Assembly: GCA_001896555.1 (NCBI GenBank)
Contig: MPOS01000002.1
Location: 77,371-141,370, forward strand
DNA: 64,000 bases
Origin: Candidatus Phosphitivorax anaerolimi
GTDB taxonomy: Bacteria; Desulfobacterota; Desulfomonilia; UBA1062
Reading direction: 5' to 3'
Shown: one piece after another, positions 1 through 64,000 of the stretch
Position numbering within the stretch: position 1 is the first letter of the stretch
Layout of the letters: each line of letters opens with the position of its first letter
Position numbers and translations under genes: made by a program
Notes under the pieces: model-generated
Database searches by the model: none
The model's input: only the letters and a program-made list of their open reading frames with translations
What the model was told of the DNA's origin: nothing

Positions 1-1
1 T

Positions 2-1348
2 CAGGGTAAAGATCGCGCCCGGGTTTGCCTGGGGTATCACCTCGATGTGCGATCCTATCTTGGCCATGGCGATACGGGCCTCTGTGAGCCCAAGACCGAT
101 CTTCATGGGGTCTGAGGATGTGAACGGGGCAAAGATGGTCTCGATATCGTCCTTCACGCCGGGTCCGTAATCACGCAGCGAAACATAGGCGAAACCATCA
201 CGGCGGGAGAGGGTGAGGAGGAACCTCTCCGACCCGGTTTCCACGGCATTGTCCAGGATGCGTGAGAATGCGGCCTGGACATGGCATGCATCGGTGAAGG
301 CCATGAGCTTCTCGTTGCCTTCGATGGCCACCTCGGGAGCGGCGGGATGGCGGGAAATCACCTCGGAGACCAGGAGGCGCAGGTTTTTCCGGGCATAGAC
401 GAGGCCCCTGTTCACCATATTCTCATACTGTTCGATCCTTACGATCATCTCCTCGATCCTCTGGATCGATGAGTGGATTCCGGAAAGTGCGGTGCCTATG
501 AGATCTGTCTTCAGGCCGTTTTCTTGCTTTTCGATCCTTTTTATGTATGCGCCGATCACGGTCAGCGGGTTTCTCAGTTCGTGGGAAAGCCCGTTGATCA
601 TGAGCGTGAGATCCTTTGCCTGCAGAGAAAGCCGGTGCTGCATGGAGCGGATATCGGTGATGTCTCTTCCGATGACCGAGAGCCCATAGATGCGTCCGTC
701 TTCGGACAAGGGCGTGCTCATGCATGAAAATATCCCGATTCTCCCCCCGGCCAGACGGAACCTCACCTCGACCTTGGAGGGAACGCCTTTGCGGAAACCC
801 CTTGCGACCATTTCATTGATCAGGTCCTTGTCTTCGTCCACCACATAATCTACGAGCGCCTGCCCGACGACATGCTTGGCGCCGCGAACCAGATATTTCT
901 GGACGGTCTCGTTGCAGAACATGACCTTGCCGGTGGGCCCCAGTGCGAAGATGAGGTCTGTGGCATTCCTGATGATGGCATTGTACCGTTTGCTGTCCCG
1001 CAGCATGGTCTTCTGCTTCTCCTGGATGGCGAGCTCTTTTTCGTTGAGTGACCGGATGAGCTTATCGCCGATGTCATAGGACTCGCGCATCTCGGTATAC
1101 AGGGTGATGATTGCCTGAATGACCATGGTATCGCGTGGAATCACCCCCACCACCTGTTCGGGCAAGGGCGTGGATATGGGGAGGTCTGACACGAGATAGA
1201 CCCGCTGGCCCCGAATTGCATCCCACTGAACACAACTCCTGTCATCGAGGAAGAGAAGGCTCTTCTCGGGAACACTCTCAAGGTTCTCTGTCTGCCTGAC
1301 CCCGGTTATCCCTGGGGGCACAGGACCTCCATACCAGAAAACATCCAT
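2..1348 (-). CDS. PAS-domain sensor histidine kinase (3' end runs off window start; start codon ATG at 1346-1348)
   Basis: Manual minus-strand translation of 1348->2 gives a continuous ORF with a PAS-like region, H-box (LSHELRNPLT) and HATPase_c motifs (DNAVETG...GLGL). It is absent from the ORF track because no stop lies in the window. Confidence 0.8.
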   Translation of the reverse strand, partial: MDVFWYGGPVPPGITGVRQTENLESVPEKSLLFLDDRSCVQWDAIRGQRVYLVSDLPISTPLPEQVVGVIPRDTMVIQAIITLYTEMRESYDIGDKLIRSLNEKELAIQEKQKTMLRDSKRYNAIIRNATDLIFALGPTGKVMFCNETVQKYLVRGAKHVVGQALVDYVVDEDKDLINEMVARGFRKGVPSKVEVRFRLAGGRIGIFSCMSTPLSEDGRIYGLSVIGRDITDIRSMQHRLSLQAKDLTLMINGLSHELRNPLTVIGAYIKRIEKQENGLKTDLIGTALSGIHSSIQRIEEMIVRIEQYENMVNRGLVYARKNLRLLVSEVISRHPAAPEVAIEGNEKLMAFTDACHVQAAFSRILDNAVETGSERFLLTLSRRDGFAYVSLRDYGPGVKDDIETIFAPFTSSDPMKIGLGLTEARIAMAKIGSHIEVIPQANPGAIFTL

Positions 1349-1476
1349 GGAGAATCACTCGGAATATTCGATAATATTCTTTATTTGCCTTCATCCTGCA
1401 AAGAAGAGACCCCCTCTTCTCCTTCCCCGTCCCTCACGTATTGATTTCGTGCGCGTTATCCGATAGGGGAAGACTC

Positions 1477-2634
1477 ATGAGAAACAAGATAACCGTCGGC
1501 ATTGCACTGGACAGCGGCGGGGCAATGGGCGGCGCACACATCGGGGTTCTCGAGGTTCTTCGAGAACACGACATTCCGATCGATATCATCATTGGCTCCA
1601 GCGCAGGTGCGGCTGTAGGGGCCATGTATGCGTGCGGCGCTTTGGATGCCTTCAAAGAGCTTATCTCGGATATTTCTTTCCTGGATGCCTTGAGCTTCTA
1701 TGCCGATCCTGTATTCCCGGTATCCGGCCTCTTTGCAGGGGAAAAGGCACGGAAATTCCTCCATTCCCTTCTCGGAGATACCTTGATCGAAGACCTCCCG
1801 ATCACCTTTGTGGCGGTGGCCACCGATCTCCTCACCGGAGAGACGGTTCCCCTGTCTCGCGGCTCCCTGGTCGATGCGGTTATGGCGAGCATCTCCATGC
1901 CCGGGATCTTCAAGCCTGCGGTGGTGGATGGAAGGCTCCTGGCTGACGGCGGGGTCTCGGACCCGCTTCCCCTCGATATTCTCGCCGGGCTCAACCCTGA
2001 TGTGACCATCGCGTGCAACCTGCATTCGAAGCTCCCCAATAAAATCCCGGCAAAACAGAAGCAGGCGATCGTGAACGCCCAGGAAGAATCATCGCGCGAC
2101 GATGAAGACCTTCCCTCCTGGTTCATCGACCGGGCGATCAGGACGCTCAGGAGCGAGTGGCTCTCCGCCAGGATGAAGTCAATCCGGGAAAAGCTGATGA
2201 ACACGGGTAGGGCTCAGGTCGAGGCCGTCCGTGACAATGAGCTCTTCGTGGCCCTGCAGGAACAGCTCATTCAGAGCAGAGACAGGATCTCATCACTGAT
2301 CGGCAGGGGCTTTGCGGAAAAGGATCAGACGGGCATGCTCAATATCTTCGAGGTCATGCTCAGCGCCACAAACATCCAGCAATATCAGAAAAACCGCCTG
2401 ATGCTTATGCACTTAAGGCCCGATATCCTCATCGAACCGGTGGTCGATGGGGTGCGTGCACTGGAGTTCAACAAAGGAGAGCATACCATCGAGCAGGGCA
2501 GAAGCAAGGCGCTTCAGGCCGTTCCCGAAATCAAGGCCCTGCTGGAGAGGAAATCGAACGCAACAGAGCAAAGGCATGAAAGAACCGGGCCGGTTCCGTC
2601 TCATGCTCCTGGCTCTGGAGACGGCGCATCCTAA
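1477..2634 (+). CDS. patatin-like phospholipase (RssA-like)
   Basis: GSSAG (GxSxG) nucleophile motif and an N-terminal glycine-rich oxyanion region (DSGGAMGGAH). ATG at 1477 follows a GGGGA Shine-Dalgarno; the track ORF begins at an upstream TTG (1441). Confidence 0.75.
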   Translation: MRNKITVGIALDSGGAMGGAHIGVLEVLREHDIPIDIIIGSSAGAAVGAMYACGALDAFKELISDISFLDALSFYADPVFPVSGLFAGEKARKFLHSLLGDTLIEDLPITFVAVATDLLTGETVPLSRGSLVDAVMASISMPGIFKPAVVDGRLLADGGVSDPLPLDILAGLNPDVTIACNLHSKLPNKIPAKQKQAIVNAQEESSRDDEDLPSWFIDRAIRTLRSEWLSARMKSIREKLMNTGRAQVEAVRDNELFVALQEQLIQSRDRISSLIGRGFAEKDQTGMLNIFEVMLSATNIQQYQKNRLMLMHLRPDILIEPVVDGVRALEFNKGEHTIEQGRSKALQAVPEIKALLERKSNATEQRHERTGPVPSHAPGSGDGAS

Positions 2635-2703
2635 AAGCGTGCCGCCACCCTAAAAAAGGAGCCTCATGTCATGCTGAACCGGTGTGCCGCCTCAAGACTC
2701 GAT

Positions 2704-3435
2704 CTATTTAACGATGAGAAGGTTTGCCTGCTTGAGTCTCTGGGCAAGGGAAGAGATGATCTTGTGGGCGACCTCGGGGTTTTCGCTGATGATCTTCTCC
2801 AGCCCGCCCTCGTGAACCGGAAGGACCTCGACCACGCTTCTGCCCAGGGAACGGATGGTTGCGCTCCTCGGCTCGTTGAGGATGAAACTCATCTCGCCGA
2901 AGTACTCGCCCGGTTTCGTGATCATGGCGATGCGCACGCCTTTTTTGAGAACCTCGAGCCCCTGCTCCGTCTGGTAGAGCTTGAATATCTCGGTACCGTC
3001 CGTGCCCTCTTCGATGATGGTCTCACCGTCGGCGAACTCACGGACATCGAGGTTGATGGTCTCGCTGTAGGGGATATTTGACTCTGCCACCGAGGTAGTC
3101 TGTTCGAGCTGCAGGTATGCCGAGCGCAGGATCATGCTCACCAGACCGGGCTTGCTGAATGCGATGTCTTCAATTGCGTCGGATTCATAGGCGGCCACGC
3201 GCGAGGGTTTCATAGCCTTTGCCGTGGTGCTGTAGGGAATCCCCCGATAGTAGTTCTCGAGGCCGAACACGTCGCGGTCGGAGAGGATGCGGATGGGTTT
3301 GTCCATCTGGTAGATCTGGACTTCTCCCTGGAGGATCGCATAGAAGAATTCGTTGGTGTCCCCTTCCCGTACGATCAGCTCTCCGGGACGATACTCCTTA
3401 ACCGACACCGCCTCGATGGTCTTGGGTTCCAGCAT
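2704..3435 (-). CDS. tandem cyclic-nucleotide-binding (cNMP/CAP-effector) domain protein without an HTH
   Basis: Two cNMP-binding domain signatures (FGE..., RSATIRS) in a 243-aa ORF with no DNA-binding domain. Confidence 0.7.
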   Translation of the reverse strand: MLEPKTIEAVSVKEYRPGELIVREGDTNEFFYAILQGEVQIYQMDKPIRILSDRDVFGLENYYRGIPYSTTAKAMKPSRVAAYESDAIEDIAFSKPGLVSMILRSAYLQLEQTTSVAESNIPYSETINLDVREFADGETIIEEGTDGTEIFKLYQTEQGLEVLKKGVRIAMITKPGEYFGEMSFILNEPRSATIRSLGRSVVEVLPVHEGGLEKIISENPEVAHKIISSLAQRLKQANLLIVK

Positions 3436-3474
3436 ACTTGCCGTTTCGGCACCAGATACGAGAAACTTTACCCT

Positions 3475-4491
3475 CTATCTCATTGCCAAAGGCCATACCC
3501 TGCCGTGTATTCTGATGAAATTCTCCAGCTCGGGAAACGGCTGCGGTTCGATGGAGGGAGTGTCGGTTCCCTTGAGGACATCCATCACCCGTGACACGGA
3601 CTCCTTCAATGCACCGAGATGGTAACCGCCTTCGAGCGAGTACACGACCGGTGCGTCTGTGTTCCGGGCAGCTTCCTGTATGATGGCTGCGATTGCGGCA
3701 AACCCATCTGAGCTGAGCCGCATCCCGCCGATGGGGTCCATTGCATGGGCGTCGAAACCGGCTGACACCAGAACCAGCCCGGGTTCGAAATCCTCGATGA
3801 TCGGCTGGAGAATGTGGCGGTATACGGCCAGGAAGTGCCCGTCACCCTTTCCTCCGTCCAGGGGGCAGTTCACGGTATATCCTGTACCCTCCCCTGTTCC
3901 GGTCTCGGACAAGGCCCCGGTCCCCGGATAGAAGGGGTACTGGTGCGTTGAGAAATACAGCACCCGGTTGTCGGCATAGAAGCTCTCCTGGGTGCCGTTC
4001 CCGTGATGGACGTCAAAGTCGACGATCGCCACCCGTTCGACCCCGAACGATCTGATGGCCTTGGATGCGGCGATCGCCACGTTGTTGAACAGGCAGAAGC
4101 CCATGGCGCGGTCTTTCCTCGCATGGTGCCCCGGCGGCCTCACACATGCAAACCCTACGTCGATTTCGCGATCGAGTGCCATCCTGCACAGGCTGATCAG
4201 CGAACCCACGGCGAGGAGGGAAACCTCGTACGATTCGGGACAGCACACGGTGTCGGGATCGAGATTCACCATCGACCCCCTCTCCGCAGTGCGGGCTATG
4301 GACTCGATGTACGTCCTGCCGTGGTTGAGCACGATGTCATCAACCGGCGAGGCAACCGGCTGGACGAGCATGATCCCGGGATCTTCCCCGGCGAACAGGG
4401 TATGGAGGTAATGAGTTCTCAGAGGACTCTCGGGATGGTACCCGCCGGTTTCGTGATCCATGAACCTCAGGTCTGACACCACACCGATCAT
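3475..4491 (-). CDS. histone deacetylase-family Zn amidohydrolase (AcuC/acetylpolyamine aminohydrolase-like)
   Basis: HDAC motifs RPPGHHA and DFDVHHGNGTQ. Strong SD (AGGGGGAA) precedes the ATG at 4491. Confidence 0.85.
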   Translation of the reverse strand: MIGVVSDLRFMDHETGGYHPESPLRTHYLHTLFAGEDPGIMLVQPVASPVDDIVLNHGRTYIESIARTAERGSMVNLDPDTVCCPESYEVSLLAVGSLISLCRMALDREIDVGFACVRPPGHHARKDRAMGFCLFNNVAIAASKAIRSFGVERVAIVDFDVHHGNGTQESFYADNRVLYFSTHQYPFYPGTGALSETGTGEGTGYTVNCPLDGGKGDGHFLAVYRHILQPIIEDFEPGLVLVSAGFDAHAMDPIGGMRLSSDGFAAIAAIIQEAARNTDAPVVYSLEGGYHLGALKESVSRVMDVLKGTDTPSIEPQPFPELENFIRIHGRVWPLAMR

Positions 4492-5146
4492 TGTTTCCCC
4501 CCTTTCAGCTATACATAGAGATCCAGGGCATGTGGGGCATCATCCTTCTGGGCCGGATAAACGCCCCCTCGCGCGGGGCCCGGAGAAGCCTCGCGCATTC
4601 TCCCGAAGAAGATCTCGTGAATCACCGAGGCGTTTGAAACCAGGGGGTCTGCTCCCAAGGTCGTGACCTGCGCCGGAGGGGTATATTCGATCCTCCGCAC
4701 AGGTGGTTCACGCCTCTCTACCTCGCCATGGAACCGTGGAAGTGCTGTGGCCTTCGTGTTGGATGTGGAGTCTCTGCCGGAATCCCCCTCAATGGTGACA
4801 TACCTGAACCTGCAGAAAGGGAGATCAACTGCAATCCCTTTAACATTCGGGATATGAGCAAAGGGATTCCCATTATGCATCTTTTTCTTGGTACGCCAAT
4901 CCGTGCCTTTTGACAAGCGTAATCTCCATGCGGGCCTCCCCCCATGCCTTTCTTCGATCCCCGTGAAGGGGTATGGGCTTTTTAGGAGGCAGATCTTTTT
5001 GCCCGTTTCCGCCGCAAAGGGCTTTTAGGTTGTGATCCTCGCTCCCAGCCCTTGAGAAGCGGACCGATGCGGATGATTCACTTGAGAACACCTGAAAGCG
5101 AAATAGTATGTATCAATATAATATAGTGTGAAGGAGGTTCAGTACC

Positions 5147-5884
5147 ATGAGGAGGATTTGCTTAGAAGGTTTGATCGTTCTTTTTGTGGTTGTTCTTCCA
5201 GGGTATCTCGCTGCGCAGGATATCATGGCCCAGGCCGATGCACTCTATGAGCAGGGCGGTCTCGACAATCTCCTGAAGTCGGCCGAGCTCTATGCACAGG
5301 CCTCTGAAGCGGACCCCACCAGTTACGAAGCCGCATGGAAGGCCTCCCGGGCCTATCGGGAATACTGCAACCAGGCAAAAGAGAGCAACGCTGAAGGCTG
5401 GGAGGATATCTGCAAGCAGTATGGAAAGATGGGCATGATGTACGGCGAGAAGGCCATCGCCCTCAACCCGGACAGGGTGGAGGGCCATTTCTGGTACGGA
5501 TGCTCCGTAGGAAATTACTCGGACGGGGTGAGCGTTCTCACGGCACTTCGGGAAGGGCTCAAGGACAAGACCCAGTCGAGCTTTGAGAAATCCTACGAGA
5601 TCGACAAGACCTATACGACCGGCGGCCCCATCAAGGCTCTTGGCCGCTTCTGGTACGTGCTGCCCTGGCCTTTGAGAGACAATGAGAAGGCCCTCTCGTA
5701 CCTGAAAGAATACAATCAGGCCTACCCGGACGATACCGAAGGCCAGGTCTTCCTCGCCGAGGCACTCATCGACGCCGGAGGAGAAGAAAATATTACACAG
5801 GCAAAGGCGCTTCTGGAAAAGGCCTCTGTCTGTGATGAGAAGTACTTCAGCGATTGGGCGAAGCGGCTCATGGCAGACCTCTGA
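5147..5884 (+). CDS. secreted hypothetical protein with TPR-like helical repeats
   Basis: N-terminal signal peptide (LIVLFVVVLPGYLAAQD). Perfect SD AAGGAGG lies upstream. Helical repeat composition; no recognisable catalytic motif. Confidence 0.5.
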   Translation: MRRICLEGLIVLFVVVLPGYLAAQDIMAQADALYEQGGLDNLLKSAELYAQASEADPTSYEAAWKASRAYREYCNQAKESNAEGWEDICKQYGKMGMMYGEKAIALNPDRVEGHFWYGCSVGNYSDGVSVLTALREGLKDKTQSSFEKSYEIDKTYTTGGPIKALGRFWYVLPWPLRDNEKALSYLKEYNQAYPDDTEGQVFLAEALIDAGGEENITQAKALLEKASVCDEKYFSDWAKRLMADL

Positions 5885-5898
5885 TCGTATCACCGGCC

Positions 5899-5930
5899 AT
5901 CGGGCATTCCGGTATCCGGGAATGCCCGAT
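5899..5930. terminator. near-perfect 14-bp stem hairpin between convergent genes (TPR gene and PilZ gene)
   Basis: ATCGGGCATTCCGG-TAT-CCGGGAATGCCCGAT starts about 15 nt after the stop of the 5147..5884 CDS. It has no clear U-tract. Confidence 0.4.
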
Positions 5931-6092
5931 ATCCGGTGCAATTCAAGGCTGATTTCTTTCTTGTGTGCGGCAAAGAGAGGACACATCCCTCACAAGAGGG
6001 GACTGCTCTGATTATTTGAAACCTTCGGTAGCGGGTACGTTCTCAAGGGTGGTTGCCGGCCGGGTGAGAAACGGTATGGGGGAAAGACCGGC

Positions 6093-6464
6093 TCAGTCGC
6101 CCTGAGCGGATCGGCTCAACGCCAGCAAAGAGGCCTGATCGAGTTTCCGCAGGCTGCTCAGGAGAAGCCTGACATCACGGTTGTTCTGATCATCGAATTC
6201 TATGGCCATCCCCTTGTTCCACTCGACCCTCACCACCTTGCCCGAAACATCGATCACCTTGCCGAGGTCATGGGCGTCGAGCGCAGCGTGAATACTCTCA
6301 CCCTTCTCCAGGGGATGCTGGGTTTCGATGAATACCCCTCCAAGGCTCAAGTTCCTCACGGTCCCCTTCAGGACCCTGCCGTGCGAGTCCTGGTAACGTG
6401 CTTCGATCCTGAGCAGTTTCCTGGAATGTCTTCGCTTGTCCTTCTTCACATCCACTCCATACAT
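6093..6464 (-). CDS. PilZ-domain protein (putative c-di-GMP receptor)
   Basis: RxxxR (RRHSRK) and DxSxxG-like (NLSLGGVF) PilZ motifs; 123 aa, single domain. Confidence 0.7.
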   Translation of the reverse strand: MYGVDVKKDKRRHSRKLLRIEARYQDSHGRVLKGTVRNLSLGGVFIETQHPLEKGESIHAALDAHDLGKVIDVSGKVVRVEWNKGMAIEFDDQNNRDVRLLLSSLRKLDQASLLALSRSAQGD

Positions 6465-6688
6465 TTCATATGATAGTATTATTCGACAAAGCTGCTTTAT
6501 TTCTTAATACTTCCCCTCAAAAAGAAACTGCTTTGGGGGTGAGGGAAACCGGATGTGCTATCCGGCACGAAAAAAGATAAACTGTTTTCCCCAGGGAAAA
6601 AGCTATGGTAGATAGGTCTGGTCATGTTCCTCCATGGACTAAAGGCCATGATACGACCAACGCGAAAGAGAGGTAAGACAAAGGGGTC

Positions 6689-7909
6689 ATGATCAGAATC
6701 AACGAGAACTACCTGAATCTCAAGGCATCGTACCTTTTCTCCGGGATCGCCAAGAGGGTCGCCTCGTTCCAGGAAAAAAACCCTGGGGTGAAGGTGATCA
6801 AGCTCGGCATCGGAGATGTCACCCGGCCGCTGCCCGGAGCATGTATCCGTGCCCTGCACGAGGCGGTGGACGAGATGTCCAAACAAGAAACCTTCCATGG
6901 ATACGGGCCCGAGCAGGGCTATGCATTCCTGCGTGAGGCGATCGCGGAAAACGACTTCGGATCGCGGGGTGCAGACATATCTCCAGACGAGATATTCATA
7001 AGCGATGGCGCTAAATGCGACACCGCGAACATCCAGGAAATCTTTGCCCGTGATATCAGGGTGGCCATCCCCGACCCGGTCTATCCGGTCTACCTGGACA
7101 CCAATATCATGGCCGGCAGGGCCGGGAATCCGTCAAACGGCCGGTACGGCAACATCGTGTATCTGGAGAGCACCGCCGGCAACGGCTTTGTCCCTGATCT
7201 ACCCCGTGAGAAGGTGGATCTGATCTATCTCTGTTTCCCCAACAACCCGACCGGGGCGACCATCACCCGGGACCTCCTCGCCGGCTGGGTGAACTACGCC
7301 CGTGAAAACCGGGCGCTCATCCTGTACGACGCCGCATACGAGGCCTTTATCCGCGACGACAACCTTCCCCGCTCCATCTACGAGATACCTGGTGCGCGGG
7401 AAGTCGCTATCGAGTTCAGGAGCTTCTCCAAGACCGCCGGGTTCACCGGCCTGAGGTGCGCATTCACCGTTGTCCCCAAAGACTGCGTAGCATACGACGC
7501 ATCAGGCGGCGCTCACCTGCTCCACGGATTGTGGAACAGGCGCCAGAGCACCAAGTTCAACGGCGTTTCCTATCCGGTACAGAGGGCGGCTGCAGCAGTC
7601 TATACCGATGAAGGCAGAGCACAGGTCAGATCTCTCATAGACTACTATCTGAACAATGCCGGGCACATCCGCGAGAAAATGGCCGGATTCGGCTATTCGT
7701 GCGTGGGCGGGGACAACTCGCCCTATATCTGGGTTGACGCAAAGACCGATTCCTGGGAATTCTTCGACCTGCTCCTGGAAAAGGCCGGTGTTGTCTGTAC
7801 CCCGGGCGCAGGCTTCGGACAGTGCGGCCAGGGTTACGTGAGGATCAGCGCATTCAACGACTTCGAACAGGTCGTCGAGGCCATGGAAAGGATCGGCGGA
7901 ATCATATAG
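6689..7909 (+). CDS. dapL: LL-diaminopimelate aminotransferase
   Basis: N-terminus [21 protein letters not shown] is characteristic of DapL. Aminotransferase class I fold length (406 aa); sits immediately upstream of dapF. Confidence 0.85.
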
Positions 7910-8116
7910 GAGAGAAGCACTGTCCAGGAGGGCGGAGTGGGCCGGCCGGTGCGGCCGTTTCCATGCCTAAGCATCGGTAATAACGGCTCGATACCGCCTT
8001 CCAATGTCCTTGACTTGATACGATGAGTCTGTTAATGCATGCACACTCCTGAAAAGTGTTTGCAGGTTTTTTGTATGAACCCTTTTTGCTGCGCATGAGA
8101 AAAGGCTCATAAAACG

Positions 8117-8938
8117 ATGAGGACGCCCCACACCATGGAGTTTACCAAAATGTCCGGCACCGGCAATGACTTTATCGTCATTGACTCGTTTCACCAGACT
8201 ATCGATATCGACTATGCCCAGTTCGCTCGGAAGTACTGCGCCCGCAAGGTGAGCGTGGGGGCCGACGGGGTCCTGGTGCTCGGCCCAGGTGACGGCGCCG
8301 TGGACTTCACCTACCGCATCTTCAATGCGGACGGCACCGAGGCCGAGATGTGCGGCAACGGGGCGCGGTGTGCAGCCGCTTTTGCGGTGGAGCGTTCCAT
8401 CGCAGGCAGGCACATGCGTTTCAAAACCCTGGCCGGAATCGTGGAGGCGCGGGTGAACCCAGAGGATGTCTCCATCCGGATGACCGAGCCTCACGGGCTG
8501 CGCAAGGATATCGCTATCACCGCGGAGGGCCGTGAGGCCGTGGTGCATCACATCAACACCGGTGTTCCTCACGCCATATGGTTCACCAGCGAGCTTGACA
8601 ACTTCCCGGTGGACGCGGTGGGAAGGGCTGTACGCACCCACCCCTTTTTCTCGCCTTCAGGCACCAATGTCGATTTTGTTCAGGTGATGGAATCCGGCGG
8701 CATCCGGGTCCGCACCTATGAGCGAGGCGTGGAGGCGGAAACGCTTGCCTGCGGCACCGGCGCCGTCGCCTCGGCCATCGTGAGCCACGCAACCGGCAGG
8801 GTCGCTGCCTCGCCTGTTCGCGTGAGCATGCCGGGAGGAGTCCTGACCATAGATTTCACCTGTATGGATGGAGATTACTCGGATGTATGGCTTACCGGTG
8901 AGGTATCCTTTGTCTATACCGGCACCCTCGTGCTTTGA
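8117..8938 (+). CDS. dapF: diaminopimelate epimerase
   Basis: MEFTKMSGTGNDFIVID N-terminal signature and a second Cys motif region. The true start may be the internal ATG at 8138. Confidence 0.9.
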   Translation: MRTPHTMEFTKMSGTGNDFIVIDSFHQTIDIDYAQFARKYCARKVSVGADGVLVLGPGDGAVDFTYRIFNADGTEAEMCGNGARCAAAFAVERSIAGRHMRFKTLAGIVEARVNPEDVSIRMTEPHGLRKDIAITAEGREAVVHHINTGVPHAIWFTSELDNFPVDAVGRAVRTHPFFSPSGTNVDFVQVMESGGIRVRTYERGVEAETLACGTGAVASAIVSHATGRVAASPVRVSMPGGVLTIDFTCMDGDYSDVWLTGEVSFVYTGTLVL

Positions 8939-9030
8939 TATGGTTCTCACCGGACCGGCACCATTTTCGGGCGAGCGTTTGCCCGCCGCGCCGCCATTTT
9001 CCGCATATGCCGCGTTCAAGGAGCATCATG

Positions 9031-10569
9031 ATGCGTGAGACCGTAGCAGTTCTGGATTTCGGCTCGCAGTACGCACAGCTCATCGCCCGCCGCATCAGGG
9101 AGTGCGGCGTCTACTGCGAGATCCTTCCTCACGACATCACGAGGGCCGAGATCGAGACCATGGCCCCCAAGGCCATCGTGCTCTCCGGCGGACCCTGCTC
9201 GGTCATGGATGCAAATCATCCCGGGATGGATGCCGGGCTCTTGATGACAGGGATCCCGATTCTGGGGATCTGCTACGGACTGCAGCTCCTGGCGAGCGAG
9301 CTGGGGGGAAGGCTCGCCCGCGGCAGCGCCCGCGAGTACGGGCCGGCCATCATCGAGATCATGGGCGACGGCGCCCTCTTCGAGCGAGTCGGAAAGAAGA
9401 TCGATGTATGGATGAGCCACGGCGACCACGTGGTCCAGGCGCCCGAAGGCTTCGAGGTCCTGGCACGTACGGCTTCGTGCCCCGTGGCCGCCATGGGGAA
9501 CCGTGAAAAAGGAATCTACGGAGTCCAATTCCATCCTGAGGTGGCTCACACCCCGCAGGGCAAAGAGATCCTGCAGAACTTTCTCTTCGGCGTGGCGAAC
9601 TTAAGCGGCGGATGGACCATGGCAGGCTTTGTCGAGGAGTCGGTGGCTTCCATCCGCTCACAGGTCGGCAACGGGCGGGTGATCTGCGGGCTCTCGGGCG
9701 GCGTTGACTCCGCGGTGACCGCGGCCCTCATCCACCGGGCCGTAGGCGAGCAGATGACCGCTATTTTCGTGGACAACGGGGTGCTCCGCTATGGCGAGGC
9801 GGACGAAATCCAGCGGATCTTCTCACACGACTACCCCCTGAACCTGCACATCGTGGATGCGGGCGACCTGTTCCTGGAAAGGCTTGCAGGCGTGACCGAC
9901 CCCGAGGAAAAACGCAAGAGGATCGGCAACACCTTTATCGACGTGTTCTCTGCAGAGGCAAGACGCATCGGAGGGGCCGAGTTCCTGGCCCAGGGCACGC
10001 TCTATCCCGACATCATCGAGAGCAGGTCCGCAAAGGGCGGCCCTTCGGCCACCATCAAGAGCCACCACAACGTGGGCGGGCTGCCCGAGAACCTCTCGTT
10101 CAGCCTGATCGAGCCCCTCAAAGAGCTCTTCAAGGACGAGGTGAGGGCCCTTGGCAGAGAGCTCGGCTTGCCTGAGAGCCTCATCAGCCGTCAACCCTTC
10201 CCCGGCCCCGGCCTGGCGGTGAGGATCCTGGGCGAGGTGAACGCGGAGAATGTCTCCATTCTCCAGCAAGCCGACTTGAGGGTGCAGGAGGAGATCGCGA
10301 AGTGGGACGGCTTTTCCGGCGTCTGGCAGTCCTTTGCCGTGCTGCTTCCTGTCAAGAGCGTGGGCGTCATGGGGGATGAGCGGACCTATGCCAATGTGAT
10401 CGCGGTCCGTGTGGTTTCGAGCCTCGACGGCATGACAGCAGATTGGGTGAAGGTCCCCTACGAGGTGCTCGCACGGATATCCACCCGGATCATCAACGAG
10501 GTCCCCGGGGTGAACCGGGTGGTGTACGATATCAGCTCCAAACCCCCAAGCACGATCGAATGGGAATAG
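9031..10569 (+). CDS. guaA: GMP synthase (glutamine-hydrolysing)
   Basis: GATase1 (GICYGLQ) plus ATP-PPase SGGVDS motif and conserved C-terminal dimerisation domain ending ...PPSTIEWE. AAGGAG SD lies 7 nt before the ATG at 9031; the track ORF begins upstream at 8935. Confidence 0.95.
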   Translation: MRETVAVLDFGSQYAQLIARRIRECGVYCEILPHDITRAEIETMAPKAIVLSGGPCSVMDANHPGMDAGLLMTGIPILGICYGLQLLASELGGRLARGSAREYGPAIIEIMGDGALFERVGKKIDVWMSHGDHVVQAPEGFEVLARTASCPVAAMGNREKGIYGVQFHPEVAHTPQGKEILQNFLFGVANLSGGWTMAGFVEESVASIRSQVGNGRVICGLSGGVDSAVTAALIHRAVGEQMTAIFVDNGVLRYGEADEIQRIFSHDYPLNLHIVDAGDLFLERLAGVTDPEEKRKRIGNTFIDVFSAEARRIGGAEFLAQGTLYPDIIESRSAKGGPSATIKSHHNVGGLPENLSFSLIEPLKELFKDEVRALGRELGLPESLISRQPFPGPGLAVRILGEVNAENVSILQQADLRVQEEIAKWDGFSGVWQSFAVLLPVKSVGVMGDERTYANVIAVRVVSSLDGMTADWVKVPYEVLARISTRIINEVPGVNRVVYDISSKPPSTIEWE

Positions 10570-10595
10570 AGGGAGATGATGCTCCAGAGAAAATC

Positions 10596-10619
10596 CGGGC
10601 ACGGATGCATCCGTGCCCG
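10596..10619. promoter_or_regulatory. perfect 24-bp palindrome (CGGGCACGGATG|CATCCGTGCCCG) between guaA and the PurF-like gene
   Basis: Exact reverse-complement symmetry read directly from the sequence. It could form a 12-bp-stem hairpin (terminator/attenuator without a U-tract) or act as a dimeric protein binding site. Confidence 0.4.
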
Positions 10620-10742
10620 AAAACGGCAACAAGGGCGGGCATACCACCCGCATGAACTCCCTAAGGCAAATAGAGCGGTCTTGCCCCGCACGAAGAACAC
10701 GTGCCGGGCAGACATCAGAGAAGGACGGATCGAGGTTCATCC

Positions 10743-12146
10743 ATGGGCGGACTTTTTGGCATTACAGCAAAGCAGGACTGTGTAAGAGATCTCTTTTACG
10801 GCACCGACTACCACTCGCACCTGGGCACCAGGCGGGCGGGAATGGTGGTGGCCAACAAAAAGGGATTCAACCGTTCCATTCACAATATCGAAAACGCATA
10901 CTTCAGGTCGAAATTCGAGCCCGAGCTCCAGACCTTCCACGGGTCAAACGGCATCGGCGTCATCAGCGACTTCGACGCCCAGCCGCTCATCATCAACTCC
11001 CATCTGGGAACCTTTGCCATCGTCACGGTGGGCAGGATCAACAACATCGATGCCCTGGGCAGAAGGGCCTTTGCCCGCAAGAAGTATTTCTCCGAGACCT
11101 CGGGCGGCGGGATAAACCCCACCGAGCTCGTCTCCATGATCATCTGTGAACAACAGACGTTCCAGGACGGCATTGCCTCCGTGTTCGACTCCATCAAGGG
11201 TTCGTGCTCGCTCCTGATCCTCACGAAAAAAGGAATCATCGCCGCCCGTGACAGGCTCGGCAGGACACCCCTGATCATAGGGAGCAAGGAGGGCGCTTTA
11301 GCCGTCACCTCGGAGACGTGCGCTCTTTCGAACCTCGGATACGAGACGGAATACTACCTGGGTCCGGGCGAAATCGTATATCTGAACGCCGAAGGGTTCC
11401 ACCAGCTCACCCCGCCCAACAGCGAGATGCAGATCTGTTCTTTCTTATGGGTCTACTACGGTTACCCGCCATCGAGCTATGAAAACATCAACGTGGAAAT
11501 GGTCAGGTATCGCTGCGGCCGCGCCCTGGCCAGAAAAGACACCATCGAGGCTGACCTGGTGTCGGGCATCCCGGACTCCGGCATCGGACACGCGGTGGGG
11601 TATGCAAACGAGAAACACATTCCCTATATGCGCCCGTACACGAAGTATACCCCGACCTGGCCCCGCAGCTTCATGCCCCGGAACCAGGCCGTGCGGGACC
11701 TGGTGGCGCGCATGAAGCTCATACCCAACCGTTCGATCATCGAGGGAAACCGCCTGGTGTTCTGTGATGATTCCATTGTCCGGGGCACTCAGCTCAAGGA
11801 CAACGTCAAGATCCTCTTCGACTACGGTGCCCGCGAGGTCCACATGCGGGTGGCCTGTCCCACCCTCATCTACCCGTGCGAGTTTCTGAATTTCTCAGCC
11901 TCGCGGTCCAGCCTCGACCTGGCGGGCCGCAAGGCCATCGTCGAGATCGAGGGCACAGACAAGGTGGACCTGGACGAATATGCAAAGGCGGGCTCGGAGA
12001 AGAACCTCGCCATGGTGGAGAAGATCCGGCAGCGCCTGGGGCTCACCACGCTCAAGTTCCAGACCATGGACGATCTGGTGGATGCCATCGGCCTGCCCAA
12101 GGAAAAGCTCTGCACCCACTGCTGGGACGGGAGCAGCCACTTCTGA
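10743..12146 (+). CDS. amidophosphoribosyltransferase-like protein (class-II GATase/PRTase fold) lacking the N-terminal Cys nucleophile
   Basis: PRTase motif VFCDDSIVRGTQL and PurF-like N-domain, but the N-terminus is MGGLFGI where PurF has MCGIVGI. Confidence 0.65.
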   Translation: MGGLFGITAKQDCVRDLFYGTDYHSHLGTRRAGMVVANKKGFNRSIHNIENAYFRSKFEPELQTFHGSNGIGVISDFDAQPLIINSHLGTFAIVTVGRINNIDALGRRAFARKKYFSETSGGGINPTELVSMIICEQQTFQDGIASVFDSIKGSCSLLILTKKGIIAARDRLGRTPLIIGSKEGALAVTSETCALSNLGYETEYYLGPGEIVYLNAEGFHQLTPPNSEMQICSFLWVYYGYPPSSYENINVEMVRYRCGRALARKDTIEADLVSGIPDSGIGHAVGYANEKHIPYMRPYTKYTPTWPRSFMPRNQAVRDLVARMKLIPNRSIIEGNRLVFCDDSIVRGTQLKDNVKILFDYGAREVHMRVACPTLIYPCEFLNFSASRSSLDLAGRKAIVEIEGTDKVDLDEYAKAGSEKNLAMVEKIRQRLGLTTLKFQTMDDLVDAIGLPKEKLCTHCWDGSSHF

Positions 12147-12300
12147 TCCCGCCAGGATGAACCCCTGTATGCACCTACCGGGGAAGTGCCATGTCCAAGG
12201 TCTTATTGTTCTTTCCGCTACCGGGTTGAAAGGGGCGGCCTGCGTTTTCGCCGGGCATTGGAAGAGACAAGGGGAGGCATCAGAGAAAGCCCGGCCGAAG

Positions 12301-13548
12301 TCACCGGAAAGACGGTATCACCGCGTATATGGTGTCTATGACCCGGCTCACAATTCCCTGTAGCCACCGGATGCCTGTTTGCCTGGTCTCTGCATCGAGC
12401 CCGCGCGCGGTCTCGATATAATCCCTGCCGGCCTCCCTGCCGGCCGCCAGCAGCGAGAGAAAGGCGTCGCGGTCTTGCTCGTCGCCGGTGCGGGATTTCA
12501 GGGAGCGGAGCATTTCGCACAGCCTGACCCATTTTTCGAAGAGGTCCCGCTTCTGAGCAATGAGGACGCGGCGCGCCGCCTTCCCCATGAGGGCCTGGTA
12601 CTCATGGATGGATTCGGGCATGTTCTCGGCCATCTCTCCCAGGTGTCTGATCCGCTCGTCGAGCGACATGTCGATTTTTTCCAGTGCGCCCCTGAGCAGT
12701 GCCTGCTCAATGGCCCCGGACCCGAAGAACTCCGAGCGCACAAAGACATACCAGGCGCGCAGTGCCACGAGATTTGCGATGAAAAGCAGATTGTTCCTGA
12801 CGCTGCGGGTGATCTCCCAGTAGATGCCTGGCCGGAAATCCCGCATGGCGGGCCGGGGGTGATCGTCGAACACCACCTTGCCGCCTTCGGTGATATCGCC
12901 GCGGATAATGGTCCCTGCCGAGATCACGGTGCCGTATTCAATGACAGCCGGCCCTACCAGTCCACCCTGTCCTCCGAGGAAGATTGGCCTCTCGCCCAGC
13001 ATAACACCCCGGGGGACATCCCCCAGCAGAGATGGTGCGGCCCTGTCACGGTTCGGGGTGAGATTAAAGTGCACAAAGGAGCTCCCCACCTCGCTGCAAT
13101 TCCTGCGGTCCGTGCCCCCTGCCATGAGACAATCGCAGAAATCGATGTGGCTCCCCAGGGTGACGAAAGGCATGAGGACCGTGTGCTCGAGCTTTATCGA
13201 GTGAGCCCCTGACACTTCTTCTTCCAGGATGCATGCGTCCCGGACATGGGCATCTCCGGCCACAGAGGACCGGTCCAGAAAAACGGACCGGCCGAAGAAC
13301 CCGCCTCCGAGCTCAACGTCCCTGCCTGTCTGGCAGTCGATGAGCGTGACCGGACCAGACGAGCCCAGGACGGTGCCCGCCTGGATGGAGGTGGTCTTGC
13401 CGGAGATCCTGCAGCCGGGATGGATGACGACTCCGGGCGCTATCATGCCTGGATCGACGTCTTCGCCGATCACAACGCCTGCAGGAAAGGGCATGATCAC
13501 GCCCTTATCCATGAGTGATCTCGTCTTGTGATCCAGACCGTTCTCCAT
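12301..13548 (-). CDS. left-handed beta-helix (hexapeptide-repeat) protein with C-terminal helical domain, function unknown
   Basis: Repeated [LIV]-G-x-x-x-x hexapeptide pattern across about 230 N-terminal residues. Co-directional with and 44 nt downstream of the large GH13 gene. Confidence 0.55.
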   Translation of the reverse strand: MENGLDHKTRSLMDKGVIMPFPAGVVIGEDVDPGMIAPGVVIHPGCRISGKTTSIQAGTVLGSSGPVTLIDCQTGRDVELGGGFFGRSVFLDRSSVAGDAHVRDACILEEEVSGAHSIKLEHTVLMPFVTLGSHIDFCDCLMAGGTDRRNCSEVGSSFVHFNLTPNRDRAAPSLLGDVPRGVMLGERPIFLGGQGGLVGPAVIEYGTVISAGTIIRGDITEGGKVVFDDHPRPAMRDFRPGIYWEITRSVRNNLLFIANLVALRAWYVFVRSEFFGSGAIEQALLRGALEKIDMSLDERIRHLGEMAENMPESIHEYQALMGKAARRVLIAQKRDLFEKWVRLCEMLRSLKSRTGDEQDRDAFLSLLAAGREAGRDYIETARGLDAETRQTGIRWLQGIVSRVIDTIYAVIPSFR

Positions 13549-13591
13549 GATACCGTCTCTCCTGACCCTATAAGGAGATTATGAACGGGTA

Positions 13592-16500
13592 TTACGGCTC
13601 GTCAAATTCCTTCAAAGACGACAGGAACTCCGCCACCGAGTACCCTGCCTTTCCGGCGGCCTCCGCCGCCTCGGTCACATATTGCCGGCTCGCTTTCAGC
13701 CTGTCTTCGTCAAGCTTCAGCTTTCCGGAAGACACCTCCATGGAGCGGATCGCCGAAGTCGTGAAGAGCCAATAGAGCATCTGCTCAAAGGACTCCTTGT
13801 TGAACCACAGCTTGCCGCCGAACTCGTTGACCCCCATGAAGGCCTGTGCATCCGCATCCGCGAACAGGTTCTCCATGACTGCACCCAATCCTTTCTCGAC
13901 CGAGAGCTCGTACCAGTCCTGATGGGAGATCAACGCCTGAACCAGGTGGAGTTCGAACCGTGCCGCGCCCTCATCAAGCCCCATAGAGACGAGGCTCTGC
14001 CTGAGGACCTTGCCCAGGAGAAGCTCGTCCATCAGGGCCCTGCTCTTGACAGGGACTGCCTCAGGCTCCACCAGGGTGCCGATACGACAGAGGATACCCC
14101 ACAGGAGAGGTATCCTCCACCAGGAGAGGTCTTGGGTCACGCCGGCCGGGACCCGGCTGAAGAGGTAGTCGAGCGGGGCCTTCAATCCCCTGCCCGCTCT
14201 CACGCGAAGCAGACGGATGTTGAGCAGGGACTTGAGCAGAGAGTGTATCGCTTCGACGATCTCCACGAGGTCCGACTCCTCGCGCCAGGCATAGAGGTAG
14301 ACCCGCACTTCCCTGAAGAACCCGGCCAGGACTTGCAGGAACGGGTCGGTCACATCGCCCAGATGCACGCCCTCCTGCACGCTCTGGAAGAGGAAGGACG
14401 GGTCCATAAGCGTCCGGAAAGGATCGAGGATGGGTTTCAAATAGAGCTCCTGGAGCTCTGAGGCGACATCCGGGACCCCCCGGCCGCCCAGGTAGTCGTG
14501 CAGCCGTTTCACCTGGCCGTCAAAGTCGCGCATCTCATGGAAGCCCATGAACACGTTCGACTTGAACGCACCCAGGTGCACAAAGAGGCCTTCAGTACAC
14601 AGGGACCGCCCTGACCGTAAGTATTGCAGCCCCTCGCGGAAATCCTCCAGCACATAGTAGACAGCCTCGTCACCGGAAAGCCTGAGCGCCTCTCCCAAGG
14701 TCTTGTGCACAAGCTGTCTCTTCCCGCCCCCCATGTCTACGCTCATGCCCACCGAACGCCTGACCCACCCCCGAGCCTCGGCGTAACGGTTGTTGTAGAC
14801 CACAAGGGTGCGCTCGTCACCTGCCATGTTGGAGTAGGCGAACACGTCCTCGTTCACATGCCCTTCTTCGGTAACCACGTCGAAGAGAGCGAAGTTGTCG
14901 ATCTCGCTGAAGAGATAGCGCTTGCGGAGCAAAGGAAAGATCTCGCGCTCGTGGCGTGCCACCAGGTGCTCGTCCACGCCTTCGTCCCAGTAGGAGCGGC
15001 GATATTCCATGCCGTACTTCTCGCCGAAGCCCTCGATCTGGCCGTGGCCGAACATGGGCAACCCGGGCAGGGTCACCATCATGGTGGCCACCCCGAAGTA
15101 CTTGTCGCCCTTGCCGAACTGCGCCACGGCAGGCTCCTCGTCAGGGTTGTTCATGAAGTTGACGAAGCGTTTGAGGATCTCGGGGTTGAAGCGGAGCACG
15201 TTTTTTATCACGTCGCGGTACTTGCTGTTTTCCTCTGTCTTGAGCATGTTCATGAATGCGCTGTTGTAGACGCGGTGCATGCCCAGGCTCCTGACAAAGT
15301 AGCCTTCCATGAGCCAGAACGCTTCGGCCAGCAGCAGGGTGTTGGGTGCCTCCACGGCCACCCGGTCGACCAGCTCCCGCCAGAACTCCTCGGGGAACAT
15401 CGCATCGAACTCCTCCTGCGACACGCTGTGGGCCGAGCGCGAGGGGATGTCTCCGCCGTATCCGGGCAGCGGATACCAGAGCCGCTGGAAGTGGCGCTTG
15501 GCGAGCGTCATGGCCGCGTCGAACCGGATGACCGGAAACTCTCTGGCTACCTCGATGGTCTTCTGTATCACCGCCTCCCTGACTTCAGCCTTGATGAAGT
15601 CGAGCTGGGCCGTGTCGTTCCAGGGCGTGCTCGTGCCGTCGTTTCCGTGATAGATGTAGCGGGTGTCGCCGGTATAGCGGTCGTATCGCTTGAATACCAC
15701 CGCAGCATCGGTGCGGGTCCAGTAGCCGTCCTCGATCTGGATCACCACGCGATCGTCCTCCGAGAGGTTTTCGCCGGTGAACCGGTAGGAGGGAAAGGGG
15801 CTGTGCCTGAGCTGGATGAACCAGTCGGGGTGCTCGATCACCCACTTGGAGTAGATGCCCATGTGGTTGGGGACCATGTCGGTCGCCATCCGGATGCCAT
15901 AGCGCATGGCGCGCTTCTTGAGGTTGTCGAACGCGGGCTTGCCCCCCAGCTCACCTGCGATGACGTAATCGTAGATGGAGTACGCCGAGGCGGCCGCTTC
16001 GGGGTTTCCCGTGATCTGTTTGATCTTGCGGGATGCGGGGCTCCGCTCCCAGATGCCGATGAGCCACAGCCCGGTGATTCCCCACCGGGCGAGCTGCTCA
16101 AGCTCTTCGTCTGGGATCTCGTCGAGCCGGGAGATGGTGCGGCCGTATTTGCGGGAGAGCTGGTAGAGCCATACATAGGTGCTCTTGGCGATGAGCACGA
16201 GGTGCGGCATCCAGTCGAGATCGGCGCTGAAGCGCTCGATCTCTTCGAGCTCGCGGGCTCCGAAGAGGGGAACCAGGGAAGGACCGGGGCCGAAGTAGCG
16301 CGCCCGGTGCTCCTCGCGGTAGAAGTCCATGCCCTTGAGGATGCGCAGCAGGAGGTCCTTGAGCAGGTACCCCCAGTGGGTCCGGATGTATTCGAGCTGC
16401 CCGTAGAGCGAATCGGGAGAGGCCTTGGCGGGCGCGCGCAGGAGCTCGAGCAGGGTCTGACCTTCAGGGCCGAACACCGGCTGGGAGGCGAAGAAATCCT

Positions 16501-17047
16501 CCAGCGATTTCAGGATATCCATATACCGGCTCTGATCTTCCAGCAGGGTGTCGTCGAAGAGCTCGAGGTAGCGGGAGAACGCCGGATTTTCGTTGGCAAG
16601 AAAGAGCAGGATCATCTCCTCCAGGGTGATGTGCGTATTCTCGACACCCGTGGTGCGATCCCTCAGGTAGGCCGTTTCCGGGATCTTGCCCTGATAGACC
16701 GCGACCGGGGGGAATTGCTCTACAAACTTCTGCAGGGTGGGGTCCACTTCGCCCACGTTCTCCTGCGCCCAGGCGTAGGCCTCGGCCATGATGGAGGGCT
16801 TGACGCTCCTGCGGTAGAGCTCAACCATGAAGTGGAGGATCTCGTCGATGAGACCCATGGCATAGATATCGCTTGCCGAGACCGAGCGTTCGGGATAGAT
16901 CGCGGCCTGGCGGACCTGGTTCATCTTGTCTGCAAACCTGCGCGCCATGAAGAAATCCGCCAGGATGACATTGCCGGTGATGGAGAAAAGGGCTTCCTCG
17001 AACTGGTACTTGTCTCTTACCTGCCTGGAAATGTGGAACTCAAACAT
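13592..17047 (-). CDS. large (1151 aa) GH13 alpha-amylase-family protein, maltooligosyltrehalose-synthase (TreY)-like core
   Basis: GH13 conserved regions DMVPNHMG, VIRFDAAMTL, LLLAEAFW and a C-terminal LPGLPMFGHGQ-E block reminiscent of TreY. The N- and C-terminal extensions have no recognisable motifs. Confidence 0.6.
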   Translation of the reverse strand: MFEFHISRQVRDKYQFEEALFSITGNVILADFFMARRFADKMNQVRQAAIYPERSVSASDIYAMGLIDEILHFMVELYRRSVKPSIMAEAYAWAQENVGEVDPTLQKFVEQFPPVAVYQGKIPETAYLRDRTTGVENTHITLEEMILLFLANENPAFSRYLELFDDTLLEDQSRYMDILKSLEDFFASQPVFGPEGQTLLELLRAPAKASPDSLYGQLEYIRTHWGYLLKDLLLRILKGMDFYREEHRARYFGPGPSLVPLFGARELEEIERFSADLDWMPHLVLIAKSTYVWLYQLSRKYGRTISRLDEIPDEELEQLARWGITGLWLIGIWERSPASRKIKQITGNPEAAASAYSIYDYVIAGELGGKPAFDNLKKRAMRYGIRMATDMVPNHMGIYSKWVIEHPDWFIQLRHSPFPSYRFTGENLSEDDRVVIQIEDGYWTRTDAAVVFKRYDRYTGDTRYIYHGNDGTSTPWNDTAQLDFIKAEVREAVIQKTIEVAREFPVIRFDAAMTLAKRHFQRLWYPLPGYGGDIPSRSAHSVSQEEFDAMFPEEFWRELVDRVAVEAPNTLLLAEAFWLMEGYFVRSLGMHRVYNSAFMNMLKTEENSKYRDVIKNVLRFNPEILKRFVNFMNNPDEEPAVAQFGKGDKYFGVATMMVTLPGLPMFGHGQIEGFGEKYGMEYRRSYWDEGVDEHLVARHEREIFPLLRKRYLFSEIDNFALFDVVTEEGHVNEDVFAYSNMAGDERTLVVYNNRYAEARGWVRRSVGMSVDMGGGKRQLVHKTLGEALRLSGDEAVYYVLEDFREGLQYLRSGRSLCTEGLFVHLGAFKSNVFMGFHEMRDFDGQVKRLHDYLGGRGVPDVASELQELYLKPILDPFRTLMDPSFLFQSVQEGVHLGDVTDPFLQVLAGFFREVRVYLYAWREESDLVEIVEAIHSLLKSLLNIRLLRVRAGRGLKAPLDYLFSRVPAGVTQDLSWWRIPLLWGILCRIGTLVEPEAVPVKSRALMDELLLGKVLRQSLVSMGLDEGAARFELHLVQALISHQDWYELSVEKGLGAVMENLFADADAQAFMGVNEFGGKLWFNKESFEQMLYWLFTTSAIRSMEVSSGKLKLDEDRLKASRQYVTEAAEAAGKAGYSVAEFLSSLKEFDEP

Positions 17048-17235
17048 GCATTCTTCTCTTTCAAAAGGAATTGGTGATCACCACGATACCATTGGTTGTT
17101 TTTCAAGCCCGCTGTCCTGCATCGCCGGTGCAGCCACAACCGCCTATGACAATAGAGTAGAATCTAGGAGAAAGAATCTCCACAGTCAAGGCATAATGAT
17201 CGGATAAAACAAAGGGTGTTGCCTTTCAGACAGCC

Positions 17236-18090
17236 TCAGCCCCGTTTCATGGCCATGAAGCTCCCCATGGGTACGTCCACCTCCTGTGAGACGACCGGGC
17301 ACTTGACCATGAAGAGGTGGAAAACCTCCCTGCCGGGTGCATCGAGGGTTTCGAAGTTGCCCTGCCCCTTGGATATGACCAGGTCCGCGGCCGCGAAGCA
17401 CTCCAGAAACTCCTCGCTGCACAAGGAAAGCGGTGTTCCCGGGGCCTCGGAGCCGCTCGGGATGACCCTGCATAGCCTGTCGAGCCCGGCCTGGGCCGCA
17501 TCGGTCAGGGTGGCGTCGTTGATGACGGGAGCCGACCTGACCGCGCAGGTGACCCTATCCGGCCCGATATGCTCGATGAATATCCGGTCGAGAACGATCT
17601 CGCCGGCGTTGTCGGCGACGTAGAGGACGCGCTCCGCCTTTCTAAGCCGCTCGATGAGCTCAGGGATGTCGTTGACGGCAAACGATGAGTCCAGGGCGTT
17701 CATGATCGTGTCTTCTACTGCGATTTCCTCGCAGCCGTGTGCGCCAAGCCCGAAATCGATGATGTTGCCGGCTACCGCCATGCGTAGAGCAGCCTCCAGC
17801 ATATCGGGCCTGGATGCAATGATCCGCCTCAGCCGCGGCGCCAGAGACAGGGCCTGCTCGTTGGAGTGCCTCTTCTTTTCTCCGTAGGGATCGCCCTTGC
17901 CGTCCATGTCTCTGTAGATCCGGTAGATCTCCCGGGTGAACAGGGGCGGCGGAGCGTCACAGTCGAAACGGGCTAGGCCTTCGAGGACCCGGCGCATGAA
18001 AGGCTCCCGCTTATGCGGGGCGAGATACTCCCGGGCCAGCCCGGCCGCCTGCTTTGTCAGGCAGGCTATGCATTCGACCTGGGTGCGCAT
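17236..18090 (-). CDS. DUF89 family protein (ARMT1-like damage-control phosphatase family)
   Basis: Length and N-terminal ECIACL-containing region are consistent with DUF89. Co-operonic with the upstream mrp (3-nt gap). Confidence 0.5.
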   Translation of the reverse strand: MRTQVECIACLTKQAAGLAREYLAPHKREPFMRRVLEGLARFDCDAPPPLFTREIYRIYRDMDGKGDPYGEKKRHSNEQALSLAPRLRRIIASRPDMLEAALRMAVAGNIIDFGLGAHGCEEIAVEDTIMNALDSSFAVNDIPELIERLRKAERVLYVADNAGEIVLDRIFIEHIGPDRVTCAVRSAPVINDATLTDAAQAGLDRLCRVIPSGSEAPGTPLSLCSEEFLECFAAADLVISKGQGNFETLDAPGREVFHLFMVKCPVVSQEVDVPMGSFMAMKRG

Positions 18091-18093
18091 CTT

Positions 18094-18957
18094 TCAACGT
18101 GAAACGATCTGCTCGAGTATTTTCGAGACGATCTTTGCAAACGCCTTGCCCGCTTCCGTATCACCCGATGACGCCACGAACGGCCTGCCCTCATCGGTGT
18201 CGCGAACGATACCCGGATCTATGGGGACCGCGCCCAGGAACGGCACGCCCAGGTCCTCGGACGCCTTCCTGCCGCCGCCCGTCTTGAAGAGGTCGATGCT
18301 CTTGCCGCAGTGCGGGCAGGCAAAGCCGCTCATGTTCTCGATGATGCCGAGAGGTTTGAGCTCGAGTGCCCTGGCGAACTCCACACTCTTGCGCGAGTCC
18401 AGAAGCGCCACGTCCTGCGGGGTGGTGACGATCACCGCATAGGGCGTCTCCACTCCCTCGACGCCCTTGGTGAGCTGCGCGATGGAAAGCGGCTCGTCGC
18501 CCGTGCCCGGAGGCAGATCAACCACGAGGAAATCGAGGTCGCCCCAGTTCACGTCCTTCAGAAACTGTCTCATGACCGTATGTTTCATGGGGCCGCGCCA
18601 GATCACCGGCGTGTCAGGGCTGTCCAGCAGGTACCCCACAGAGACCACCTTGATGCCGCCGATGGCCTCCACGGGCAGGATATTGCCTTTTTCGTCGCCC
18701 ATGAGTCTCATGTTTTCCACTCCCAGGACCTTGGGGATGTCGGGCCCGTGAATGTCGCCGTCGAGCACACCCACCCGGTAGCCCTCACGTGCCAGGCTGA
18801 GGGCCAGGTTTGCCGTCACCGTGGACTTGCCTACCCCGCCCTTGCCGCTCATGACCATGATGGTATGCCTGATCCGGGAAAGCTGCTTCTTCAGTTTTTT
18901 CTGCTGATTCTCCTGTATCTGTATTATCTTGCTGTTATCGATATCTGTCATCCTCAT
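18094..18957 (-). CDS. Mrp/NBP35/ApbC-family P-loop ATPase (Fe-S cluster carrier)
   Basis: Deviant Walker [11 protein letters not shown] and CPHCG cysteine motif. Confidence 0.85.
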
Positions 18958-19213
18958 CTCCTGATACTTAAAAAAGGTGGATGTTACCTATCACATAGTT
19001 CAGCCCACGACAATGGCTCAAGGGTTTTACTGTCTTCCTATTTTTCATGTGGTATTTGCAGCACTTCAAGCGCGTCTCTCCTTTGTTGGAAAAGACTTCA
19101 CATCCCTGCCTTCGAAGCCGTCGTGCGCCATCCCTATGAAATGCTCACTTAAAGATCATAGGTTATCAGCTTGTCTGGACATTGTCGGGAACAATCCGAT
19201 CAAGCCCCATATT

Positions 19214-19229
19214 ATGTTATATATAACAT
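19214..19229. promoter_or_regulatory. perfect 16-bp palindrome ATGTTATATATAACAT (Zur/Fur-family-like operator candidate)
   Basis: Exact inverted repeat inside a roughly 170-bp AT-rich island in the divergent mrp/fmdE intergenic region. Its half-sites match the gamma-proteobacterial Zur box half-sites ATGTTATA/TATAACAT, but here they are abutted without the central N. Confidence 0.5.
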
Positions 19230-19255
19230 AAATAATACTTGCACAAGCTGTTGTT

Positions 19256-19271
19256 ATGTTATAGTTAACAT
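19256..19271. promoter_or_regulatory. second, imperfect copy of the same palindrome (ATGTTATAGTTAACAT)
   Basis: 14/16 symmetric positions. Its centre lies 42 bp (about 4 helical turns) from the first site. It overlaps the putative -10 region downstream of a TTGCAC -35 (19239-19244), about 55 nt before the fmdE-like start. Confidence 0.45.
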
Positions 19272-19326
19272 ATAAAATGAATGTATGGGCTCTCGGGCTC
19301 ATGAATAGATTTGAAAGGATATAGAC

Positions 19327-19881
19327 ATGGCATCCATCGTTGATTACGACACTCTTCTGGACGAGTGCATCACGTTTCACGGGCATCTCTGCATGGGGCA
19401 GGTTCTGGGAGTGCGGGTAGCATCAAAAGGCCTGGAGCTTGTCTCGCCTGATTTACCGCGGGATCTGATCGTTGCTGTGGAGATAGACCGCTGCCTGGCG
19501 GACGCTGTGCTCACGGTCACGGGCACGAGGATAGGGCGGCGCAGCCTCAAGCTGTATAATTACGGCCGCATGGCGGCATCGTTTCTGAACTGCACAACCG
19601 GAAAGGCATACCGGGTAAGGGCTGCCTACCAGGGGCCCCAGCCTGGGGACGACGAGAAGGCCATGAGGTCGATCCTTGTGCTCCCGGATGAAGAGATCGT
19701 CGCCTGGGAAGAGATCGAGCTCGTATTCCCTGAAAGCGAAATGCCCGGGAGACCAAAGAGAACCGTCCTCTGCAGCATCTGCGGCGAGAAGATCTTCGAC
19801 GGCAAGGACAGGCCGGGGCCCGATGGCCCTGCTTGCGCCGCATGCCTCGACGGCAGGTACTATACGGTCAAGAAGAGCTGA
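19327..19881 (+). CDS. FmdE-family protein (formylmethanofuran dehydrogenase subunit E-like domain with C-terminal Cys4 zinc ribbon)
   Basis: FHGHLCMG motif typical of the FmdE domain; C-terminal CSICGEK...CAAC zinc-ribbon. Confidence 0.6.
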   Translation: MASIVDYDTLLDECITFHGHLCMGQVLGVRVASKGLELVSPDLPRDLIVAVEIDRCLADAVLTVTGTRIGRRSLKLYNYGRMAASFLNCTTGKAYRVRAAYQGPQPGDDEKAMRSILVLPDEEIVAWEEIELVFPESEMPGRPKRTVLCSICGEKIFDGKDRPGPDGPACAACLDGRYYTVKKS

Positions 19882-19910
19882 AAATCGTAAAATTAGGGAG
19901 AGAGGTATCA

Positions 19911-20705
19911 ATGGGGCTGCATTTTGCCAGAAGGAAAGGATCGCCGTGGAGCCTGTTCGATCGGCTCATCGAGGGAATCCCGCAGGAGATCGAGGTCGAA
20001 GATTGTCTTGTCGGGCTCCACTGGATCATGGTCCGGTCGAAGGGTGTGGGGATTGCCATGACGCCGCCCGAGGGCTCCAGGCATATCGAGGGCGCGGGAA
20101 CATTCAGGGGCAGGAAGGTCAGGGATCTGGCCGGGCTCATGAGGTCGTGGAGCATCATGGAGGCGGCAATCGGCGCAGCCGCTGCCAACTCGTATTACAA
20201 TGCGCCCGAGGTGCTGGCGGAAACCTGGGATATCGACATCCACAACCAGCCTGAGCTCAATGCGTTCGAGTATTATCAGAAACGCCTTGAGGGAAAGAAG
20301 GTTGCAGTGAAAGGCCATTTTCCGGGGCTCGAAGGCCTCGCAGAGGCATGCGAGCTCTCGATCCTGGAGAGAAGGCCTCAGAAAGGTGATTTCCCCGATC
20401 CTGCCTGCGAATATCTCCTCCCCCGTCAGGATGCGGTCTTCATGACCGGGACCGCCCTCATCAACAAAACCATGCCCCGCCTCCTCGAACTCGCTGCCGG
20501 AGGGATGAGCGTGGTCGTCGGCCCCACCACGCCGATCACGCCTCTGCTCTTCGCCTTTGGTGCGACAGCGCTTGCAGGCTCTGTGGTCATCGATGAGAAG
20601 AACGCATGGCGCCACGTTGCAGAGGGCGGGGACAGGTCGATCTTCTCCCACGGGACCCGGATGATAAAGGCTGAGCCTGCCATGGCAAGGAGGAGCGGGC
20701 GATGA
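19911..20705 (+). CDS. DUF4213/DUF364 'putative heavy-metal chelation' family protein (paralogue 1)
   Basis: About 265 aa. N-terminal small domain plus C-terminal Rossmann-like domain ending ...GGDRS. The architecture and the fmdE/ABC-transporter context match the DUF4213+DUF364 family. The call is by pattern, not by search. Start chosen at the ATG after SD AGGGAGAGAGG. Confidence 0.5.
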   Translation: MGLHFARRKGSPWSLFDRLIEGIPQEIEVEDCLVGLHWIMVRSKGVGIAMTPPEGSRHIEGAGTFRGRKVRDLAGLMRSWSIMEAAIGAAAANSYYNAPEVLAETWDIDIHNQPELNAFEYYQKRLEGKKVAVKGHFPGLEGLAEACELSILERRPQKGDFPDPACEYLLPRQDAVFMTGTALINKTMPRLLELAAGGMSVVVGPTTPITPLLFAFGATALAGSVVIDEKNAWRHVAEGGDRSIFSHGTRMIKAEPAMARRSGR

Positions 20706-21541
20706 CTGTCCCGGGGTATGACCGCATGATCGATGCAATCGCCTCTTCGGCAGACCCGAGGCCGCGCATCGAGGACATCCGCATCTACACCAACTGGGTC
20801 CTGGTCAAGACGGGCAAGTGGTCGCTGTCCACGGTCTTTCGGGGCATGCCGGGCTTCGACGAGCACCCGGGCATGGACACCTGGATGGGGGGCTGGCTGG
20901 GAAGGCCCGGTCTCGAATCCGCCATGGAGCTCCTTTCGAGCAGGGAAACGCTCAAGCGCGCCGTGGGAATGGCCTGCCTAAAATCCCTGCTCCCGGAGCC
21001 CGAGCACGTGCTCTTCGGGAATGCCATCGACATGTTCGAGGCCGCATCGCCGCATGTGCCCATATGCTTCATCGGGCATTTCAAGGATGGCGCGGACTGG
21101 CGCAGCAGAGGCCGCCCGGTCTCCATCGTGGAGCTCTTTCCAAGGCCGGGAGACATCCACTGGGATGAGGCGGATGAAGTCCTTGAAAAGGCGCGGATCG
21201 TGCTCATGACAGGGCTCACCGTGGTAAACGAGACCCTTTCGGCAGTGGTGGCCCGCACGCCCTCGGCCCTCATCCGCGTGATCATGGGCCCGACCGTGCC
21301 GCCGAGCCGGGCGCTCTTCGACTTCGGCATCGACATGCTCGGCGTGACCCTGGTCGACGATGTCGAGGCCATGGTGGGATATGCGCGGCTGGGAGGGGGC
21401 AGCATCGCCTATTCTCCTCCGGGCGCCCTCCGGAAGATCAATATGGTGAGAAGCGCCGACGATATACGCCGGAGGCTTGCCTCCCTGCTGACGGACCAGT
21501 GGGAGATCACAGGGGAAAAGGAAGAACTGGCATGTGGCTGA
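20702..21541 (+). CDS. DUF4213/DUF364 'putative heavy-metal chelation' family protein (paralogue 2)
   Basis: Same architecture as the preceding gene (C-terminal ...LGGGSIAY). ATGA start/stop overlap with paralogue 1 suggests translational coupling. Confidence 0.5.
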   Translation: MTVPGYDRMIDAIASSADPRPRIEDIRIYTNWVLVKTGKWSLSTVFRGMPGFDEHPGMDTWMGGWLGRPGLESAMELLSSRETLKRAVGMACLKSLLPEPEHVLFGNAIDMFEAASPHVPICFIGHFKDGADWRSRGRPVSIVELFPRPGDIHWDEADEVLEKARIVLMTGLTVVNETLSAVVARTPSALIRVIMGPTVPPSRALFDFGIDMLGVTLVDDVEAMVGYARLGGGSIAYSPPGALRKINMVRSADDIRRRLASLLTDQWEITGEKEELACG

Positions 21542-22356
21542 ACGCAGTCGCCCAATGGCGCTCGAAACGGGTTGCCTGCGCCCTGGTGACGATCATCGAA
21601 TCGGCCGGGTCAACTCCCCGCAAGGCCGGATCGAAAATGGCGGTGAGCGCGTGCGGGAAAACCGCAGGCTCTGTTGGCGGAGGCGCAGTCGAGCTGAAAT
21701 GCATAGAGCTTGCGAAAGAAGCGATTGCCCGGGGGGCCTGCATCACCGGGCGCTTCGTTTCAAACGACCAGGGCAACGACTGGACGCTTGCGGAGCAGGA
21801 TAGGTTGCTTGGCCTGTGCGGCGGGACGCTCACGGTGTTCGTCGAGCCTCTGACGCCCGAGCCTGAGCTGGTGATCTTCGGCGGAGGCCACATAGGCATG
21901 CACCTGGGAAGGCTGTGCGAGGTCCTGGAAATGCCGTACCGCGTGTACGACGAGCGGAAAGACTTCGTTGACGAAAAGCGCTTCTCCGGTGCCAAGGCCC
22001 TCGTCTGCGCCCCGTTCGCCGAGATTTCAGCGCATGTCGAGCTGTCGGACAGGAGCTACTGCGTGGTCATGACCTACGGCCACGAGCACGACGAAGAGGT
22101 CCTGGAACAGCTCCTGAAAAACAGCGCGATCCCCTACATCGGCATGATCGGCAGCCCGAACAAGGCGGGCGTCCTGGTCCGGAACATCAGGCAGCGAGGC
22201 GGCGTCATCGACGATAGGCTCTACTGCCCCATCGGGCTTTGCATCGGCCGGAACCTCCCGCAGGAGATCGCCCTGTCGGTCATGGCCGAGGTCGTGCTGC
22301 TCGCAAGGGGAGGACGGTACGACCATATGCGGATCGACTGGACCGGGAAAACTTAA
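21532..22356 (+). CDS. XdhC/CoxI-family protein (molybdenum-cofactor insertion chaperone-like)
   Basis: XdhC_CoxI N-domain (TIIESAGSTPRKAGSKMAV...GSVGGGAVE) plus XdhC Rossmann domain (VIFGGGHIG). SD AAAAGGAAGAA upstream; 10-nt overlap with the preceding gene. Confidence 0.7.
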   Translation: MWLNAVAQWRSKRVACALVTIIESAGSTPRKAGSKMAVSACGKTAGSVGGGAVELKCIELAKEAIARGACITGRFVSNDQGNDWTLAEQDRLLGLCGGTLTVFVEPLTPEPELVIFGGGHIGMHLGRLCEVLEMPYRVYDERKDFVDEKRFSGAKALVCAPFAEISAHVELSDRSYCVVMTYGHEHDEEVLEQLLKNSAIPYIGMIGSPNKAGVLVRNIRQRGGVIDDRLYCPIGLCIGRNLPQEIALSVMAEVVLLARGGRYDHMRIDWTGKT

Positions 22357-22454
22357 AATCAGCGGCATGAACCCCGGGGCAAGCCGTTGACTTTGTTTTA
22401 TTACAAGCGGCGGGGGATAAGCCCAGGAGACATTCAAATCATGCGAGAGGAAAT

Positions 22455-24485
22455 GTGAATATGAAGAGGGGATTGGGCATCAGGTGCATTTGCGGACTGG
22501 TTGTGCTTTTCCTGGCCTTCTCCGGTGCGGCGGCTGCCCGGGAGGCGGGCGGAGAAGCGAAAAAAGGCGATGCGAACGTCTTTAAGCTCGGAGAGGTGGA
22601 AGTCAGCGGAAAAAAAGAAGCGGTAAAGAACGTGACCGTGGACAAGGTCTCGTCGGAAGAGATGAGGCTCTTCAATGCAGACAACGTTGCCGAGGCCGCG
22701 GGCAGGCTCCCCGGGGTGAACATGTCCGCTTTCGGTGTAAGGAACGAGCGGATGGTATACGTGAGGGGCTTCGATCTCAAGCACGCGCCGATCTTCCTGG
22801 ACGGCATCCCCATCTATGTCCCCTATGACGGATACCCGGACCTCGGCAGGTTCACCACCTCCGATTTGTCGGAGATCGTGGTTTCCAAGGGGTTCACGTC
22901 CGTACTCTACGGGCCGAACACCATGGGAGGCGCGATCAACATGGTGTCGCGGAGACCGGAAAAGACCTTTGAAGGCGATGCGGGCGCCGGCTACGGCACC
23001 GGGGGGACCTACAGGGCACACCTCAATCTCGGGACGAATCAGGGAAGGTGGTATGTCCAGGCAGGCGGGTCATACATCGACAGCGATTATTTCCCGCTTT
23101 CCGACAGCTTCGACCCCACGCCTGCGGAAGACGGTAAGCGCAGAGAAAACTCCTATTATAAGGACGAGAGCGCAAACATAAAAATCGGCTTCACTCCCAA
23201 TGCCGAAGACGAGTATGCCTTGAGCTACATTCGCCAGCACGGCGTGAAGGGCTCGCCGCCGTATGCCGGGACAGACACTTCCCAGACTGCCCGTTACTGG
23301 CAGTGGCCCTACTGGAACAAGGAGAGCGTGTACTTCACCTCCAGGACGGAATTTCAAGCCCCCTTCTACCTGAAAACAGGCGCTTTCTATGACAGGTTCT
23401 GGAATTCCCTCCTGAGCTTCGACGATGCTACATACTCCACCATTACCCGGAAATACGCATTCAGGAGCGACTACAACGACCATACCTTCGGCGGTTCCGT
23501 CGAGGTCGGGACGGAAGCGGTCCGGTCCAACCTGATCAAGCTCTCTCTCAGGTACAAGAACGACATCCACAAGGAGTGGAACGAGGGAAAACCCATCCAG
23601 ACCTTCCAGGACTGCACCCTTTCCGCCGGTCTGGAAGATACGGTCACTATTTCCGAAGAGCTGTATGTCATTGCCGGAGCGAGCTATGACATGGCGGATA
23701 CCGTGGAGGCGGAAGACCTGGACGGCTCGAATCAGAGGGTCGATTTCGAGATGGAAAGAACAGCTGCGTTCAACCCCCAGCTCGGCATATTCTATACCCT
23801 CCCCGGCAAGGGAGTGATCCATGCCGCGATATCGAGAAAGACCCGCATACCTTCCATCAAGGACAAGTTCTCCTACAGGCTGGGCACCGCGATCCCCAAC
23901 CCCGGTCTCGATCCGGAGAAGTCGATCAACTATGAGATCGGATATCAGAACACCTTCTTCGGCAGGTTCTTCTTCAAGACCACGGTCTTCCACAACAACA
24001 TCACCGACTACATTCTCCAGGCAACGGTGCCCGATCCCTCGAACCCCGGGAGCACGACCCTGCAGAACCAGAACATCGGGAAGGTATCCCAGTACGGGGC
24101 CGAGGTGGAAGTATCGGGGGCACTGCTCGATGTCCTCGAAGGAGGCCTCACCTACGCCTATATCCACCAGAACAACAGAACGAATTCCAACAAGCTGACA
24201 AACGTCCCCGCGGCCAAGGCGGGAGGCTACCTCAAGTGCTCTCCCGCACACTTTGTGAGCGGGCTCGTGGACGTGCAGTACGTTTCAAAGATGTACAGCT
24301 CGTCGAACGGCGTGCGGGAGGCCGGGGACTTCACTGTCGTGAATGCGAAGCTCATGTGCGAGCCGGTGAAAGGAATCACGGCTGAAGCAGGGCTCGACAA
24401 TGTGTTCGACAGGAACTACGCTCTGGATGAGGGATTTCCCGAGCCGGGCAGGACCATGTTCGCAAATATCGGCTACAGGTTCTAG
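22455..24485 (+). CDS. TonB-dependent outer-membrane receptor
   Basis: Signal peptide, plug-domain motifs and a C-terminal beta-barrel ending in the terminal aromatic ...IGYRF. Confidence 0.85.
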   Translation: MNMKRGLGIRCICGLVVLFLAFSGAAAAREAGGEAKKGDANVFKLGEVEVSGKKEAVKNVTVDKVSSEEMRLFNADNVAEAAGRLPGVNMSAFGVRNERMVYVRGFDLKHAPIFLDGIPIYVPYDGYPDLGRFTTSDLSEIVVSKGFTSVLYGPNTMGGAINMVSRRPEKTFEGDAGAGYGTGGTYRAHLNLGTNQGRWYVQAGGSYIDSDYFPLSDSFDPTPAEDGKRRENSYYKDESANIKIGFTPNAEDEYALSYIRQHGVKGSPPYAGTDTSQTARYWQWPYWNKESVYFTSRTEFQAPFYLKTGAFYDRFWNSLLSFDDATYSTITRKYAFRSDYNDHTFGGSVEVGTEAVRSNLIKLSLRYKNDIHKEWNEGKPIQTFQDCTLSAGLEDTVTISEELYVIAGASYDMADTVEAEDLDGSNQRVDFEMERTAAFNPQLGIFYTLPGKGVIHAAISRKTRIPSIKDKFSYRLGTAIPNPGLDPEKSINYEIGYQNTFFGRFFFKTTVFHNNITDYILQATVPDPSNPGSTTLQNQNIGKVSQYGAEVEVSGALLDVLEGGLTYAYIHQNNRTNSNKLTNVPAAKAGGYLKCSPAHFVSGLVDVQYVSKMYSSSNGVREAGDFTVVNAKLMCEPVKGITAEAGLDNVFDRNYALDEGFPEPGRTMFANIGYRF

Positions 24486-24494
24486 GGGCTTGGA

Positions 24495-25565
24495 ATGCGG
24501 CGGAGCTCCCGGTATCGCGTCGCGGCATATACGCTGCCCATCCTGGTCATGACCTTCCTCTTTCCGGTCCTGGCAGGCATGTCGCCTGCCTCGGCCGGGG
24601 AGATCACTGACATGACCGGCAGGAAAGTCGTCGTGCCTGACACAATCAACCGGGTGTTCGCCGTATCCCCACCGGGCACCTATCTGCTCTATGCCCTCGA
24701 CCCATCCGTCATCATCGGCCTGAACTTCCCTCTGTGGGAGAGCGAGAAGCGGTATACGGCGAAAAGCTACCAGACCCTGCCGGTCATCGGCGGCATGGTG
24801 GGCCAGGGAAGGAACATCAATCAGGAGGTGCTCCTGGCGGCAAAGCCCGATGTAATCGTCATCTGGGCAGGCAGAGTCTCCGCTGTGACGAGAAACTACG
24901 AAGAGATGTTTGCGAGGATGAAGATCCCCTGGTTCAACGTTTGCCTCGATACCATAGATGATTACCCTGAAGCGATCCTGTTTGTGGGCAGGCTCCTGGG
25001 CAGGAAAGAGCGGGCCGCAGAGCTCCATGGCTATGCCGTGTGTTCGCTGAACCAGGTGAAAACTTCTGTTGCCGGGATACCCGAGGCTTCACGGCCAAAA
25101 GTGTATTATGCACAGGGCATGGACGGCCTCTGCACCGATCCTGCCGGCTCCATGCATACCGAGCTGATCGAGTTCTGCGGCGGCGTCAACGTCCACAGGA
25201 AGCAGTCGCGCGACAATTACGGCTACGGCATGGACAAGGTGACTTTGGAACAGGTCATGCTCTATGACCCGGACGCCATTCTCATCAAGGAAAAGGCCTT
25301 TTACGCCGAGGTGTTCTCAGACCCGCGGTGGAGAAGGATCAAAGCCGTGCGGGAGAAAAGATGCTTCCTGATCCCGCATGGCCCGTTCAACTGGTTCGAC
25401 CGGCCGCCCTCGTTCATGCGGCTCCTGGGCGCCAAGTGGCTCATGTCGATCCTCCATCCCGAACGCTTCCCCATCGACATGATGGGCGAGACGAAGCTCT
25501 TCTACCGGCTCTTCCTGGGAGTCGACCTGAGCGACAAAGAGGCAAAGGAGCTTCTCGGAGAGTGA
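24495..25565 (+). CDS. periplasmic substrate-binding protein, class III (FecB/BtuF/FhuD-like) of an ABC importer
   Basis: Signal peptide, about 350 aa. The two-lobe helical-backbone family pattern is typical of siderophore, heme or cobalamin binders. Confidence 0.75.
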   Translation: MRRSSRYRVAAYTLPILVMTFLFPVLAGMSPASAGEITDMTGRKVVVPDTINRVFAVSPPGTYLLYALDPSVIIGLNFPLWESEKRYTAKSYQTLPVIGGMVGQGRNINQEVLLAAKPDVIVIWAGRVSAVTRNYEEMFARMKIPWFNVCLDTIDDYPEAILFVGRLLGRKERAAELHGYAVCSLNQVKTSVAGIPEASRPKVYYAQGMDGLCTDPAGSMHTELIEFCGGVNVHRKQSRDNYGYGMDKVTLEQVMLYDPDAILIKEKAFYAEVFSDPRWRRIKAVREKRCFLIPHGPFNWFDRPPSFMRLLGAKWLMSILHPERFPIDMMGETKLFYRLFLGVDLSDKEAKELLGE

Positions 25566-26572
25566 AGCCTTCGATCCTCATAATCCTTTGCGCCGTGCTT
25601 GGTCTTATGTGCTGCCTCTCGCTCACCCTCGGCAAATATCCGGTCGGTATAGGCGACATGGCTGCATTCTTCCTGTACAAAACAGCCGGCGCGGGGCCGA
25701 TGGGGGTGGCGGATGCCGAGCTCATGGAGAACCTGCTCTTCGACATCAGGCTTCCCCGCATCCTCGCCGCCATGCTGATCGGAGCCGCTCTTTCCACATC
25801 GGGGGCGTCGTTCCAGGCGCTGTTCACCAACCCGCTCGTGTCTCCGAAGATGCTGGGCGTGCTTTCCGGCGCGTCCTTCGGCGCGGTATCGGCAATGCTC
25901 TTTACCAGGAGCTGGTTCGTGGTGCAGGCCTCTGCAGCGGCCTTCGGCTTCATCGCGGTAGGCGCTGCGATCGGGATAGCCCGGCTGTACCGGACGGATT
26001 CGATCATCATGCTGGTCCTGGGAGGCATCATCAGCGAGGCCCTGTTTACCTCCCTGATCTCCATCGTCAAATACGTTGCCGACCCCTACGACGATCTGCC
26101 CGCCATCACCTACTGGCTCATGGGAAACCTCTCGTTCGTGAATTTAAGGACTGTCACCATCGCCGGTGTCCCGATCCTTGCGGGCGTCTTCGCGCTCATG
26201 CTGTACGGAAAGCATTTGAATGTTCTTTCCCTGGGCGATGAAGAGGCGCACAGCCTGGGCGTCAACATACGGGTCATCCGCTATGGCATCATCTTTTTTG
26301 CCACGCTCGCAAGCACCCTGACCGTGGTCATCGGCGGCATGGTGGGCTGGGTGGGCCTCATCATACCTCACGTGGCCAGGATGCTCGTAGGCCCCAACAA
26401 TATCATCCTCCTTCCCGCCTCGGCGCTCCTGGGGGCAATCTATCTGCTGCTCGCCGACGGTCTTTCCCGGCTGCTGTTCAGCTTCGAGATACCAATCGGC
26501 ATCGTGACCTCGCTCTTCGGCATCCCCTTTTTCCTGTACATCCTGAGGAATGCGAAGAAGGGGTGGAGCTGA
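25562..26572 (+). CDS. FecCD-family ABC permease
   Basis: Polytopic membrane protein with FecCD/BtuC-type conserved glycine-rich segments. GTG start overlaps the stop of the binding-protein gene. Confidence 0.8.
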   Translation: MKPSILIILCAVLGLMCCLSLTLGKYPVGIGDMAAFFLYKTAGAGPMGVADAELMENLLFDIRLPRILAAMLIGAALSTSGASFQALFTNPLVSPKMLGVLSGASFGAVSAMLFTRSWFVVQASAAAFGFIAVGAAIGIARLYRTDSIIMLVLGGIISEALFTSLISIVKYVADPYDDLPAITYWLMGNLSFVNLRTVTIAGVPILAGVFALMLYGKHLNVLSLGDEEAHSLGVNIRVIRYGIIFFATLASTLTVVIGGMVGWVGLIIPHVARMLVGPNNIILLPASALLGAIYLLLADGLSRLLFSFEIPIGIVTSLFGIPFFLYILRNAKKGWS

Positions 26573-26575
26573 ATC

Positions 26576-27472
26576 ATGTTCATCCGAGTCGAGAACATCA
26601 GTTTTTCATACGGGAAAAAGGAAGTGCTCGACGATGTCTCCCTCTCTTTTCGCCGAGGCGAGGTGGTATCCCTGCTCGGACCGAACGGAAGCGGCAAGAC
26701 GACCCTCCTGAAGGTTCTCCTGGGAATCCTCAAGCCTTCAAGGGGCAGGGTCCTGTTCGAAGGTGCTCCGATCGTTGCGATCGGCGCGAAACGGTTCGCC
26801 CGGAGGGTAGCCTATGTGCCGCAGCTGCATCACGGCGCGTTTTCCTACTCTGTCCTGGACGTCGTGCTCATGGGGCGCATGCCGTACAAGAATTTTTTTT
26901 CGCGGTTCACCCGCCGCGACAACGAGATAGCCGAATCCATGCTCGAAAAGCTGGGGATCGTCCACCTCAAGCACAAGCCGTATACGGAGATCAGCGGCGG
27001 CGAGCGCCAGCTCACCCTCATCGCGCGCGCACTGGCACAGGGGGCCGACACCTTCATCATGGACGAGCCCATAACCGGCCTGGACTACGGGAATCAGATC
27101 AGGCTCCTGGAGCAGATCATGGTTCTTTCGGCAGAGGGGCATACCGTCATCAAGTCGACGCACTTTCCCGACCATGCCCTGTGGGTGTCCGACCGCGCGG
27201 TGCTTATGAAGGACGGGACCGTGGCGGCGGACGGCACTGCATCCGGGGAGATCACGGCGGGCAACCTGGGCAAACTCTACAACATCCCGGTGCGGGTCAT
27301 GGACGCCGGCAACGGATTCAGCGTCTGCATCCCCTCTTCGAAGAAATGGGAGTGCACATGCCGGGACAGGAAGAACGGGCCTGCACATCACAAACACGAC
27401 TGCTTCCGCAAAGAAGGGGGAGAGACGAGAGCAGGCAAGACCGCCTGCAGCGGTGAGGGAAAGAAGGAGTAA
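26576..27472 (+). CDS. ABC transporter ATP-binding protein (FepC/BtuD-type) with Cys/His-rich C-terminal extension
   Basis: Walker [10 protein letters not shown], signature SGGERQ, Walker B FIMDEP. It has an extra tail of about 45 aa containing 5 Cys and 3 His ([26 protein letters not shown]...C). Confidence 0.85.
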
Positions 27473-27477
27473 CCGTT

Positions 27478-27912
27478 GTGGAATGGCTGAAGATCGTGAT
27501 CGACTACGGGATTGTCGGGCTGCTCCTCGTCATGAGCGTTATGGCGCTGGCCGTCGCCCTGGAGAGGTACCTGTTCTATCGCAGCGTCAAGATCGATGAG
27601 TTCACGGACAGGAAGACCCTGGAGCTCGAGCTCACCGGGAAGCTCCACCTCATCGCCACCATAGGCAGCAATGCGCCGTACATCGGGCTGCTCGGCACCG
27701 TGCTCGGGATCATGCTCACGTTCTACACCATGGGCAGCGCCGGCTTCATGGATACGGGAAAGATCATGATCGGACTCGCTCTGGCGCTCAAGGTGACTGC
27801 CGTGGGACTTCTCGTGGCCATACCGTCGGTAGCCTGCTACAACCTTCTCCTGAGGAAGGCGAAGGTGCTCATCCTTCAGTGGGAGATCAAGCATGGAAGA
27901 CAAGGGCTTTGA
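27478..27912 (+). CDS. exbB: MotA/TolQ/ExbB-family proton-channel protein (short form)
   Basis: Two to three TM helices with the conserved TolQ/ExbB C-terminal helix pattern. GTG start; followed by exbD with overlap. Confidence 0.6.
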
Positions 27913-28273
27913 TTACATCAATGTCATTCCGCTGGTGGATGTGATGCTCGTGCTGCTCACCATCGTGCTCACGACCTCGACCTTTGTGGCCACGGGCTCG
28001 ATGCCGGTGGAACTCCCCAGGGCAAGAGAGGTCCACGGAGATGCCCTGAAGACCCTGACCGTGGAAATAGATGCCTCGGGACGGATCTTCATGAACGCAG
28101 CGCCGGTATCTCTCGAAGGAATGAGGGCAATGATGAGCCCGCTCGAAAGGTCGCTTCCCGTCCAGATACGGGCGGACAGGGCCATCGCCCTCCAGGTGTT
28201 CGTGGATGTGCTGGAAATCATTCAGACTCTTGGATTCACGAGGGTGAATCTCCAGCTCGAGCTCAAGAAATGA
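27893..28273 (+). CDS. exbD: ExbD/TolR-family biopolymer transport protein
   Basis: Single N-terminal TM ([14 protein letters not shown]) plus a periplasmic domain; length 126 aa. Confidence 0.75.
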
Positions 28274-28992
28274 GCCGGCAGGCGAGGGCAATCATCCTAT
28301 CCCTCTTCCTCCATGCCGTGGCCGTCGCATCGGTTTGGGCCATGAGCTGCTCTTTCAATTCTCTCTCCCAGCCTGTAACCATTGACCTGAGCCTCCTTGA
28401 TGCCGGAGGTCTCCTTGCCGGGAACGGATTGCCGGCAGACAGGCATGCCGGGGGTCCCTGCCTGAAGCCGCCGGAGAAGGCCTTCAAAAAGAAAAAGCCG
28501 GTCGAGAATGACGTGCATGAACCGATTATTCCTCTGGCAGAAACGCGGAATCCGGCGCCTGACGCGCTCTCGGATACAGGGGCAATAGAGCCCCTTGCAT
28601 CTTCGGACCCGGATATTCAGGCCACCGGCGGAACAGCCGCTGTTGACAGAGCGGAATCTCCTTCCGGGAGCGGTTCCTCCTCCATGCCTGGAGGGGCTCA
28701 AAGAGACGGCCATGCACTATACACGGCGGAGCAGTTCAATTATATCAAGGAGATGATCCGTAAGAACCTCGTTTATCCTCACATGGCCAGGAAGCTCGGC
28801 GTGGAGGGCAGCGTGGTCCTGGCTTTCATCGTCCTGCCCGACGGCGGGGTGAAGGATGTTCGGGTTACGATCAGCAGCGGCAGCAGCATTCTTGACAGCA
28901 ATGCCGTCACTACGGTCAGGAAGACGGCGCCTTTCCCCAGACCGCCCGTAGAGGCAGAGATCATCATTCCCGTTGTGTACAGACTGAAATAG
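28270..28992 (+). CDS. tonB: TonB-family energy transducer
   Basis: N-terminal TM anchor, Pro/Ala-rich linker and TonB C-terminal domain (GSVVLAFIVLPDGGVKDVRV). ATGA overlap with exbD. Confidence 0.7.
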   Translation: MSRQARAIILSLFLHAVAVASVWAMSCSFNSLSQPVTIDLSLLDAGGLLAGNGLPADRHAGGPCLKPPEKAFKKKKPVENDVHEPIIPLAETRNPAPDALSDTGAIEPLASSDPDIQATGGTAAVDRAESPSGSGSSSMPGGAQRDGHALYTAEQFNYIKEMIRKNLVYPHMARKLGVEGSVVLAFIVLPDGGVKDVRVTISSGSSILDSNAVTTVRKTAPFPRPPVEAEIIIPVVYRLK

Positions 28993-29006
28993 TTCCGGTA
29001 ACAAGA

Positions 29007-29894
29007 ATGTCTGAAAGAGATGATATGAAAAACAGAAGGGATGGGCAGCCGAATATGGACAGGATGCCGGATTGGCCCCTGCTCTGGAAGCAGCTAGCAG
29101 AGATCCAGGCCAGGGGCATGAATAAAAAACGGAGCAGCAAGCCCGAAGATGCGTGGGCGAACCGGGCGCGCACCTTCGGCGACAGCATCAAGAAACGATG
29201 GGAAAAAGAGGATTCCAGCAGGAGATTCCTGCTCGATCTGCTGAAGACCAATCCCGGATCCACCGTGCTCGACATCGGCGCCGGAACAGGTTCCTGGGCC
29301 TGCCTGCTTTCCCCGTACGCGGCCAAGGTCACCGCCCTCGAGCCCTCGCCCGCAATGATCGCACTCATGGAGGAGAACATCAGGGGGCTCGGGATCACGA
29401 ATGTGGAGATCGTCGAGGGCTCATGGCCCGGCGCCCAAGTCCAGGACCATGACTTCACACTGTGCTCGCATGCCATGTATGAATGCACCGATTTCCCCGC
29501 CTTTGTGCGGCGCATGAACGACGTCTCAAGACGCTGCTGCCTTCTCCTCATGCGTGCGGCTGTTCCCGACGGCGTCATGGCCGAAGTCGCCCGGGAGGTC
29601 TGGGGGCAGCCGCATGACAGCCCCAATTTCCTCATCGGCTACAACATCCTTTTCCAGATGGGCATTTTTGCAAACGTGCTCATCGAGGACACCGGCCTCT
29701 GGAAGCCCTGGACCAATACCGATCTGGATGAGGCCCTGGCCGACGTGAAGCGCAGGCTCGGATTGGCCGGAGATGATCGTCACGACGGCCCCATTGAGAA
29801 AATACTGATCGACAGGCTTACCTGGAAGGATGGAAGGCTCGTCTGGCCGCCCGGTGTCCGCTCGGCCTTGGTGTATTGGTACAAGCAGACATGA
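29007..29894 (+). CDS. class I SAM-dependent methyltransferase
   Basis: Motif I VLDIGAGTG. Last gene of the co-directional block. Confidence 0.65.
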   Translation: MSERDDMKNRRDGQPNMDRMPDWPLLWKQLAEIQARGMNKKRSSKPEDAWANRARTFGDSIKKRWEKEDSSRRFLLDLLKTNPGSTVLDIGAGTGSWACLLSPYAAKVTALEPSPAMIALMEENIRGLGITNVEIVEGSWPGAQVQDHDFTLCSHAMYECTDFPAFVRRMNDVSRRCCLLLMRAAVPDGVMAEVAREVWGQPHDSPNFLIGYNILFQMGIFANVLIEDTGLWKPWTNTDLDEALADVKRRLGLAGDDRHDGPIEKILIDRLTWKDGRLVWPPGVRSALVYWYKQT

Positions 29895-30013
29895 AGGCTC
29901 CCCGGCACCTGCACGGCTTCTTCATTGGCAGGCAGATAAAAAATGCGCGCACTGCCCCGGAAGACCGGATCATCGTCATCCGGATCCTGTGACCGGTTAC
30001 GGCAGGGGCGCTG

Positions 30014-31969
30014 TCAAATCATCCGGGCAATGGATGCGCCATCGAAGGTTGCGTTGATGATTTTCCGGGGTTCTTTGCAATCCCCGATGACATACGTCTC
30101 CCGGGCACAATCGCGGGCAGCCTCCATCATGACGTCCGCCGGGCGCGAACCCAGGGCAATCACGACGTTGTCCGCCTCGAGAAGCGACTTGTTTCCCCAG
30201 CGGTCCAGCACCACCACGCCCTGGTCCGTGATCTCAGCAATGACTCGGCTGAGAAGGGCCTTGATCCCTGCCTGAGGCATCAGCTCGGTCAGAAAGTCGT
30301 ACCGGGTAATGGGTTCCATGTCGGAGGCGAGATTGTCCAGCATCTCTACGATCGTGACATCCTTTCCCTGTTCGGCCAGAAACAGGGCTGTTTCGCACCC
30401 GACCAGACCGCCGCCCGCCACCACGACCTTTTTGCCGGGTACCTGTGCCGAGGCGTTGAGCACATCCCAGCTCCCTCTCACCTTCTCGGAGTTGTCAATA
30501 CCTTTGATGTCAGGGACAAGGGGCACAGCACCGGTCGCAAAAATGACCACATCGGGCTTTTCCCTCTCGATGGTGTTCGCATCTACCGGCGTGTTCATCT
30601 CCATCCGGACCCCGGCTGCCTTCAGCGTGTGTGAATAATATTCAGGAATAAAGCTCAGCTTGCCCTTGCCCGGCCCCTTGACGGCCGTGCGCACCTGGCC
30701 GCCCAGCTCGCCGCTTTTTTCGTAGAGGGTCACTTCGTGCCCCCTGAGGGCGGCCACCCGCGCGGCCTCCATGCCGCCCGGACCGGCGCCCACGACCATC
30801 ACCTTTTTCCTCTTCTTCGCCGGGATCAGGTTCACCCATCCTTCAAACCGCTCGTGGCCTGTCACCGGGTTTACCGTGCACCTCATGTAGAGGTCGTTGA
30901 ACACATGCCCCCCGATGCAGCCGATATTGCAGCTGATACATTTTCGGATCTCGGGCACCCTTCCTTCCTCGACCTTCCGGGGCCAGTGAGGGTCGGCGAT
31001 GAGCGTTCTGCCCAGTGCCACAAAATCTGCCATGCCCTCCTCGAGGACCCTCTCGGCCACTTCAGGGCTCCGGATCTGTCCGACCGTGATGACCGGGATC
31101 TTCACCACCTTCTTGATTGCCGCAGCCAGATACGCCCTCCACCCCTCCTCGAAGCGCATGGGCTCGAGGATCCGCTGCATGGATTCATAGATGCCCGCAC
31201 TCACATGCAGGACATCGATGCCTGCATCCTCCAGATATTGAGCGATCTTTTTTGCATCGTCCAGCGTGATCCCTCCGGGCACGAACTCATCCGCGCTGAA
31301 CCGGAACGACAGGGGGAAACGGGGGCCTACCTTCTCGCGCGTGCGCTCGATAATCTTCAAGGGAAACCGCATGCGCCGCTCAAAGGTTCCTCCCCACTCG
31401 TCTACCCTCTGATTGGTGTGCGGAGACATGAACTCATTGATGAGATACCCATGGGCGCCGTGAAACTCTACACCGTCCATCCCGGCCATCTTGGCCCTGA
31501 GCGCGGTCTCTGAGAAGCGCTCCACCAGGTCCTGGGTCTCTTCCGGCTTGAGCGCCCGCACGGGCTGCTGGAGAAAGCCGTCGGGTATACCTGATGGATC
31601 GACGCCCTCTTCGCCCTCGATGTCGTGGTACTGCCGCCCCGCATGGTGGATCTGGATGAAAATCTTCGCCTGGTGAGCATGCACCGCCTCGGCCAGCTCC
31701 TGGAATCCTGGAATGTACTTGTTCTTATCCAGTCTGAGCTGGCACGCCACATTCTTTCCCTGAGGGTACTTCACCTGGACGTTCTCGACAATGATCAGCC
31801 CGGCGCCGCCTTTCGCCCGCTCCGCATAGTATCCGATCAGACGTTCGGTCGGCTCTCCTGAGGGGCCGGCATAGTTCGTAGCCATGGGCGGCATGACAAT
31901 TCGGTTCTTCACTGTCATACTCCCGATCCTTCCCTCTTCGAACAGCCGGTAATACGGCGTACACGGCAT
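30014..31969 (-). CDS. NADH:flavin oxidoreductase (Old-Yellow-Enzyme TIM barrel fused to FAD/NAD(P)-binding domain; 2-enoate/2,4-dienoyl-CoA reductase-like)
   Basis: OYE N-terminal motifs (MPPMATN, IQIHHAGRQ), 4Fe-4S Cys cluster and a C-terminal GAGPGG dinucleotide fold. Confidence 0.8.
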   Translation of the reverse strand: MPCTPYYRLFEEGRIGSMTVKNRIVMPPMATNYAGPSGEPTERLIGYYAERAKGGAGLIIVENVQVKYPQGKNVACQLRLDKNKYIPGFQELAEAVHAHQAKIFIQIHHAGRQYHDIEGEEGVDPSGIPDGFLQQPVRALKPEETQDLVERFSETALRAKMAGMDGVEFHGAHGYLINEFMSPHTNQRVDEWGGTFERRMRFPLKIIERTREKVGPRFPLSFRFSADEFVPGGITLDDAKKIAQYLEDAGIDVLHVSAGIYESMQRILEPMRFEEGWRAYLAAAIKKVVKIPVITVGQIRSPEVAERVLEEGMADFVALGRTLIADPHWPRKVEEGRVPEIRKCISCNIGCIGGHVFNDLYMRCTVNPVTGHERFEGWVNLIPAKKRKKVMVVGAGPGGMEAARVAALRGHEVTLYEKSGELGGQVRTAVKGPGKGKLSFIPEYYSHTLKAAGVRMEMNTPVDANTIEREKPDVVIFATGAVPLVPDIKGIDNSEKVRGSWDVLNASAQVPGKKVVVAGGGLVGCETALFLAEQGKDVTIVEMLDNLASDMEPITRYDFLTELMPQAGIKALLSRVIAEITDQGVVVLDRWGNKSLLEADNVVIALGSRPADVMMEAARDCARETYVIGDCKEPRKIINATFDGASIARMI

Positions 31970-32368
31970 TGGTGCACCTCCTTTTCATTCTCGTATTCTC
32001 CCTTGAGCTTCCCCGGGAATGTCAGCCGGTCTTCATGGCTGGGTGCATCCAGTCCTCTTTGGGCATGCACTATGCGCGTTCCCGCAGCCTTGGATGAGAC
32101 GCTGTGCTTCCTTAGGTTTGATATCCGGGTGTTATTCGATGATGGTACAGGCCATTGCGAGGCACGCCCTTTGACCCGGTTTGGAGCAGTAAACAGTCTG
32201 AAAGGGGACATCCCCCTTCCTGGAGCAGGGGAGCTTCTCGGGCGCTTCTACTCTATATATATTCTTCAGGACAGGGGAACTCAAACCGTATGCGGCGCCG
32301 CCAAGGTCTCCGGCCGATCATCCCCCTTTTGCGCCCGCTTCAAAGGACTCTGCGGAAGATGCGCCGCC

Positions 32369-33946
32369 TTATTGCAAACCGCCGGATCGGTCCGTTCTCA
32401 CCACCTTTGCCGTGGGCCGTATCTTGCCCAGGGCCCGGTAGGCGTAAGCCCTCACATACCATGACGGGTCGTGGAGAAAGGACTGTTCGAGGAGATCGCC
32501 CGCCTTATCGGATGGCATGTCGCCGAGCGCCCGGCACGCCCGTGTCCGGACGTTAAGCTGAGGATCAAACAGGGCCTCTTCGACAACGTCCAGATAGCGG
32601 GCATCCTTTCTCATGCCTGCCTCGTGGATCGCCCGGAGCCTGATGCGCGGGCTGATGTCCCGCGCAAATCTGTTCAGCTCACCCGGTGTGAACTCATCAG
32701 GAAAGGTCAGGAGCGCGATGTAGCGCATCTCCTCGTGCTCGGACAGGATATACTCAGCGATCTTTTCCGGATGCAGGATGAGCTTGTGGCGCTGGTATAC
32801 GCTTTTCCACGCCGGGTAAAAGAGCGAGAGGTACAAGGCAAAGAGCACGCCTGCCGCAATCTTCGACCTCAGGGAAAGGTTTGTGAGAAAGAGCGCAAAC
32901 CAGAGCATGAACAGAACCGGGATGAGCACCAGGGGCCCGCGATAGAAAAAGAGGCCGATGCCATGGCGCAGCATCCTGTTCTTGTCAAAGGCGATTCCGG
33001 TTTCCGCCTCCTTCATGATACGGTTCGACACATTGGCGGGCCGGTCGTCCCGGAGGATGACCGAGGTGCAGGAGAGCTTCTCCTTGCTCACCGCCAGGTC
33101 GCGGAAGGCAAGGCCGCAAGGGTCAGGGGTACGCACCCACAGACTTCCGTGCGGCATGGGGCCGATGGCGCGTATCTCGTCCGAGACCGCGATCACCTTC
33201 TGCTCCAGGGCCGATACCGGCTTGATCACGTGTGCGGCAAGCAGGGTGTGATCGTAGTAGAAGTCCGATATGTTCCTCATGACCGGGAGTGTGAGCATGG
33301 AATCTCTGATGACCTCGAACGAGGCATTGCCCAGCACGAGCATGAACAGAAACGGGGCCGAAACAGAAGCGGCCAGGGCAAACCACCGCCTGAACCTGAT
33401 CTCTCGGGGCCTGCTTCTCCGGATGATCAGGGCCCAGGGCACGAAAAACGCCGCCGGGCTCAAAAAACCGAAAACAACCGAGAGCACCGGTTCCTCGGCG
33501 CTGTAGCCCAGCCAGGTGCACAGAGCGCCCAGGGCAAGAAAGGCAGCGATATCGGGCCACGAGTACCGGCTTTTACGCCAGGGGAAGAAGGACAGTACCA
33601 TTGCCGCCAGGGCGTTCAACACACCCAGCGTACACCCGAAGAACAGGGCGCTCGAAAACCTGTGGCTGAAATGTGTCAGAAATGGATCATCAGGTTTGAC
33701 CAGGGGCTCCATGCCGGATGAGATGAAAAACTGCATCTGCGAGGAGAGATGTTGTGCATGCCGGCTTACCAGGATGAACCCGAACAAGGTGATCAGAACG
33801 ATGCTGCACAGCGTGCCGGCAAAGGACGCGCGGAACCACTGAGTGTAATCGCGGTACCCGGACAGGCCGAACACCCTTACCCCTGCACTGACAGCATCCG
33901 GCAACGGGGTTGCGTTGTCTATGAGCTGTCCTGAAGCGTTATACAA
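32369..33946 (-). CDS. polytopic membrane protein with C-terminal HEAT (PBS-lyase-like) repeats, function unknown
   Basis: Multiple hydrophobic helices in the first 400 aa or so. The C-terminus has repeated ...VRxxAxxALGxI HEAT-like units. Confidence 0.5.
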   Translation of the reverse strand: MYNASGQLIDNATPLPDAVSAGVRVFGLSGYRDYTQWFRASFAGTLCSIVLITLFGFILVSRHAQHLSSQMQFFISSGMEPLVKPDDPFLTHFSHRFSSALFFGCTLGVLNALAAMVLSFFPWRKSRYSWPDIAAFLALGALCTWLGYSAEEPVLSVVFGFLSPAAFFVPWALIIRRSRPREIRFRRWFALAASVSAPFLFMLVLGNASFEVIRDSMLTLPVMRNISDFYYDHTLLAAHVIKPVSALEQKVIAVSDEIRAIGPMPHGSLWVRTPDPCGLAFRDLAVSKEKLSCTSVILRDDRPANVSNRIMKEAETGIAFDKNRMLRHGIGLFFYRGPLVLIPVLFMLWFALFLTNLSLRSKIAAGVLFALYLSLFYPAWKSVYQRHKLILHPEKIAEYILSEHEEMRYIALLTFPDEFTPGELNRFARDISPRIRLRAIHEAGMRKDARYLDVVEEALFDPQLNVRTRACRALGDMPSDKAGDLLEQSFLHDPSWYVRAYAYRALGKIRPTAKVVRTDRSGGLQ

Positions 33947-33948
33947 TT

Positions 33949-34515
33949 CTACTTCAATGACTGTCCGATCTTTGCGGCCTTCTCGGCATTCTTGTACTGC
34001 CTGAGAAGGCTTTCTATCTCGACGGACGACTTCACGCTCTTCCTGCCCCTCACCGCCTCAACATCCGACCGGGAAATCCATACGTTCTTAAAGTTCTTTT
34101 CCTGCTTGGTAAACTCAATGAAATTTGCCAGAGCATCGTCACAGACATGGGTGAACCTCCGGTTGTCGAAGGAGGCGATGTCCCGGATCTTCTCCACCGT
34201 GTCCTTGCCCAGCCTCATGACATACCGTATGCGCTTCTCCGAAGTGTCGGCCCGCGGCCCGACATAGCGCTTTTTTTTCCGTATGGGGATTTCTCCGCCG
34301 TATTCCTGCTCTTTTTTGAATATGTATGCATCCAGTGCCGCGCCTACGAAATCGACCATGGCGATGTTGAGCATGCGGGAGATGACCCTGAGCTCGCTGA
34401 GATTATTCGGCTTGAAATACATCATGAACCGGGACGAACCATTACTGCTTTCTCTAGAATTCATCGATGCTCCTCCTTGATGCTGCCGGAACAGCCCCTT
34501 TCTTCGCTTCTCCAC
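33949..34515 (-). CDS. hypothetical protein
   Basis: ORF with coding-like composition and a 2-nt gap to the downstream HEAT membrane gene; no recognisable motifs. The start may instead be the internal Met (MNSRESS...). Confidence 0.4.
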   Translation of the reverse strand: MEKRRKGLFRQHQGGASMNSRESSNGSSRFMMYFKPNNLSELRVISRMLNIAMVDFVGAALDAYIFKKEQEYGGEIPIRKKKRYVGPRADTSEKRIRYVMRLGKDTVEKIRDIASFDNRRFTHVCDDALANFIEFTKQEKNFKNVWISRSDVEAVRGRKSVKSSVEIESLLRQYKNAEKAAKIGQSLK

Positions 34516-34575
34516 GGGGCACTGCTTCGGCTGTTCCCCGGGCCGAACTCTTCGTGGTGAAAAACACTAACCAAC

Positions 34576-35133
34576 TCATACTTCCATGATTTCTTTTTCT
34601 TTATCGGCAAGCATGGCGTCCACCTGCCTGATATAGTCATTGGTGAGGTCCTGGACCTTGTCCTGCGATGTTTTCAGCTCGTCCTGGCTGATCTCCTTGT
34701 CCTTTTCCAGGTCCTTGAGCATTGCATTGGCGTCCCGTCGATGGTTGCGGATCTCCACCCGGTACTCTTCCGCCATCTTTTTCACCATCTTCACCAAGTC
34801 TCTGCGCCGCTCTTCGTTCAAGGGGGGAATCGGTACACGGATGATCTTTCCGTCGTTGGCCGGGGTCAGTCCGAGTTCCGACTTGAAGATGGCCTTCTCG
34901 ATGCTCGATATGGCGCCCTTGTCCCACGGCTGAATGGTGATGAGCCGGGGCTCCGGAACAGCGAGTGTAGCCAGCTGCTTCAGCGGCGTCGGGGTCCCGT
35001 AGTAGTCGACCATGATGCCGTCCAGGATTCCGATAGAGGCCCTGCCCGTTCTCACCTTCTGCAACGACTGCTTCATGGCTGCAACAGTCTTTTCCATATC
35101 CTGTTTCATTCCATCGATCACTTCATTCATCAT
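34576..35133 (-). CDS. frr: ribosome recycling factor
   Basis: Full-length RRF similarity (VRTGRASIGILDGIMVDYYG...). Confidence 0.95.
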   Translation of the reverse strand: MMNEVIDGMKQDMEKTVAAMKQSLQKVRTGRASIGILDGIMVDYYGTPTPLKQLATLAVPEPRLITIQPWDKGAISSIEKAIFKSELGLTPANDGKIIRVPIPPLNEERRRDLVKMVKKMAEEYRVEIRNHRRDANAMLKDLEKDKEISQDELKTSQDKVQDLTNDYIRQVDAMLADKEKEIMEV

Positions 35134-35855
35134 ACCCTGTCCCTCCTTGCAGTCACGACCGAGCCGATATTCTCTCCCGCAAGCATCCTTTCGAGGTTTC
35201 CCGGGGTTTTGATATTGATAATACGGACAACGAGACCATTGTCACGACAGAGGCTCGTAGCGGTCAGGTCCATGACCTTCAGCTGCATCGCAAGCACCTG
35301 GTCGTAATCGATTTCAGGATAGAAAACGGCATCGGGATGCAGGACCGGGTCCTTGTCGTAGATGCCGTTGACCTTTGTGGCCTTCACGAGCGCATCCGCC
35401 CCGATCTCCAGGGCCCTGAGCGCCGCTGCGGTATCCGTGGTGAAGTAGGGACACCCGGTGCCCCCGCCGAAGACCACCACGCGCCCCTGTTCGAGATGTT
35501 CCCGCGCCTTCTCCGCGCTGAACGCATCCACGACTGTGGGCACGGCAAAGGAGCCGAGCACGGTGCACTCGGCTCCCTGACGCTTCAACGTATCCCTGAG
35601 GGCGAGCGCGTTGATGAGTGTGGCGAGCATGCCCATCTGGTCGGCACTCACCCGGTCGGAGGCTATAGCGGAATCCTGTCCGCGGAAGATGTTCCCCCCG
35701 CCGATCACGATCCCGATCTGAACGCCCATCCGGGCGGCTTCCACGACAGCCTTTGCTATGGCATCGAGGGTCGCCGGATCGAATCCGTATCCCCTGTCTC
35801 CTGCAAGGGCCTCGCCGCTGAGTTTAAGGAGAATACGCCCGTAGAGAACAGACAC
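35130..35855 (-). CDS. pyrH: UMP kinase
   Basis: LKLSGEAL and GGGNIFRG motifs. Confidence 0.95.
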   Translation of the reverse strand: MSVLYGRILLKLSGEALAGDRGYGFDPATLDAIAKAVVEAARMGVQIGIVIGGGNIFRGQDSAIASDRVSADQMGMLATLINALALRDTLKRQGAECTVLGSFAVPTVVDAFSAEKAREHLEQGRVVVFGGGTGCPYFTTDTAAALRALEIGADALVKATKVNGIYDKDPVLHPDAVFYPEIDYDQVLAMQLKVMDLTATSLCRDNGLVVRIINIKTPGNLERMLAGENIGSVVTARRDRV

Positions 35856-35858
35856 TGT

Positions 35859-36458
35859 TTAGATCTCTTCTCCCAACTGGTACCGGGTGAAACGTCTCAC
35901 CAGGCATTTCTCGCCGGTCTTGGCCATCAGCTCGTCCAGGAGCTGTTTGATGGTCTTGTCCGTATCCTTCACAAAGGGCTGATCAAGCAGGCAGTGCTCG
36001 GCGTAGAACTTGGTGAGCCTCCCCTCGATGATCTTCTCGATCACCTTTTCGGGCTTGCCTGATTTGAGCGCCTGCTCCTTGAGGATCTCCTTCTCTTTGT
36101 CGAGCACAGCCTGGGGGACGTCTTCCCGGCTCACCCAGTCAGGGCTTGCTGCAGCGATGTGCATGGCAACGTCTTTGACAAAGGTGGTGAAATGCTCTGA
36201 CTTGGCGACGAAATCGCTCTCGCAGTTCACCTCGACCAGAACGCCGACCTTGCCGCCCAGGTGGATGTAGGAAGAGACCATTCCCTGGGAGGCCTGCCTC
36301 CCCGAACGCTTGTTCGCAACCTCGATCCCCTTCTTCCTGAGGTATTCAACAGCCTTGTCGAAGTCCCCGCCGCATGCTTCGAGGGCCTTCTTACAGTCCA
36401 TCATTCCCACGCCGGTCTTGTCTCTGAGTTTTTTTACGTCTTCTGATGTGATCTGCAC
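35859..36458 (-). CDS. tsf: elongation factor Ts
   Basis: N-terminal UBA-like VKKLRDKTGVGMMDCKKAL signature; short-form EF-Ts (199 aa). Confidence 0.95.
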   Translation of the reverse strand: MQITSEDVKKLRDKTGVGMMDCKKALEACGGDFDKAVEYLRKKGIEVANKRSGRQASQGMVSSYIHLGGKVGVLVEVNCESDFVAKSEHFTTFVKDVAMHIAAASPDWVSREDVPQAVLDKEKEILKEQALKSGKPEKVIEKIIEGRLTKFYAEHCLLDQPFVKDTDKTIKQLLDELMAKTGEKCLVRRFTRYQLGEEI

Positions 36459-36478
36459 CTTATTCTCGCCTCCCTCGA

Positions 36479-37396
36479 TTATTCGGCAAAATCTTCCGTG
36501 TCGTCGGCGTCACTGCCGCTGTCATCTATTGTTGTCTCCGGCTTGGGTTCCGGTTTCGGTCCCCTCTTCCTTCCTTTGCCTTCCTTGACGATGATCTCTA
36601 TCTCGCCCTCGAGCCCTTTGCCCATGGTCTCCCTCGGGGCCGCTTCTTCTCCGGGCGCAGCAGCCCCTTCAGACACGGCAGCTTCCTTTTCCTCTTTCTG
36701 GAGCCTGTCGATATATCGGGAGGTTCCTTCACCCACGGCGTCGGCGATCTTCGAGCTGAAAAGGCGGATGGCCCTGATGGCGTCGTCGTTGCCCGGTATG
36801 ACATAGTCGATCATGGTCGGGTCGCAGTTGGTGTCTACGATGGCAACTATGGGAATACCCAGCGTCTTGGCCTCTCTCACAGCGATATATTCGCGCGAGG
36901 GGTCGACGATGTAGAGGATGTTCGGCAATGTCTCCATGTTTTTGATCCCATGGAGGGAGCGCTCGAGTTTGATCTTGTGGCGCTTCATGCTGATCTGTTC
37001 CTTCTTGGGATAATCCTCGATCGTGCCGTTATCGATGATGCTCTCGAGCCATTTGAGCTTTTCGACGCTCTTGCGGATAGTCTGGAAGTTGGTCAGGGTC
37101 CCGCCGAGCCACCGGTAGTTCACATAGTACGCCCCTACCCGGGTGGCTTCTTCTTCGATGGCGTCCTGGGCCTGCTTTTTTGTTCCGACAAAGAGCACCT
37201 TGCCGCCGTTTTCCGTAACCTCGCGGATAAAGTCGCATGCCTTCTCGAAGAGCTTTTCTGTCTTCTGAAGATCGATGATGTGAATGCCGTTGCGTGATCC
37301 GAAGATGTAGGGTTTCATCTTGGGGTTCCACCTCGGGGTCTGATGCCCGAAATGCACCCCTGCCTCTAAGAGCTGTTTCATGGTTACTACTGCCAT
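36479..37396 (-). CDS. rpsB: 30S ribosomal protein S2 (with acidic/Pro-rich C-terminal extension)
   Basis: [22 protein letters not shown] signature. Confidence 0.95.
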
Positions 37397-37578
37397 TGAC
37401 TGTCCTCCTGGTTTTTCCTCCGTCCGGCAGGACCAATCCTTTTAAAAGACAAAGGACACCAATAAGCCCTGCGCTGTCTTGCGGACGTGTGTTTTGGTGA
37501 GCCCTTTATCACACAAGGTCGGCGGTTTCAAGGCCTGAATATTCCAAGAAGCGAAATATTGTTCGCATGATGCCCCTT

Positions 37579-38154
37579 TTACTTGAAAAACGGGGCAAGC
37601 CTTTTGAATTGCGCGGTTCCGGCCTTCTCCAGAAGCATGAACGCGATCATCTCGGTTGAGTAGATCAGGGCGCCGGCGCTTCGCATCTCTCTCATGGCCT
37701 CTTCCCGGTCCAGCTCGCGCCGTGAAGACACGGCATCGCTTGCAACAACGACCCGGTATCCGGCCATGAGAAGGTCGATCACGGTCTGAAACACGCAGAC
37801 ATGCGTTTCCATTCCCGCCACGATCACGGTGTTTCGCCCCAGGGAATCGGTCCGATCCCTGATCGCGGGGTCGCGATAGCAGCTGAAATAGAGCTTCTCA
37901 TAACGGTGGGTGCCGCGGATATGCTCTTCGATCTCCGGGATGGTCCCCCCCATGCCCTTGGGGTACTGCTCGGTTACCACAATCGGCATATCCAGCGTCT
38001 GTGACGCCTCTATGAGGATACGGCAGTTCCTGATCAACATCGATCTGAACCGTTCGTCCATTGCGGCGAACAGCTTCTCCTGGATGTCGATGAGCATGAC
38101 TGCACAATCTTCGGCCTGGAGCAGAAATTTGTTCATATGCATTTTCCCGAACAT
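37579..38154 (-). CDS. isochorismatase-family cysteine hydrolase
   Basis: Isochorismatase-like segments (AVMLIDIQ, VIVAGMETHVCVFQT). The track ORF extends to 38247, but that begins at TTG and would overlap the next gene. Start placed at the first in-frame ATG (MFGKMHMNK). Confidence 0.65.
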   Translation of the reverse strand: MFGKMHMNKFLLQAEDCAVMLIDIQEKLFAAMDERFRSMLIRNCRILIEASQTLDMPIVVTEQYPKGMGGTIPEIEEHIRGTHRYEKLYFSCYRDPAIRDRTDSLGRNTVIVAGMETHVCVFQTVIDLLMAGYRVVVASDAVSSRRELDREEAMREMRSAGALIYSTEMIAFMLLEKAGTAQFKRLAPFFK

Positions 38155-38218
38155 AGCTGTGTCTTTTACATAATACAGTTCCAAACTTCTTTGCAATGTC
38201 GATTCTTTTCTTTTTTCG

Positions 38219-38893
38219 CTACACGATGAATGGGTACACGGCTGCAAAGCCTAAGCCCGGGATGAAATTTCCTACCCGGATCCGGGTGATTTCCATGAGA
38301 TTGATGCCGATGCCCAGAATGATCATCCCGCCCGTGGACGTTATTGAGGCGAGCACCTGGGGATCCTGGAGAAAGGCCAGATGCGAGGCCGCCAGCGTCA
38401 GCCCTCCCTGGACCACCAAGACAGGGAGGGCGGCAAAAGCCACTCCCACCCCCAGCGTGGACGCCAGTGCCACGGACGCCACACCATCGAGGAGGGACTT
38501 GAGGTAGAGTGTGCTGGCATCGCCTATGGTCCCGTCCTGGATGCAGCCGATGATCATCATTGCCCCGGTGAGATAAAGGACCGAAGCGGAGACAAAACCC
38601 TGCACAAAGGTAGCCGACTCGGACCGGAACCGCTCCTTGAGATGGACGCCCACCCAGGCGACCCCGTCTTCGATGCGAAGCATCTCACCAACAAGACCTC
38701 CCAGGAGCAGACAGGCGACCATGGGAATAAGGCTGTCCACCGAAAGGGCCATCTTCAGGCCGATCGTTATCACCGCAAGGCCCAGGGCGTGCATGAGCGT
38801 GCCCCTGATCCTCTCGGAGATATGCCTTCCTGCAAGCAGGCCCAGTATAGACCCGGCCGCAACCGCCGATGCATTCACGAGCGTTCCTGTCAC
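38219..38893 (-). CDS. DUF554-family membrane protein
   Basis: N-terminus MTGTLVNASAVAAGSILG and a polytopic glycine-rich membrane pattern typical of DUF554. GTG start. Confidence 0.5.
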   Translation of the reverse strand: MTGTLVNASAVAAGSILGLLAGRHISERIRGTLMHALGLAVITIGLKMALSVDSLIPMVACLLLGGLVGEMLRIEDGVAWVGVHLKERFRSESATFVQGFVSASVLYLTGAMMIIGCIQDGTIGDASTLYLKSLLDGVASVALASTLGVGVAFAALPVLVVQGGLTLAASHLAFLQDPQVLASITSTGGMIILGIGINLMEITRIRVGNFIPGLGFAAVYPFIV

Positions 38894-39083
38894 TTCACTT
38901 CCCTTTTCTTGCCGTGCTCAACCGTTAGTACAGAAGAAAGTTCGCCGAGGTCAATCACAAAGATTTTCTTACGAGGATACTCTCCCTCGCAGAAAATATC
39001 ATATCAGAGGGCATATATCGTCTGTTAGTAAAACAATATTATCTGCTCTTGACACACACCCCTATAAGCCTTACATTTTTCAT

Positions 39084-39437
39084 ATGGCCGCTCCATATCC
39101 ACAGGATCCTTCGGCCCGTGAGGAAAGGATCAACAGGATCAGAGGTCTTCTCCCCTCCAGCGAGCTGGTAGTGACCGAACTTGCCGATTTTTTCAAGCTC
39201 TTCAGTGATTCAACCCGCATCAAGATTCTCTTCGCTTTAGGCGCGTCCGAGCTCTGCGTGAGCGACATCGCCTCCATCCTGGAGATGAACCATTCCGCAA
39301 TTTCGCACCAGCTCAGGACACTGAACCGCTCCCGCCTGGTAAAATCCCGCAAGGCCGGCAAAAAAGTCTACTATTCCCTGAACGACAAGCACATCAGGAA
39401 CGTGCTGATGCAAGGCTTTGAGCATATTCGGGAATAG
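39084..39437 (+). CDS. ArsR/SmtB-family transcriptional regulator
   Basis: wHTH signature ...ELCVSDIASILEMNHSAISHQLRTL... Only one Cys in the ELCV(S)D alpha3 site, so it is not a canonical As/Cd-sensing site. It is divergent from the DUF554/isochorismatase pair. Confidence 0.8.
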   Translation: MAAPYPQDPSAREERINRIRGLLPSSELVVTELADFFKLFSDSTRIKILFALGASELCVSDIASILEMNHSAISHQLRTLNRSRLVKSRKAGKKVYYSLNDKHIRNVLMQGFEHIRE

Positions 39438-39601
39438 AGTCTCTGCCAAGATGCCCGATCTTCCCTTGTCATTTTGCTGCGGCGGACGGGCAGCGCATCC
39501 GGAATTGCCTTTTTTCAATTTTTTCGAGTAGGTTCTTCATATTTCTCAATATTCTACCGATACAGAATTACCAAGGATGAAAGAACGGATATCAATGATC
39601 A

Positions 39602-40732
<1,131 letters not shown>

Positions 40733-40734
40733 CC

Positions 40735-41388
40735 TCATAGGATGCCCATGAGCTCACGGGGCGAGCTCAGCAGCGCGAAGGCCCCGGCAGAGGTGAGCCT
40801 CTCGGGCGTCTGATACCCCCAGAGTACTCCCACCGGCACCATCCCCGCCCTTACCGCGGTCTCCATGTCAATGTCAGAGTCGCCTACGAAGATCACCTGC
40901 TCGGCAGGCAGACCCAGGGAATCGGCCATCTCCAGGGCGATGTGCGGGTCTGGCTTTCTTGGCAGGCCCTGAACCAGGCCTCTCACCTCGAAGAAGTGCC
41001 AGTCGCCCAGGAGGGCGCTGACCATCTGCTTGGCAAAGGAGTCGAGCTTGTTCGACAGCACCGAGAAGGGAATTCCCCTTTCGGTGAGGAGGGTGAGCAT
41101 CTCCGTGACACCGGGATACGGCCGGGAGGTGAGCGACCACCTCCGGTCATACTCTTCGCGCATGGCGGCCGCAACCCGGGAGACGGTCTCATCGTCGCGC
41201 CGGTCCTCGGGAACCGCGCGCCTGGCGAGCACATCCATGCCCGCGCCGATCATCGTACGGTATGCGCCGTAATCATGGACGGGAAACCCATAGCGGGCAA
41301 GCACCTCATTCATGGAATCCGCAATGTCGGTGAGTGTATCGAGCAGGGTGCCGTCCAGATCGAATATAACCGCCTTCTTATTCTTCAT
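40735..41388 (-). CDS. HAD-superfamily hydrolase (phosphoglycolate phosphatase-like)
   Basis: DLDGTL motif I, SNK motif and GDSDID motif IV. Confidence 0.8.
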   Translation of the reverse strand: MKNKKAVIFDLDGTLLDTLTDIADSMNEVLARYGFPVHDYGAYRTMIGAGMDVLARRAVPEDRRDDETVSRVAAAMREEYDRRWSLTSRPYPGVTEMLTLLTERGIPFSVLSNKLDSFAKQMVSALLGDWHFFEVRGLVQGLPRKPDPHIALEMADSLGLPAEQVIFVGDSDIDMETAVRAGMVPVGVLWGYQTPERLTSAGAFALLSSPRELMGIL

Positions 41389-41580
41389 TCGTAATCATCC
41401 CTTCTCGAGGAGTATTTCGAGATGCGAAAAATGCAGACGATTCTCCTAGTGCATATCACAGACGAACGAAGAAAGACATGCGCATTCCGATCATGGACCC
41501 GGGTGGAGAGTGACGTGAGGAACCTGCTCCGGCGAAGAACTCCAGCCGCACCGGCAGTTCACCCGGTTGGAGGTGCGTCA

Positions 41581-42948
41581 TCAGAACCTGCGATACTTTG
41601 CCATGGCCAGCGCCATCTGGGCCGCACCCTCGATGGTATGTGCGACCGGGACGCCGTTGATTTCAAAGCCCTCGATGAGCATCCGGTATTTTTCGTGCCT
41701 CGGCAGATACGCGATCATGGGCTTGCCTGCCTGTTTGCTGACGATGCTCAACCTGGCGCCCAAGTCTGAGGAGAGGCCGGGGGCGTACGGCAAGAGGAGC
41801 ATCATGAGGCATTCGATCTGATCGAATGCCCCGATTACCCGTGCCGCCTCGACATAGTCGTCATCCGTGGAGGTGCCGGTGAGATCCACCGGATTGGTAC
41901 AGGTGGCAATGGAGGCGATAGAGGGCCTCAGGCGCTTGCGGATCAGATCCTGCTCAAGCTGGGAGAATGGGGGTACGGTGAGTCCATACTCGAAGCAGAG
42001 GTCGGTGGCAAGCGCTCCGTGCCCGCCGCTGAGCGTGATGATGCTTACATTGCCCTGTATGGGCGTCTGGTAGGCGCTCAGAGATTCGCAGAAGTGCATG
42101 AGCTCCGAGGGATTCCTGGCCTCCACGATGCCGTTCTGCGAGAGGACCTTGGAAAAAACCGTATAGTCACCCGCAAGCGATGCGGTATGACTGGAAACAG
42201 CCTTGCTTCCTCCCGGGCTCTTGCCCGCCTTGAGCAGGACTATGGGTTTTTTGCACTTCTTTGCCTTGAGCAGGAACTCGCGCCCCTCATCTTCGGCGAA
42301 CCCCTCGATGTACAGGCAGATCACCCGGGTCTTTTCATCCTGTTCGAGATAATCCAGCAGGTCGGTCTCGCCGATTACCGCCTTGTTCCCGATGCTGACT
42401 GCCAGGGAGAGTCCCACCCCCTCCACGGAAAATCCGATCATCTGGTCGACCAGCAGACCTCCGCTCTGGCTGATGATCGCCACATTTCCCTGTTGAGGCA
42501 CACTCATGCGCTCCGGAGCGAAGAAGAAGCTGTCGTAGTGCGACGGCGAATAAATGCCAAGACAATTCGGTCCGATAAAGGGGAAGTCCGCATCCCTGGC
42601 TATGGAGACGATCTGCCTCTGAAGATCGTTGTTTCCGACCTCTGCAAAACCGCCTGAGATGATGGCCCCTGCCTTTACCCCTGTGGTGACGCAGTCTTCG
42701 AGTATCCCCGGGACGGCTTCCGCCCGGGCCGAGATGATGGCGAGGTCCACCACCTCCGGGAGATCCCGCACGCTTGAATATGCGGCAACCCCTTTGAGCA
42801 CCCCAGCCTTGGGGTTGACCGGGTAGGCTTCCACGGGATACCGGTAGAGGTTCTTGTAGAAGATGATATTGGAAGGATGCAGGTCATTATGCAGCGAAAC
42901 CCCGACAACGGCCAGCGATTTCGGTTCGAATAACGGCTTGAGGTCCAT
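41581..42948 (-). CDS. CoA-binding acyl-CoA synthetase (NDP-forming) alpha-type subunit
   Basis: CoA-binding Rossmann domain plus succinyl-CoA-synthetase-like flavodoxin domain pattern; no ATP-grasp domain. Start set at MDLKPL after SD AAGGGGG; the track ORF begins 39 nt upstream. Confidence 0.6.
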   Translation of the reverse strand: MDLKPLFEPKSLAVVGVSLHNDLHPSNIIFYKNLYRYPVEAYPVNPKAGVLKGVAAYSSVRDLPEVVDLAIISARAEAVPGILEDCVTTGVKAGAIISGGFAEVGNNDLQRQIVSIARDADFPFIGPNCLGIYSPSHYDSFFFAPERMSVPQQGNVAIISQSGGLLVDQMIGFSVEGVGLSLAVSIGNKAVIGETDLLDYLEQDEKTRVICLYIEGFAEDEGREFLLKAKKCKKPIVLLKAGKSPGGSKAVSSHTASLAGDYTVFSKVLSQNGIVEARNPSELMHFCESLSAYQTPIQGNVSIITLSGGHGALATDLCFEYGLTVPPFSQLEQDLIRKRLRPSIASIATCTNPVDLTGTSTDDDYVEAARVIGAFDQIECLMMLLLPYAPGLSSDLGARLSIVSKQAGKPMIAYLPRHEKYRMLIEGFEINGVPVAHTIEGAAQMALAMAKYRRF

Positions 42949-43194
42949 GGCACCCCCTTGAGCACTGGGTAGAGATACTATCATCAATAATAAGAACGGG
43001 GAGATTTATTCCCAAGGGCGGGTGAAAGGATCAAACGTGATCGTAAAAAAGCCCTTCTACTGCACATGAACCCTTCCGGAACCGGATGCTTCTGCTTTGC
43101 ACCCCCTGAAGGAGCTGGACGACAAACCGATCGTTTCCATGATCGGCCGGCCCGGTAGAGGTATGAAAAGGCGCGCCCGGCTCTCCCGGGTGCA

Positions 43195-43473
43195 TCACCC
43201 CGTGAAGGGTTCCACGAAATATAACTGCTTGTGGTGGAGCCTTTCAAATGCCTTCTGTGCTTCCTCGGCCTCCTGCCTGGTCTTCCGGATGCATACGAGA
43301 AACTTCAGCCCGTTGTCGTCCTGCCGCCAGAGGGCCCATCGGCTTGAGTGTTCCTCCCGTAACCGATCCCGGTCTGGACGGCTGTCTGAGCCGGACACGG
43401 TTCCGCGCCTTTCATGCTCTGCCTGCCTTCTGGAGCCGGGCAAGTCTGGACCATCCATTCTTCCGTGCTTCAC
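43195..43473 (-). CDS. possible small conserved protein downstream of the ykgJ-like gene (very uncertain)
   Basis: The C-terminal half (...DNGLKFLVCIRKTRQEAEEAQKAFERLHHKQLYFVEPF) looks protein-like, but the N-terminal half is low-complexity. No motif recognised. Confidence 0.2.
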   Translation of the reverse strand: MKHGRMDGPDLPGSRRQAEHERRGTVSGSDSRPDRDRLREEHSSRWALWRQDDNGLKFLVCIRKTRQEAEEAQKAFERLHHKQLYFVEPFTG

Positions 43474-43517
43474 CTACTGCCTGCCTGATCGACGTAACGG
43501 ACCGTTCTGGGTGTGCA

Positions 43518-43985
43518 TCACCTTCCGAGCACCTCTTTTACGAGGATCTCGTAGATGGGGTAACTTGCGCCGATGCACTCCAGGATGGCCTCTTTCGAAT
43601 ACAGGTGGCCTTTGCCGATCCCGGGGCAGACTACAGCCACCCCCTTCCACGCATAGAGTGAACGCATGTTCTGAAACCAGAACGGAAAGGTCCTACACTG
43701 CAGGGGCCGGACAGGATAGACGGCACATCCGTTTTCGAAGAAAATACATCTGCCGTCATCGGCCTCTCTGATTGCATAACTTGTCTTGAGGCGATACAGG
43801 CATCTCTCTATGAACACCTGGCGAGAGATATCCATGAAGTCGGAGATTTCGGTGATCTCCCGGTCGTTCACATATACCACTCCGGGCTCTCCCGTGCAGC
43901 ATGCCCCGCATCGCTGACACTCGAATCTGATGCCGTCATCGAAGAAATATGGCTGTGTTTTCATACTTTCCAGAAGTGAATCCAT
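43518..43985 (-). CDS. YkgJ/UPF0153-family putative Fe-S/Zn-binding protein
   Basis: CxxCGACC... Cys-cluster pattern of the 'putative zinc- or iron-chelating domain' family. Confidence 0.6.
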   Translation of the reverse strand: MDSLLESMKTQPYFFDDGIRFECQRCGACCTGEPGVVYVNDREITEISDFMDISRQVFIERCLYRLKTSYAIREADDGRCIFFENGCAVYPVRPLQCRTFPFWFQNMRSLYAWKGVAVVCPGIGKGHLYSKEAILECIGASYPIYEILVKEVLGR

Positions 43986-44259
43986 CTTGTCTCCATGAGT
44001 CTTGCCAGTCTAGCCGATGTTCCTTGTTAAAAAAGCTGTCCTTTTATGTCCGGAGCCTGGCAAACGAATCATCATGAAAAGCAGCGTATAGGGAAAATAT
44101 CCAGGCTTTTTCACCATCCGCCTCTGCATGGCAGAACATCAAGGCGGCTATCCAAGTCATTTATGGGCATGTGAGACAATACCACAACCTCTGAAAAAAA
44201 ACAAAAAAGGGCTTGCCATTTATCGCTATTTTTTATACCACCCATGCAGGATAGCATGA

Positions 44260-44448
<189 letters not shown>

Positions 44449-44851
44449 GGTGCAAGACAGGAATTGCACAAAACCTCGCCGGTATTTTCGACAGCCTTGA
44501 CTGCTGTGTCGTAATTTTCATGATTCCGGAGAATGCCGTTGCCTTCCCATAGGAAGCAGGTCTTCTCCGGATATCTACTTCCGGTACTCCTTAAGCTATA
44601 CAGGCCTGTTATCTCTCCGGGCCGCACGTACCAGTGCTTATGACGGCCTATCTCTCTTCGGGTCCAATACTCCTTTGTATTTACTGAATAAAAGGCCTCT
44701 TCACCTTATGGGGTTAAACCCCTCCAGCTTGAATTGATGAAATACCCGCGGCTGCCCTATTGGAATGGCATGGATAAGAACCGGCTCCGTCCGAATGGCG
44801 GACAGCGGCCCTGCAGTGTTCTTCAAACCTCCGGGGGGAAACGGTGCGTGA

Positions 44852-45151
44852 TTACTGTTCCTCTTCCTTGCCTGAGAGCTTCGACCTCAGCACATTCGAA
44901 AGGGAAAAGGTGACAACGGTCCTGGGGGAGATCACGATCTCCTCTGCTGTCTTGGGATTGCGCCCCCGGCGTGCAGTCTTTTCTCTGACCTTCCACTTCC
45001 CGAAACCAGAGATGCTCACGGGCTCCTTCTTCTCCAAGGTTTCTTTTATGATCTCGATGAAGGTTTCGACTCCGTCACTGGCTTCTTTCCGGGAAAGTCC
45101 TGTGTTGAGAACGATTTCATCGATAATTCCGCTCTTGGTTAACGTGGCCAT
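44852..45151 (-). CDS. HU/IHF-family DNA-binding protein
   Basis: IHF/HU signature GFGKWKVRE...RNPKT (beta-arm). Confidence 0.8.
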   Translation of the reverse strand: MATLTKSGIIDEIVLNTGLSRKEASDGVETFIEIIKETLEKKEPVSISGFGKWKVREKTARRGRNPKTAEEIVISPRTVVTFSLSNVLRSKLSGKEEEQ

Positions 45152-45221
45152 ACTTTCCTCCTTTCATGTGCCTGGAACTCGTATAACTACATAAATTTAT
45201 TAATCGCTGAACAGGAAGAAG

Positions 45222-45587
45222 TCAATAGCCTATTGGATTATAAGATTCTTTTATGGCTCTGCGGATGCCGAAATCCCGCGCCATGATCACGCGCATTCCC
45301 GATATGTTCAGGATCCTGAAATCGTGGTTTATCCCATATGTGATTGAAAATATGTGTAATTTATCGATTGCCTCATCCTCCGAGAGAGGCTCTACCGACA
45401 CCCTCCACCCCTGGGAGCGGAAGTAGGGCACGATCTTTTTCAGGTCCTGCCAGGAGAAGCACTCTTTCCAATAATCCTCCTGCGACACACCGGTCTGGTG
45501 CGGGTTCTCCTTGATGATCTCGTATCGTCCGATGCCGGGTAGAAAGGTATAAACATTGTATCTTCTCATACTCCAGGCTATCGTCAT
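45222..45587 (-). CDS. hypothetical protein (locally lower GC)
   Basis: 121-aa ORF with no recognisable motif. Surrounding DNA is visibly more AT-rich than flanking genes. Confidence 0.35.
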   Translation of the reverse strand: MTIAWSMRRYNVYTFLPGIGRYEIIKENPHQTGVSQEDYWKECFSWQDLKKIVPYFRSQGWRVSVEPLSEDEAIDKLHIFSITYGINHDFRILNISGMRVIMARDFGIRRAIKESYNPIGY

Positions 45588-45707
45588 TTCCTCTTCTTGT
45601 CTTTAGTATTATACATAACACGCTGATTCAAGGAAGCAAGAGCACAGACCCGCTCAATACACGAAAATTCTTCATTAATGGAGCAGCCGAATCCGTAAGG
45701 AAGCGCG

Positions 45708-47066
45708 TTATCGAGAAAAGGTGCGCAGAGCGTCTCCGACATGGGCGATGGGGATGAGGTCCATCCCTTTCACCAAGGCCAAGGATCCGCTGTTGGAAGC
45801 AGGGATGAGCGCGCGGGTGAACCCGGTTCTGAGTGCCTCGCGGAGCCTGAACTCCATATGGTTCACCGGCCTGAGCTCTCCGCCAAGGCCTATCTCACCA
45901 ACGCAGACTGTTCCCCTTTGAAGAGGTTTGTCCAGCGCACTCGACAAGATGGCCATGACAACCGCCAGGTCCACCGCGGGCTCAGTCACCCGCATGCCGC
46001 CCGCAATGTTAACGACCACATCCGAATGTGAGAGTACCACGCCCGCACGCTTCTCCAGGACCGCGAGCAGGACCGACAGGCGCGACTGATCAGAGCCGAT
46101 GGAGATGCGCTTGGGCATGCTGAAGCTCGTTCTGCTCACCAGCGACTGTACTTCGACCACGAACGCCCTGCTGCCCTCAACCGTTGCCATGACCGCGCTG
46201 CCCGGCACGTCGCCGCCGAGTCCGTTGATAAAGATCGACGACGGGTCGCTCACCTCGATGAGCCCGGTCGATTTCATTTCGAACACGCCGATCTCGCCCG
46301 AGGTGCCGAACCGGTTCTTCACGGCCCGCAAGATCCGGTAGACCCCGGAGGCGTCGCCCTCGAAATACAGCACCGTATCCACCATGTGCTCGAGCATCTT
46401 GGGCCCCGCGATCCAGCCCTCCTTGGTTACGTGCCCCACCACGAAGACCACGGTGTTCATCCCCTTGGCGATCTCCATGAACACGCCCGCGCCCTCGCGA
46501 ATCTGCGACACGCTGCCCGGCGGTGCGTCGATCTGCGAGGAGAACACCGACTGGATAGAGTCGATGATCACGATATCCGGCCTCAATGCCGCAATCTGCT
46601 TCCTGATCTCCTCGAGCACCACCTCGGGATAGATGAGTATGTCATCCGATACGATGCCCAGTCTCTCGCTTCTGAGCTTGAGCTGGATCGCAGACTCCTC
46701 TCCGCTCACGTAGAGTATGCGCATGCCCGAGGCGGCAAGTTTGAAAGCCATCTGGAGCATGAGGGTGGATTTTCCGATCCCCGGATCCCCCCCTATCAGT
46801 ACCAGGGAACCTTCTACGATCCCGCCGCCCAGCACGCGGTCGAGCTCGGCCATGCCGCACTTCTTGCGCATGAAGGGAGACGAGGCGATCGTACCGAGCG
46901 GGATGGGCTCGTTGTTTCCGGGCTTGATCATTCGAACCGCTCTGGTCTCCTGAACGATGTCCTCAACCAGGGTGTTCCACTCGTCGCACTGGCTGCACTT
47001 GCCCATCCACTGGGGATGTTCCTGTCCGCAGGAAGAGCAGCGAAAGATCCGTCTCTGCTTCGCCAT
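45708..47066 (-). CDS. radA: DNA repair protein RadA/Sms
   Basis: N-terminal C4 zinc finger (CSSCGQ...CSQCDEW), RecA-like Walker A GDPGIGKST and C-terminal Lon-like domain. Confidence 0.9.
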   Translation of the reverse strand: MAKQRRIFRCSSCGQEHPQWMGKCSQCDEWNTLVEDIVQETRAVRMIKPGNNEPIPLGTIASSPFMRKKCGMAELDRVLGGGIVEGSLVLIGGDPGIGKSTLMLQMAFKLAASGMRILYVSGEESAIQLKLRSERLGIVSDDILIYPEVVLEEIRKQIAALRPDIVIIDSIQSVFSSQIDAPPGSVSQIREGAGVFMEIAKGMNTVVFVVGHVTKEGWIAGPKMLEHMVDTVLYFEGDASGVYRILRAVKNRFGTSGEIGVFEMKSTGLIEVSDPSSIFINGLGGDVPGSAVMATVEGSRAFVVEVQSLVSRTSFSMPKRISIGSDQSRLSVLLAVLEKRAGVVLSHSDVVVNIAGGMRVTEPAVDLAVVMAILSSALDKPLQRGTVCVGEIGLGGELRPVNHMEFRLREALRTGFTRALIPASNSGSLALVKGMDLIPIAHVGDALRTFSR

Positions 47067-48763
47067 TACTGCTGGGTCACCCTGAGCACTTCCTCAATGG
47101 TGGTCACGCCGTCTTCGACCTTCCGGGCCCCGTCCTGTCTCAGGGTGTGGAGCCCCTCACCCACGGCTACCTGCTTGATCGCGTTGGAATCGGATGTCTT
47201 GAGCACGGTGCTCCTGATGGCGTCGCTCATGAACAGGATCTCGTAGATACCGGTCCTGCCCTTGTACCCCGTGCCGATGCACTCGCTGCAGCCCGCCCCG
47301 CGGTAGAGGTAGCCCTCCTTGTCGAGCATTTCCTTGGAAAGGCCGATCTCCAGCAGGCTCTCGTCTTCGGGGAAATACTCCTGCTTGCACGCCGGACAGA
47401 TCTTTCGGACAAGCCTCTGGGCGAGGATCGCATTGACGGACGAGGTTACGAGAAAGGGCTCGATGCCCATGTCGATGAGCCTGGTCACCGCGCTGGCCGA
47501 GTCGTTGGTGTGCAGGGTGGAGAAGACGAGATGGCCGGTCAGGGCCGCCTGGATAGCGATCTCCGCGGTCTCCAGGTCGCGGATCTCTCCCACGAGGATC
47601 ACGTCCGGGTCCTGCCTTACGATGGAGCGCAGGCCCGAGGCAAAGGTGAGGCCCACCTTGGTGTTCACCGGGATCTGGCCGATGCCCTTGAGCTGATACT
47701 CGATCGGGTCCTCGATGGTGAGGATGTTCTTGTCCGGCGAGTTGATCCTGCTCAGCATGGAGTAGAGGCTGGTGGTCTTTCCGGAGCCGGTCGGCCCGGT
47801 GACCAGGATGATGCCGTGCTCCTGCTTGATGAGCCGCTCGATCCTCTCCAGGTCGTCCGGGTAGAACCCGAGCTCTTCCAGGCCGTAGAGGACGCTCGAC
47901 TTGTCGAGGATACGCATGACTACGCGCTCGCCGTTGACGGTGGGTACTATCGATATACGCAGGTCGACCGAGTGATCGCCCAGCTTGATGCCGATCCTGC
48001 CGTCCTGGGGCAGCCTCTTTTCCGCGATGTTCAGTGAGGCCATGACCTTGATGCGCGAGACCACAGCCGAGTGAATCCGCTTGGGCAGAGTGAGCACGTC
48101 GTGGAGAATGCCGTCGATGCGGTAGCGCACCTTGACATCGGTTTGATAGGGCTCCACGTGGATATCCGACGCCCGCTCGCGAAAGGCCTGGACCATCATC
48201 CGGTTGACCATCCGGATGATGGGAGCCTCGGTCTCCATCACGGTGATGTCCTGGATGCTCTCGAGGTCTTTGAGGATCTCGTCATCCTCGTCCTCGATAT
48301 CCTCCATGATGTCCTCGGCGTTTTCCTCCTTCATCTCCACGAGGCGGTTGATGGCCTTGAGGATCTCCTGCTTGGGCGCGAGCACCCGGGTGATCTCACG
48401 GATGTTGAGGATCTTGGCAATGTCGAACAGGGGCTCCTGGTCGGTCGGGTCGTTCACGGCCACTTCCATCATGTCGGCATTGAGCTTGACCGGCACCATG
48501 GTGTACTTCCGCAGGAAGGTGATGGGGAGCACGTCCACGATGGAAGGATCCACCTCGATCTCTTCAATCTTGTTCATGAGCGGGATATTCCAGAGCCGGG
48601 CAAGCGCCTGCAGGAGATCGTGATCGCTCAAGACCCCGGCCGAGAGCAGGGCGTCGCGCAGCGGCAGCGCCTTTTCCCTCTGCACGCTCTTGGCCTTGTC
48701 CAGACCGGAGTCATCTACGAGCTGCATCTCGACCAGAACCTGCTCAAGGCTTTGGATTTTCAT
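47066..48763 (-). CDS. gspE: type II secretion system ATPase GspE
   Basis: GspE N1 domain, Walker A GPTGSGKTT, Asp box, His box and C-terminal tetracysteine CPAC...CSEC. Confidence 0.85.
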   Translation of the reverse strand: MKIQSLEQVLVEMQLVDDSGLDKAKSVQREKALPLRDALLSAGVLSDHDLLQALARLWNIPLMNKIEEIEVDPSIVDVLPITFLRKYTMVPVKLNADMMEVAVNDPTDQEPLFDIAKILNIREITRVLAPKQEILKAINRLVEMKEENAEDIMEDIEDEDDEILKDLESIQDITVMETEAPIIRMVNRMMVQAFRERASDIHVEPYQTDVKVRYRIDGILHDVLTLPKRIHSAVVSRIKVMASLNIAEKRLPQDGRIGIKLGDHSVDLRISIVPTVNGERVVMRILDKSSVLYGLEELGFYPDDLERIERLIKQEHGIILVTGPTGSGKTTSLYSMLSRINSPDKNILTIEDPIEYQLKGIGQIPVNTKVGLTFASGLRSIVRQDPDVILVGEIRDLETAEIAIQAALTGHLVFSTLHTNDSASAVTRLIDMGIEPFLVTSSVNAILAQRLVRKICPACKQEYFPEDESLLEIGLSKEMLDKEGYLYRGAGCSECIGTGYKGRTGIYEILFMSDAIRSTVLKTSDSNAIKQVAVGEGLHTLRQDGARKVEDGVTTIEEVLRVTQQ

Positions 48764-50978
48764 TCTTCTTGCCCTTTTCCTTGGCGTCTTTTGCCCTCTT
48801 CATCTCCCCGTACTTCTCACGATAGAGCTCTTCGGTCTTCTGCTCAGTGTCGATGATCTGAGGGGTGAGGAAGATGTAGAGGTTGGTCTTCTCGTATTTC
48901 TTTGACCGTGACTTGAAGAGATGGCCCAAGATGGGGATTCTGCCCAGCAGAGGAACCCGGGTTTCGCCAAAGGTCACGGAGTCGCCGATGAGGCCGCCGA
49001 TGACCATGGTCGATCCGTCTTTGACCGTTACCGTGGTCTTGGCCGAGCGCTTCAGGGTTGTCGGGGCATACGCGTCAGCGCCCTGCCCCGCCACCAGGCT
49101 GGTGTTTTCCTGGAAGAGTTCGAGCCTGATCCAGCCCTGCTGGTTGATCTGGGGGGTAAACCGGAGCATCACGCCGACGTCGCGGTAGTCATAGGTCCGG
49201 ATGGTCCGGTCGATGTTCGTGGTATCTGTGTCCTCGCGGGTCACATAGGGCACATTGGCGCCCACCGTGATCTCGGCCTCCTTGTTGTCCAGAGTGATGA
49301 TCTGAGGGGTCGAGAGGATATTGACATCCGTGTCCTGAGCCATGGCGTTGATGAACGAGGCCATGTTCGGGAAGGTGATCTCGGTGCCGCCCTTGTTGAT
49401 CGTGATGGCATCCCCTACCACGCCGAACAGCGCTCCCGAGGGGAGATCGCCCAGGTTGGTGATGAAGTTGGTACCGGTCCTGCCGAAAACCCCGCCCGTT
49501 CTCTGGCCGTCGTCATAGGTGAAGTCTTCGAATGCCGACCATTCCACGCCCACCTTGAAATCTTGATTGGTGTTGACCTCCATGATCATGGCCTTCACGT
49601 AGACCTGTTTGCGCGGGATATCGAGGCATTTGATCGTCTCCAGGATGCTCTGGTAGGTATCTGGGTCTGCATAGATAATCAGGGAGTTGGTTTCCTTATC
49701 GAAGGAGATCTTGAAATTCTTTTCCCGCGACGTTCCGTATCCGCCCCTTGTGCCGGGCGCGCCTTCCACTGGGGCGGCCATGCTTTTTTCCGGAGTAGGC
49801 ATATCGGTCAGAACCTTGGCCAGGTCCTCGGCACTGCCATACTGGAGATAGTAGACGTGGATATCTTCCTTTCCCGTGGGGGTGGGAATATCGAGCTCCT
49901 TGATGAGGTTCGCGATCTCCGCCATGTCAATGGCGGAGGCCAGCACGATGAGGGAGTTGGTCCGCTCGTAGGGAATGATCCGTGCAGTGCCCCGTTGAGA
50001 AACGGCTGTCTGGTTCCTTGCGCTCCGGATGCGCTGTGCCCGGTCTGCGCGGTCTTCTGAGAGAATGTCCCGCAGCTTTGCGCTCAAGTCGGCTGCAGAG
50101 GCGTAGGTGAGCGAGAAGATCCTGAACTCTTCCCCGAACCCGGACTTGTCGATGATCTCGAGGATCTCGGTGATCTTTTTGATATTGGAGCGCGTATCCG
50201 TGATGATGAGCACATTGCTCTGGGGATAGGCCAGCAGCTGCGAGCTTCCCCTGGTCATGAGCGGGGTGAAGAGGGCCTTCATGTCATTGGCGTCTACGTG
50301 TTTGAGCTGGATGATCTGCGTGACCAGGACATCCTCCCGCTTCTTCGGCGAATCCGTCACCGTGTCAAGGCTCCGGGTGATGGCGTCGGCGGCCCTGATG
50401 ATCTTGGTCACCCCCCCGTTGGTGACCGTGCCGAAGCCGTTTACCTCCAGCACGCTCAAGAAGACCTGATATGCCTCATCCAGGGACATCTTGCGGGGCG
50501 AGATGACTGTGACCTTGCCGGAAACCTTGTCGTCGAGAATGAAGTTCTTGCCTGTGATGTCGGCGATGAACTTGATGAAGACCTTGATGTCCACACCGTC
50601 AAAGTCCATGGTGACATACTGCTTGTCGTCCTGCGCGGCATCGCCTGTTCCGGCGGTTCCGGCGCCGCCCTGAGGACCTGTCTTCGCCGGCGCAGGCGGC
50701 GAGGCGGGCGGGCGGGCGGCCGCACCCGGATTTATCCTCTCTGAGGGTTTCTGCACAGGGGGAGAGGGCGCAATCACTTCCCCGGCGTCTTCTTCATCGG
50801 TGCCGATTGCCGGGGCCGGCTTCTGCGGCACAGGGACGGCAGGCGCCTGAATCCCGGGCCTGCTCTCGCCCTGAGGCTGGCCGGCTGCCTGTCCCTGCAT
50901 CAGCCTCGCTCCCCACACTCCGGAAGAGCCGAGCATGAGAATAAGTATGGTGATAACCAGAATGTTTCGAGTTCTCAT
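48744..50978 (-). CDS. gspD: type II secretion system secretin GspD
   Basis: Signal peptide, Pro/Ala-rich linker, secretin N domains and C-terminal secretin domain (...VPLLGRIPILGHLF...). Start set at MRTRNILV after SD AAGGGGGA. Confidence 0.85.
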   Translation of the reverse strand: MRTRNILVITILILMLGSSGVWGARLMQGQAAGQPQGESRPGIQAPAVPVPQKPAPAIGTDEEDAGEVIAPSPPVQKPSERINPGAAARPPASPPAPAKTGPQGGAGTAGTGDAAQDDKQYVTMDFDGVDIKVFIKFIADITGKNFILDDKVSGKVTVISPRKMSLDEAYQVFLSVLEVNGFGTVTNGGVTKIIRAADAITRSLDTVTDSPKKREDVLVTQIIQLKHVDANDMKALFTPLMTRGSSQLLAYPQSNVLIITDTRSNIKKITEILEIIDKSGFGEEFRIFSLTYASAADLSAKLRDILSEDRADRAQRIRSARNQTAVSQRGTARIIPYERTNSLIVLASAIDMAEIANLIKELDIPTPTGKEDIHVYYLQYGSAEDLAKVLTDMPTPEKSMAAPVEGAPGTRGGYGTSREKNFKISFDKETNSLIIYADPDTYQSILETIKCLDIPRKQVYVKAMIMEVNTNQDFKVGVEWSAFEDFTYDDGQRTGGVFGRTGTNFITNLGDLPSGALFGVVGDAITINKGGTEITFPNMASFINAMAQDTDVNILSTPQIITLDNKEAEITVGANVPYVTREDTDTTNIDRTIRTYDYRDVGVMLRFTPQINQQGWIRLELFQENTSLVAGQGADAYAPTTLKRSAKTTVTVKDGSTMVIGGLIGDSVTFGETRVPLLGRIPILGHLFKSRSKKYEKTNLYIFLTPQIIDTEQKTEELYREKYGEMKRAKDAKEKGKKNENPKP

Positions 50979-50994
50979 TCTTCCCCCTTGTGTG

Positions 50995-51732
50995 CTACTG
51001 TGCACCCACGATTTCATCAAAATCCGCTGTATCCTTCAGGGTCAACAGGTCGGGATCCCGGACTGCCCAGTGGCGGGCCTCAGGGTTCATGGTGCACGCG
51101 GTTTTCAGATATGAAATGGCCTGGTTTTTATCGCCCATCTGCGCATAAGCGCACGCCAGGTTGTACACGGGCTCCACGGATTCCCTGGACAGAGATTTCG
51201 CCTGTTTGAAATAGTTGACTGCCTTTTCCGGCTCACCTTTGGCGAGCATGACGATCCCGATATTGTTCAGGAGGCGGGGTTCCCTTCTGGAAAATCGCAT
51301 CGCCTGCGTGTAAGCTGCCAGCGCCTTGTCGTATTCCCCTGCCATGTAATGCCGTTCTCCCTGGTCGATGTATGCATCCGAATCATCCTCTGCGGCGGAT
51401 CCGGTCATGGGTACCGAGGCTGCCTCCCGGGTCTTGCCGGCCTCATTGGTTCCGTTCTTCAGGTCGTCTGTCCGGGCTGCGGGGACGTTCCTGCCCCCTG
51501 AATCCTCCTGATATCCGCCACGGGCCGGCTCCTTGCCGGCCGGATCGCTGTCCCATTCGACAAATACAACTGCCGTAACGGCCCCGATGAGGCACACAAG
51601 GCAGAATGAAAGCGCCGTAACGAGCACCCATCGTCTCGCGTGCCCGGATGACTCCGCGTCGCGAGGGGAAGGGAAAAGCCGTGAATGCCTTTCTCCCTGA
51701 ATCCTTTTGAGGGCATCGTAAATGGAGCTCAT
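50995..51732 (-). CDS. membrane-anchored TPR-repeat protein (possible ExeB/GspB-like T2SS accessory)
   Basis: One N-terminal TM helix and C-terminal TPR repeats. Sits between exeA-like and gspD genes in the position GspB occupies in Aeromonas/Vibrio. Confidence 0.5.
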   Translation of the reverse strand: MSSIYDALKRIQGERHSRLFPSPRDAESSGHARRWVLVTALSFCLVCLIGAVTAVVFVEWDSDPAGKEPARGGYQEDSGGRNVPAARTDDLKNGTNEAGKTREAASVPMTGSAAEDDSDAYIDQGERHYMAGEYDKALAAYTQAMRFSRREPRLLNNIGIVMLAKGEPEKAVNYFKQAKSLSRESVEPVYNLACAYAQMGDKNQAISYLKTACTMNPEARHWAVRDPDLLTLKDTADFDEIVGAQ

Positions 51733-53234
51733 TGCATTCCTTTTTCAACCATATCAAAAACTACGAGTGTTTCCTCCCCCGCCACCCCGTCTCTCTTCAG
51801 GCCGAAATCCTCCTGCATCCGTTCGACGGCGGCGGCGGTGGTGATATCATAGAACCCGTCCTGCTCCACAGGGTATCCCATAGCGGCCAGGATGTGCTGT
51901 ATCCTCTCCACACCGTAGCCGGAGTCCCCCCTCGTATAGAACTCATCGTCAGGCCCCTTTGCATAGGTGAGGATGATGTTCCACTTATACAGAGACCGGA
52001 ATTCCCCCATGGGTATTTCGACCAGGGCCCGATTCCTACCGAGTACCCGCACGAAGTCGTCAGTTGCGTATACCAGAACCACATACCCCTTTTCAACCGA
52101 TGCGATCGACGGCCTGATGATGAACTTCAGGCGACCGGGATCGGGATGGAGGTTGAGCGTCTCAGGACCGGCCAGACCATCTTTGACCGTAGTGAGTATC
52201 TCCAGGGCTTCCACATAATCCGGTATCACGTATTGATCGGGCGACAGCGGGATGATCTCCTCGCCGTCATCCGCCTTGGGGACCTCGTGATCCGTGGCAA
52301 CGATGGTCGGGGCCATGTATTCCGACAGCTCGGAGAAGATGCTCGGCCAGACTATGGCTATGACCGCTGCGACAGCCGTGACCGCGAACACCGGCACGAG
52401 CAGCGACTTACGGCCAGCCGGCTCACCGTAGTTGCCCTTGAGCTCCTCCCGCGCCTCGGCGGCGATCGACCGGGTGACCCTCCTCTTGCCTTTGAGATAT
52501 GCGATCAGGAGAGACCTCTCGGCAATGGCGTTCACCCTCCGGGGAAGCCCCTGGGAATACTGGTGAATCAGCCTCTGTGCGCCAAGGGTGAAGACATCGC
52601 TCCGGGCCGCGCCTGCGACCTCCATGCGGTGACGAAGGTAGTCCCTGGTCTCGCGACGGCTCAGGGGCCACAGATGGTACCGCAGGACGATGCGGTCGTT
52701 TATCTGTCTCAAACCCGGCGACTGGAGCATCTGCGCCAGCTCGGGCTGGCCGATCATGACGATCTGCAGGAGTTTTTCCTTCTCGGTCTCCAGGTTGGAG
52801 AGCAGGCGGATCTGCTCCAGGACCCCGGGGGTGAGGTTCTGGCACTCGTCGATGATCAGCACTGCGTTCTCTCCCTGGATGAATACCTGGATGAGAAAAT
52901 CATAGAGATCATCCAGCAGTTCTTTGCGTGAGGTCGAGGAAGAGCTGATGCCGAAGTCCTGGTTGATGGCCTGCAGCAGCTCGACATCGGACAGAGAGGG
53001 GTTCAGTATCAGTGCGGTCCGGGTCTTGCCGGGAAGCGAGGCCAGCAGGCTGCGGCACAGGGTGGTCTTGCCCGTGCCCACCTCACCGGTGATCAGAACG
53101 AAGCCCTTGCGCTGATCGATCCCATACTGCAGGTGGGACAGAGCCTCTTTATGAACTTCCGAAAGAAAGAGATACTTCGGGTCGGGGGTGAGATTGAAAG
53201 GGTTTTCTATAAGCCCGAAAAAATCCTCAAACAT
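51729..53234 (-). CDS. GspA/ExeA-type AAA ATPase with C-terminal peptidoglycan-binding domain
   Basis: Walker A GEVGTGKTT in the N-terminal AAA domain, a TM segment and C-terminal PG_binding_1-like repeats (YGVERIQHILAAMGY...FGLKRDGVAG). Confidence 0.7.
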   Translation of the reverse strand: MFEDFFGLIENPFNLTPDPKYLFLSEVHKEALSHLQYGIDQRKGFVLITGEVGTGKTTLCRSLLASLPGKTRTALILNPSLSDVELLQAINQDFGISSSSTSRKELLDDLYDFLIQVFIQGENAVLIIDECQNLTPGVLEQIRLLSNLETEKEKLLQIVMIGQPELAQMLQSPGLRQINDRIVLRYHLWPLSRRETRDYLRHRMEVAGAARSDVFTLGAQRLIHQYSQGLPRRVNAIAERSLLIAYLKGKRRVTRSIAAEAREELKGNYGEPAGRKSLLVPVFAVTAVAAVIAIVWPSIFSELSEYMAPTIVATDHEVPKADDGEEIIPLSPDQYVIPDYVEALEILTTVKDGLAGPETLNLHPDPGRLKFIIRPSIASVEKGYVVLVYATDDFVRVLGRNRALVEIPMGEFRSLYKWNIILTYAKGPDDEFYTRGDSGYGVERIQHILAAMGYPVEQDGFYDITTAAAVERMQEDFGLKRDGVAGEETLVVFDMVEKGMQ

Positions 53235-53284
53235 GGCTATTGTCCATTCACCACCTTCATGACGTGCACCGGCGGATAAGTCCC

Positions 53285-54157
53285 CTACCGAAGCGGCACA
53301 GTCACCGTGGTCGGTTCCCCGTTTCTCTCCAGCTCCACCTGGACGCTGGACTCGTTCTGGAACTGCTGGTATGCCTTGAAAGCATCCTCCGGTGTGCGGA
53401 TTGGGATCCCGTTCACGGAACGGATGACATCCCCGGACCTGACCCCAAGCTCATAGATCATGGCATCACTGCTTAAGTTGCTCACCCTGAACCCGTAGGG
53501 CTCGCCGCCTTTGAAATACGGGACTACCCTGGCCTTTCCGATATACTCATCCAGGTTCTTCATGACATTGGTCAGTCCCGAGCTCTCCGCGGGTTCAGGG
53601 ATCTCTCTGGGCGGCCGGGCCGCCCGCGGAGGGGCCGCAGCAGCGGCCGGGGCCTTTGCCTTGGTCTCCACATCCTCGATGACCAGCATCTGCTCTTGTC
53701 CGCCCACGTCCACGATAACCTTGTTGCGGTAGATCGCCAGAAGTATGGCCCCCTTGATCTCGTCACCGATCTTGTAGCTCTTCTGTTCCTTGCGGTCTTC
53801 GATGATGGCCCGGGCGATCTCTTTCGGCCCTGCAATGGTTCCCTTCAAGGCCAGCCCCATCTCGGCGATGGGCCGGACGACATCCTCTTCCTCGGGCTGC
53901 TGCTTCGATGATGCCGGGGTGCTCTTGGAGACCTTCAGGAGATCTCTTTCCGAGATGATGTCGTACGCGGTTTTGGCCTGCGAGCCCGCCTGGCCGTGAG
54001 ACTCCTGGATGGTGCGTGTCTGAACGGGGCTGGGATAACTGTAGAGAAAATACCCTACCGTATTGACAATGATGCCCGCACCCACCCACGCAAAGAGGGT
54101 AAGCGCCAGCATCCGGGCGACCCATGGCATGTGTTTGAGCATACCCTTGACCGGCAT
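53285..54157 (-). CDS. type II secretion protein GspC-like (TM anchor + C-terminal PDZ domain)
   Basis: Single TM helix (ARMLALTLFAWVGAGIIV), a Pro/Ala-rich segment and a PDZ-like C-terminus (GDVIRSVNGIPIRTPEDAFKAY). The track ORF extends to 54319 and would overlap the EF-G gene; the internal Met was chosen. Confidence 0.5.
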   Translation of the reverse strand: MPVKGMLKHMPWVARMLALTLFAWVGAGIIVNTVGYFLYSYPSPVQTRTIQESHGQAGSQAKTAYDIISERDLLKVSKSTPASSKQQPEEEDVVRPIAEMGLALKGTIAGPKEIARAIIEDRKEQKSYKIGDEIKGAILLAIYRNKVIVDVGGQEQMLVIEDVETKAKAPAAAAAPPRAARPPREIPEPAESSGLTNVMKNLDEYIGKARVVPYFKGGEPYGFRVSNLSSDAMIYELGVRSGDVIRSVNGIPIRTPEDAFKAYQQFQNESSVQVELERNGEPTTVTVPLR

Positions 54158-54305
54158 ATCACCCCGCGGCCCGGAAATCAGGTCCGCCACCTCTGCCTGA
54201 AGGCATGTAAGCTCCTTCCTGGTGAAAACACATTTCCACTCCGGCACCCGCTGTTTGCAGCACCGCTCCGGAGTGAACCGTTCTCCTCTTCTTTCCCACA
54301 GAACA

Positions 54306-56324
54306 TCACACCTTGTCAAATCCGTGGAACATCATGCTGAAGCTCCCCCTTCCGCGGGTAAGCGAGCGGAGGGCCGTGGAGTAGCCGAATGTTCTGGAAA
54401 GAGGGACCAGGGCCTTTACCTGGTGGTACTTGCCCTTGATGACCACTCCCTCGATACTCGCTCTGCGCGAGCTTAAGTCTCCCACCACATCGCCCACATA
54501 CTCTTCCGGAGAGAGTATATCGATGTCCATGACCGGCTCCATCTTGACGACTCCGGCCTTGACCATGGCCTCCTGCACGGCCATCTGGGTTGCTATCTTC
54601 AGTCCCTGCGGCGTGGTCTTCTCGTTGAGCACCACCCTCTCCACGGTCGCATGGATATCCACAGCCTCGTATCCGAAGACGGGATCGGCCAGGCAGGCCT
54701 CTCTCAGTCCGTCGAACACATGATCCCTCATCTCCTGAGGGATGTCCTGCTCGAAGACAAAGGCATTGCCCTCCCCCCGCTTGTTGGGCCTGACCGAGAC
54801 CTTCACGTGCCCAGCGTGATCAGTCTCGCCGATCTTCTTTTCGAAGACCTTCTCCCCGCTCGCCGGCTGTTCGATGGTGGAGCAGTAGAGTACCTGCGGT
54901 TTGCCTACATTGATGTCAACGCCGAAGGCTGACTTGAACCGTTCCACCGCGATCTCCATATGCAGCTCGCCCATCCCGGCGAGGATCACCTGACCGGTGT
55001 CCGGGTCCTCACTCACCCTGATGGTAGGGTCCTCCTCCATGATCTTTTGCATGTTCTGTTCGAGTCTCGAGGCGGCGTCCGAGCTTTTGGGCTCGATCGC
55101 CACCGAGATCACGGGCTTGAGGACCGGAATAGGCTCGAGCACCACGGATTCCTCAAGAGAAGAGATAGTGTCGCCGGTCACTGAGCTCTTCAGACCCATT
55201 GCCGCCACAATATCTCCGGCGACCGCCTTGTCGATCCGCTGCCTTTCGTGGGAATGCATCTCAAAGAGCCGGGCGATCTTCTCCTTTGTCCCGCGGGTGG
55301 TGTTGTATACCTCGTCGCCCACGTGCAGGGTTCCGGAATAGAGTCTCAGATAGACCATCCTCCTGCCTTCGTCCATGTACACCTTGAACACGTATCCCAG
55401 CATGGGACCGTCGGTGGTAACTTCCACCGGCACGTCCCTTCCGGTGTCTTTATCATGGGCGATCATGGGCTTGACCTCATGGGGCGACGGGAGATAGTCG
55501 ATGATGGCGTTGATAAGCGGCTGTATGCCCTTGTTCCTCAGGGCCGACCCGCAGAGCACCGGGACGGCCTTGTTGTCGAGGGTGACCTTACGGACGGTCT
55601 CCTTGATCTTCCTCTCGTCGGGTATCTCTCCCGCCAGGTATTGCTCCATGATCTGGTCATCATAGTCTGCGAGGGCCTCAAGCAAAGAGTCGCGTGCCGT
55701 ACCCGCCTCTTCAAGCACATTGTCGGGTACGGGCAGAACCTGGAAGGTCGCACCCAGGCTGTCTTCATCCCAGACGAGCAGCCGCCACTCGACGAGATCC
55801 ACCACGCCTCTGAAGGCATCTCCCTCATAGTAGGGGATCTGGAGAAGAAGGGTCTTGACCTCGAGCCGCTCGTTCATCTGTCTGATCACAGAATCGAAGT
55901 CCGCTCCCAGCCGGTCGAGCTTGTTGATAAAGGCAACGGTGGGCACCCGGTATCTCCGGCACTGCTGCCATACTGTTTCTGTCTGGGCCTGGACCCCCCC
56001 AACCGCGCACAGGATCATCACCGCGCCGTCCAGGACCCTCAAAGAGCGCTCCACCTCAATGGTGAAATCCACATGTCCCGGGGTGTCGATGATATGGATC
56101 ACGTGATTGTTCCAGGCACAGGTAGTCACTGCAGAGGAGATGGTGATTCCCCGTTCCTGCTCCTGGGGCATCCAGTCCATGGTCGCCTGGCCGTCATGGA
56201 CCTCTCCCATGCGGTGAATCTTGCCCGCATAGTAGAGCACGCGCTCGGTCACCGTGGTCTTGCCTGCGTCGATGTGGGCTACGAAGCCCATATTCCGGAC
56301 CCGTGAAAGCTTTTTCCCGTTCAT
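54306..56324 (-). CDS. elongation factor G paralogue (EF-G2-like), not in a str operon
   Basis: G1 motif AHIDAGKTT, DTPGHVDF, NKLDR and full five-domain length (672 aa). Confidence 0.85.
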   Translation of the reverse strand: MNGKKLSRVRNMGFVAHIDAGKTTVTERVLYYAGKIHRMGEVHDGQATMDWMPQEQERGITISSAVTTCAWNNHVIHIIDTPGHVDFTIEVERSLRVLDGAVMILCAVGGVQAQTETVWQQCRRYRVPTVAFINKLDRLGADFDSVIRQMNERLEVKTLLLQIPYYEGDAFRGVVDLVEWRLLVWDEDSLGATFQVLPVPDNVLEEAGTARDSLLEALADYDDQIMEQYLAGEIPDERKIKETVRKVTLDNKAVPVLCGSALRNKGIQPLINAIIDYLPSPHEVKPMIAHDKDTGRDVPVEVTTDGPMLGYVFKVYMDEGRRMVYLRLYSGTLHVGDEVYNTTRGTKEKIARLFEMHSHERQRIDKAVAGDIVAAMGLKSSVTGDTISSLEESVVLEPIPVLKPVISVAIEPKSSDAASRLEQNMQKIMEEDPTIRVSEDPDTGQVILAGMGELHMEIAVERFKSAFGVDINVGKPQVLYCSTIEQPASGEKVFEKKIGETDHAGHVKVSVRPNKRGEGNAFVFEQDIPQEMRDHVFDGLREACLADPVFGYEAVDIHATVERVVLNEKTTPQGLKIATQMAVQEAMVKAGVVKMEPVMDIDILSPEEYVGDVVGDLSSRRASIEGVVIKGKYHQVKALVPLSRTFGYSTALRSLTRGRGSFSMMFHGFDKV

Positions 56325-56360
56325 GATTTCATTCCCGCATTCCTGATTTATGGCACAGCA

Positions 56361-57155
56361 TCATACACAAAGATCAACTTCGTATACATACTCCATTTTC
56401 TGTCCCAGAAAAATTTCTCCCAGCTCGATGAACCGCTCCGAGACATCTGAGAGGTAGTAGACCACCGACCGGTCACGGCCTGCAGAAGACGATGCCCCAT
56501 GGATCCCGGCAACGACGCGGGCTGTTGACACGGCTGAGTCCACAATGCGCACGCCCTCTCCTGCGACCCTTTGGAGGACCTGCTTGAGCATCGGATAATG
56601 GGTGCATCCGAGCAGAAGGGTGTCGATACCCTTGCTCAGGAGATCATCGAGATACCGGTGCGCCACCTGCTCGGTTATCGCATCGTCGCACCACCCCTCC
56701 TCCACCAGGGGGACAAAGAGCGGGCAGGCCCGGGAATGGACCTGTACCTCGGGCGAAAGGGCACGCAGCGCACTCTCATAGGCCCCGCTCCGGATGGTGG
56801 AAGGGGTCCCGATTACCCCGATGTTCTTTCCTCCCGCATCGATCGCGGCCCGTGACCCGGAGTCCACCACTCCGATCACCGGGATATTCAGGGCCTTTTC
56901 CAGCGCGGGCAGGGCATGCGAGCTTGCGGTGTTGCACGCCACAACCAGCATGTCGATGTTCTTGGAGGCGAGGAACTGTCCGCACTGAAGACTGTAGCGG
57001 ATAATGGTCCGGGGTGATTTCGTCCCATAGGGCAGGCGCGCGCAATCGCCCAGGTACACCACATCGGAATCGGGCACAAGAGAGAGGATCTCCTTGAGCA
57101 CAGTAATTCCTCCGATGCCTGAGTCGAATATACCGATTTTGTTTCTTTCTCTCAT
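56361..57155 (-). CDS. murI: glutamate racemase
   Basis: IGIFDSGIGG N-terminus and the two conserved Cys regions (ACNTAS, GCTHYP). Confidence 0.9.
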   Translation of the reverse strand: MRERNKIGIFDSGIGGITVLKEILSLVPDSDVVYLGDCARLPYGTKSPRTIIRYSLQCGQFLASKNIDMLVVACNTASSHALPALEKALNIPVIGVVDSGSRAAIDAGGKNIGVIGTPSTIRSGAYESALRALSPEVQVHSRACPLFVPLVEEGWCDDAITEQVAHRYLDDLLSKGIDTLLLGCTHYPMLKQVLQRVAGEGVRIVDSAVSTARVVAGIHGASSSAGRDRSVVYYLSDVSERFIELGEIFLGQKMEYVYEVDLCV

Positions 57156-57478
57156 GATTTCCCCGATCGGACCATTCCATCAATACATATTCCATCCCTG
57201 TCTATGTCTTTTGGGATACGGTGTCAAGCAGAGAGGAACGAGCCGGATCAGCCCAGCACCAGGGTTTCGGCGCGGGGAGTACGGCAAGTGGTGGATTCCC
57301 GGACTTATAAAAACCAATGATATGGTTTTTCTCGGGTGGATGGGCTGTTGTGAGACCCGGAGCCTGAGAGGTCTCATAATGGAGTGACAGCTCTTCGCTT
57401 TGCCCATAGAAATCCGTTTCGCTGCCACGTACAGATATGATATGGGAATTCCCTGTCAAGTAGCCCTGTACGAGGAGG

Positions 57479-58741
57479 ATGAACATGGAACACCGGATCG
57501 GCATTATCGGCCTTGGCTATGTCGGGCTGCCCCTGGCCGTTGAGTTCGGGAAAAAATATACCACCATCGGGTTCGATATCAATGAAAAGAGAATCAACGA
57601 GCTAAGGTCGTCCTTCGACCGGACGCGGGAGATGGACCGGGAAGAGCTGAATCGAGCACGATTCCTGACCTATACAACCGACGAGAACGAGCTCAAGCCA
57701 TGCAACATCTACATCGTCACGGTCCCAACCCCCATCGATATTTTCAACAGGCCTGACATCACACTGCTCCTGAAGGCGAGCGAGACTGTGGGCCGTGTGA
57801 TATCTCCCGGTGATATCGTGATCTACGAGTCAACCGTGTATCCCGGGGCAACCGAGGAAGACTGCGTGCCGGTGATCGAACGGGTGTCCGGGCTCACCTA
57901 CAATCAGGATTTCTTCTGCGGATACAGCCCCGAGCGCATCAATCCCGGCGATAAAAAACACCGGCTCACCACTATCAAGAAGGTGACCTCGGGCTCGACC
58001 CCGGAGGTCGCCGAAATCGTGGACTCCCTCTATGCATCCATTATCGAGGCCGGTACCCACCGCGCCCCTTCCATCCGGGTGGCGGAGGCTGCAAAGGTGA
58101 TCGAGAACGCCCAGCGGGACATCAATATCGCATTTATCAACGAGCTTTCCATGATCTTCGCACGCATGGGCATCCGGACCAAGGATGTTCTCGAGGCCGC
58201 GCGTACCAAGTGGAACTTCCTGAGCTTCGAACCGGGATTGGTGGGAGGGCACTGCATAGGAGTAGACCCCTACTACCTTACCCACAAGGCCGAAAGCCTG
58301 GGCTATATCCCGCAGATCATCCTCGCCGGCAGACGGCTGAACGACGGGATGGGGAGATACGTGGCAACCCAGCTCATCAAGATGATGGTGAAAAAGGCCC
58401 ACAGGATCACGGACTCCAATGTGCTGGTCATGGGAATCACTTTCAAGGAAAATTGCCCGGATATCCGAAACTCCAAGGTCATCGACATCATCCGCCAGCT
58501 TAAGGACTTTGCCTGCAATATCGACATTTTCGATCCCTTTGCCGACCCGGATGAGGTGAAGCATGAGTACGGGCTCGATATCATCACCTCGGAGGCGGGG
58601 CTCAGACCCCAGTACGAAGGGATCATGGTCGCTGTTTCGCATGATGAGTTCAGACAGATCGACATAAACAAATACAAAGCACCCGGTTGCGTAGTGTATG
58701 ATGTGAAAAACGTCTATAGTGACTCGGATGAGTATCTTTAG
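57479..58741 (+). CDS. UDP-N-acetyl-D-hexosamine/nucleotide-sugar 6-dehydrogenase (TviB/WbpA/WecC family)
   Basis: N-terminal [10 protein letters not shown] Rossmann fold and catalytic Cys region [12 protein letters not shown]. Confidence 0.8.
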
Positions 58742-58845
58742 TCCTAAGGGCGGCCCGTCCTTTCAAGACTCCGGATTTACAATCCATCGCTCCGAGGGTA
58801 TAAAGGCGTAAGAATCAAACAATACGAGGGAGAAAACACACTACC

Positions 58846-59322
58846 ATGAGCACTCTCTGGGCCCCCTGGCGCAGTGAATATATTACCCGGCCGAAAGATT
58901 CCTCGTGTGTGTTCTGCGCCGCCCCGCAAAACAATGACCCGCTTATTCTCAAGAAAGGCGCAAGCAGCTTTGTCATCATGAACAGGTTTCCCTATACGGC
59001 CGGTCATTGCCTGGTGGCGCCTTACCGCCATGTGGGGGACATTGTCGAGCTCAACGAAGAGGAGCTCCGCGATATCAACTCCCTGGTGCAGGAAGTCGTT
59101 GCAGCCATACGCAAGGCCATGAACCCCAACGGTTTCAACGTGGGGGTGAACATCGGATCGGCGGCAGGCGCAGGGATAGCCGATCACCTCCATGTTCACA
59201 TCGTACCCCGCTGGGCGGGAGACACCAATTTCATGCCCGTGATCGCCGAAACACATATCATCTCCGAGCACATCATGAAGACACGAGGCAAGATAGCCCA
59301 GGTGCTGGGTGGGGCGGAATAG
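58846..59322 (+). CDS. HIT-family hydrolase
   Basis: Histidine triad HLHVHIVPR. Confidence 0.8.
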   Translation: MSTLWAPWRSEYITRPKDSSCVFCAAPQNNDPLILKKGASSFVIMNRFPYTAGHCLVAPYRHVGDIVELNEEELRDINSLVQEVVAAIRKAMNPNGFNVGVNIGSAAGAGIADHLHVHIVPRWAGDTNFMPVIAETHIISEHIMKTRGKIAQVLGGAE

Positions 59323-59325
59323 TTC

Positions 59326-60246
59326 ATGAAGGACCGCGGGCAGGCCTGTTCATGTCCGGAAAGAATCCCTTCCTGGGCGAAGAAGAACAAACGGCTGAAG
59401 GATCTCCACCTCACCAAGACCGGCCTGCGTACCTTGAGCCTCGCATCGGTCTGTGAGGAGGCCCGCTGCCCCAACATCGCCGAGTGCTTTGCCAGGCCGA
59501 CGGCCACCTTTCTCATCCTGGGCGATATCTGTACCAGGGGATGCCGGTTCTGCTCCATCCGCAAAGGCGTCCCGGCCCCGCCCGATCCCCGCGAGGGGGA
59601 GCGCCTGGCCCAGGCCGCAGCCACCATGGGTCTCAAACACGTGGTCATCACCTCCGTGACCCGTGACGATCTTCCGGATCAGGGAGCCGCCGCGTTTGCC
59701 GGCACAATCAGAGCAATTCGAAAGCTCCTGCCGGGCGCAACCGTCGAGGTGCTCATCCCTGATTTCTCCGGAAGGACGGATCTCATCGAGACAGTGCTCC
59801 GGGAAAGGCCCGAGGTGTTCAACCACAATGTGGAGACCGTGGGCAGGCTATACGGATCTATAAGGCCGCAGGCCAGCCTGAAGACGAGTCTTGCGGTTCT
59901 CCGCACGGCCAGGGAGTATTCCTGTGACACGGTGGTCAAGTCGGGTTTCATGCTGGGTCTGGGGGAGAGCAAGGAGGAAGTTGCCGAGCTCCTGGAGGCC
60001 CTGAGCCGTTCGGGGTGCGAGGTCGTCACCATGGGGCAGTATCTTCAGCCCACAGCCGCGCAGGTGCCGGTCTCGCGATACTGGTCTCCAGAGGATTTCA
60101 AGCGATTTTCAGATATTGCGAAAAACGCCGGCATACGATATGTTATATCCGGACCGCTGGTCAGAAGTTCGTATCAGGCGAAAGAGGTTCTGGAAGAGGT
60201 CAGGCGCAACCGAATCGGCGTGGGCAAGGATGGAACGTGTCTTTAA
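59326..60246 (+). CDS. lipA: lipoyl synthase
   Basis: CEEARCPNIAEC auxiliary cluster motif and radical-SAM CTRGCRFC motif. Confidence 0.85.
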   Translation: MKDRGQACSCPERIPSWAKKNKRLKDLHLTKTGLRTLSLASVCEEARCPNIAECFARPTATFLILGDICTRGCRFCSIRKGVPAPPDPREGERLAQAAATMGLKHVVITSVTRDDLPDQGAAAFAGTIRAIRKLLPGATVEVLIPDFSGRTDLIETVLRERPEVFNHNVETVGRLYGSIRPQASLKTSLAVLRTAREYSCDTVVKSGFMLGLGESKEEVAELLEALSRSGCEVVTMGQYLQPTAAQVPVSRYWSPEDFKRFSDIAKNAGIRYVISGPLVRSSYQAKEVLEEVRRNRIGVGKDGTCL

Positions 60247-60364
60247 AAAAATGCCGGAACTGAATGCCGCATCCACAGGACATCCCCGCCAGCTGTACAA
60301 TCCCGCCCGCCTGTTCCATGAAAAACTGTACCGGGAACGATGCATACAGCTTTAAGGAGAGCAC

Positions 60365-61687
60365 ATGGAAAGCATTAAAATCGGTTTGATCGGTCTTGGC
60401 ACCATCGGCACGGGCGTAGCGAAGACACTGCTGGAGAACACCGCCCTTCTTGAAGAACGCCTCGGCTTTTCTCTCGATCTGACGGCCATTGCCGATATCG
60501 ACATCACCACTGACCGGGGCGTAACCATTCCCCGAGGCCTGCTCACCACCGATGCGTATGCACTCATCAACAATCCCGATATCGATATCGTGGTGGAGCT
60601 CATCGGCGGCATCGAGCCGGCGAGGACCTTCATCCTCGATGCACTCAAAGCCGGCAAGCACGTGGTGACCGCAAACAAGGCCCTGCTCGCCTCACGCGGC
60701 AAGGAGCTCTTCGATGCGGCCCAGACCTACGGCAAGGACCTGTACTACGAGGCGTCGGTCGGGGGCGGAGTCCCGATCATCAAGGCATTACGGGAATCGC
60801 TCGTGGCGAACAACTTCATCTTCATTTACGGGATCCTCAACGGGACCTGCAACTTCATCCTCACCGAGATGAGCGAGAAGGGCTCGTCCTTCGAAGACGC
60901 ACTGAGACAGGCCCAGGAGCTCGGATACGCAGAGGCCGATCCCTCGATGGATGTGGAGGGTATCGACTCGTCTCACAAGCTTGCCATCATCACCAGCCTT
61001 GCCTATGGCGTGCCGCCCGACTTGAAAGGGGTCTATGTCGAGGGGATCGCGGCCCTCGATAAACTCGACGTGGGCTATGCACGCGAGCTCGGTTACAAGG
61101 TCAAGCTCCTCGCGCTCGCCATCGACCGCGGAGACCGGATCGAGGCGAGAGTCCATCCCACGCTCGTCCCCATGAACTACCTCCTCTCGAAGGTCGACGG
61201 CGTTTTCAACGCCTTTTATGTGCGGGGTGACATCGTGGATTCCACGCTCTTCTACGGCAGGGGAGCGGGCATGATGCCGACCGCCTCCGCGGTGGTGAGC
61301 GACATCGCCGATATCGGGAGAAACATCCTTGCGGGGATCGCGGGCAGGGTTCCCCATCTTGGATATCGCAAGGGAGTATCCAGGCCAAAGAGCTATATGC
61401 CCATTGACGACGTCATGACCAACTACTATCTGAGAATAAACGTGCTGGACAAGCCGGGCGTTCTCGCCAGCATAGCCGGGATCCTTGGTGAGAGGGACAT
61501 CAGCATCGTGTCCGTGATCCAGAAGGCTGTCCACATGGACGGCTATGTGCCCATCGTCATGCTTACGCACGAGGCAAAGGAGTCGAATATCAGGAGCGCG
61601 ATGAAAAAGATCGAGTCTATGGACTATGTAGGAGGAAAGCCCGTGGTCATCAGGGTTGAAGACAAGAACCTGAAGAAACCTTCATGA
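60365..61687 (+). CDS. hom: homoserine dehydrogenase (with C-terminal ACT domain)
   Basis: N-terminal IGLIGLGTIGTG NAD fold, catalytic domain and C-terminal ACT domain. Confidence 0.9.
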   Translation: MESIKIGLIGLGTIGTGVAKTLLENTALLEERLGFSLDLTAIADIDITTDRGVTIPRGLLTTDAYALINNPDIDIVVELIGGIEPARTFILDALKAGKHVVTANKALLASRGKELFDAAQTYGKDLYYEASVGGGVPIIKALRESLVANNFIFIYGILNGTCNFILTEMSEKGSSFEDALRQAQELGYAEADPSMDVEGIDSSHKLAIITSLAYGVPPDLKGVYVEGIAALDKLDVGYARELGYKVKLLALAIDRGDRIEARVHPTLVPMNYLLSKVDGVFNAFYVRGDIVDSTLFYGRGAGMMPTASAVVSDIADIGRNILAGIAGRVPHLGYRKGVSRPKSYMPIDDVMTNYYLRINVLDKPGVLASIAGILGERDISIVSVIQKAVHMDGYVPIVMLTHEAKESNIRSAMKKIESMDYVGGKPVVIRVEDKNLKKPS

Positions 61688-62898
61688 AAGGACATGAGAC
61701 TGTGAAGAGCATCATACTGCTAGGCGACGGCATGGCCGACGAGCCCCTGGAAGATCTCGGCGGCAAGACGCCCCTTGAAGTGGCGAATACCCCGTATATG
61801 GACAAGCTTGCCTCCCGTGGTGAGCTCGGGATGGTGCGCACGGTAAAGGATGGCTTCCCACCGGGGAGCGATGTAGCGAATATGACCGTCTTGGGGTTGG
61901 ATCCCGGGGTCTACTACAACGGGAGGGCCCCCATCGAGGCGGTGAGCATGGGGGTCGAACTGAAGTCCGACGATACCGCATTCAGAATCAACCTCGTGAC
62001 GGTCTCCATGCGCGAGAAGGGCCTGATCCTTGAGGATTACTGTTCAGATCACGTATCCACCCAGGAAGCGGGAGAGCTCATCGAGGCGATACAGACCATG
62101 GTGCGTGATCATGAGAACATCCATGTCTATCCGGGGATCGAATACCGGCATCTCATGGTGATACACGGTTACGAGCATCCAGGGCTCAAGACCACCCCTC
62201 CCCACGACATTACCGGCGAGTACATCGATGCGCACCTCCCCAACGACGAACTGCTGAAGGGGCTCATCCGGAAATCCATCGAAGTGCTCCAGGATCATCC
62301 TGTCAATATCGCCCGGAGAAAGCAGGGCAAGCGGGAGGCCACAGCTATCTGGCCCTGGGGCGAGGGAAAAGGGCTGAATGTGCCCACCCTGAAAGAAGAA
62401 TACGGCGTCTCAGGCGCCATGATTTCAGCCGTGGACCTGCTGAAAGGCCTGGGCATTCTCAGGGGAATGGAGATTATCCATGTCCCGGGAGCAACCGGCT
62501 GGATAGACACCAACTACGAAGGAAAGGCCCGGGCGGCCCTCAAGGCACTCTCCGACCACGACCTGGTCTACGTACACGTGGAGGCGCCCGACGAGGCAGG
62601 GCACGGCGGCCTTCTTAGGGAAAAGATCAAGGCCATCGAAGACTTCGACGAGATGGTGGTGGGCCACATCGTCAGGAGCATGGAGAGTCTGGGCGATCCC
62701 TTCCGGGTCCTCTTCCTGCCGGATCACCCCACACCCATAGCAAAGAAGACCCATACGCCGGATCCAGTGCCCTTTGTCTTGTATGACAGCACCGATCCCG
62801 GCAACCACAATCGCCAGTTCACGGAAAGAGACGCTGCACAGGCTGGTCTTTTCATCGAGGAAGGGCATACCCTTCTAGGGAGGCTTCTCTCACGGTAG
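61684..62898 (+). CDS. cofactor-independent phosphoglycerate-mutase family protein, archaeal ApgM type (candidate non-canonical homoserine kinase)
   Basis: ApgM-type N-terminus IILLGDGMADEPLEDLGGKTPLEVANTPYMDKLA and metalloenzyme C-terminal motifs (HVEAPDEAGH). ATGA overlap with hom. Confidence 0.7.
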   Translation: MKGHETVKSIILLGDGMADEPLEDLGGKTPLEVANTPYMDKLASRGELGMVRTVKDGFPPGSDVANMTVLGLDPGVYYNGRAPIEAVSMGVELKSDDTAFRINLVTVSMREKGLILEDYCSDHVSTQEAGELIEAIQTMVRDHENIHVYPGIEYRHLMVIHGYEHPGLKTTPPHDITGEYIDAHLPNDELLKGLIRKSIEVLQDHPVNIARRKQGKREATAIWPWGEGKGLNVPTLKEEYGVSGAMISAVDLLKGLGILRGMEIIHVPGATGWIDTNYEGKARAALKALSDHDLVYVHVEAPDEAGHGGLLREKIKAIEDFDEMVVGHIVRSMESLGDPFRVLFLPDHPTPIAKKTHTPDPVPFVLYDSTDPGNHNRQFTERDAAQAGLFIEEGHTLLGRLLSR

Positions 62899-62928
62899 GT
62901 TTCCCTGCCTGATCCGCTGGTGCCGGCT

Positions 62929-63825
62929 CTACCACCTGAACGCAGAGAGCAGGGCGCTGTGCCGGTCTATCTCCAGGTCGAGCTGCCCCATCAGGGCAAT
63001 GAGCCCCTCGGTGCTGAAGTTCTCCCTCAGCTCGTACAGAACCGGTACGATCTTCTTGTCCATGGGGAGAAAATAGCGGTCCTTCAGGGGTGAGATGCCC
63101 TTGATCGTGCACAGGAGGTCGGCCAGATGGACGCATGCCGCCAGGGCCTGATTCGAGCCGGACCGGTGCGGTTCGTGGTGCCAGGCTACGGCATCGACAA
63201 TTTCCCGGGGAAACATCCAGGCCTCCAGAAGTTTTCCTCCCACCTCTGCGTGCGTCATCCCGAAGAACTTCTCTTCCACTGCATGGTAGGTGGTTCTGAT
63301 GTCCTGCCGCTCCAGCATGGTGAGCATTTCATTGAACTTTTCGGGGAAATACTGGGAGAGAAACACCTTGCCCATGTCATGGAGGAGTCCGCTCACGAAA
63401 TACTTTCCGTCCATCCTGAGGTTAAGGTATGAAGCGAGCATCCGCGACCCCACCCCCACAGAGAAACTATGCCTCCAGAGCTTTTCCGTGAACTCCGAGC
63501 CCCTGCGGTCGAACAGCTGGACAACCGACATGCTCAGTGCCAGGTTCTGAATCTCCTGAAACCCCAGAACCACCACGGCATGAGAAATGGTCGACACCTT
63601 CTTGGTGAAACCCAGGTACGAGGAGTTGGCAACCGAGAGGATTTTCGCCGTCATGGCGGGATCGCTCTCGATCAGGGTGGTGAGATCGGAAGCAGAGGAG
63701 TTCCTGCCCGAAGCCGCATCCAGGATCCGATGCACAATAGGAGGCAGGGTAAGGATATCCGTGCACCTCGACAGGAGATCGAGAATATGTTCCCTGCTCT
63801 GCTCGGAAAAGTATAGTTCCTCCAC
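62929..63825 (-). CDS. HDOD-domain signalling protein
   Basis: HD-related output domain pattern (LPPIVHRILDA...LLHDMGKVFL...HAEVGGKLLEAW). Confidence 0.7.
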   Translation of the reverse strand: MEELYFSEQSREHILDLLSRCTDILTLPPIVHRILDAASGRNSSASDLTTLIESDPAMTAKILSVANSSYLGFTKKVSTISHAVVVLGFQEIQNLALSMSVVQLFDRRGSEFTEKLWRHSFSVGVGSRMLASYLNLRMDGKYFVSGLLHDMGKVFLSQYFPEKFNEMLTMLERQDIRTTYHAVEEKFFGMTHAEVGGKLLEAWMFPREIVDAVAWHHEPHRSGSNQALAACVHLADLLCTIKGISPLKDRYFLPMDKKIVPVLYELRENFSTEGLIALMGQLDLEIDRHSALLSAFRW

Positions 63826-64000
63826 TCTTCAACCACTCGGAAGAGTGCGCCACTTTCTTTAGAGCCGTGTCTTGTCATCTATGACCGGGGGATTTTCCCA
63901 AGGTGTGAATCATCCTAAAGAGTGATCTCCGGTTTCCCGATAAGACAGGATAATGGAAACCGGACAGACAGTGTGGATTATCGTTTATGTGATCATCGGG

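Follow-up and report, generated by a model that had tools for sequence, protein, structure and literature searches.

Relation to described systems

The MolBC-A system of Haemophilus influenzae (HI1470/HI1471/HI1472) combines a FecCD-type permease and an ATPase with a class-III binding protein, MolA, which binds molybdate and tungstate, and transcription of its molB gene is repressed by molybdate (PMC4031551). The E. coli BtuB-BtuFCD/TonB-ExbBD system comprises three tiers, namely an outer-membrane receptor, a class-III binding protein, and a type II ABC importer, together with the TonB complex. YiuR-YiuABC and other receptor/FecCD loci for metal chelates likewise join a receptor to a class-III binding protein and a FecCD importer, and loci of this type are controlled by iron and Fur. 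ModABC, by comparison, belongs to the type I importers and uses a class-II binding protein, and the operator of the ModE regulon (E. coli, Geobacter sulfurreducens) has the consensus ATCGNTATATA-N6-TATATANCGAT (PMC545781; PMC2700814). Two further precedents concern DUF364 proteins: the modABC operon of Methanococcus maripaludis, which is cofit with nifH, includes a DUF364 gene (bioRxiv 10.1101/2024.03.05.583561), and the only characterized DUF364 enzyme, Orf5, is a methyl-SAM to methylazetidine carboxylate cyclase that acts on a SAM derivative (PMC12930334).

The locus described here lies in a 64-kb stretch of DNA, all of which was analyzed (the window), and shares features with each of these systems. 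It has the same three kinds of importer component as MolBC-A and, we propose, a similar repression, but adds a TonB-dependent receptor, its own ExbB-ExbD-TonB set, FmdE, DUF364, and XdhC proteins, and a methyltransferase; moreover, a low affinity has been reported for MolBC-A, whereas dependence on TonB suggests a system that scavenges its substrate when very little is present. It has the three tiers and TonB complex of the BtuB system but differs in lacking a B12 riboswitch, in encoding the energizer in the same operon, and in its proposed ModE-type control. Two sites in the window match the core of the ModE operator, and related loci contain the full CGnTATATA-N6-TATATAnCG and are in many cases adjoined by ModE-family regulators and modAB; unlike ModABC, however, the encoded system is a receptor-dependent type II importer. 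YiuA falls in the same structural neighborhood as the binding protein of the window, but no Fur box was found upstream of the operon or of the receptor gene, and the context is one of molybdenum (Mo) and tungsten (W). Finally, DUF364 is tied to Mo uptake genes in M. maripaludis, and the action of Orf5 (compared here by its description) on a SAM derivative is in keeping with an operon that has many SAM-using enzymes; the window differs from both in having two DUF364 copies plus XdhC.

Gene content and coupling of the operon

The first-pass annotation had described positions 22455 to 29894 as a single tightly coupled transport unit of eight plus-strand genes. All eight open reading frames are present and, by Pfam, have the domains claimed, and the coupling is supported, but the eight genes are only the transport half (the back two-thirds) of a 12-gene plus-strand operon extending from 19327 to 29894, in which four genes precede the receptor. 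The first encodes an FmdE-family protein (19327 to 19881; PF02663, 88 bits), predicted to be cytoplasmic, with the conserved motifs FHGxxC and DRC and a C-terminal CxxC...CxxC zinc ribbon. Two DUF4213+DUF364 proteins follow (Pfam; 19833 to 20705, with the true start probably downstream, near 19911, and 20702 to 21541), and then an XdhC-family Mo/W-cofactor insertion chaperone (21499 to 22356; Pfam XdhC_CoxI and XdhC_C), the best NCBIfam match of which, an XdhC-related aldehyde oxidoreductase maturation factor, scores 200 bits against a cutoff of 350.

The receptor gene (22455 to 24485) may start at ATG 22461 instead of GTG 22455. Its product has a hydrophobic N terminus ending AAAA-RE and a candidate TonB box around FKLGEVEVSG, both picked out by eye, followed by a Plug domain (PF07715, 69.3 bits; cutoff, 23.9), and then a barrel domain (TonB_dep_Rec, PF00593, 113.7 bits; cutoff, 27), which is the arrangement of TonB-dependent outer-membrane transporters with a 22-strand barrel. 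The receptor reached no NCBIfam equivalog cutoff, and no close solved structure was found for it. Next come the genes of a type II ABC importer set, encoding a periplasmic class-III binding protein with a signal peptide (24495 to 25565; Peripla_BP_2, PF01497, 41.9 bits), a FecCD-type permease (25562 to 26572; PF01032, 268 bits), and an ATPase (26576 to 27472; ABC_tran, PF00005, 110 bits). A complete energizer is then encoded by overlapping genes: a short ExbB (27478 to 27912; MotA_ExbB, 94 bits), which passes the NCBIfam exbB2 equivalog TIGR02805 (166.7 versus a cutoff of 135.35), ExbD (27893 to 28273; PF02472, 80.4 bits), and TonB (28270 to 28992; TonB_C, PF03544, 66 bits), in whose sequence a membrane anchor can be seen at the N terminus. 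The last gene encodes a class-I SAM-dependent methyltransferase (29007 to 29894; Pfam Methyltransf_25/11/23/31), predicted to be cytoplasmic.

Each of the overlaps previously claimed can be read in the sequence: a GTGA overlap at 25562 to 25565, where the permease starts with GTG rather than ATG, a 20-nt overlap of ExbB and ExbD at 27893 to 27912, and an ATGA overlap of ExbD and TonB at 28270 to 28273. The gaps of 3 to 5 nt described for the other junctions hold for permease/ATPase (3 nt, 26573 to 26575) and ATPase/ExbB (5 nt, 27473 to 27477) but not for receptor/binding protein (9 nt) or TonB/methyltransferase (14 nt). A link to the upstream genes had also been suggested, and it is upheld: no promoter- or terminator-like site was found between XdhC and the receptor, and the closest relative, locus L003, retains the order FmdE-DUF364-receptor...TonB-methyltransferase. 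The arrangement is not due to chance: dozens of genomes carry this gene set, and the operon type is common in anaerobic bacteria.

Related loci and their molybdenum and tungsten neighborhood

Across 82 related loci, FmdE is found in 61, the methyltransferase in 56, and the DUF364 cluster in 38. FmdE and the methyltransferase are thus core members of the operon family, and the methyltransferase, as had been surmised, is a genuine member and not an accidental neighbor. TonB occurs in 47 of the 82 loci, and about 20 have ExbB/ExbD, so the dedicated ExbB-ExbD-TonB set, which had been thought unusual, is not so here; receptor/ABC loci of other kinds often have such sets as well. The specialized substrate proposed for the transport unit is supported. 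The family as a whole is associated with Mo/W genes: ModE-type regulators (by Pfam, HTH_1 with two TOBE domains, or an HTH domain only) are present in 19 loci, ModA/ModB in 12, MoeA in 8, and XdhC in 8, with at least one of these in 35 of the 82. Neither such a gene nor the ModE-like box described below is present in every related locus (the box is found in 36), but one or the other is present in 51.

The methyltransferase and FmdE also appear in Mo-cofactor or formate dehydrogenase clusters that lack the transporter. A homologue with 75% identity to the methyltransferase lies beside DUF364-XdhC in a moaA-modABC-moaE-moeA cluster (L086), and members of the window's methyltransferase subfamily are found in L091, where fdhD lies on one side of the methyltransferase and FmdE genes and formate dehydrogenase genes on the other, and, in a further locus (L090), beside FecCD, ABC, and binding-protein genes and two moeA genes. 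The methyltransferase itself matches PF13649 (42.9 bits), with a glycine-rich SAM motif I, VLDIGAGTG, that is conserved across the family, and reaches no NCBIfam equivalog cutoff. Its structural model (pLDDT, 88.8) resembles small-molecule methyltransferases, and the enzyme has the Rossmann-type fold of class-I SAM-dependent methyltransferases. It might, as the first-pass annotation suggested, modify the chelate or a precursor of a cofactor.

Candidate operators and promoter-like site

Two matches to the ModE-box core TTATRT-N8-AYATAA occur in the 64-kb window, where 0.03 were expected, and both lie within 115 bp upstream of FmdE. Operator 1 (19212 to 19231) is the palindrome TTATGTTATATATAACATAA, an exact match; operator 2 (19254 to 19273), TTATGTTATAGTTAACATAT, has one mismatch and lies 42 bp from operator 1. 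Operator 2 overlaps a sigma-70-like site, TTGTTA-16-TAAAAT (19251 to 19278), a consensus match that is the sole one on the plus strand within 18800 to 30200. In an alignment with L003 the operators stand out as conserved islands, and L003 shares the 42-bp spacing and conserves operator 1. The operators (19212 to 19273) had been overlooked in the first-pass annotation.

The 82 related loci contain 22 exact core boxes and 62 with one mismatch, compared with 1 and 13 in reversed-sequence controls. The boxes are usually 30 to 300 bp upstream of the gene for the receptor or FmdE and are often in tandem. The bases flanking the relatives' boxes lay outside the search pattern and are nonetheless biased (C, 49/62; G, 45/62; C, 42/62; G, 47/62); these flanks reproduce the published ModE consensus. 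In one locus (L076) a bona fide modABC operon also has this box upstream of it. In the window's own two boxes the match is confined to the 12 inner positions; they do not have the CG dinucleotides at the outer ends of canonical ModE boxes and by hand count have 8 mismatches in 16 positions to the strict E. coli ModE consensus; some regulator other than ModE could occupy them. No ModE-like open reading frame (tblastn) and no modABC or moeA gene was found within the 64 kb, and the gene for a ModE-family regulator may lie elsewhere in the genome.

Binding protein and candidate substrates

In profile searches the binding protein matched 4pag (E = 7e-99), MolA (3psa, HI_1472; E = 2e-27), BtuF (about 1e-10), and FhuD (about 1e-5). 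Its AlphaFold model (pLDDT, 85.5) resembles class-III binding proteins, with MolA at Foldseek rank 4 (TM, 0.68/0.74; 23% identity). By profile search the nearest relative with a characterized ligand is MolA, although the relationship is distant. The motifs of the binding-protein family, YYAxGxDG (also given as YYAEGxDG) and PFNWFDRPPSFMR, are absent from MolA, and the ligand may therefore differ from the free oxyanion.

Of the alternatives to Mo or W, generic uptake of a ferric chelate (siderophore or heme), with the methyltransferase and FmdE as unrelated passengers, survives best, yet we consider it unlikely. JGI names homologues of the binding protein "iron complex transport system substrate-binding protein," its structural neighbors include YiuA (iron-catecholate fragments), CeuE, HtsA, and heme binders, and a Fes-type esterase adjoins paralogues in one related locus (L001). 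The receptor's best NCBIfam subfamily matches are also siderophore and heme receptor models, but its scores are far under their cutoffs (TIGR01783, 144.6 versus 223.5; another, 132 versus 317). The operators resemble the ModE type, and no Fur box with up to 5 mismatches was found in 18940 to 19340 or 22340 to 22470. Most relatives keep the methyltransferase and FmdE inside the operon, between the receptor and binding-protein genes, and their neighbors are Mo/W genes rather than iron genes.

A slightly poorer prospect is that, in sulfidic habitats, the system takes up some other soft metal in short supply (nickel, cobalt, or zinc), either free or as a chelate. H. pylori CeuE binds nickel-histidine, CobW/HypB/UreG-type GTPases are encoded in 4 related loci, and a Desulfobulbus locus (L004) runs on into DUF4198-CbiM-CbiQ-ABC, a nickel/cobalt transporter of the CbiMQO type; such nickel, cobalt, or zinc neighbors are, however, rare compared with Mo/W neighbors. 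The 16-bp palindrome upstream looks at first sight like a Zur box but extends to the 20-bp ModE-core match, which is tied through two related loci (L061 and L082) to CG-flanked ModE boxes, and no NikR or Zur box of the delta-proteobacterial types was found upstream (consensus sequences from PMC545781).

A BtuB-BtuFCD-type importer of vitamin B12 or a precursor, with a CbiT-like methyltransferase remodeling corrinoids, is highly improbable: the models best matched by the permease and ATPase are those of BtuC and corrinoid ATPases, and the methyltransferase weakly matches CbiT and CpaM models, but BtuB (73.6 versus 836), BtuF (37.6 versus 234), and CbiT (41.6 versus 78.3) all fall far under cutoff, BtuF is a much weaker match to the binding protein than MolA, the gene clusters that recur across the 82 loci do not include genes for cobalamin biosynthesis, and Rfam found no riboswitch at gathering threshold in the window, at E ≤ 1 in 18800 to 22600, or in eight related loci. 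The first-pass annotation had reported the lack of a cobalamin riboswitch and concluded that this is no btuB-type cobalamin locus, and both statements agree with these results. It had also left the substrate as unknown; the ModE-box-like operators, the ModE, ModAB, MoeA, and XdhC neighbors, the kinship with MolA, and the contexts of the methyltransferase together narrow it, all pointing to Mo or W. Import of one of these metals from the outer membrane to the cytoplasm is the most likely role, ahead of import of iron or vitamin B12.

A proposed route for molybdenum or tungsten import

The reading that we favor, and regard as probable, is that the operon encodes a Mo/W-repressed, TonB-energized, MolBC-A-like importer together with cytoplasmic accessory proteins that handle Mo or W. 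We infer the regulator and the direction of its action, the substrate, and every cytoplasmic step as follows. The operon would be read from the promoter at about 19251 to 19278, which the two operators bracket or overlap. With molybdate or tungstate in good supply, a repressor of the ModE family, whose gene would lie elsewhere in the genome, would sit on the operators, and when Mo/W is scarce, the operon would be expressed. At the cell surface the receptor would then catch a Mo/W species, which it would pass into the periplasm with power from the operon's own ExbB-ExbD-TonB, and the binding protein would hand it to the FecCD/ATPase importer. Once in the cytoplasm, the metal would be received, or its carrier processed, by FmdE, XdhC, the two DUF364 proteins, and the SAM methyltransferase, and the metal would be handed on to the molybdenum/tungsten cofactor pathway.

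Free oxyanions normally pass through porins, and we know of no characterized TonB-dependent receptor for molybdate or tungstate. The literature searched yielded no published description of this operon family. It is possible, and we offer it tentatively, that the family represents a fourth Mo/W acquisition route after ModABC, TupABC, and WtpABC, one that is TonB-dependent, previously undescribed, and widespread in strict anaerobes. Such a route would import complexed Mo/W (as a thiometallate, bound to a pterin, or on a metallophore of the cell's own or of foreign origin), and the conserved pair of FmdE and SAM methyltransferase, with DUF364 and XdhC, would free the metal or convert it for use in making the cofactor. 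This reading, if correct, would provide the first functions for FmdE, for the Mo-linked DUF364 proteins, and for this methyltransferase family.

Anatomy of the operon

The first-pass annotation had described eight consecutive genes for TonB-dependent and ABC import at 22455-29894, and this gene set holds up, each assignment being backed by Pfam and NCBIfam. All on the plus strand, the genes encode a receptor starting at 22455 (Plug and barrel domains in Pfam), a binding protein (Peripla_BP_2), a permease (FecCD), an ATPase (ABC_tran), a short-form ExbB that exceeds the exbB2 equivalog cutoff of NCBIfam, ExbD and TonB (both by Pfam/NCBIfam), and a class-I SAM-type methyltransferase without an NCBIfam equivalog. 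Read from the sequence, the claimed overlaps at 25562-25565 (GTGA), 27893-27912, and 28270-28273 (ATGA) are real, and gaps of 9, 3, 5, and 14 nt separate the genes at the other junctions. The unit is larger than these eight genes. FmdE (19327-19881, plus strand, by Pfam) lies upstream of the receptor and is followed on the same strand by two DUF4213+DUF364 genes and an XdhC-family gene, mutually overlapping. No promoter-like or terminator-like match was found in the 98-nt spacer between XdhC and the receptor (22357-22454), and the promoter-like site at 19251-19278 is the sole plus-strand one in 18800-30200. The closest relative, a metagenome locus (L003) with 74 to 88% protein identity, keeps the order FmdE-DUF364-receptor-binding protein-permease-ATPase-ExbB-ExbD-TonB-methyltransferase.

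This operon shares its control region with divergent minus-strand genes for an Mrp/NBP35-type iron-sulfur carrier and an ARMT1/DUF89 damage-control phosphatase (17236-18957). The best NCBIfam match of the Mrp-like gene is MrpORP, with 358 bits where the cutoff is 450, and we do not take it as an orange-protein-complex gene. Two other minus-strand genes flank the locus without evident link to it: one for a 1,151-aa protein whose only match, a weak one, is to an alpha-amylase catalytic domain (13592-17047) and one for a 525-aa HEAT-repeat protein (32369-33946). Elsewhere, the window is chromosomal DNA of an ordinary kind, with type II secretion genes, EF-G, ribosomal protein S2, and guaA among its contents. 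Its GMP synthase, 82% identical to that of a MAG named Desulfomonilia, makes the source organism a relative of this group.

A widespread operon family

The binding-protein family is well conserved (1,117 matches at E ≤ 1e-10), and a pattern scan of species-representative genomes confirmed at least 570 loci. Eighty of these were analyzed and, with loci from homologue look-ups, gave 82 nonredundant loci. FecCD and the ATPase are each present in 66 of the 82, FmdE in 61, the methyltransferase in 56, the receptor in 51, TonB in 47, and ExbB and ExbD in 19 and 21, respectively. The most frequent order, with overlapping junctions, is receptor-FmdE-methyltransferase-binding protein-permease-ATPase-(ExbB-ExbD)-TonB, so FmdE and the methyltransferase normally sit in the middle of a transporter operon. 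Both are core members of a widespread operon family, of which the window holds a rearranged version, with FmdE first and the methyltransferase last.

Clustering of all neighboring ORFs, followed by annotation of representatives, revealed additional recurrent members among the related loci: DUF364 (in 38), a receptor of a second type (31), a second short methyltransferase (30 to 35), and a radical SAM enzyme (11). Neighbors specific to Mo/W were ModE-type regulators with HTH_1 and two TOBE domains or HTH only (19), ModA/ModB (12), MoeA (8), and XdhC (8). Each receptor type pairs with its own methyltransferase type. Two such pairs adjoin in many relatives (gene orders in L010, L017, L024, L063, and L070): the first is receptor-FmdE-methyltransferase, and the second joins a receptor of ~695 aa (Plug match only) to a short UbiE-like methyltransferase of ~211 aa, followed by DUF364-FmdE-binding protein-permease-ATPase-ExbBD-TonB.

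Another recurrent submodule (L089, 1119-8858; L090, 6739-14705; L001, 6661-11038) comprises a radical SAM protein of ~335 aa, a ~375-aa protein without a Pfam match, a binding protein, NTPase_1, and a Metallophos phosphoesterase; it recurs alongside FecCD/ATPase and the methyltransferase and is present also in receptor-less genomes. In Syntrophorhabdus aromaticivorans (L043), five binding-protein paralogues occur within 21 kb; the same stretch also encodes MoeA, a CobW-type GTPase, and two third-type receptors. Selenocysteine in the receptor was considered and rejected, matches to the NCBIfam "U-motif" receptor families falling far below the cutoff; a receptor split into three ORFs in three frames in one MAG (L075, 6295-8431) reflects frameshifts or assembly errors, not in-frame TGA.

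Putative operators upstream of FmdE

Two palindromes 42 bp apart (19212-19231 and 19254-19273) lie in the 370-bp region upstream of FmdE, the second overlapping the promoter-like site. Both fit TTATRT-N8-AYATAA, which has just these two matches in 64 kb versus 0.03 expected, and in the alignment with L003 they are conserved while the rest of the spacer has diverged. The 16-bp palindrome ATGTTATATATAACAT at first gave the impression of a Zur box, and it was the family-wide motif count that led to a 20-bp ModE-core reading: TTATAT-N8-ATATAA and TTATGT-N8-ACATAA ranked highest when 6+6 palindromes were counted without bias in intergenic DNA from the related loci. Across the 82 loci, the degenerate pattern occurs 22 times exactly and 62 times with one mismatch, versus 1 and 13 in reversed sequences, mostly 30 to 300 bp upstream of a receptor or FmdE gene and frequently in tandem pairs. 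The two bases to either side, which lie outside the search pattern, are enriched as well (C in 49, G in 45, C in 42, and G in 47 of 62 sites), which extends the predicted full family site to CGTTATRT-N8-AYATAACG. In sequence, this site is the ModE box as published, either as ATCGNTATATA-N6-TATATANCGAT (PMC545781) or as ATCGCTATATANNNNNNTATATAACGAT (PMC2700814). The sites in the window share the inner 12 positions with the family box and lack the CG flanks; the sites of L061 and L082 (GCGTTATGTTAAAAATAACATAACGA) unite both traits and so bridge the two forms. In L076, the family box precedes both a modABC operon and the ExbB-ExbD-TonB-FmdE cluster. Among the ModE sites predicted in G. sulfurreducens, none belongs to a TonB-dependent import cluster of this kind.

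The binding protein

A profile of the binding-protein family matched, in the PDB, 4PAG of Sulfurospirillum deleyianum (E = 7e-99), a Veillonella parvula binding protein (4OVK, 2e-36), MolA (3PSA/3PSH, 2e-27), YiuA (1e-14), IsdE (1e-12), BtuF (about 1e-10), and FhuD/FeuA (about 1e-5), and Foldseek with the AlphaFold model (pLDDT 85.5) returned the same order. MolA binds molybdate and tungstate as part of the type II importer MolBC-A (PMC4031551). It lacks, however, the motifs that define the window's family and 4PAG, so the ligand need not be a bare oxyanion.

On an Anaerolineae contig (L088, 6304-7839, plus strand), a lipobox (LAGC) marks the binding protein as a lipoprotein, and its N-terminus is fused to an Oxidored_molyb-like domain. 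Stand-alone cytoplasmic Oxidored_molyb-domain proteins of ~160 aa with the motif PMICGSGEPKG occur in 27 of the 82 loci. We rejected the fusion as a sign of pterin-cofactor import, as its domain lacks the conserved Cys of these small proteins.

The methyltransferase and its companions

The methyltransferase conserves SAM motif I, and its model (pLDDT 88.8) bears a loose likeness to small-molecule methyltransferases; the fold search returned only generic enzymes of this kind (TM 0.4 to 0.5) and no substrate clue. Homologues of its subfamily (50 to 77% identity) were examined at six sites. In L086, the neighbors are moaA, MOSC, modABC, a Mop (TOBE) gene, XdhC, DUF364, moaE, and two moeA genes. 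L089 and L090 share Metallophos, FecCD, ATPase, radical SAM, an uncharacterized gene, binding protein, NTPase, and methyltransferase, with a ModE-like HTH gene in L089 only and two moeA genes in L090. In L091, a xanthine-dehydrogenase-type enzyme, formate dehydrogenase, fdhD, and FmdE precede the methyltransferase and another formate dehydrogenase follows; in L088, the binding-protein fusion, FecCD, ATPase, and methyltransferase adjoin a TupA-like ABC system; and a Holophaga site (L087) was uninformative. Gene calling splits each of the formate dehydrogenase-like genes of L091 (4493-6541 and 8979-11702) into two adjacent ORFs, which an in-frame selenocysteine TGA may explain.

The methyltransferase, FmdE, DUF364, and XdhC thus accompany Mo/W cofactor genes even where there is no receptor, and this association argues that the role of the four proteins would lie with the metal or cofactor and not in transport itself. 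The modABC operon of M. maripaludis likewise contains a DUF364 gene (bioRxiv 10.1101/2024.03.05.583561), and the first characterized DUF364 enzyme is a methyl-SAM cyclase of a natural-product pathway (PMC12930334).

What the operon may import

In the best-supported reading, the operon probably encodes a Mo/W-repressed, TonB-energized, MolBC-A-like importer with cytoplasmic Mo/W-handling proteins. The anatomy, conservation, operator sequences, neighborhood statistics, and remote homology come directly from the analyses, whereas we infer which regulator acts and in which direction, what is imported, and what happens in the cytoplasm. A receptor could be needed for scavenging at picomolar levels or for import of a complexed form (thiometallate, metallophore, or pterin-bound metal). 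Import of such a complex, in which case FmdE and the methyltransferase would serve in its release or processing, is a possibility that we hold only tentatively. In Pelobacter propionicus (L001, CP000482), a Fes-type esterase of PF00756, to which enterobactin esterases belong, is encoded at 11252-12823 between two binding-protein paralogues, with two receptors, two DUF364 genes, radical SAM genes, and a ModA-like protein nearby. This esterase and the receptor/methyltransferase type pairing are hints of chelate processing, not proof.

The other substrates considered are weaker, each missing its expected regulator site or riboswitch as well as family-level scores. Uptake of an iron chelate is unlikely and that of nickel, cobalt, or zinc slightly more so, no match to the published deltaproteobacterial Fur, NikR, or Zur consensus sequences having been found in the leader. 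Corrinoid uptake is very improbable: the absence of a cobalamin riboswitch reported in the first-pass annotation was borne out by Rfam, which gave no family in the window at gathering score, no match in the leader (18800-22600) at E ≤ 1, and none in eight related loci.

Relation to earlier work and significance

Structure papers on DUF364 (PMC2954201) and FmdE (PMC2954224) noted the neighbors solely as "metal transporter," and a search for DVU238x yielded only incidental mentions. Searches for a TonB-dependent Mo/W importer, for TunR, and for FmdE with TonB and tungsten turned up no relevant work. The literature searched, outside of which lay subscription-only papers and regulon databases, contained no description of the operon, and an earlier one may exist. 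The architecture of receptor, class-III binding protein, type II importer, and TonB complex is classical; the operon differs in its putative Mo/W control, in its Mo/W context, and in having FmdE and the methyltransferase embedded.

Much of the anaerobic cycling of carbon, nitrogen, and sulfur is driven by Mo/W enzymes, among them formate dehydrogenases, aldehyde oxidoreductases, benzoyl-CoA reductases, and nitrate and polysulfide reductases, and in the sulfidic sediments that these organisms inhabit, both metals become scarce. The Mo/W uptake systems known to us are ABC transporters of the inner membrane that carry the free oxyanion. If the Mo/W importer reading is true, a TonB-dependent, Mo/W-regulated route would change models of Mo/W limitation in anoxic habitats. 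It would also account for the annotation "iron complex transporter" that occurs hundreds of times in Desulfobacterota, Nitrospirota, Syntrophia, and Geobacter relatives (species-representative genomes hold at least 570 loci) and would give testable roles to three families without a known function: FmdE, DUF364, and the methyltransferase of the operon.
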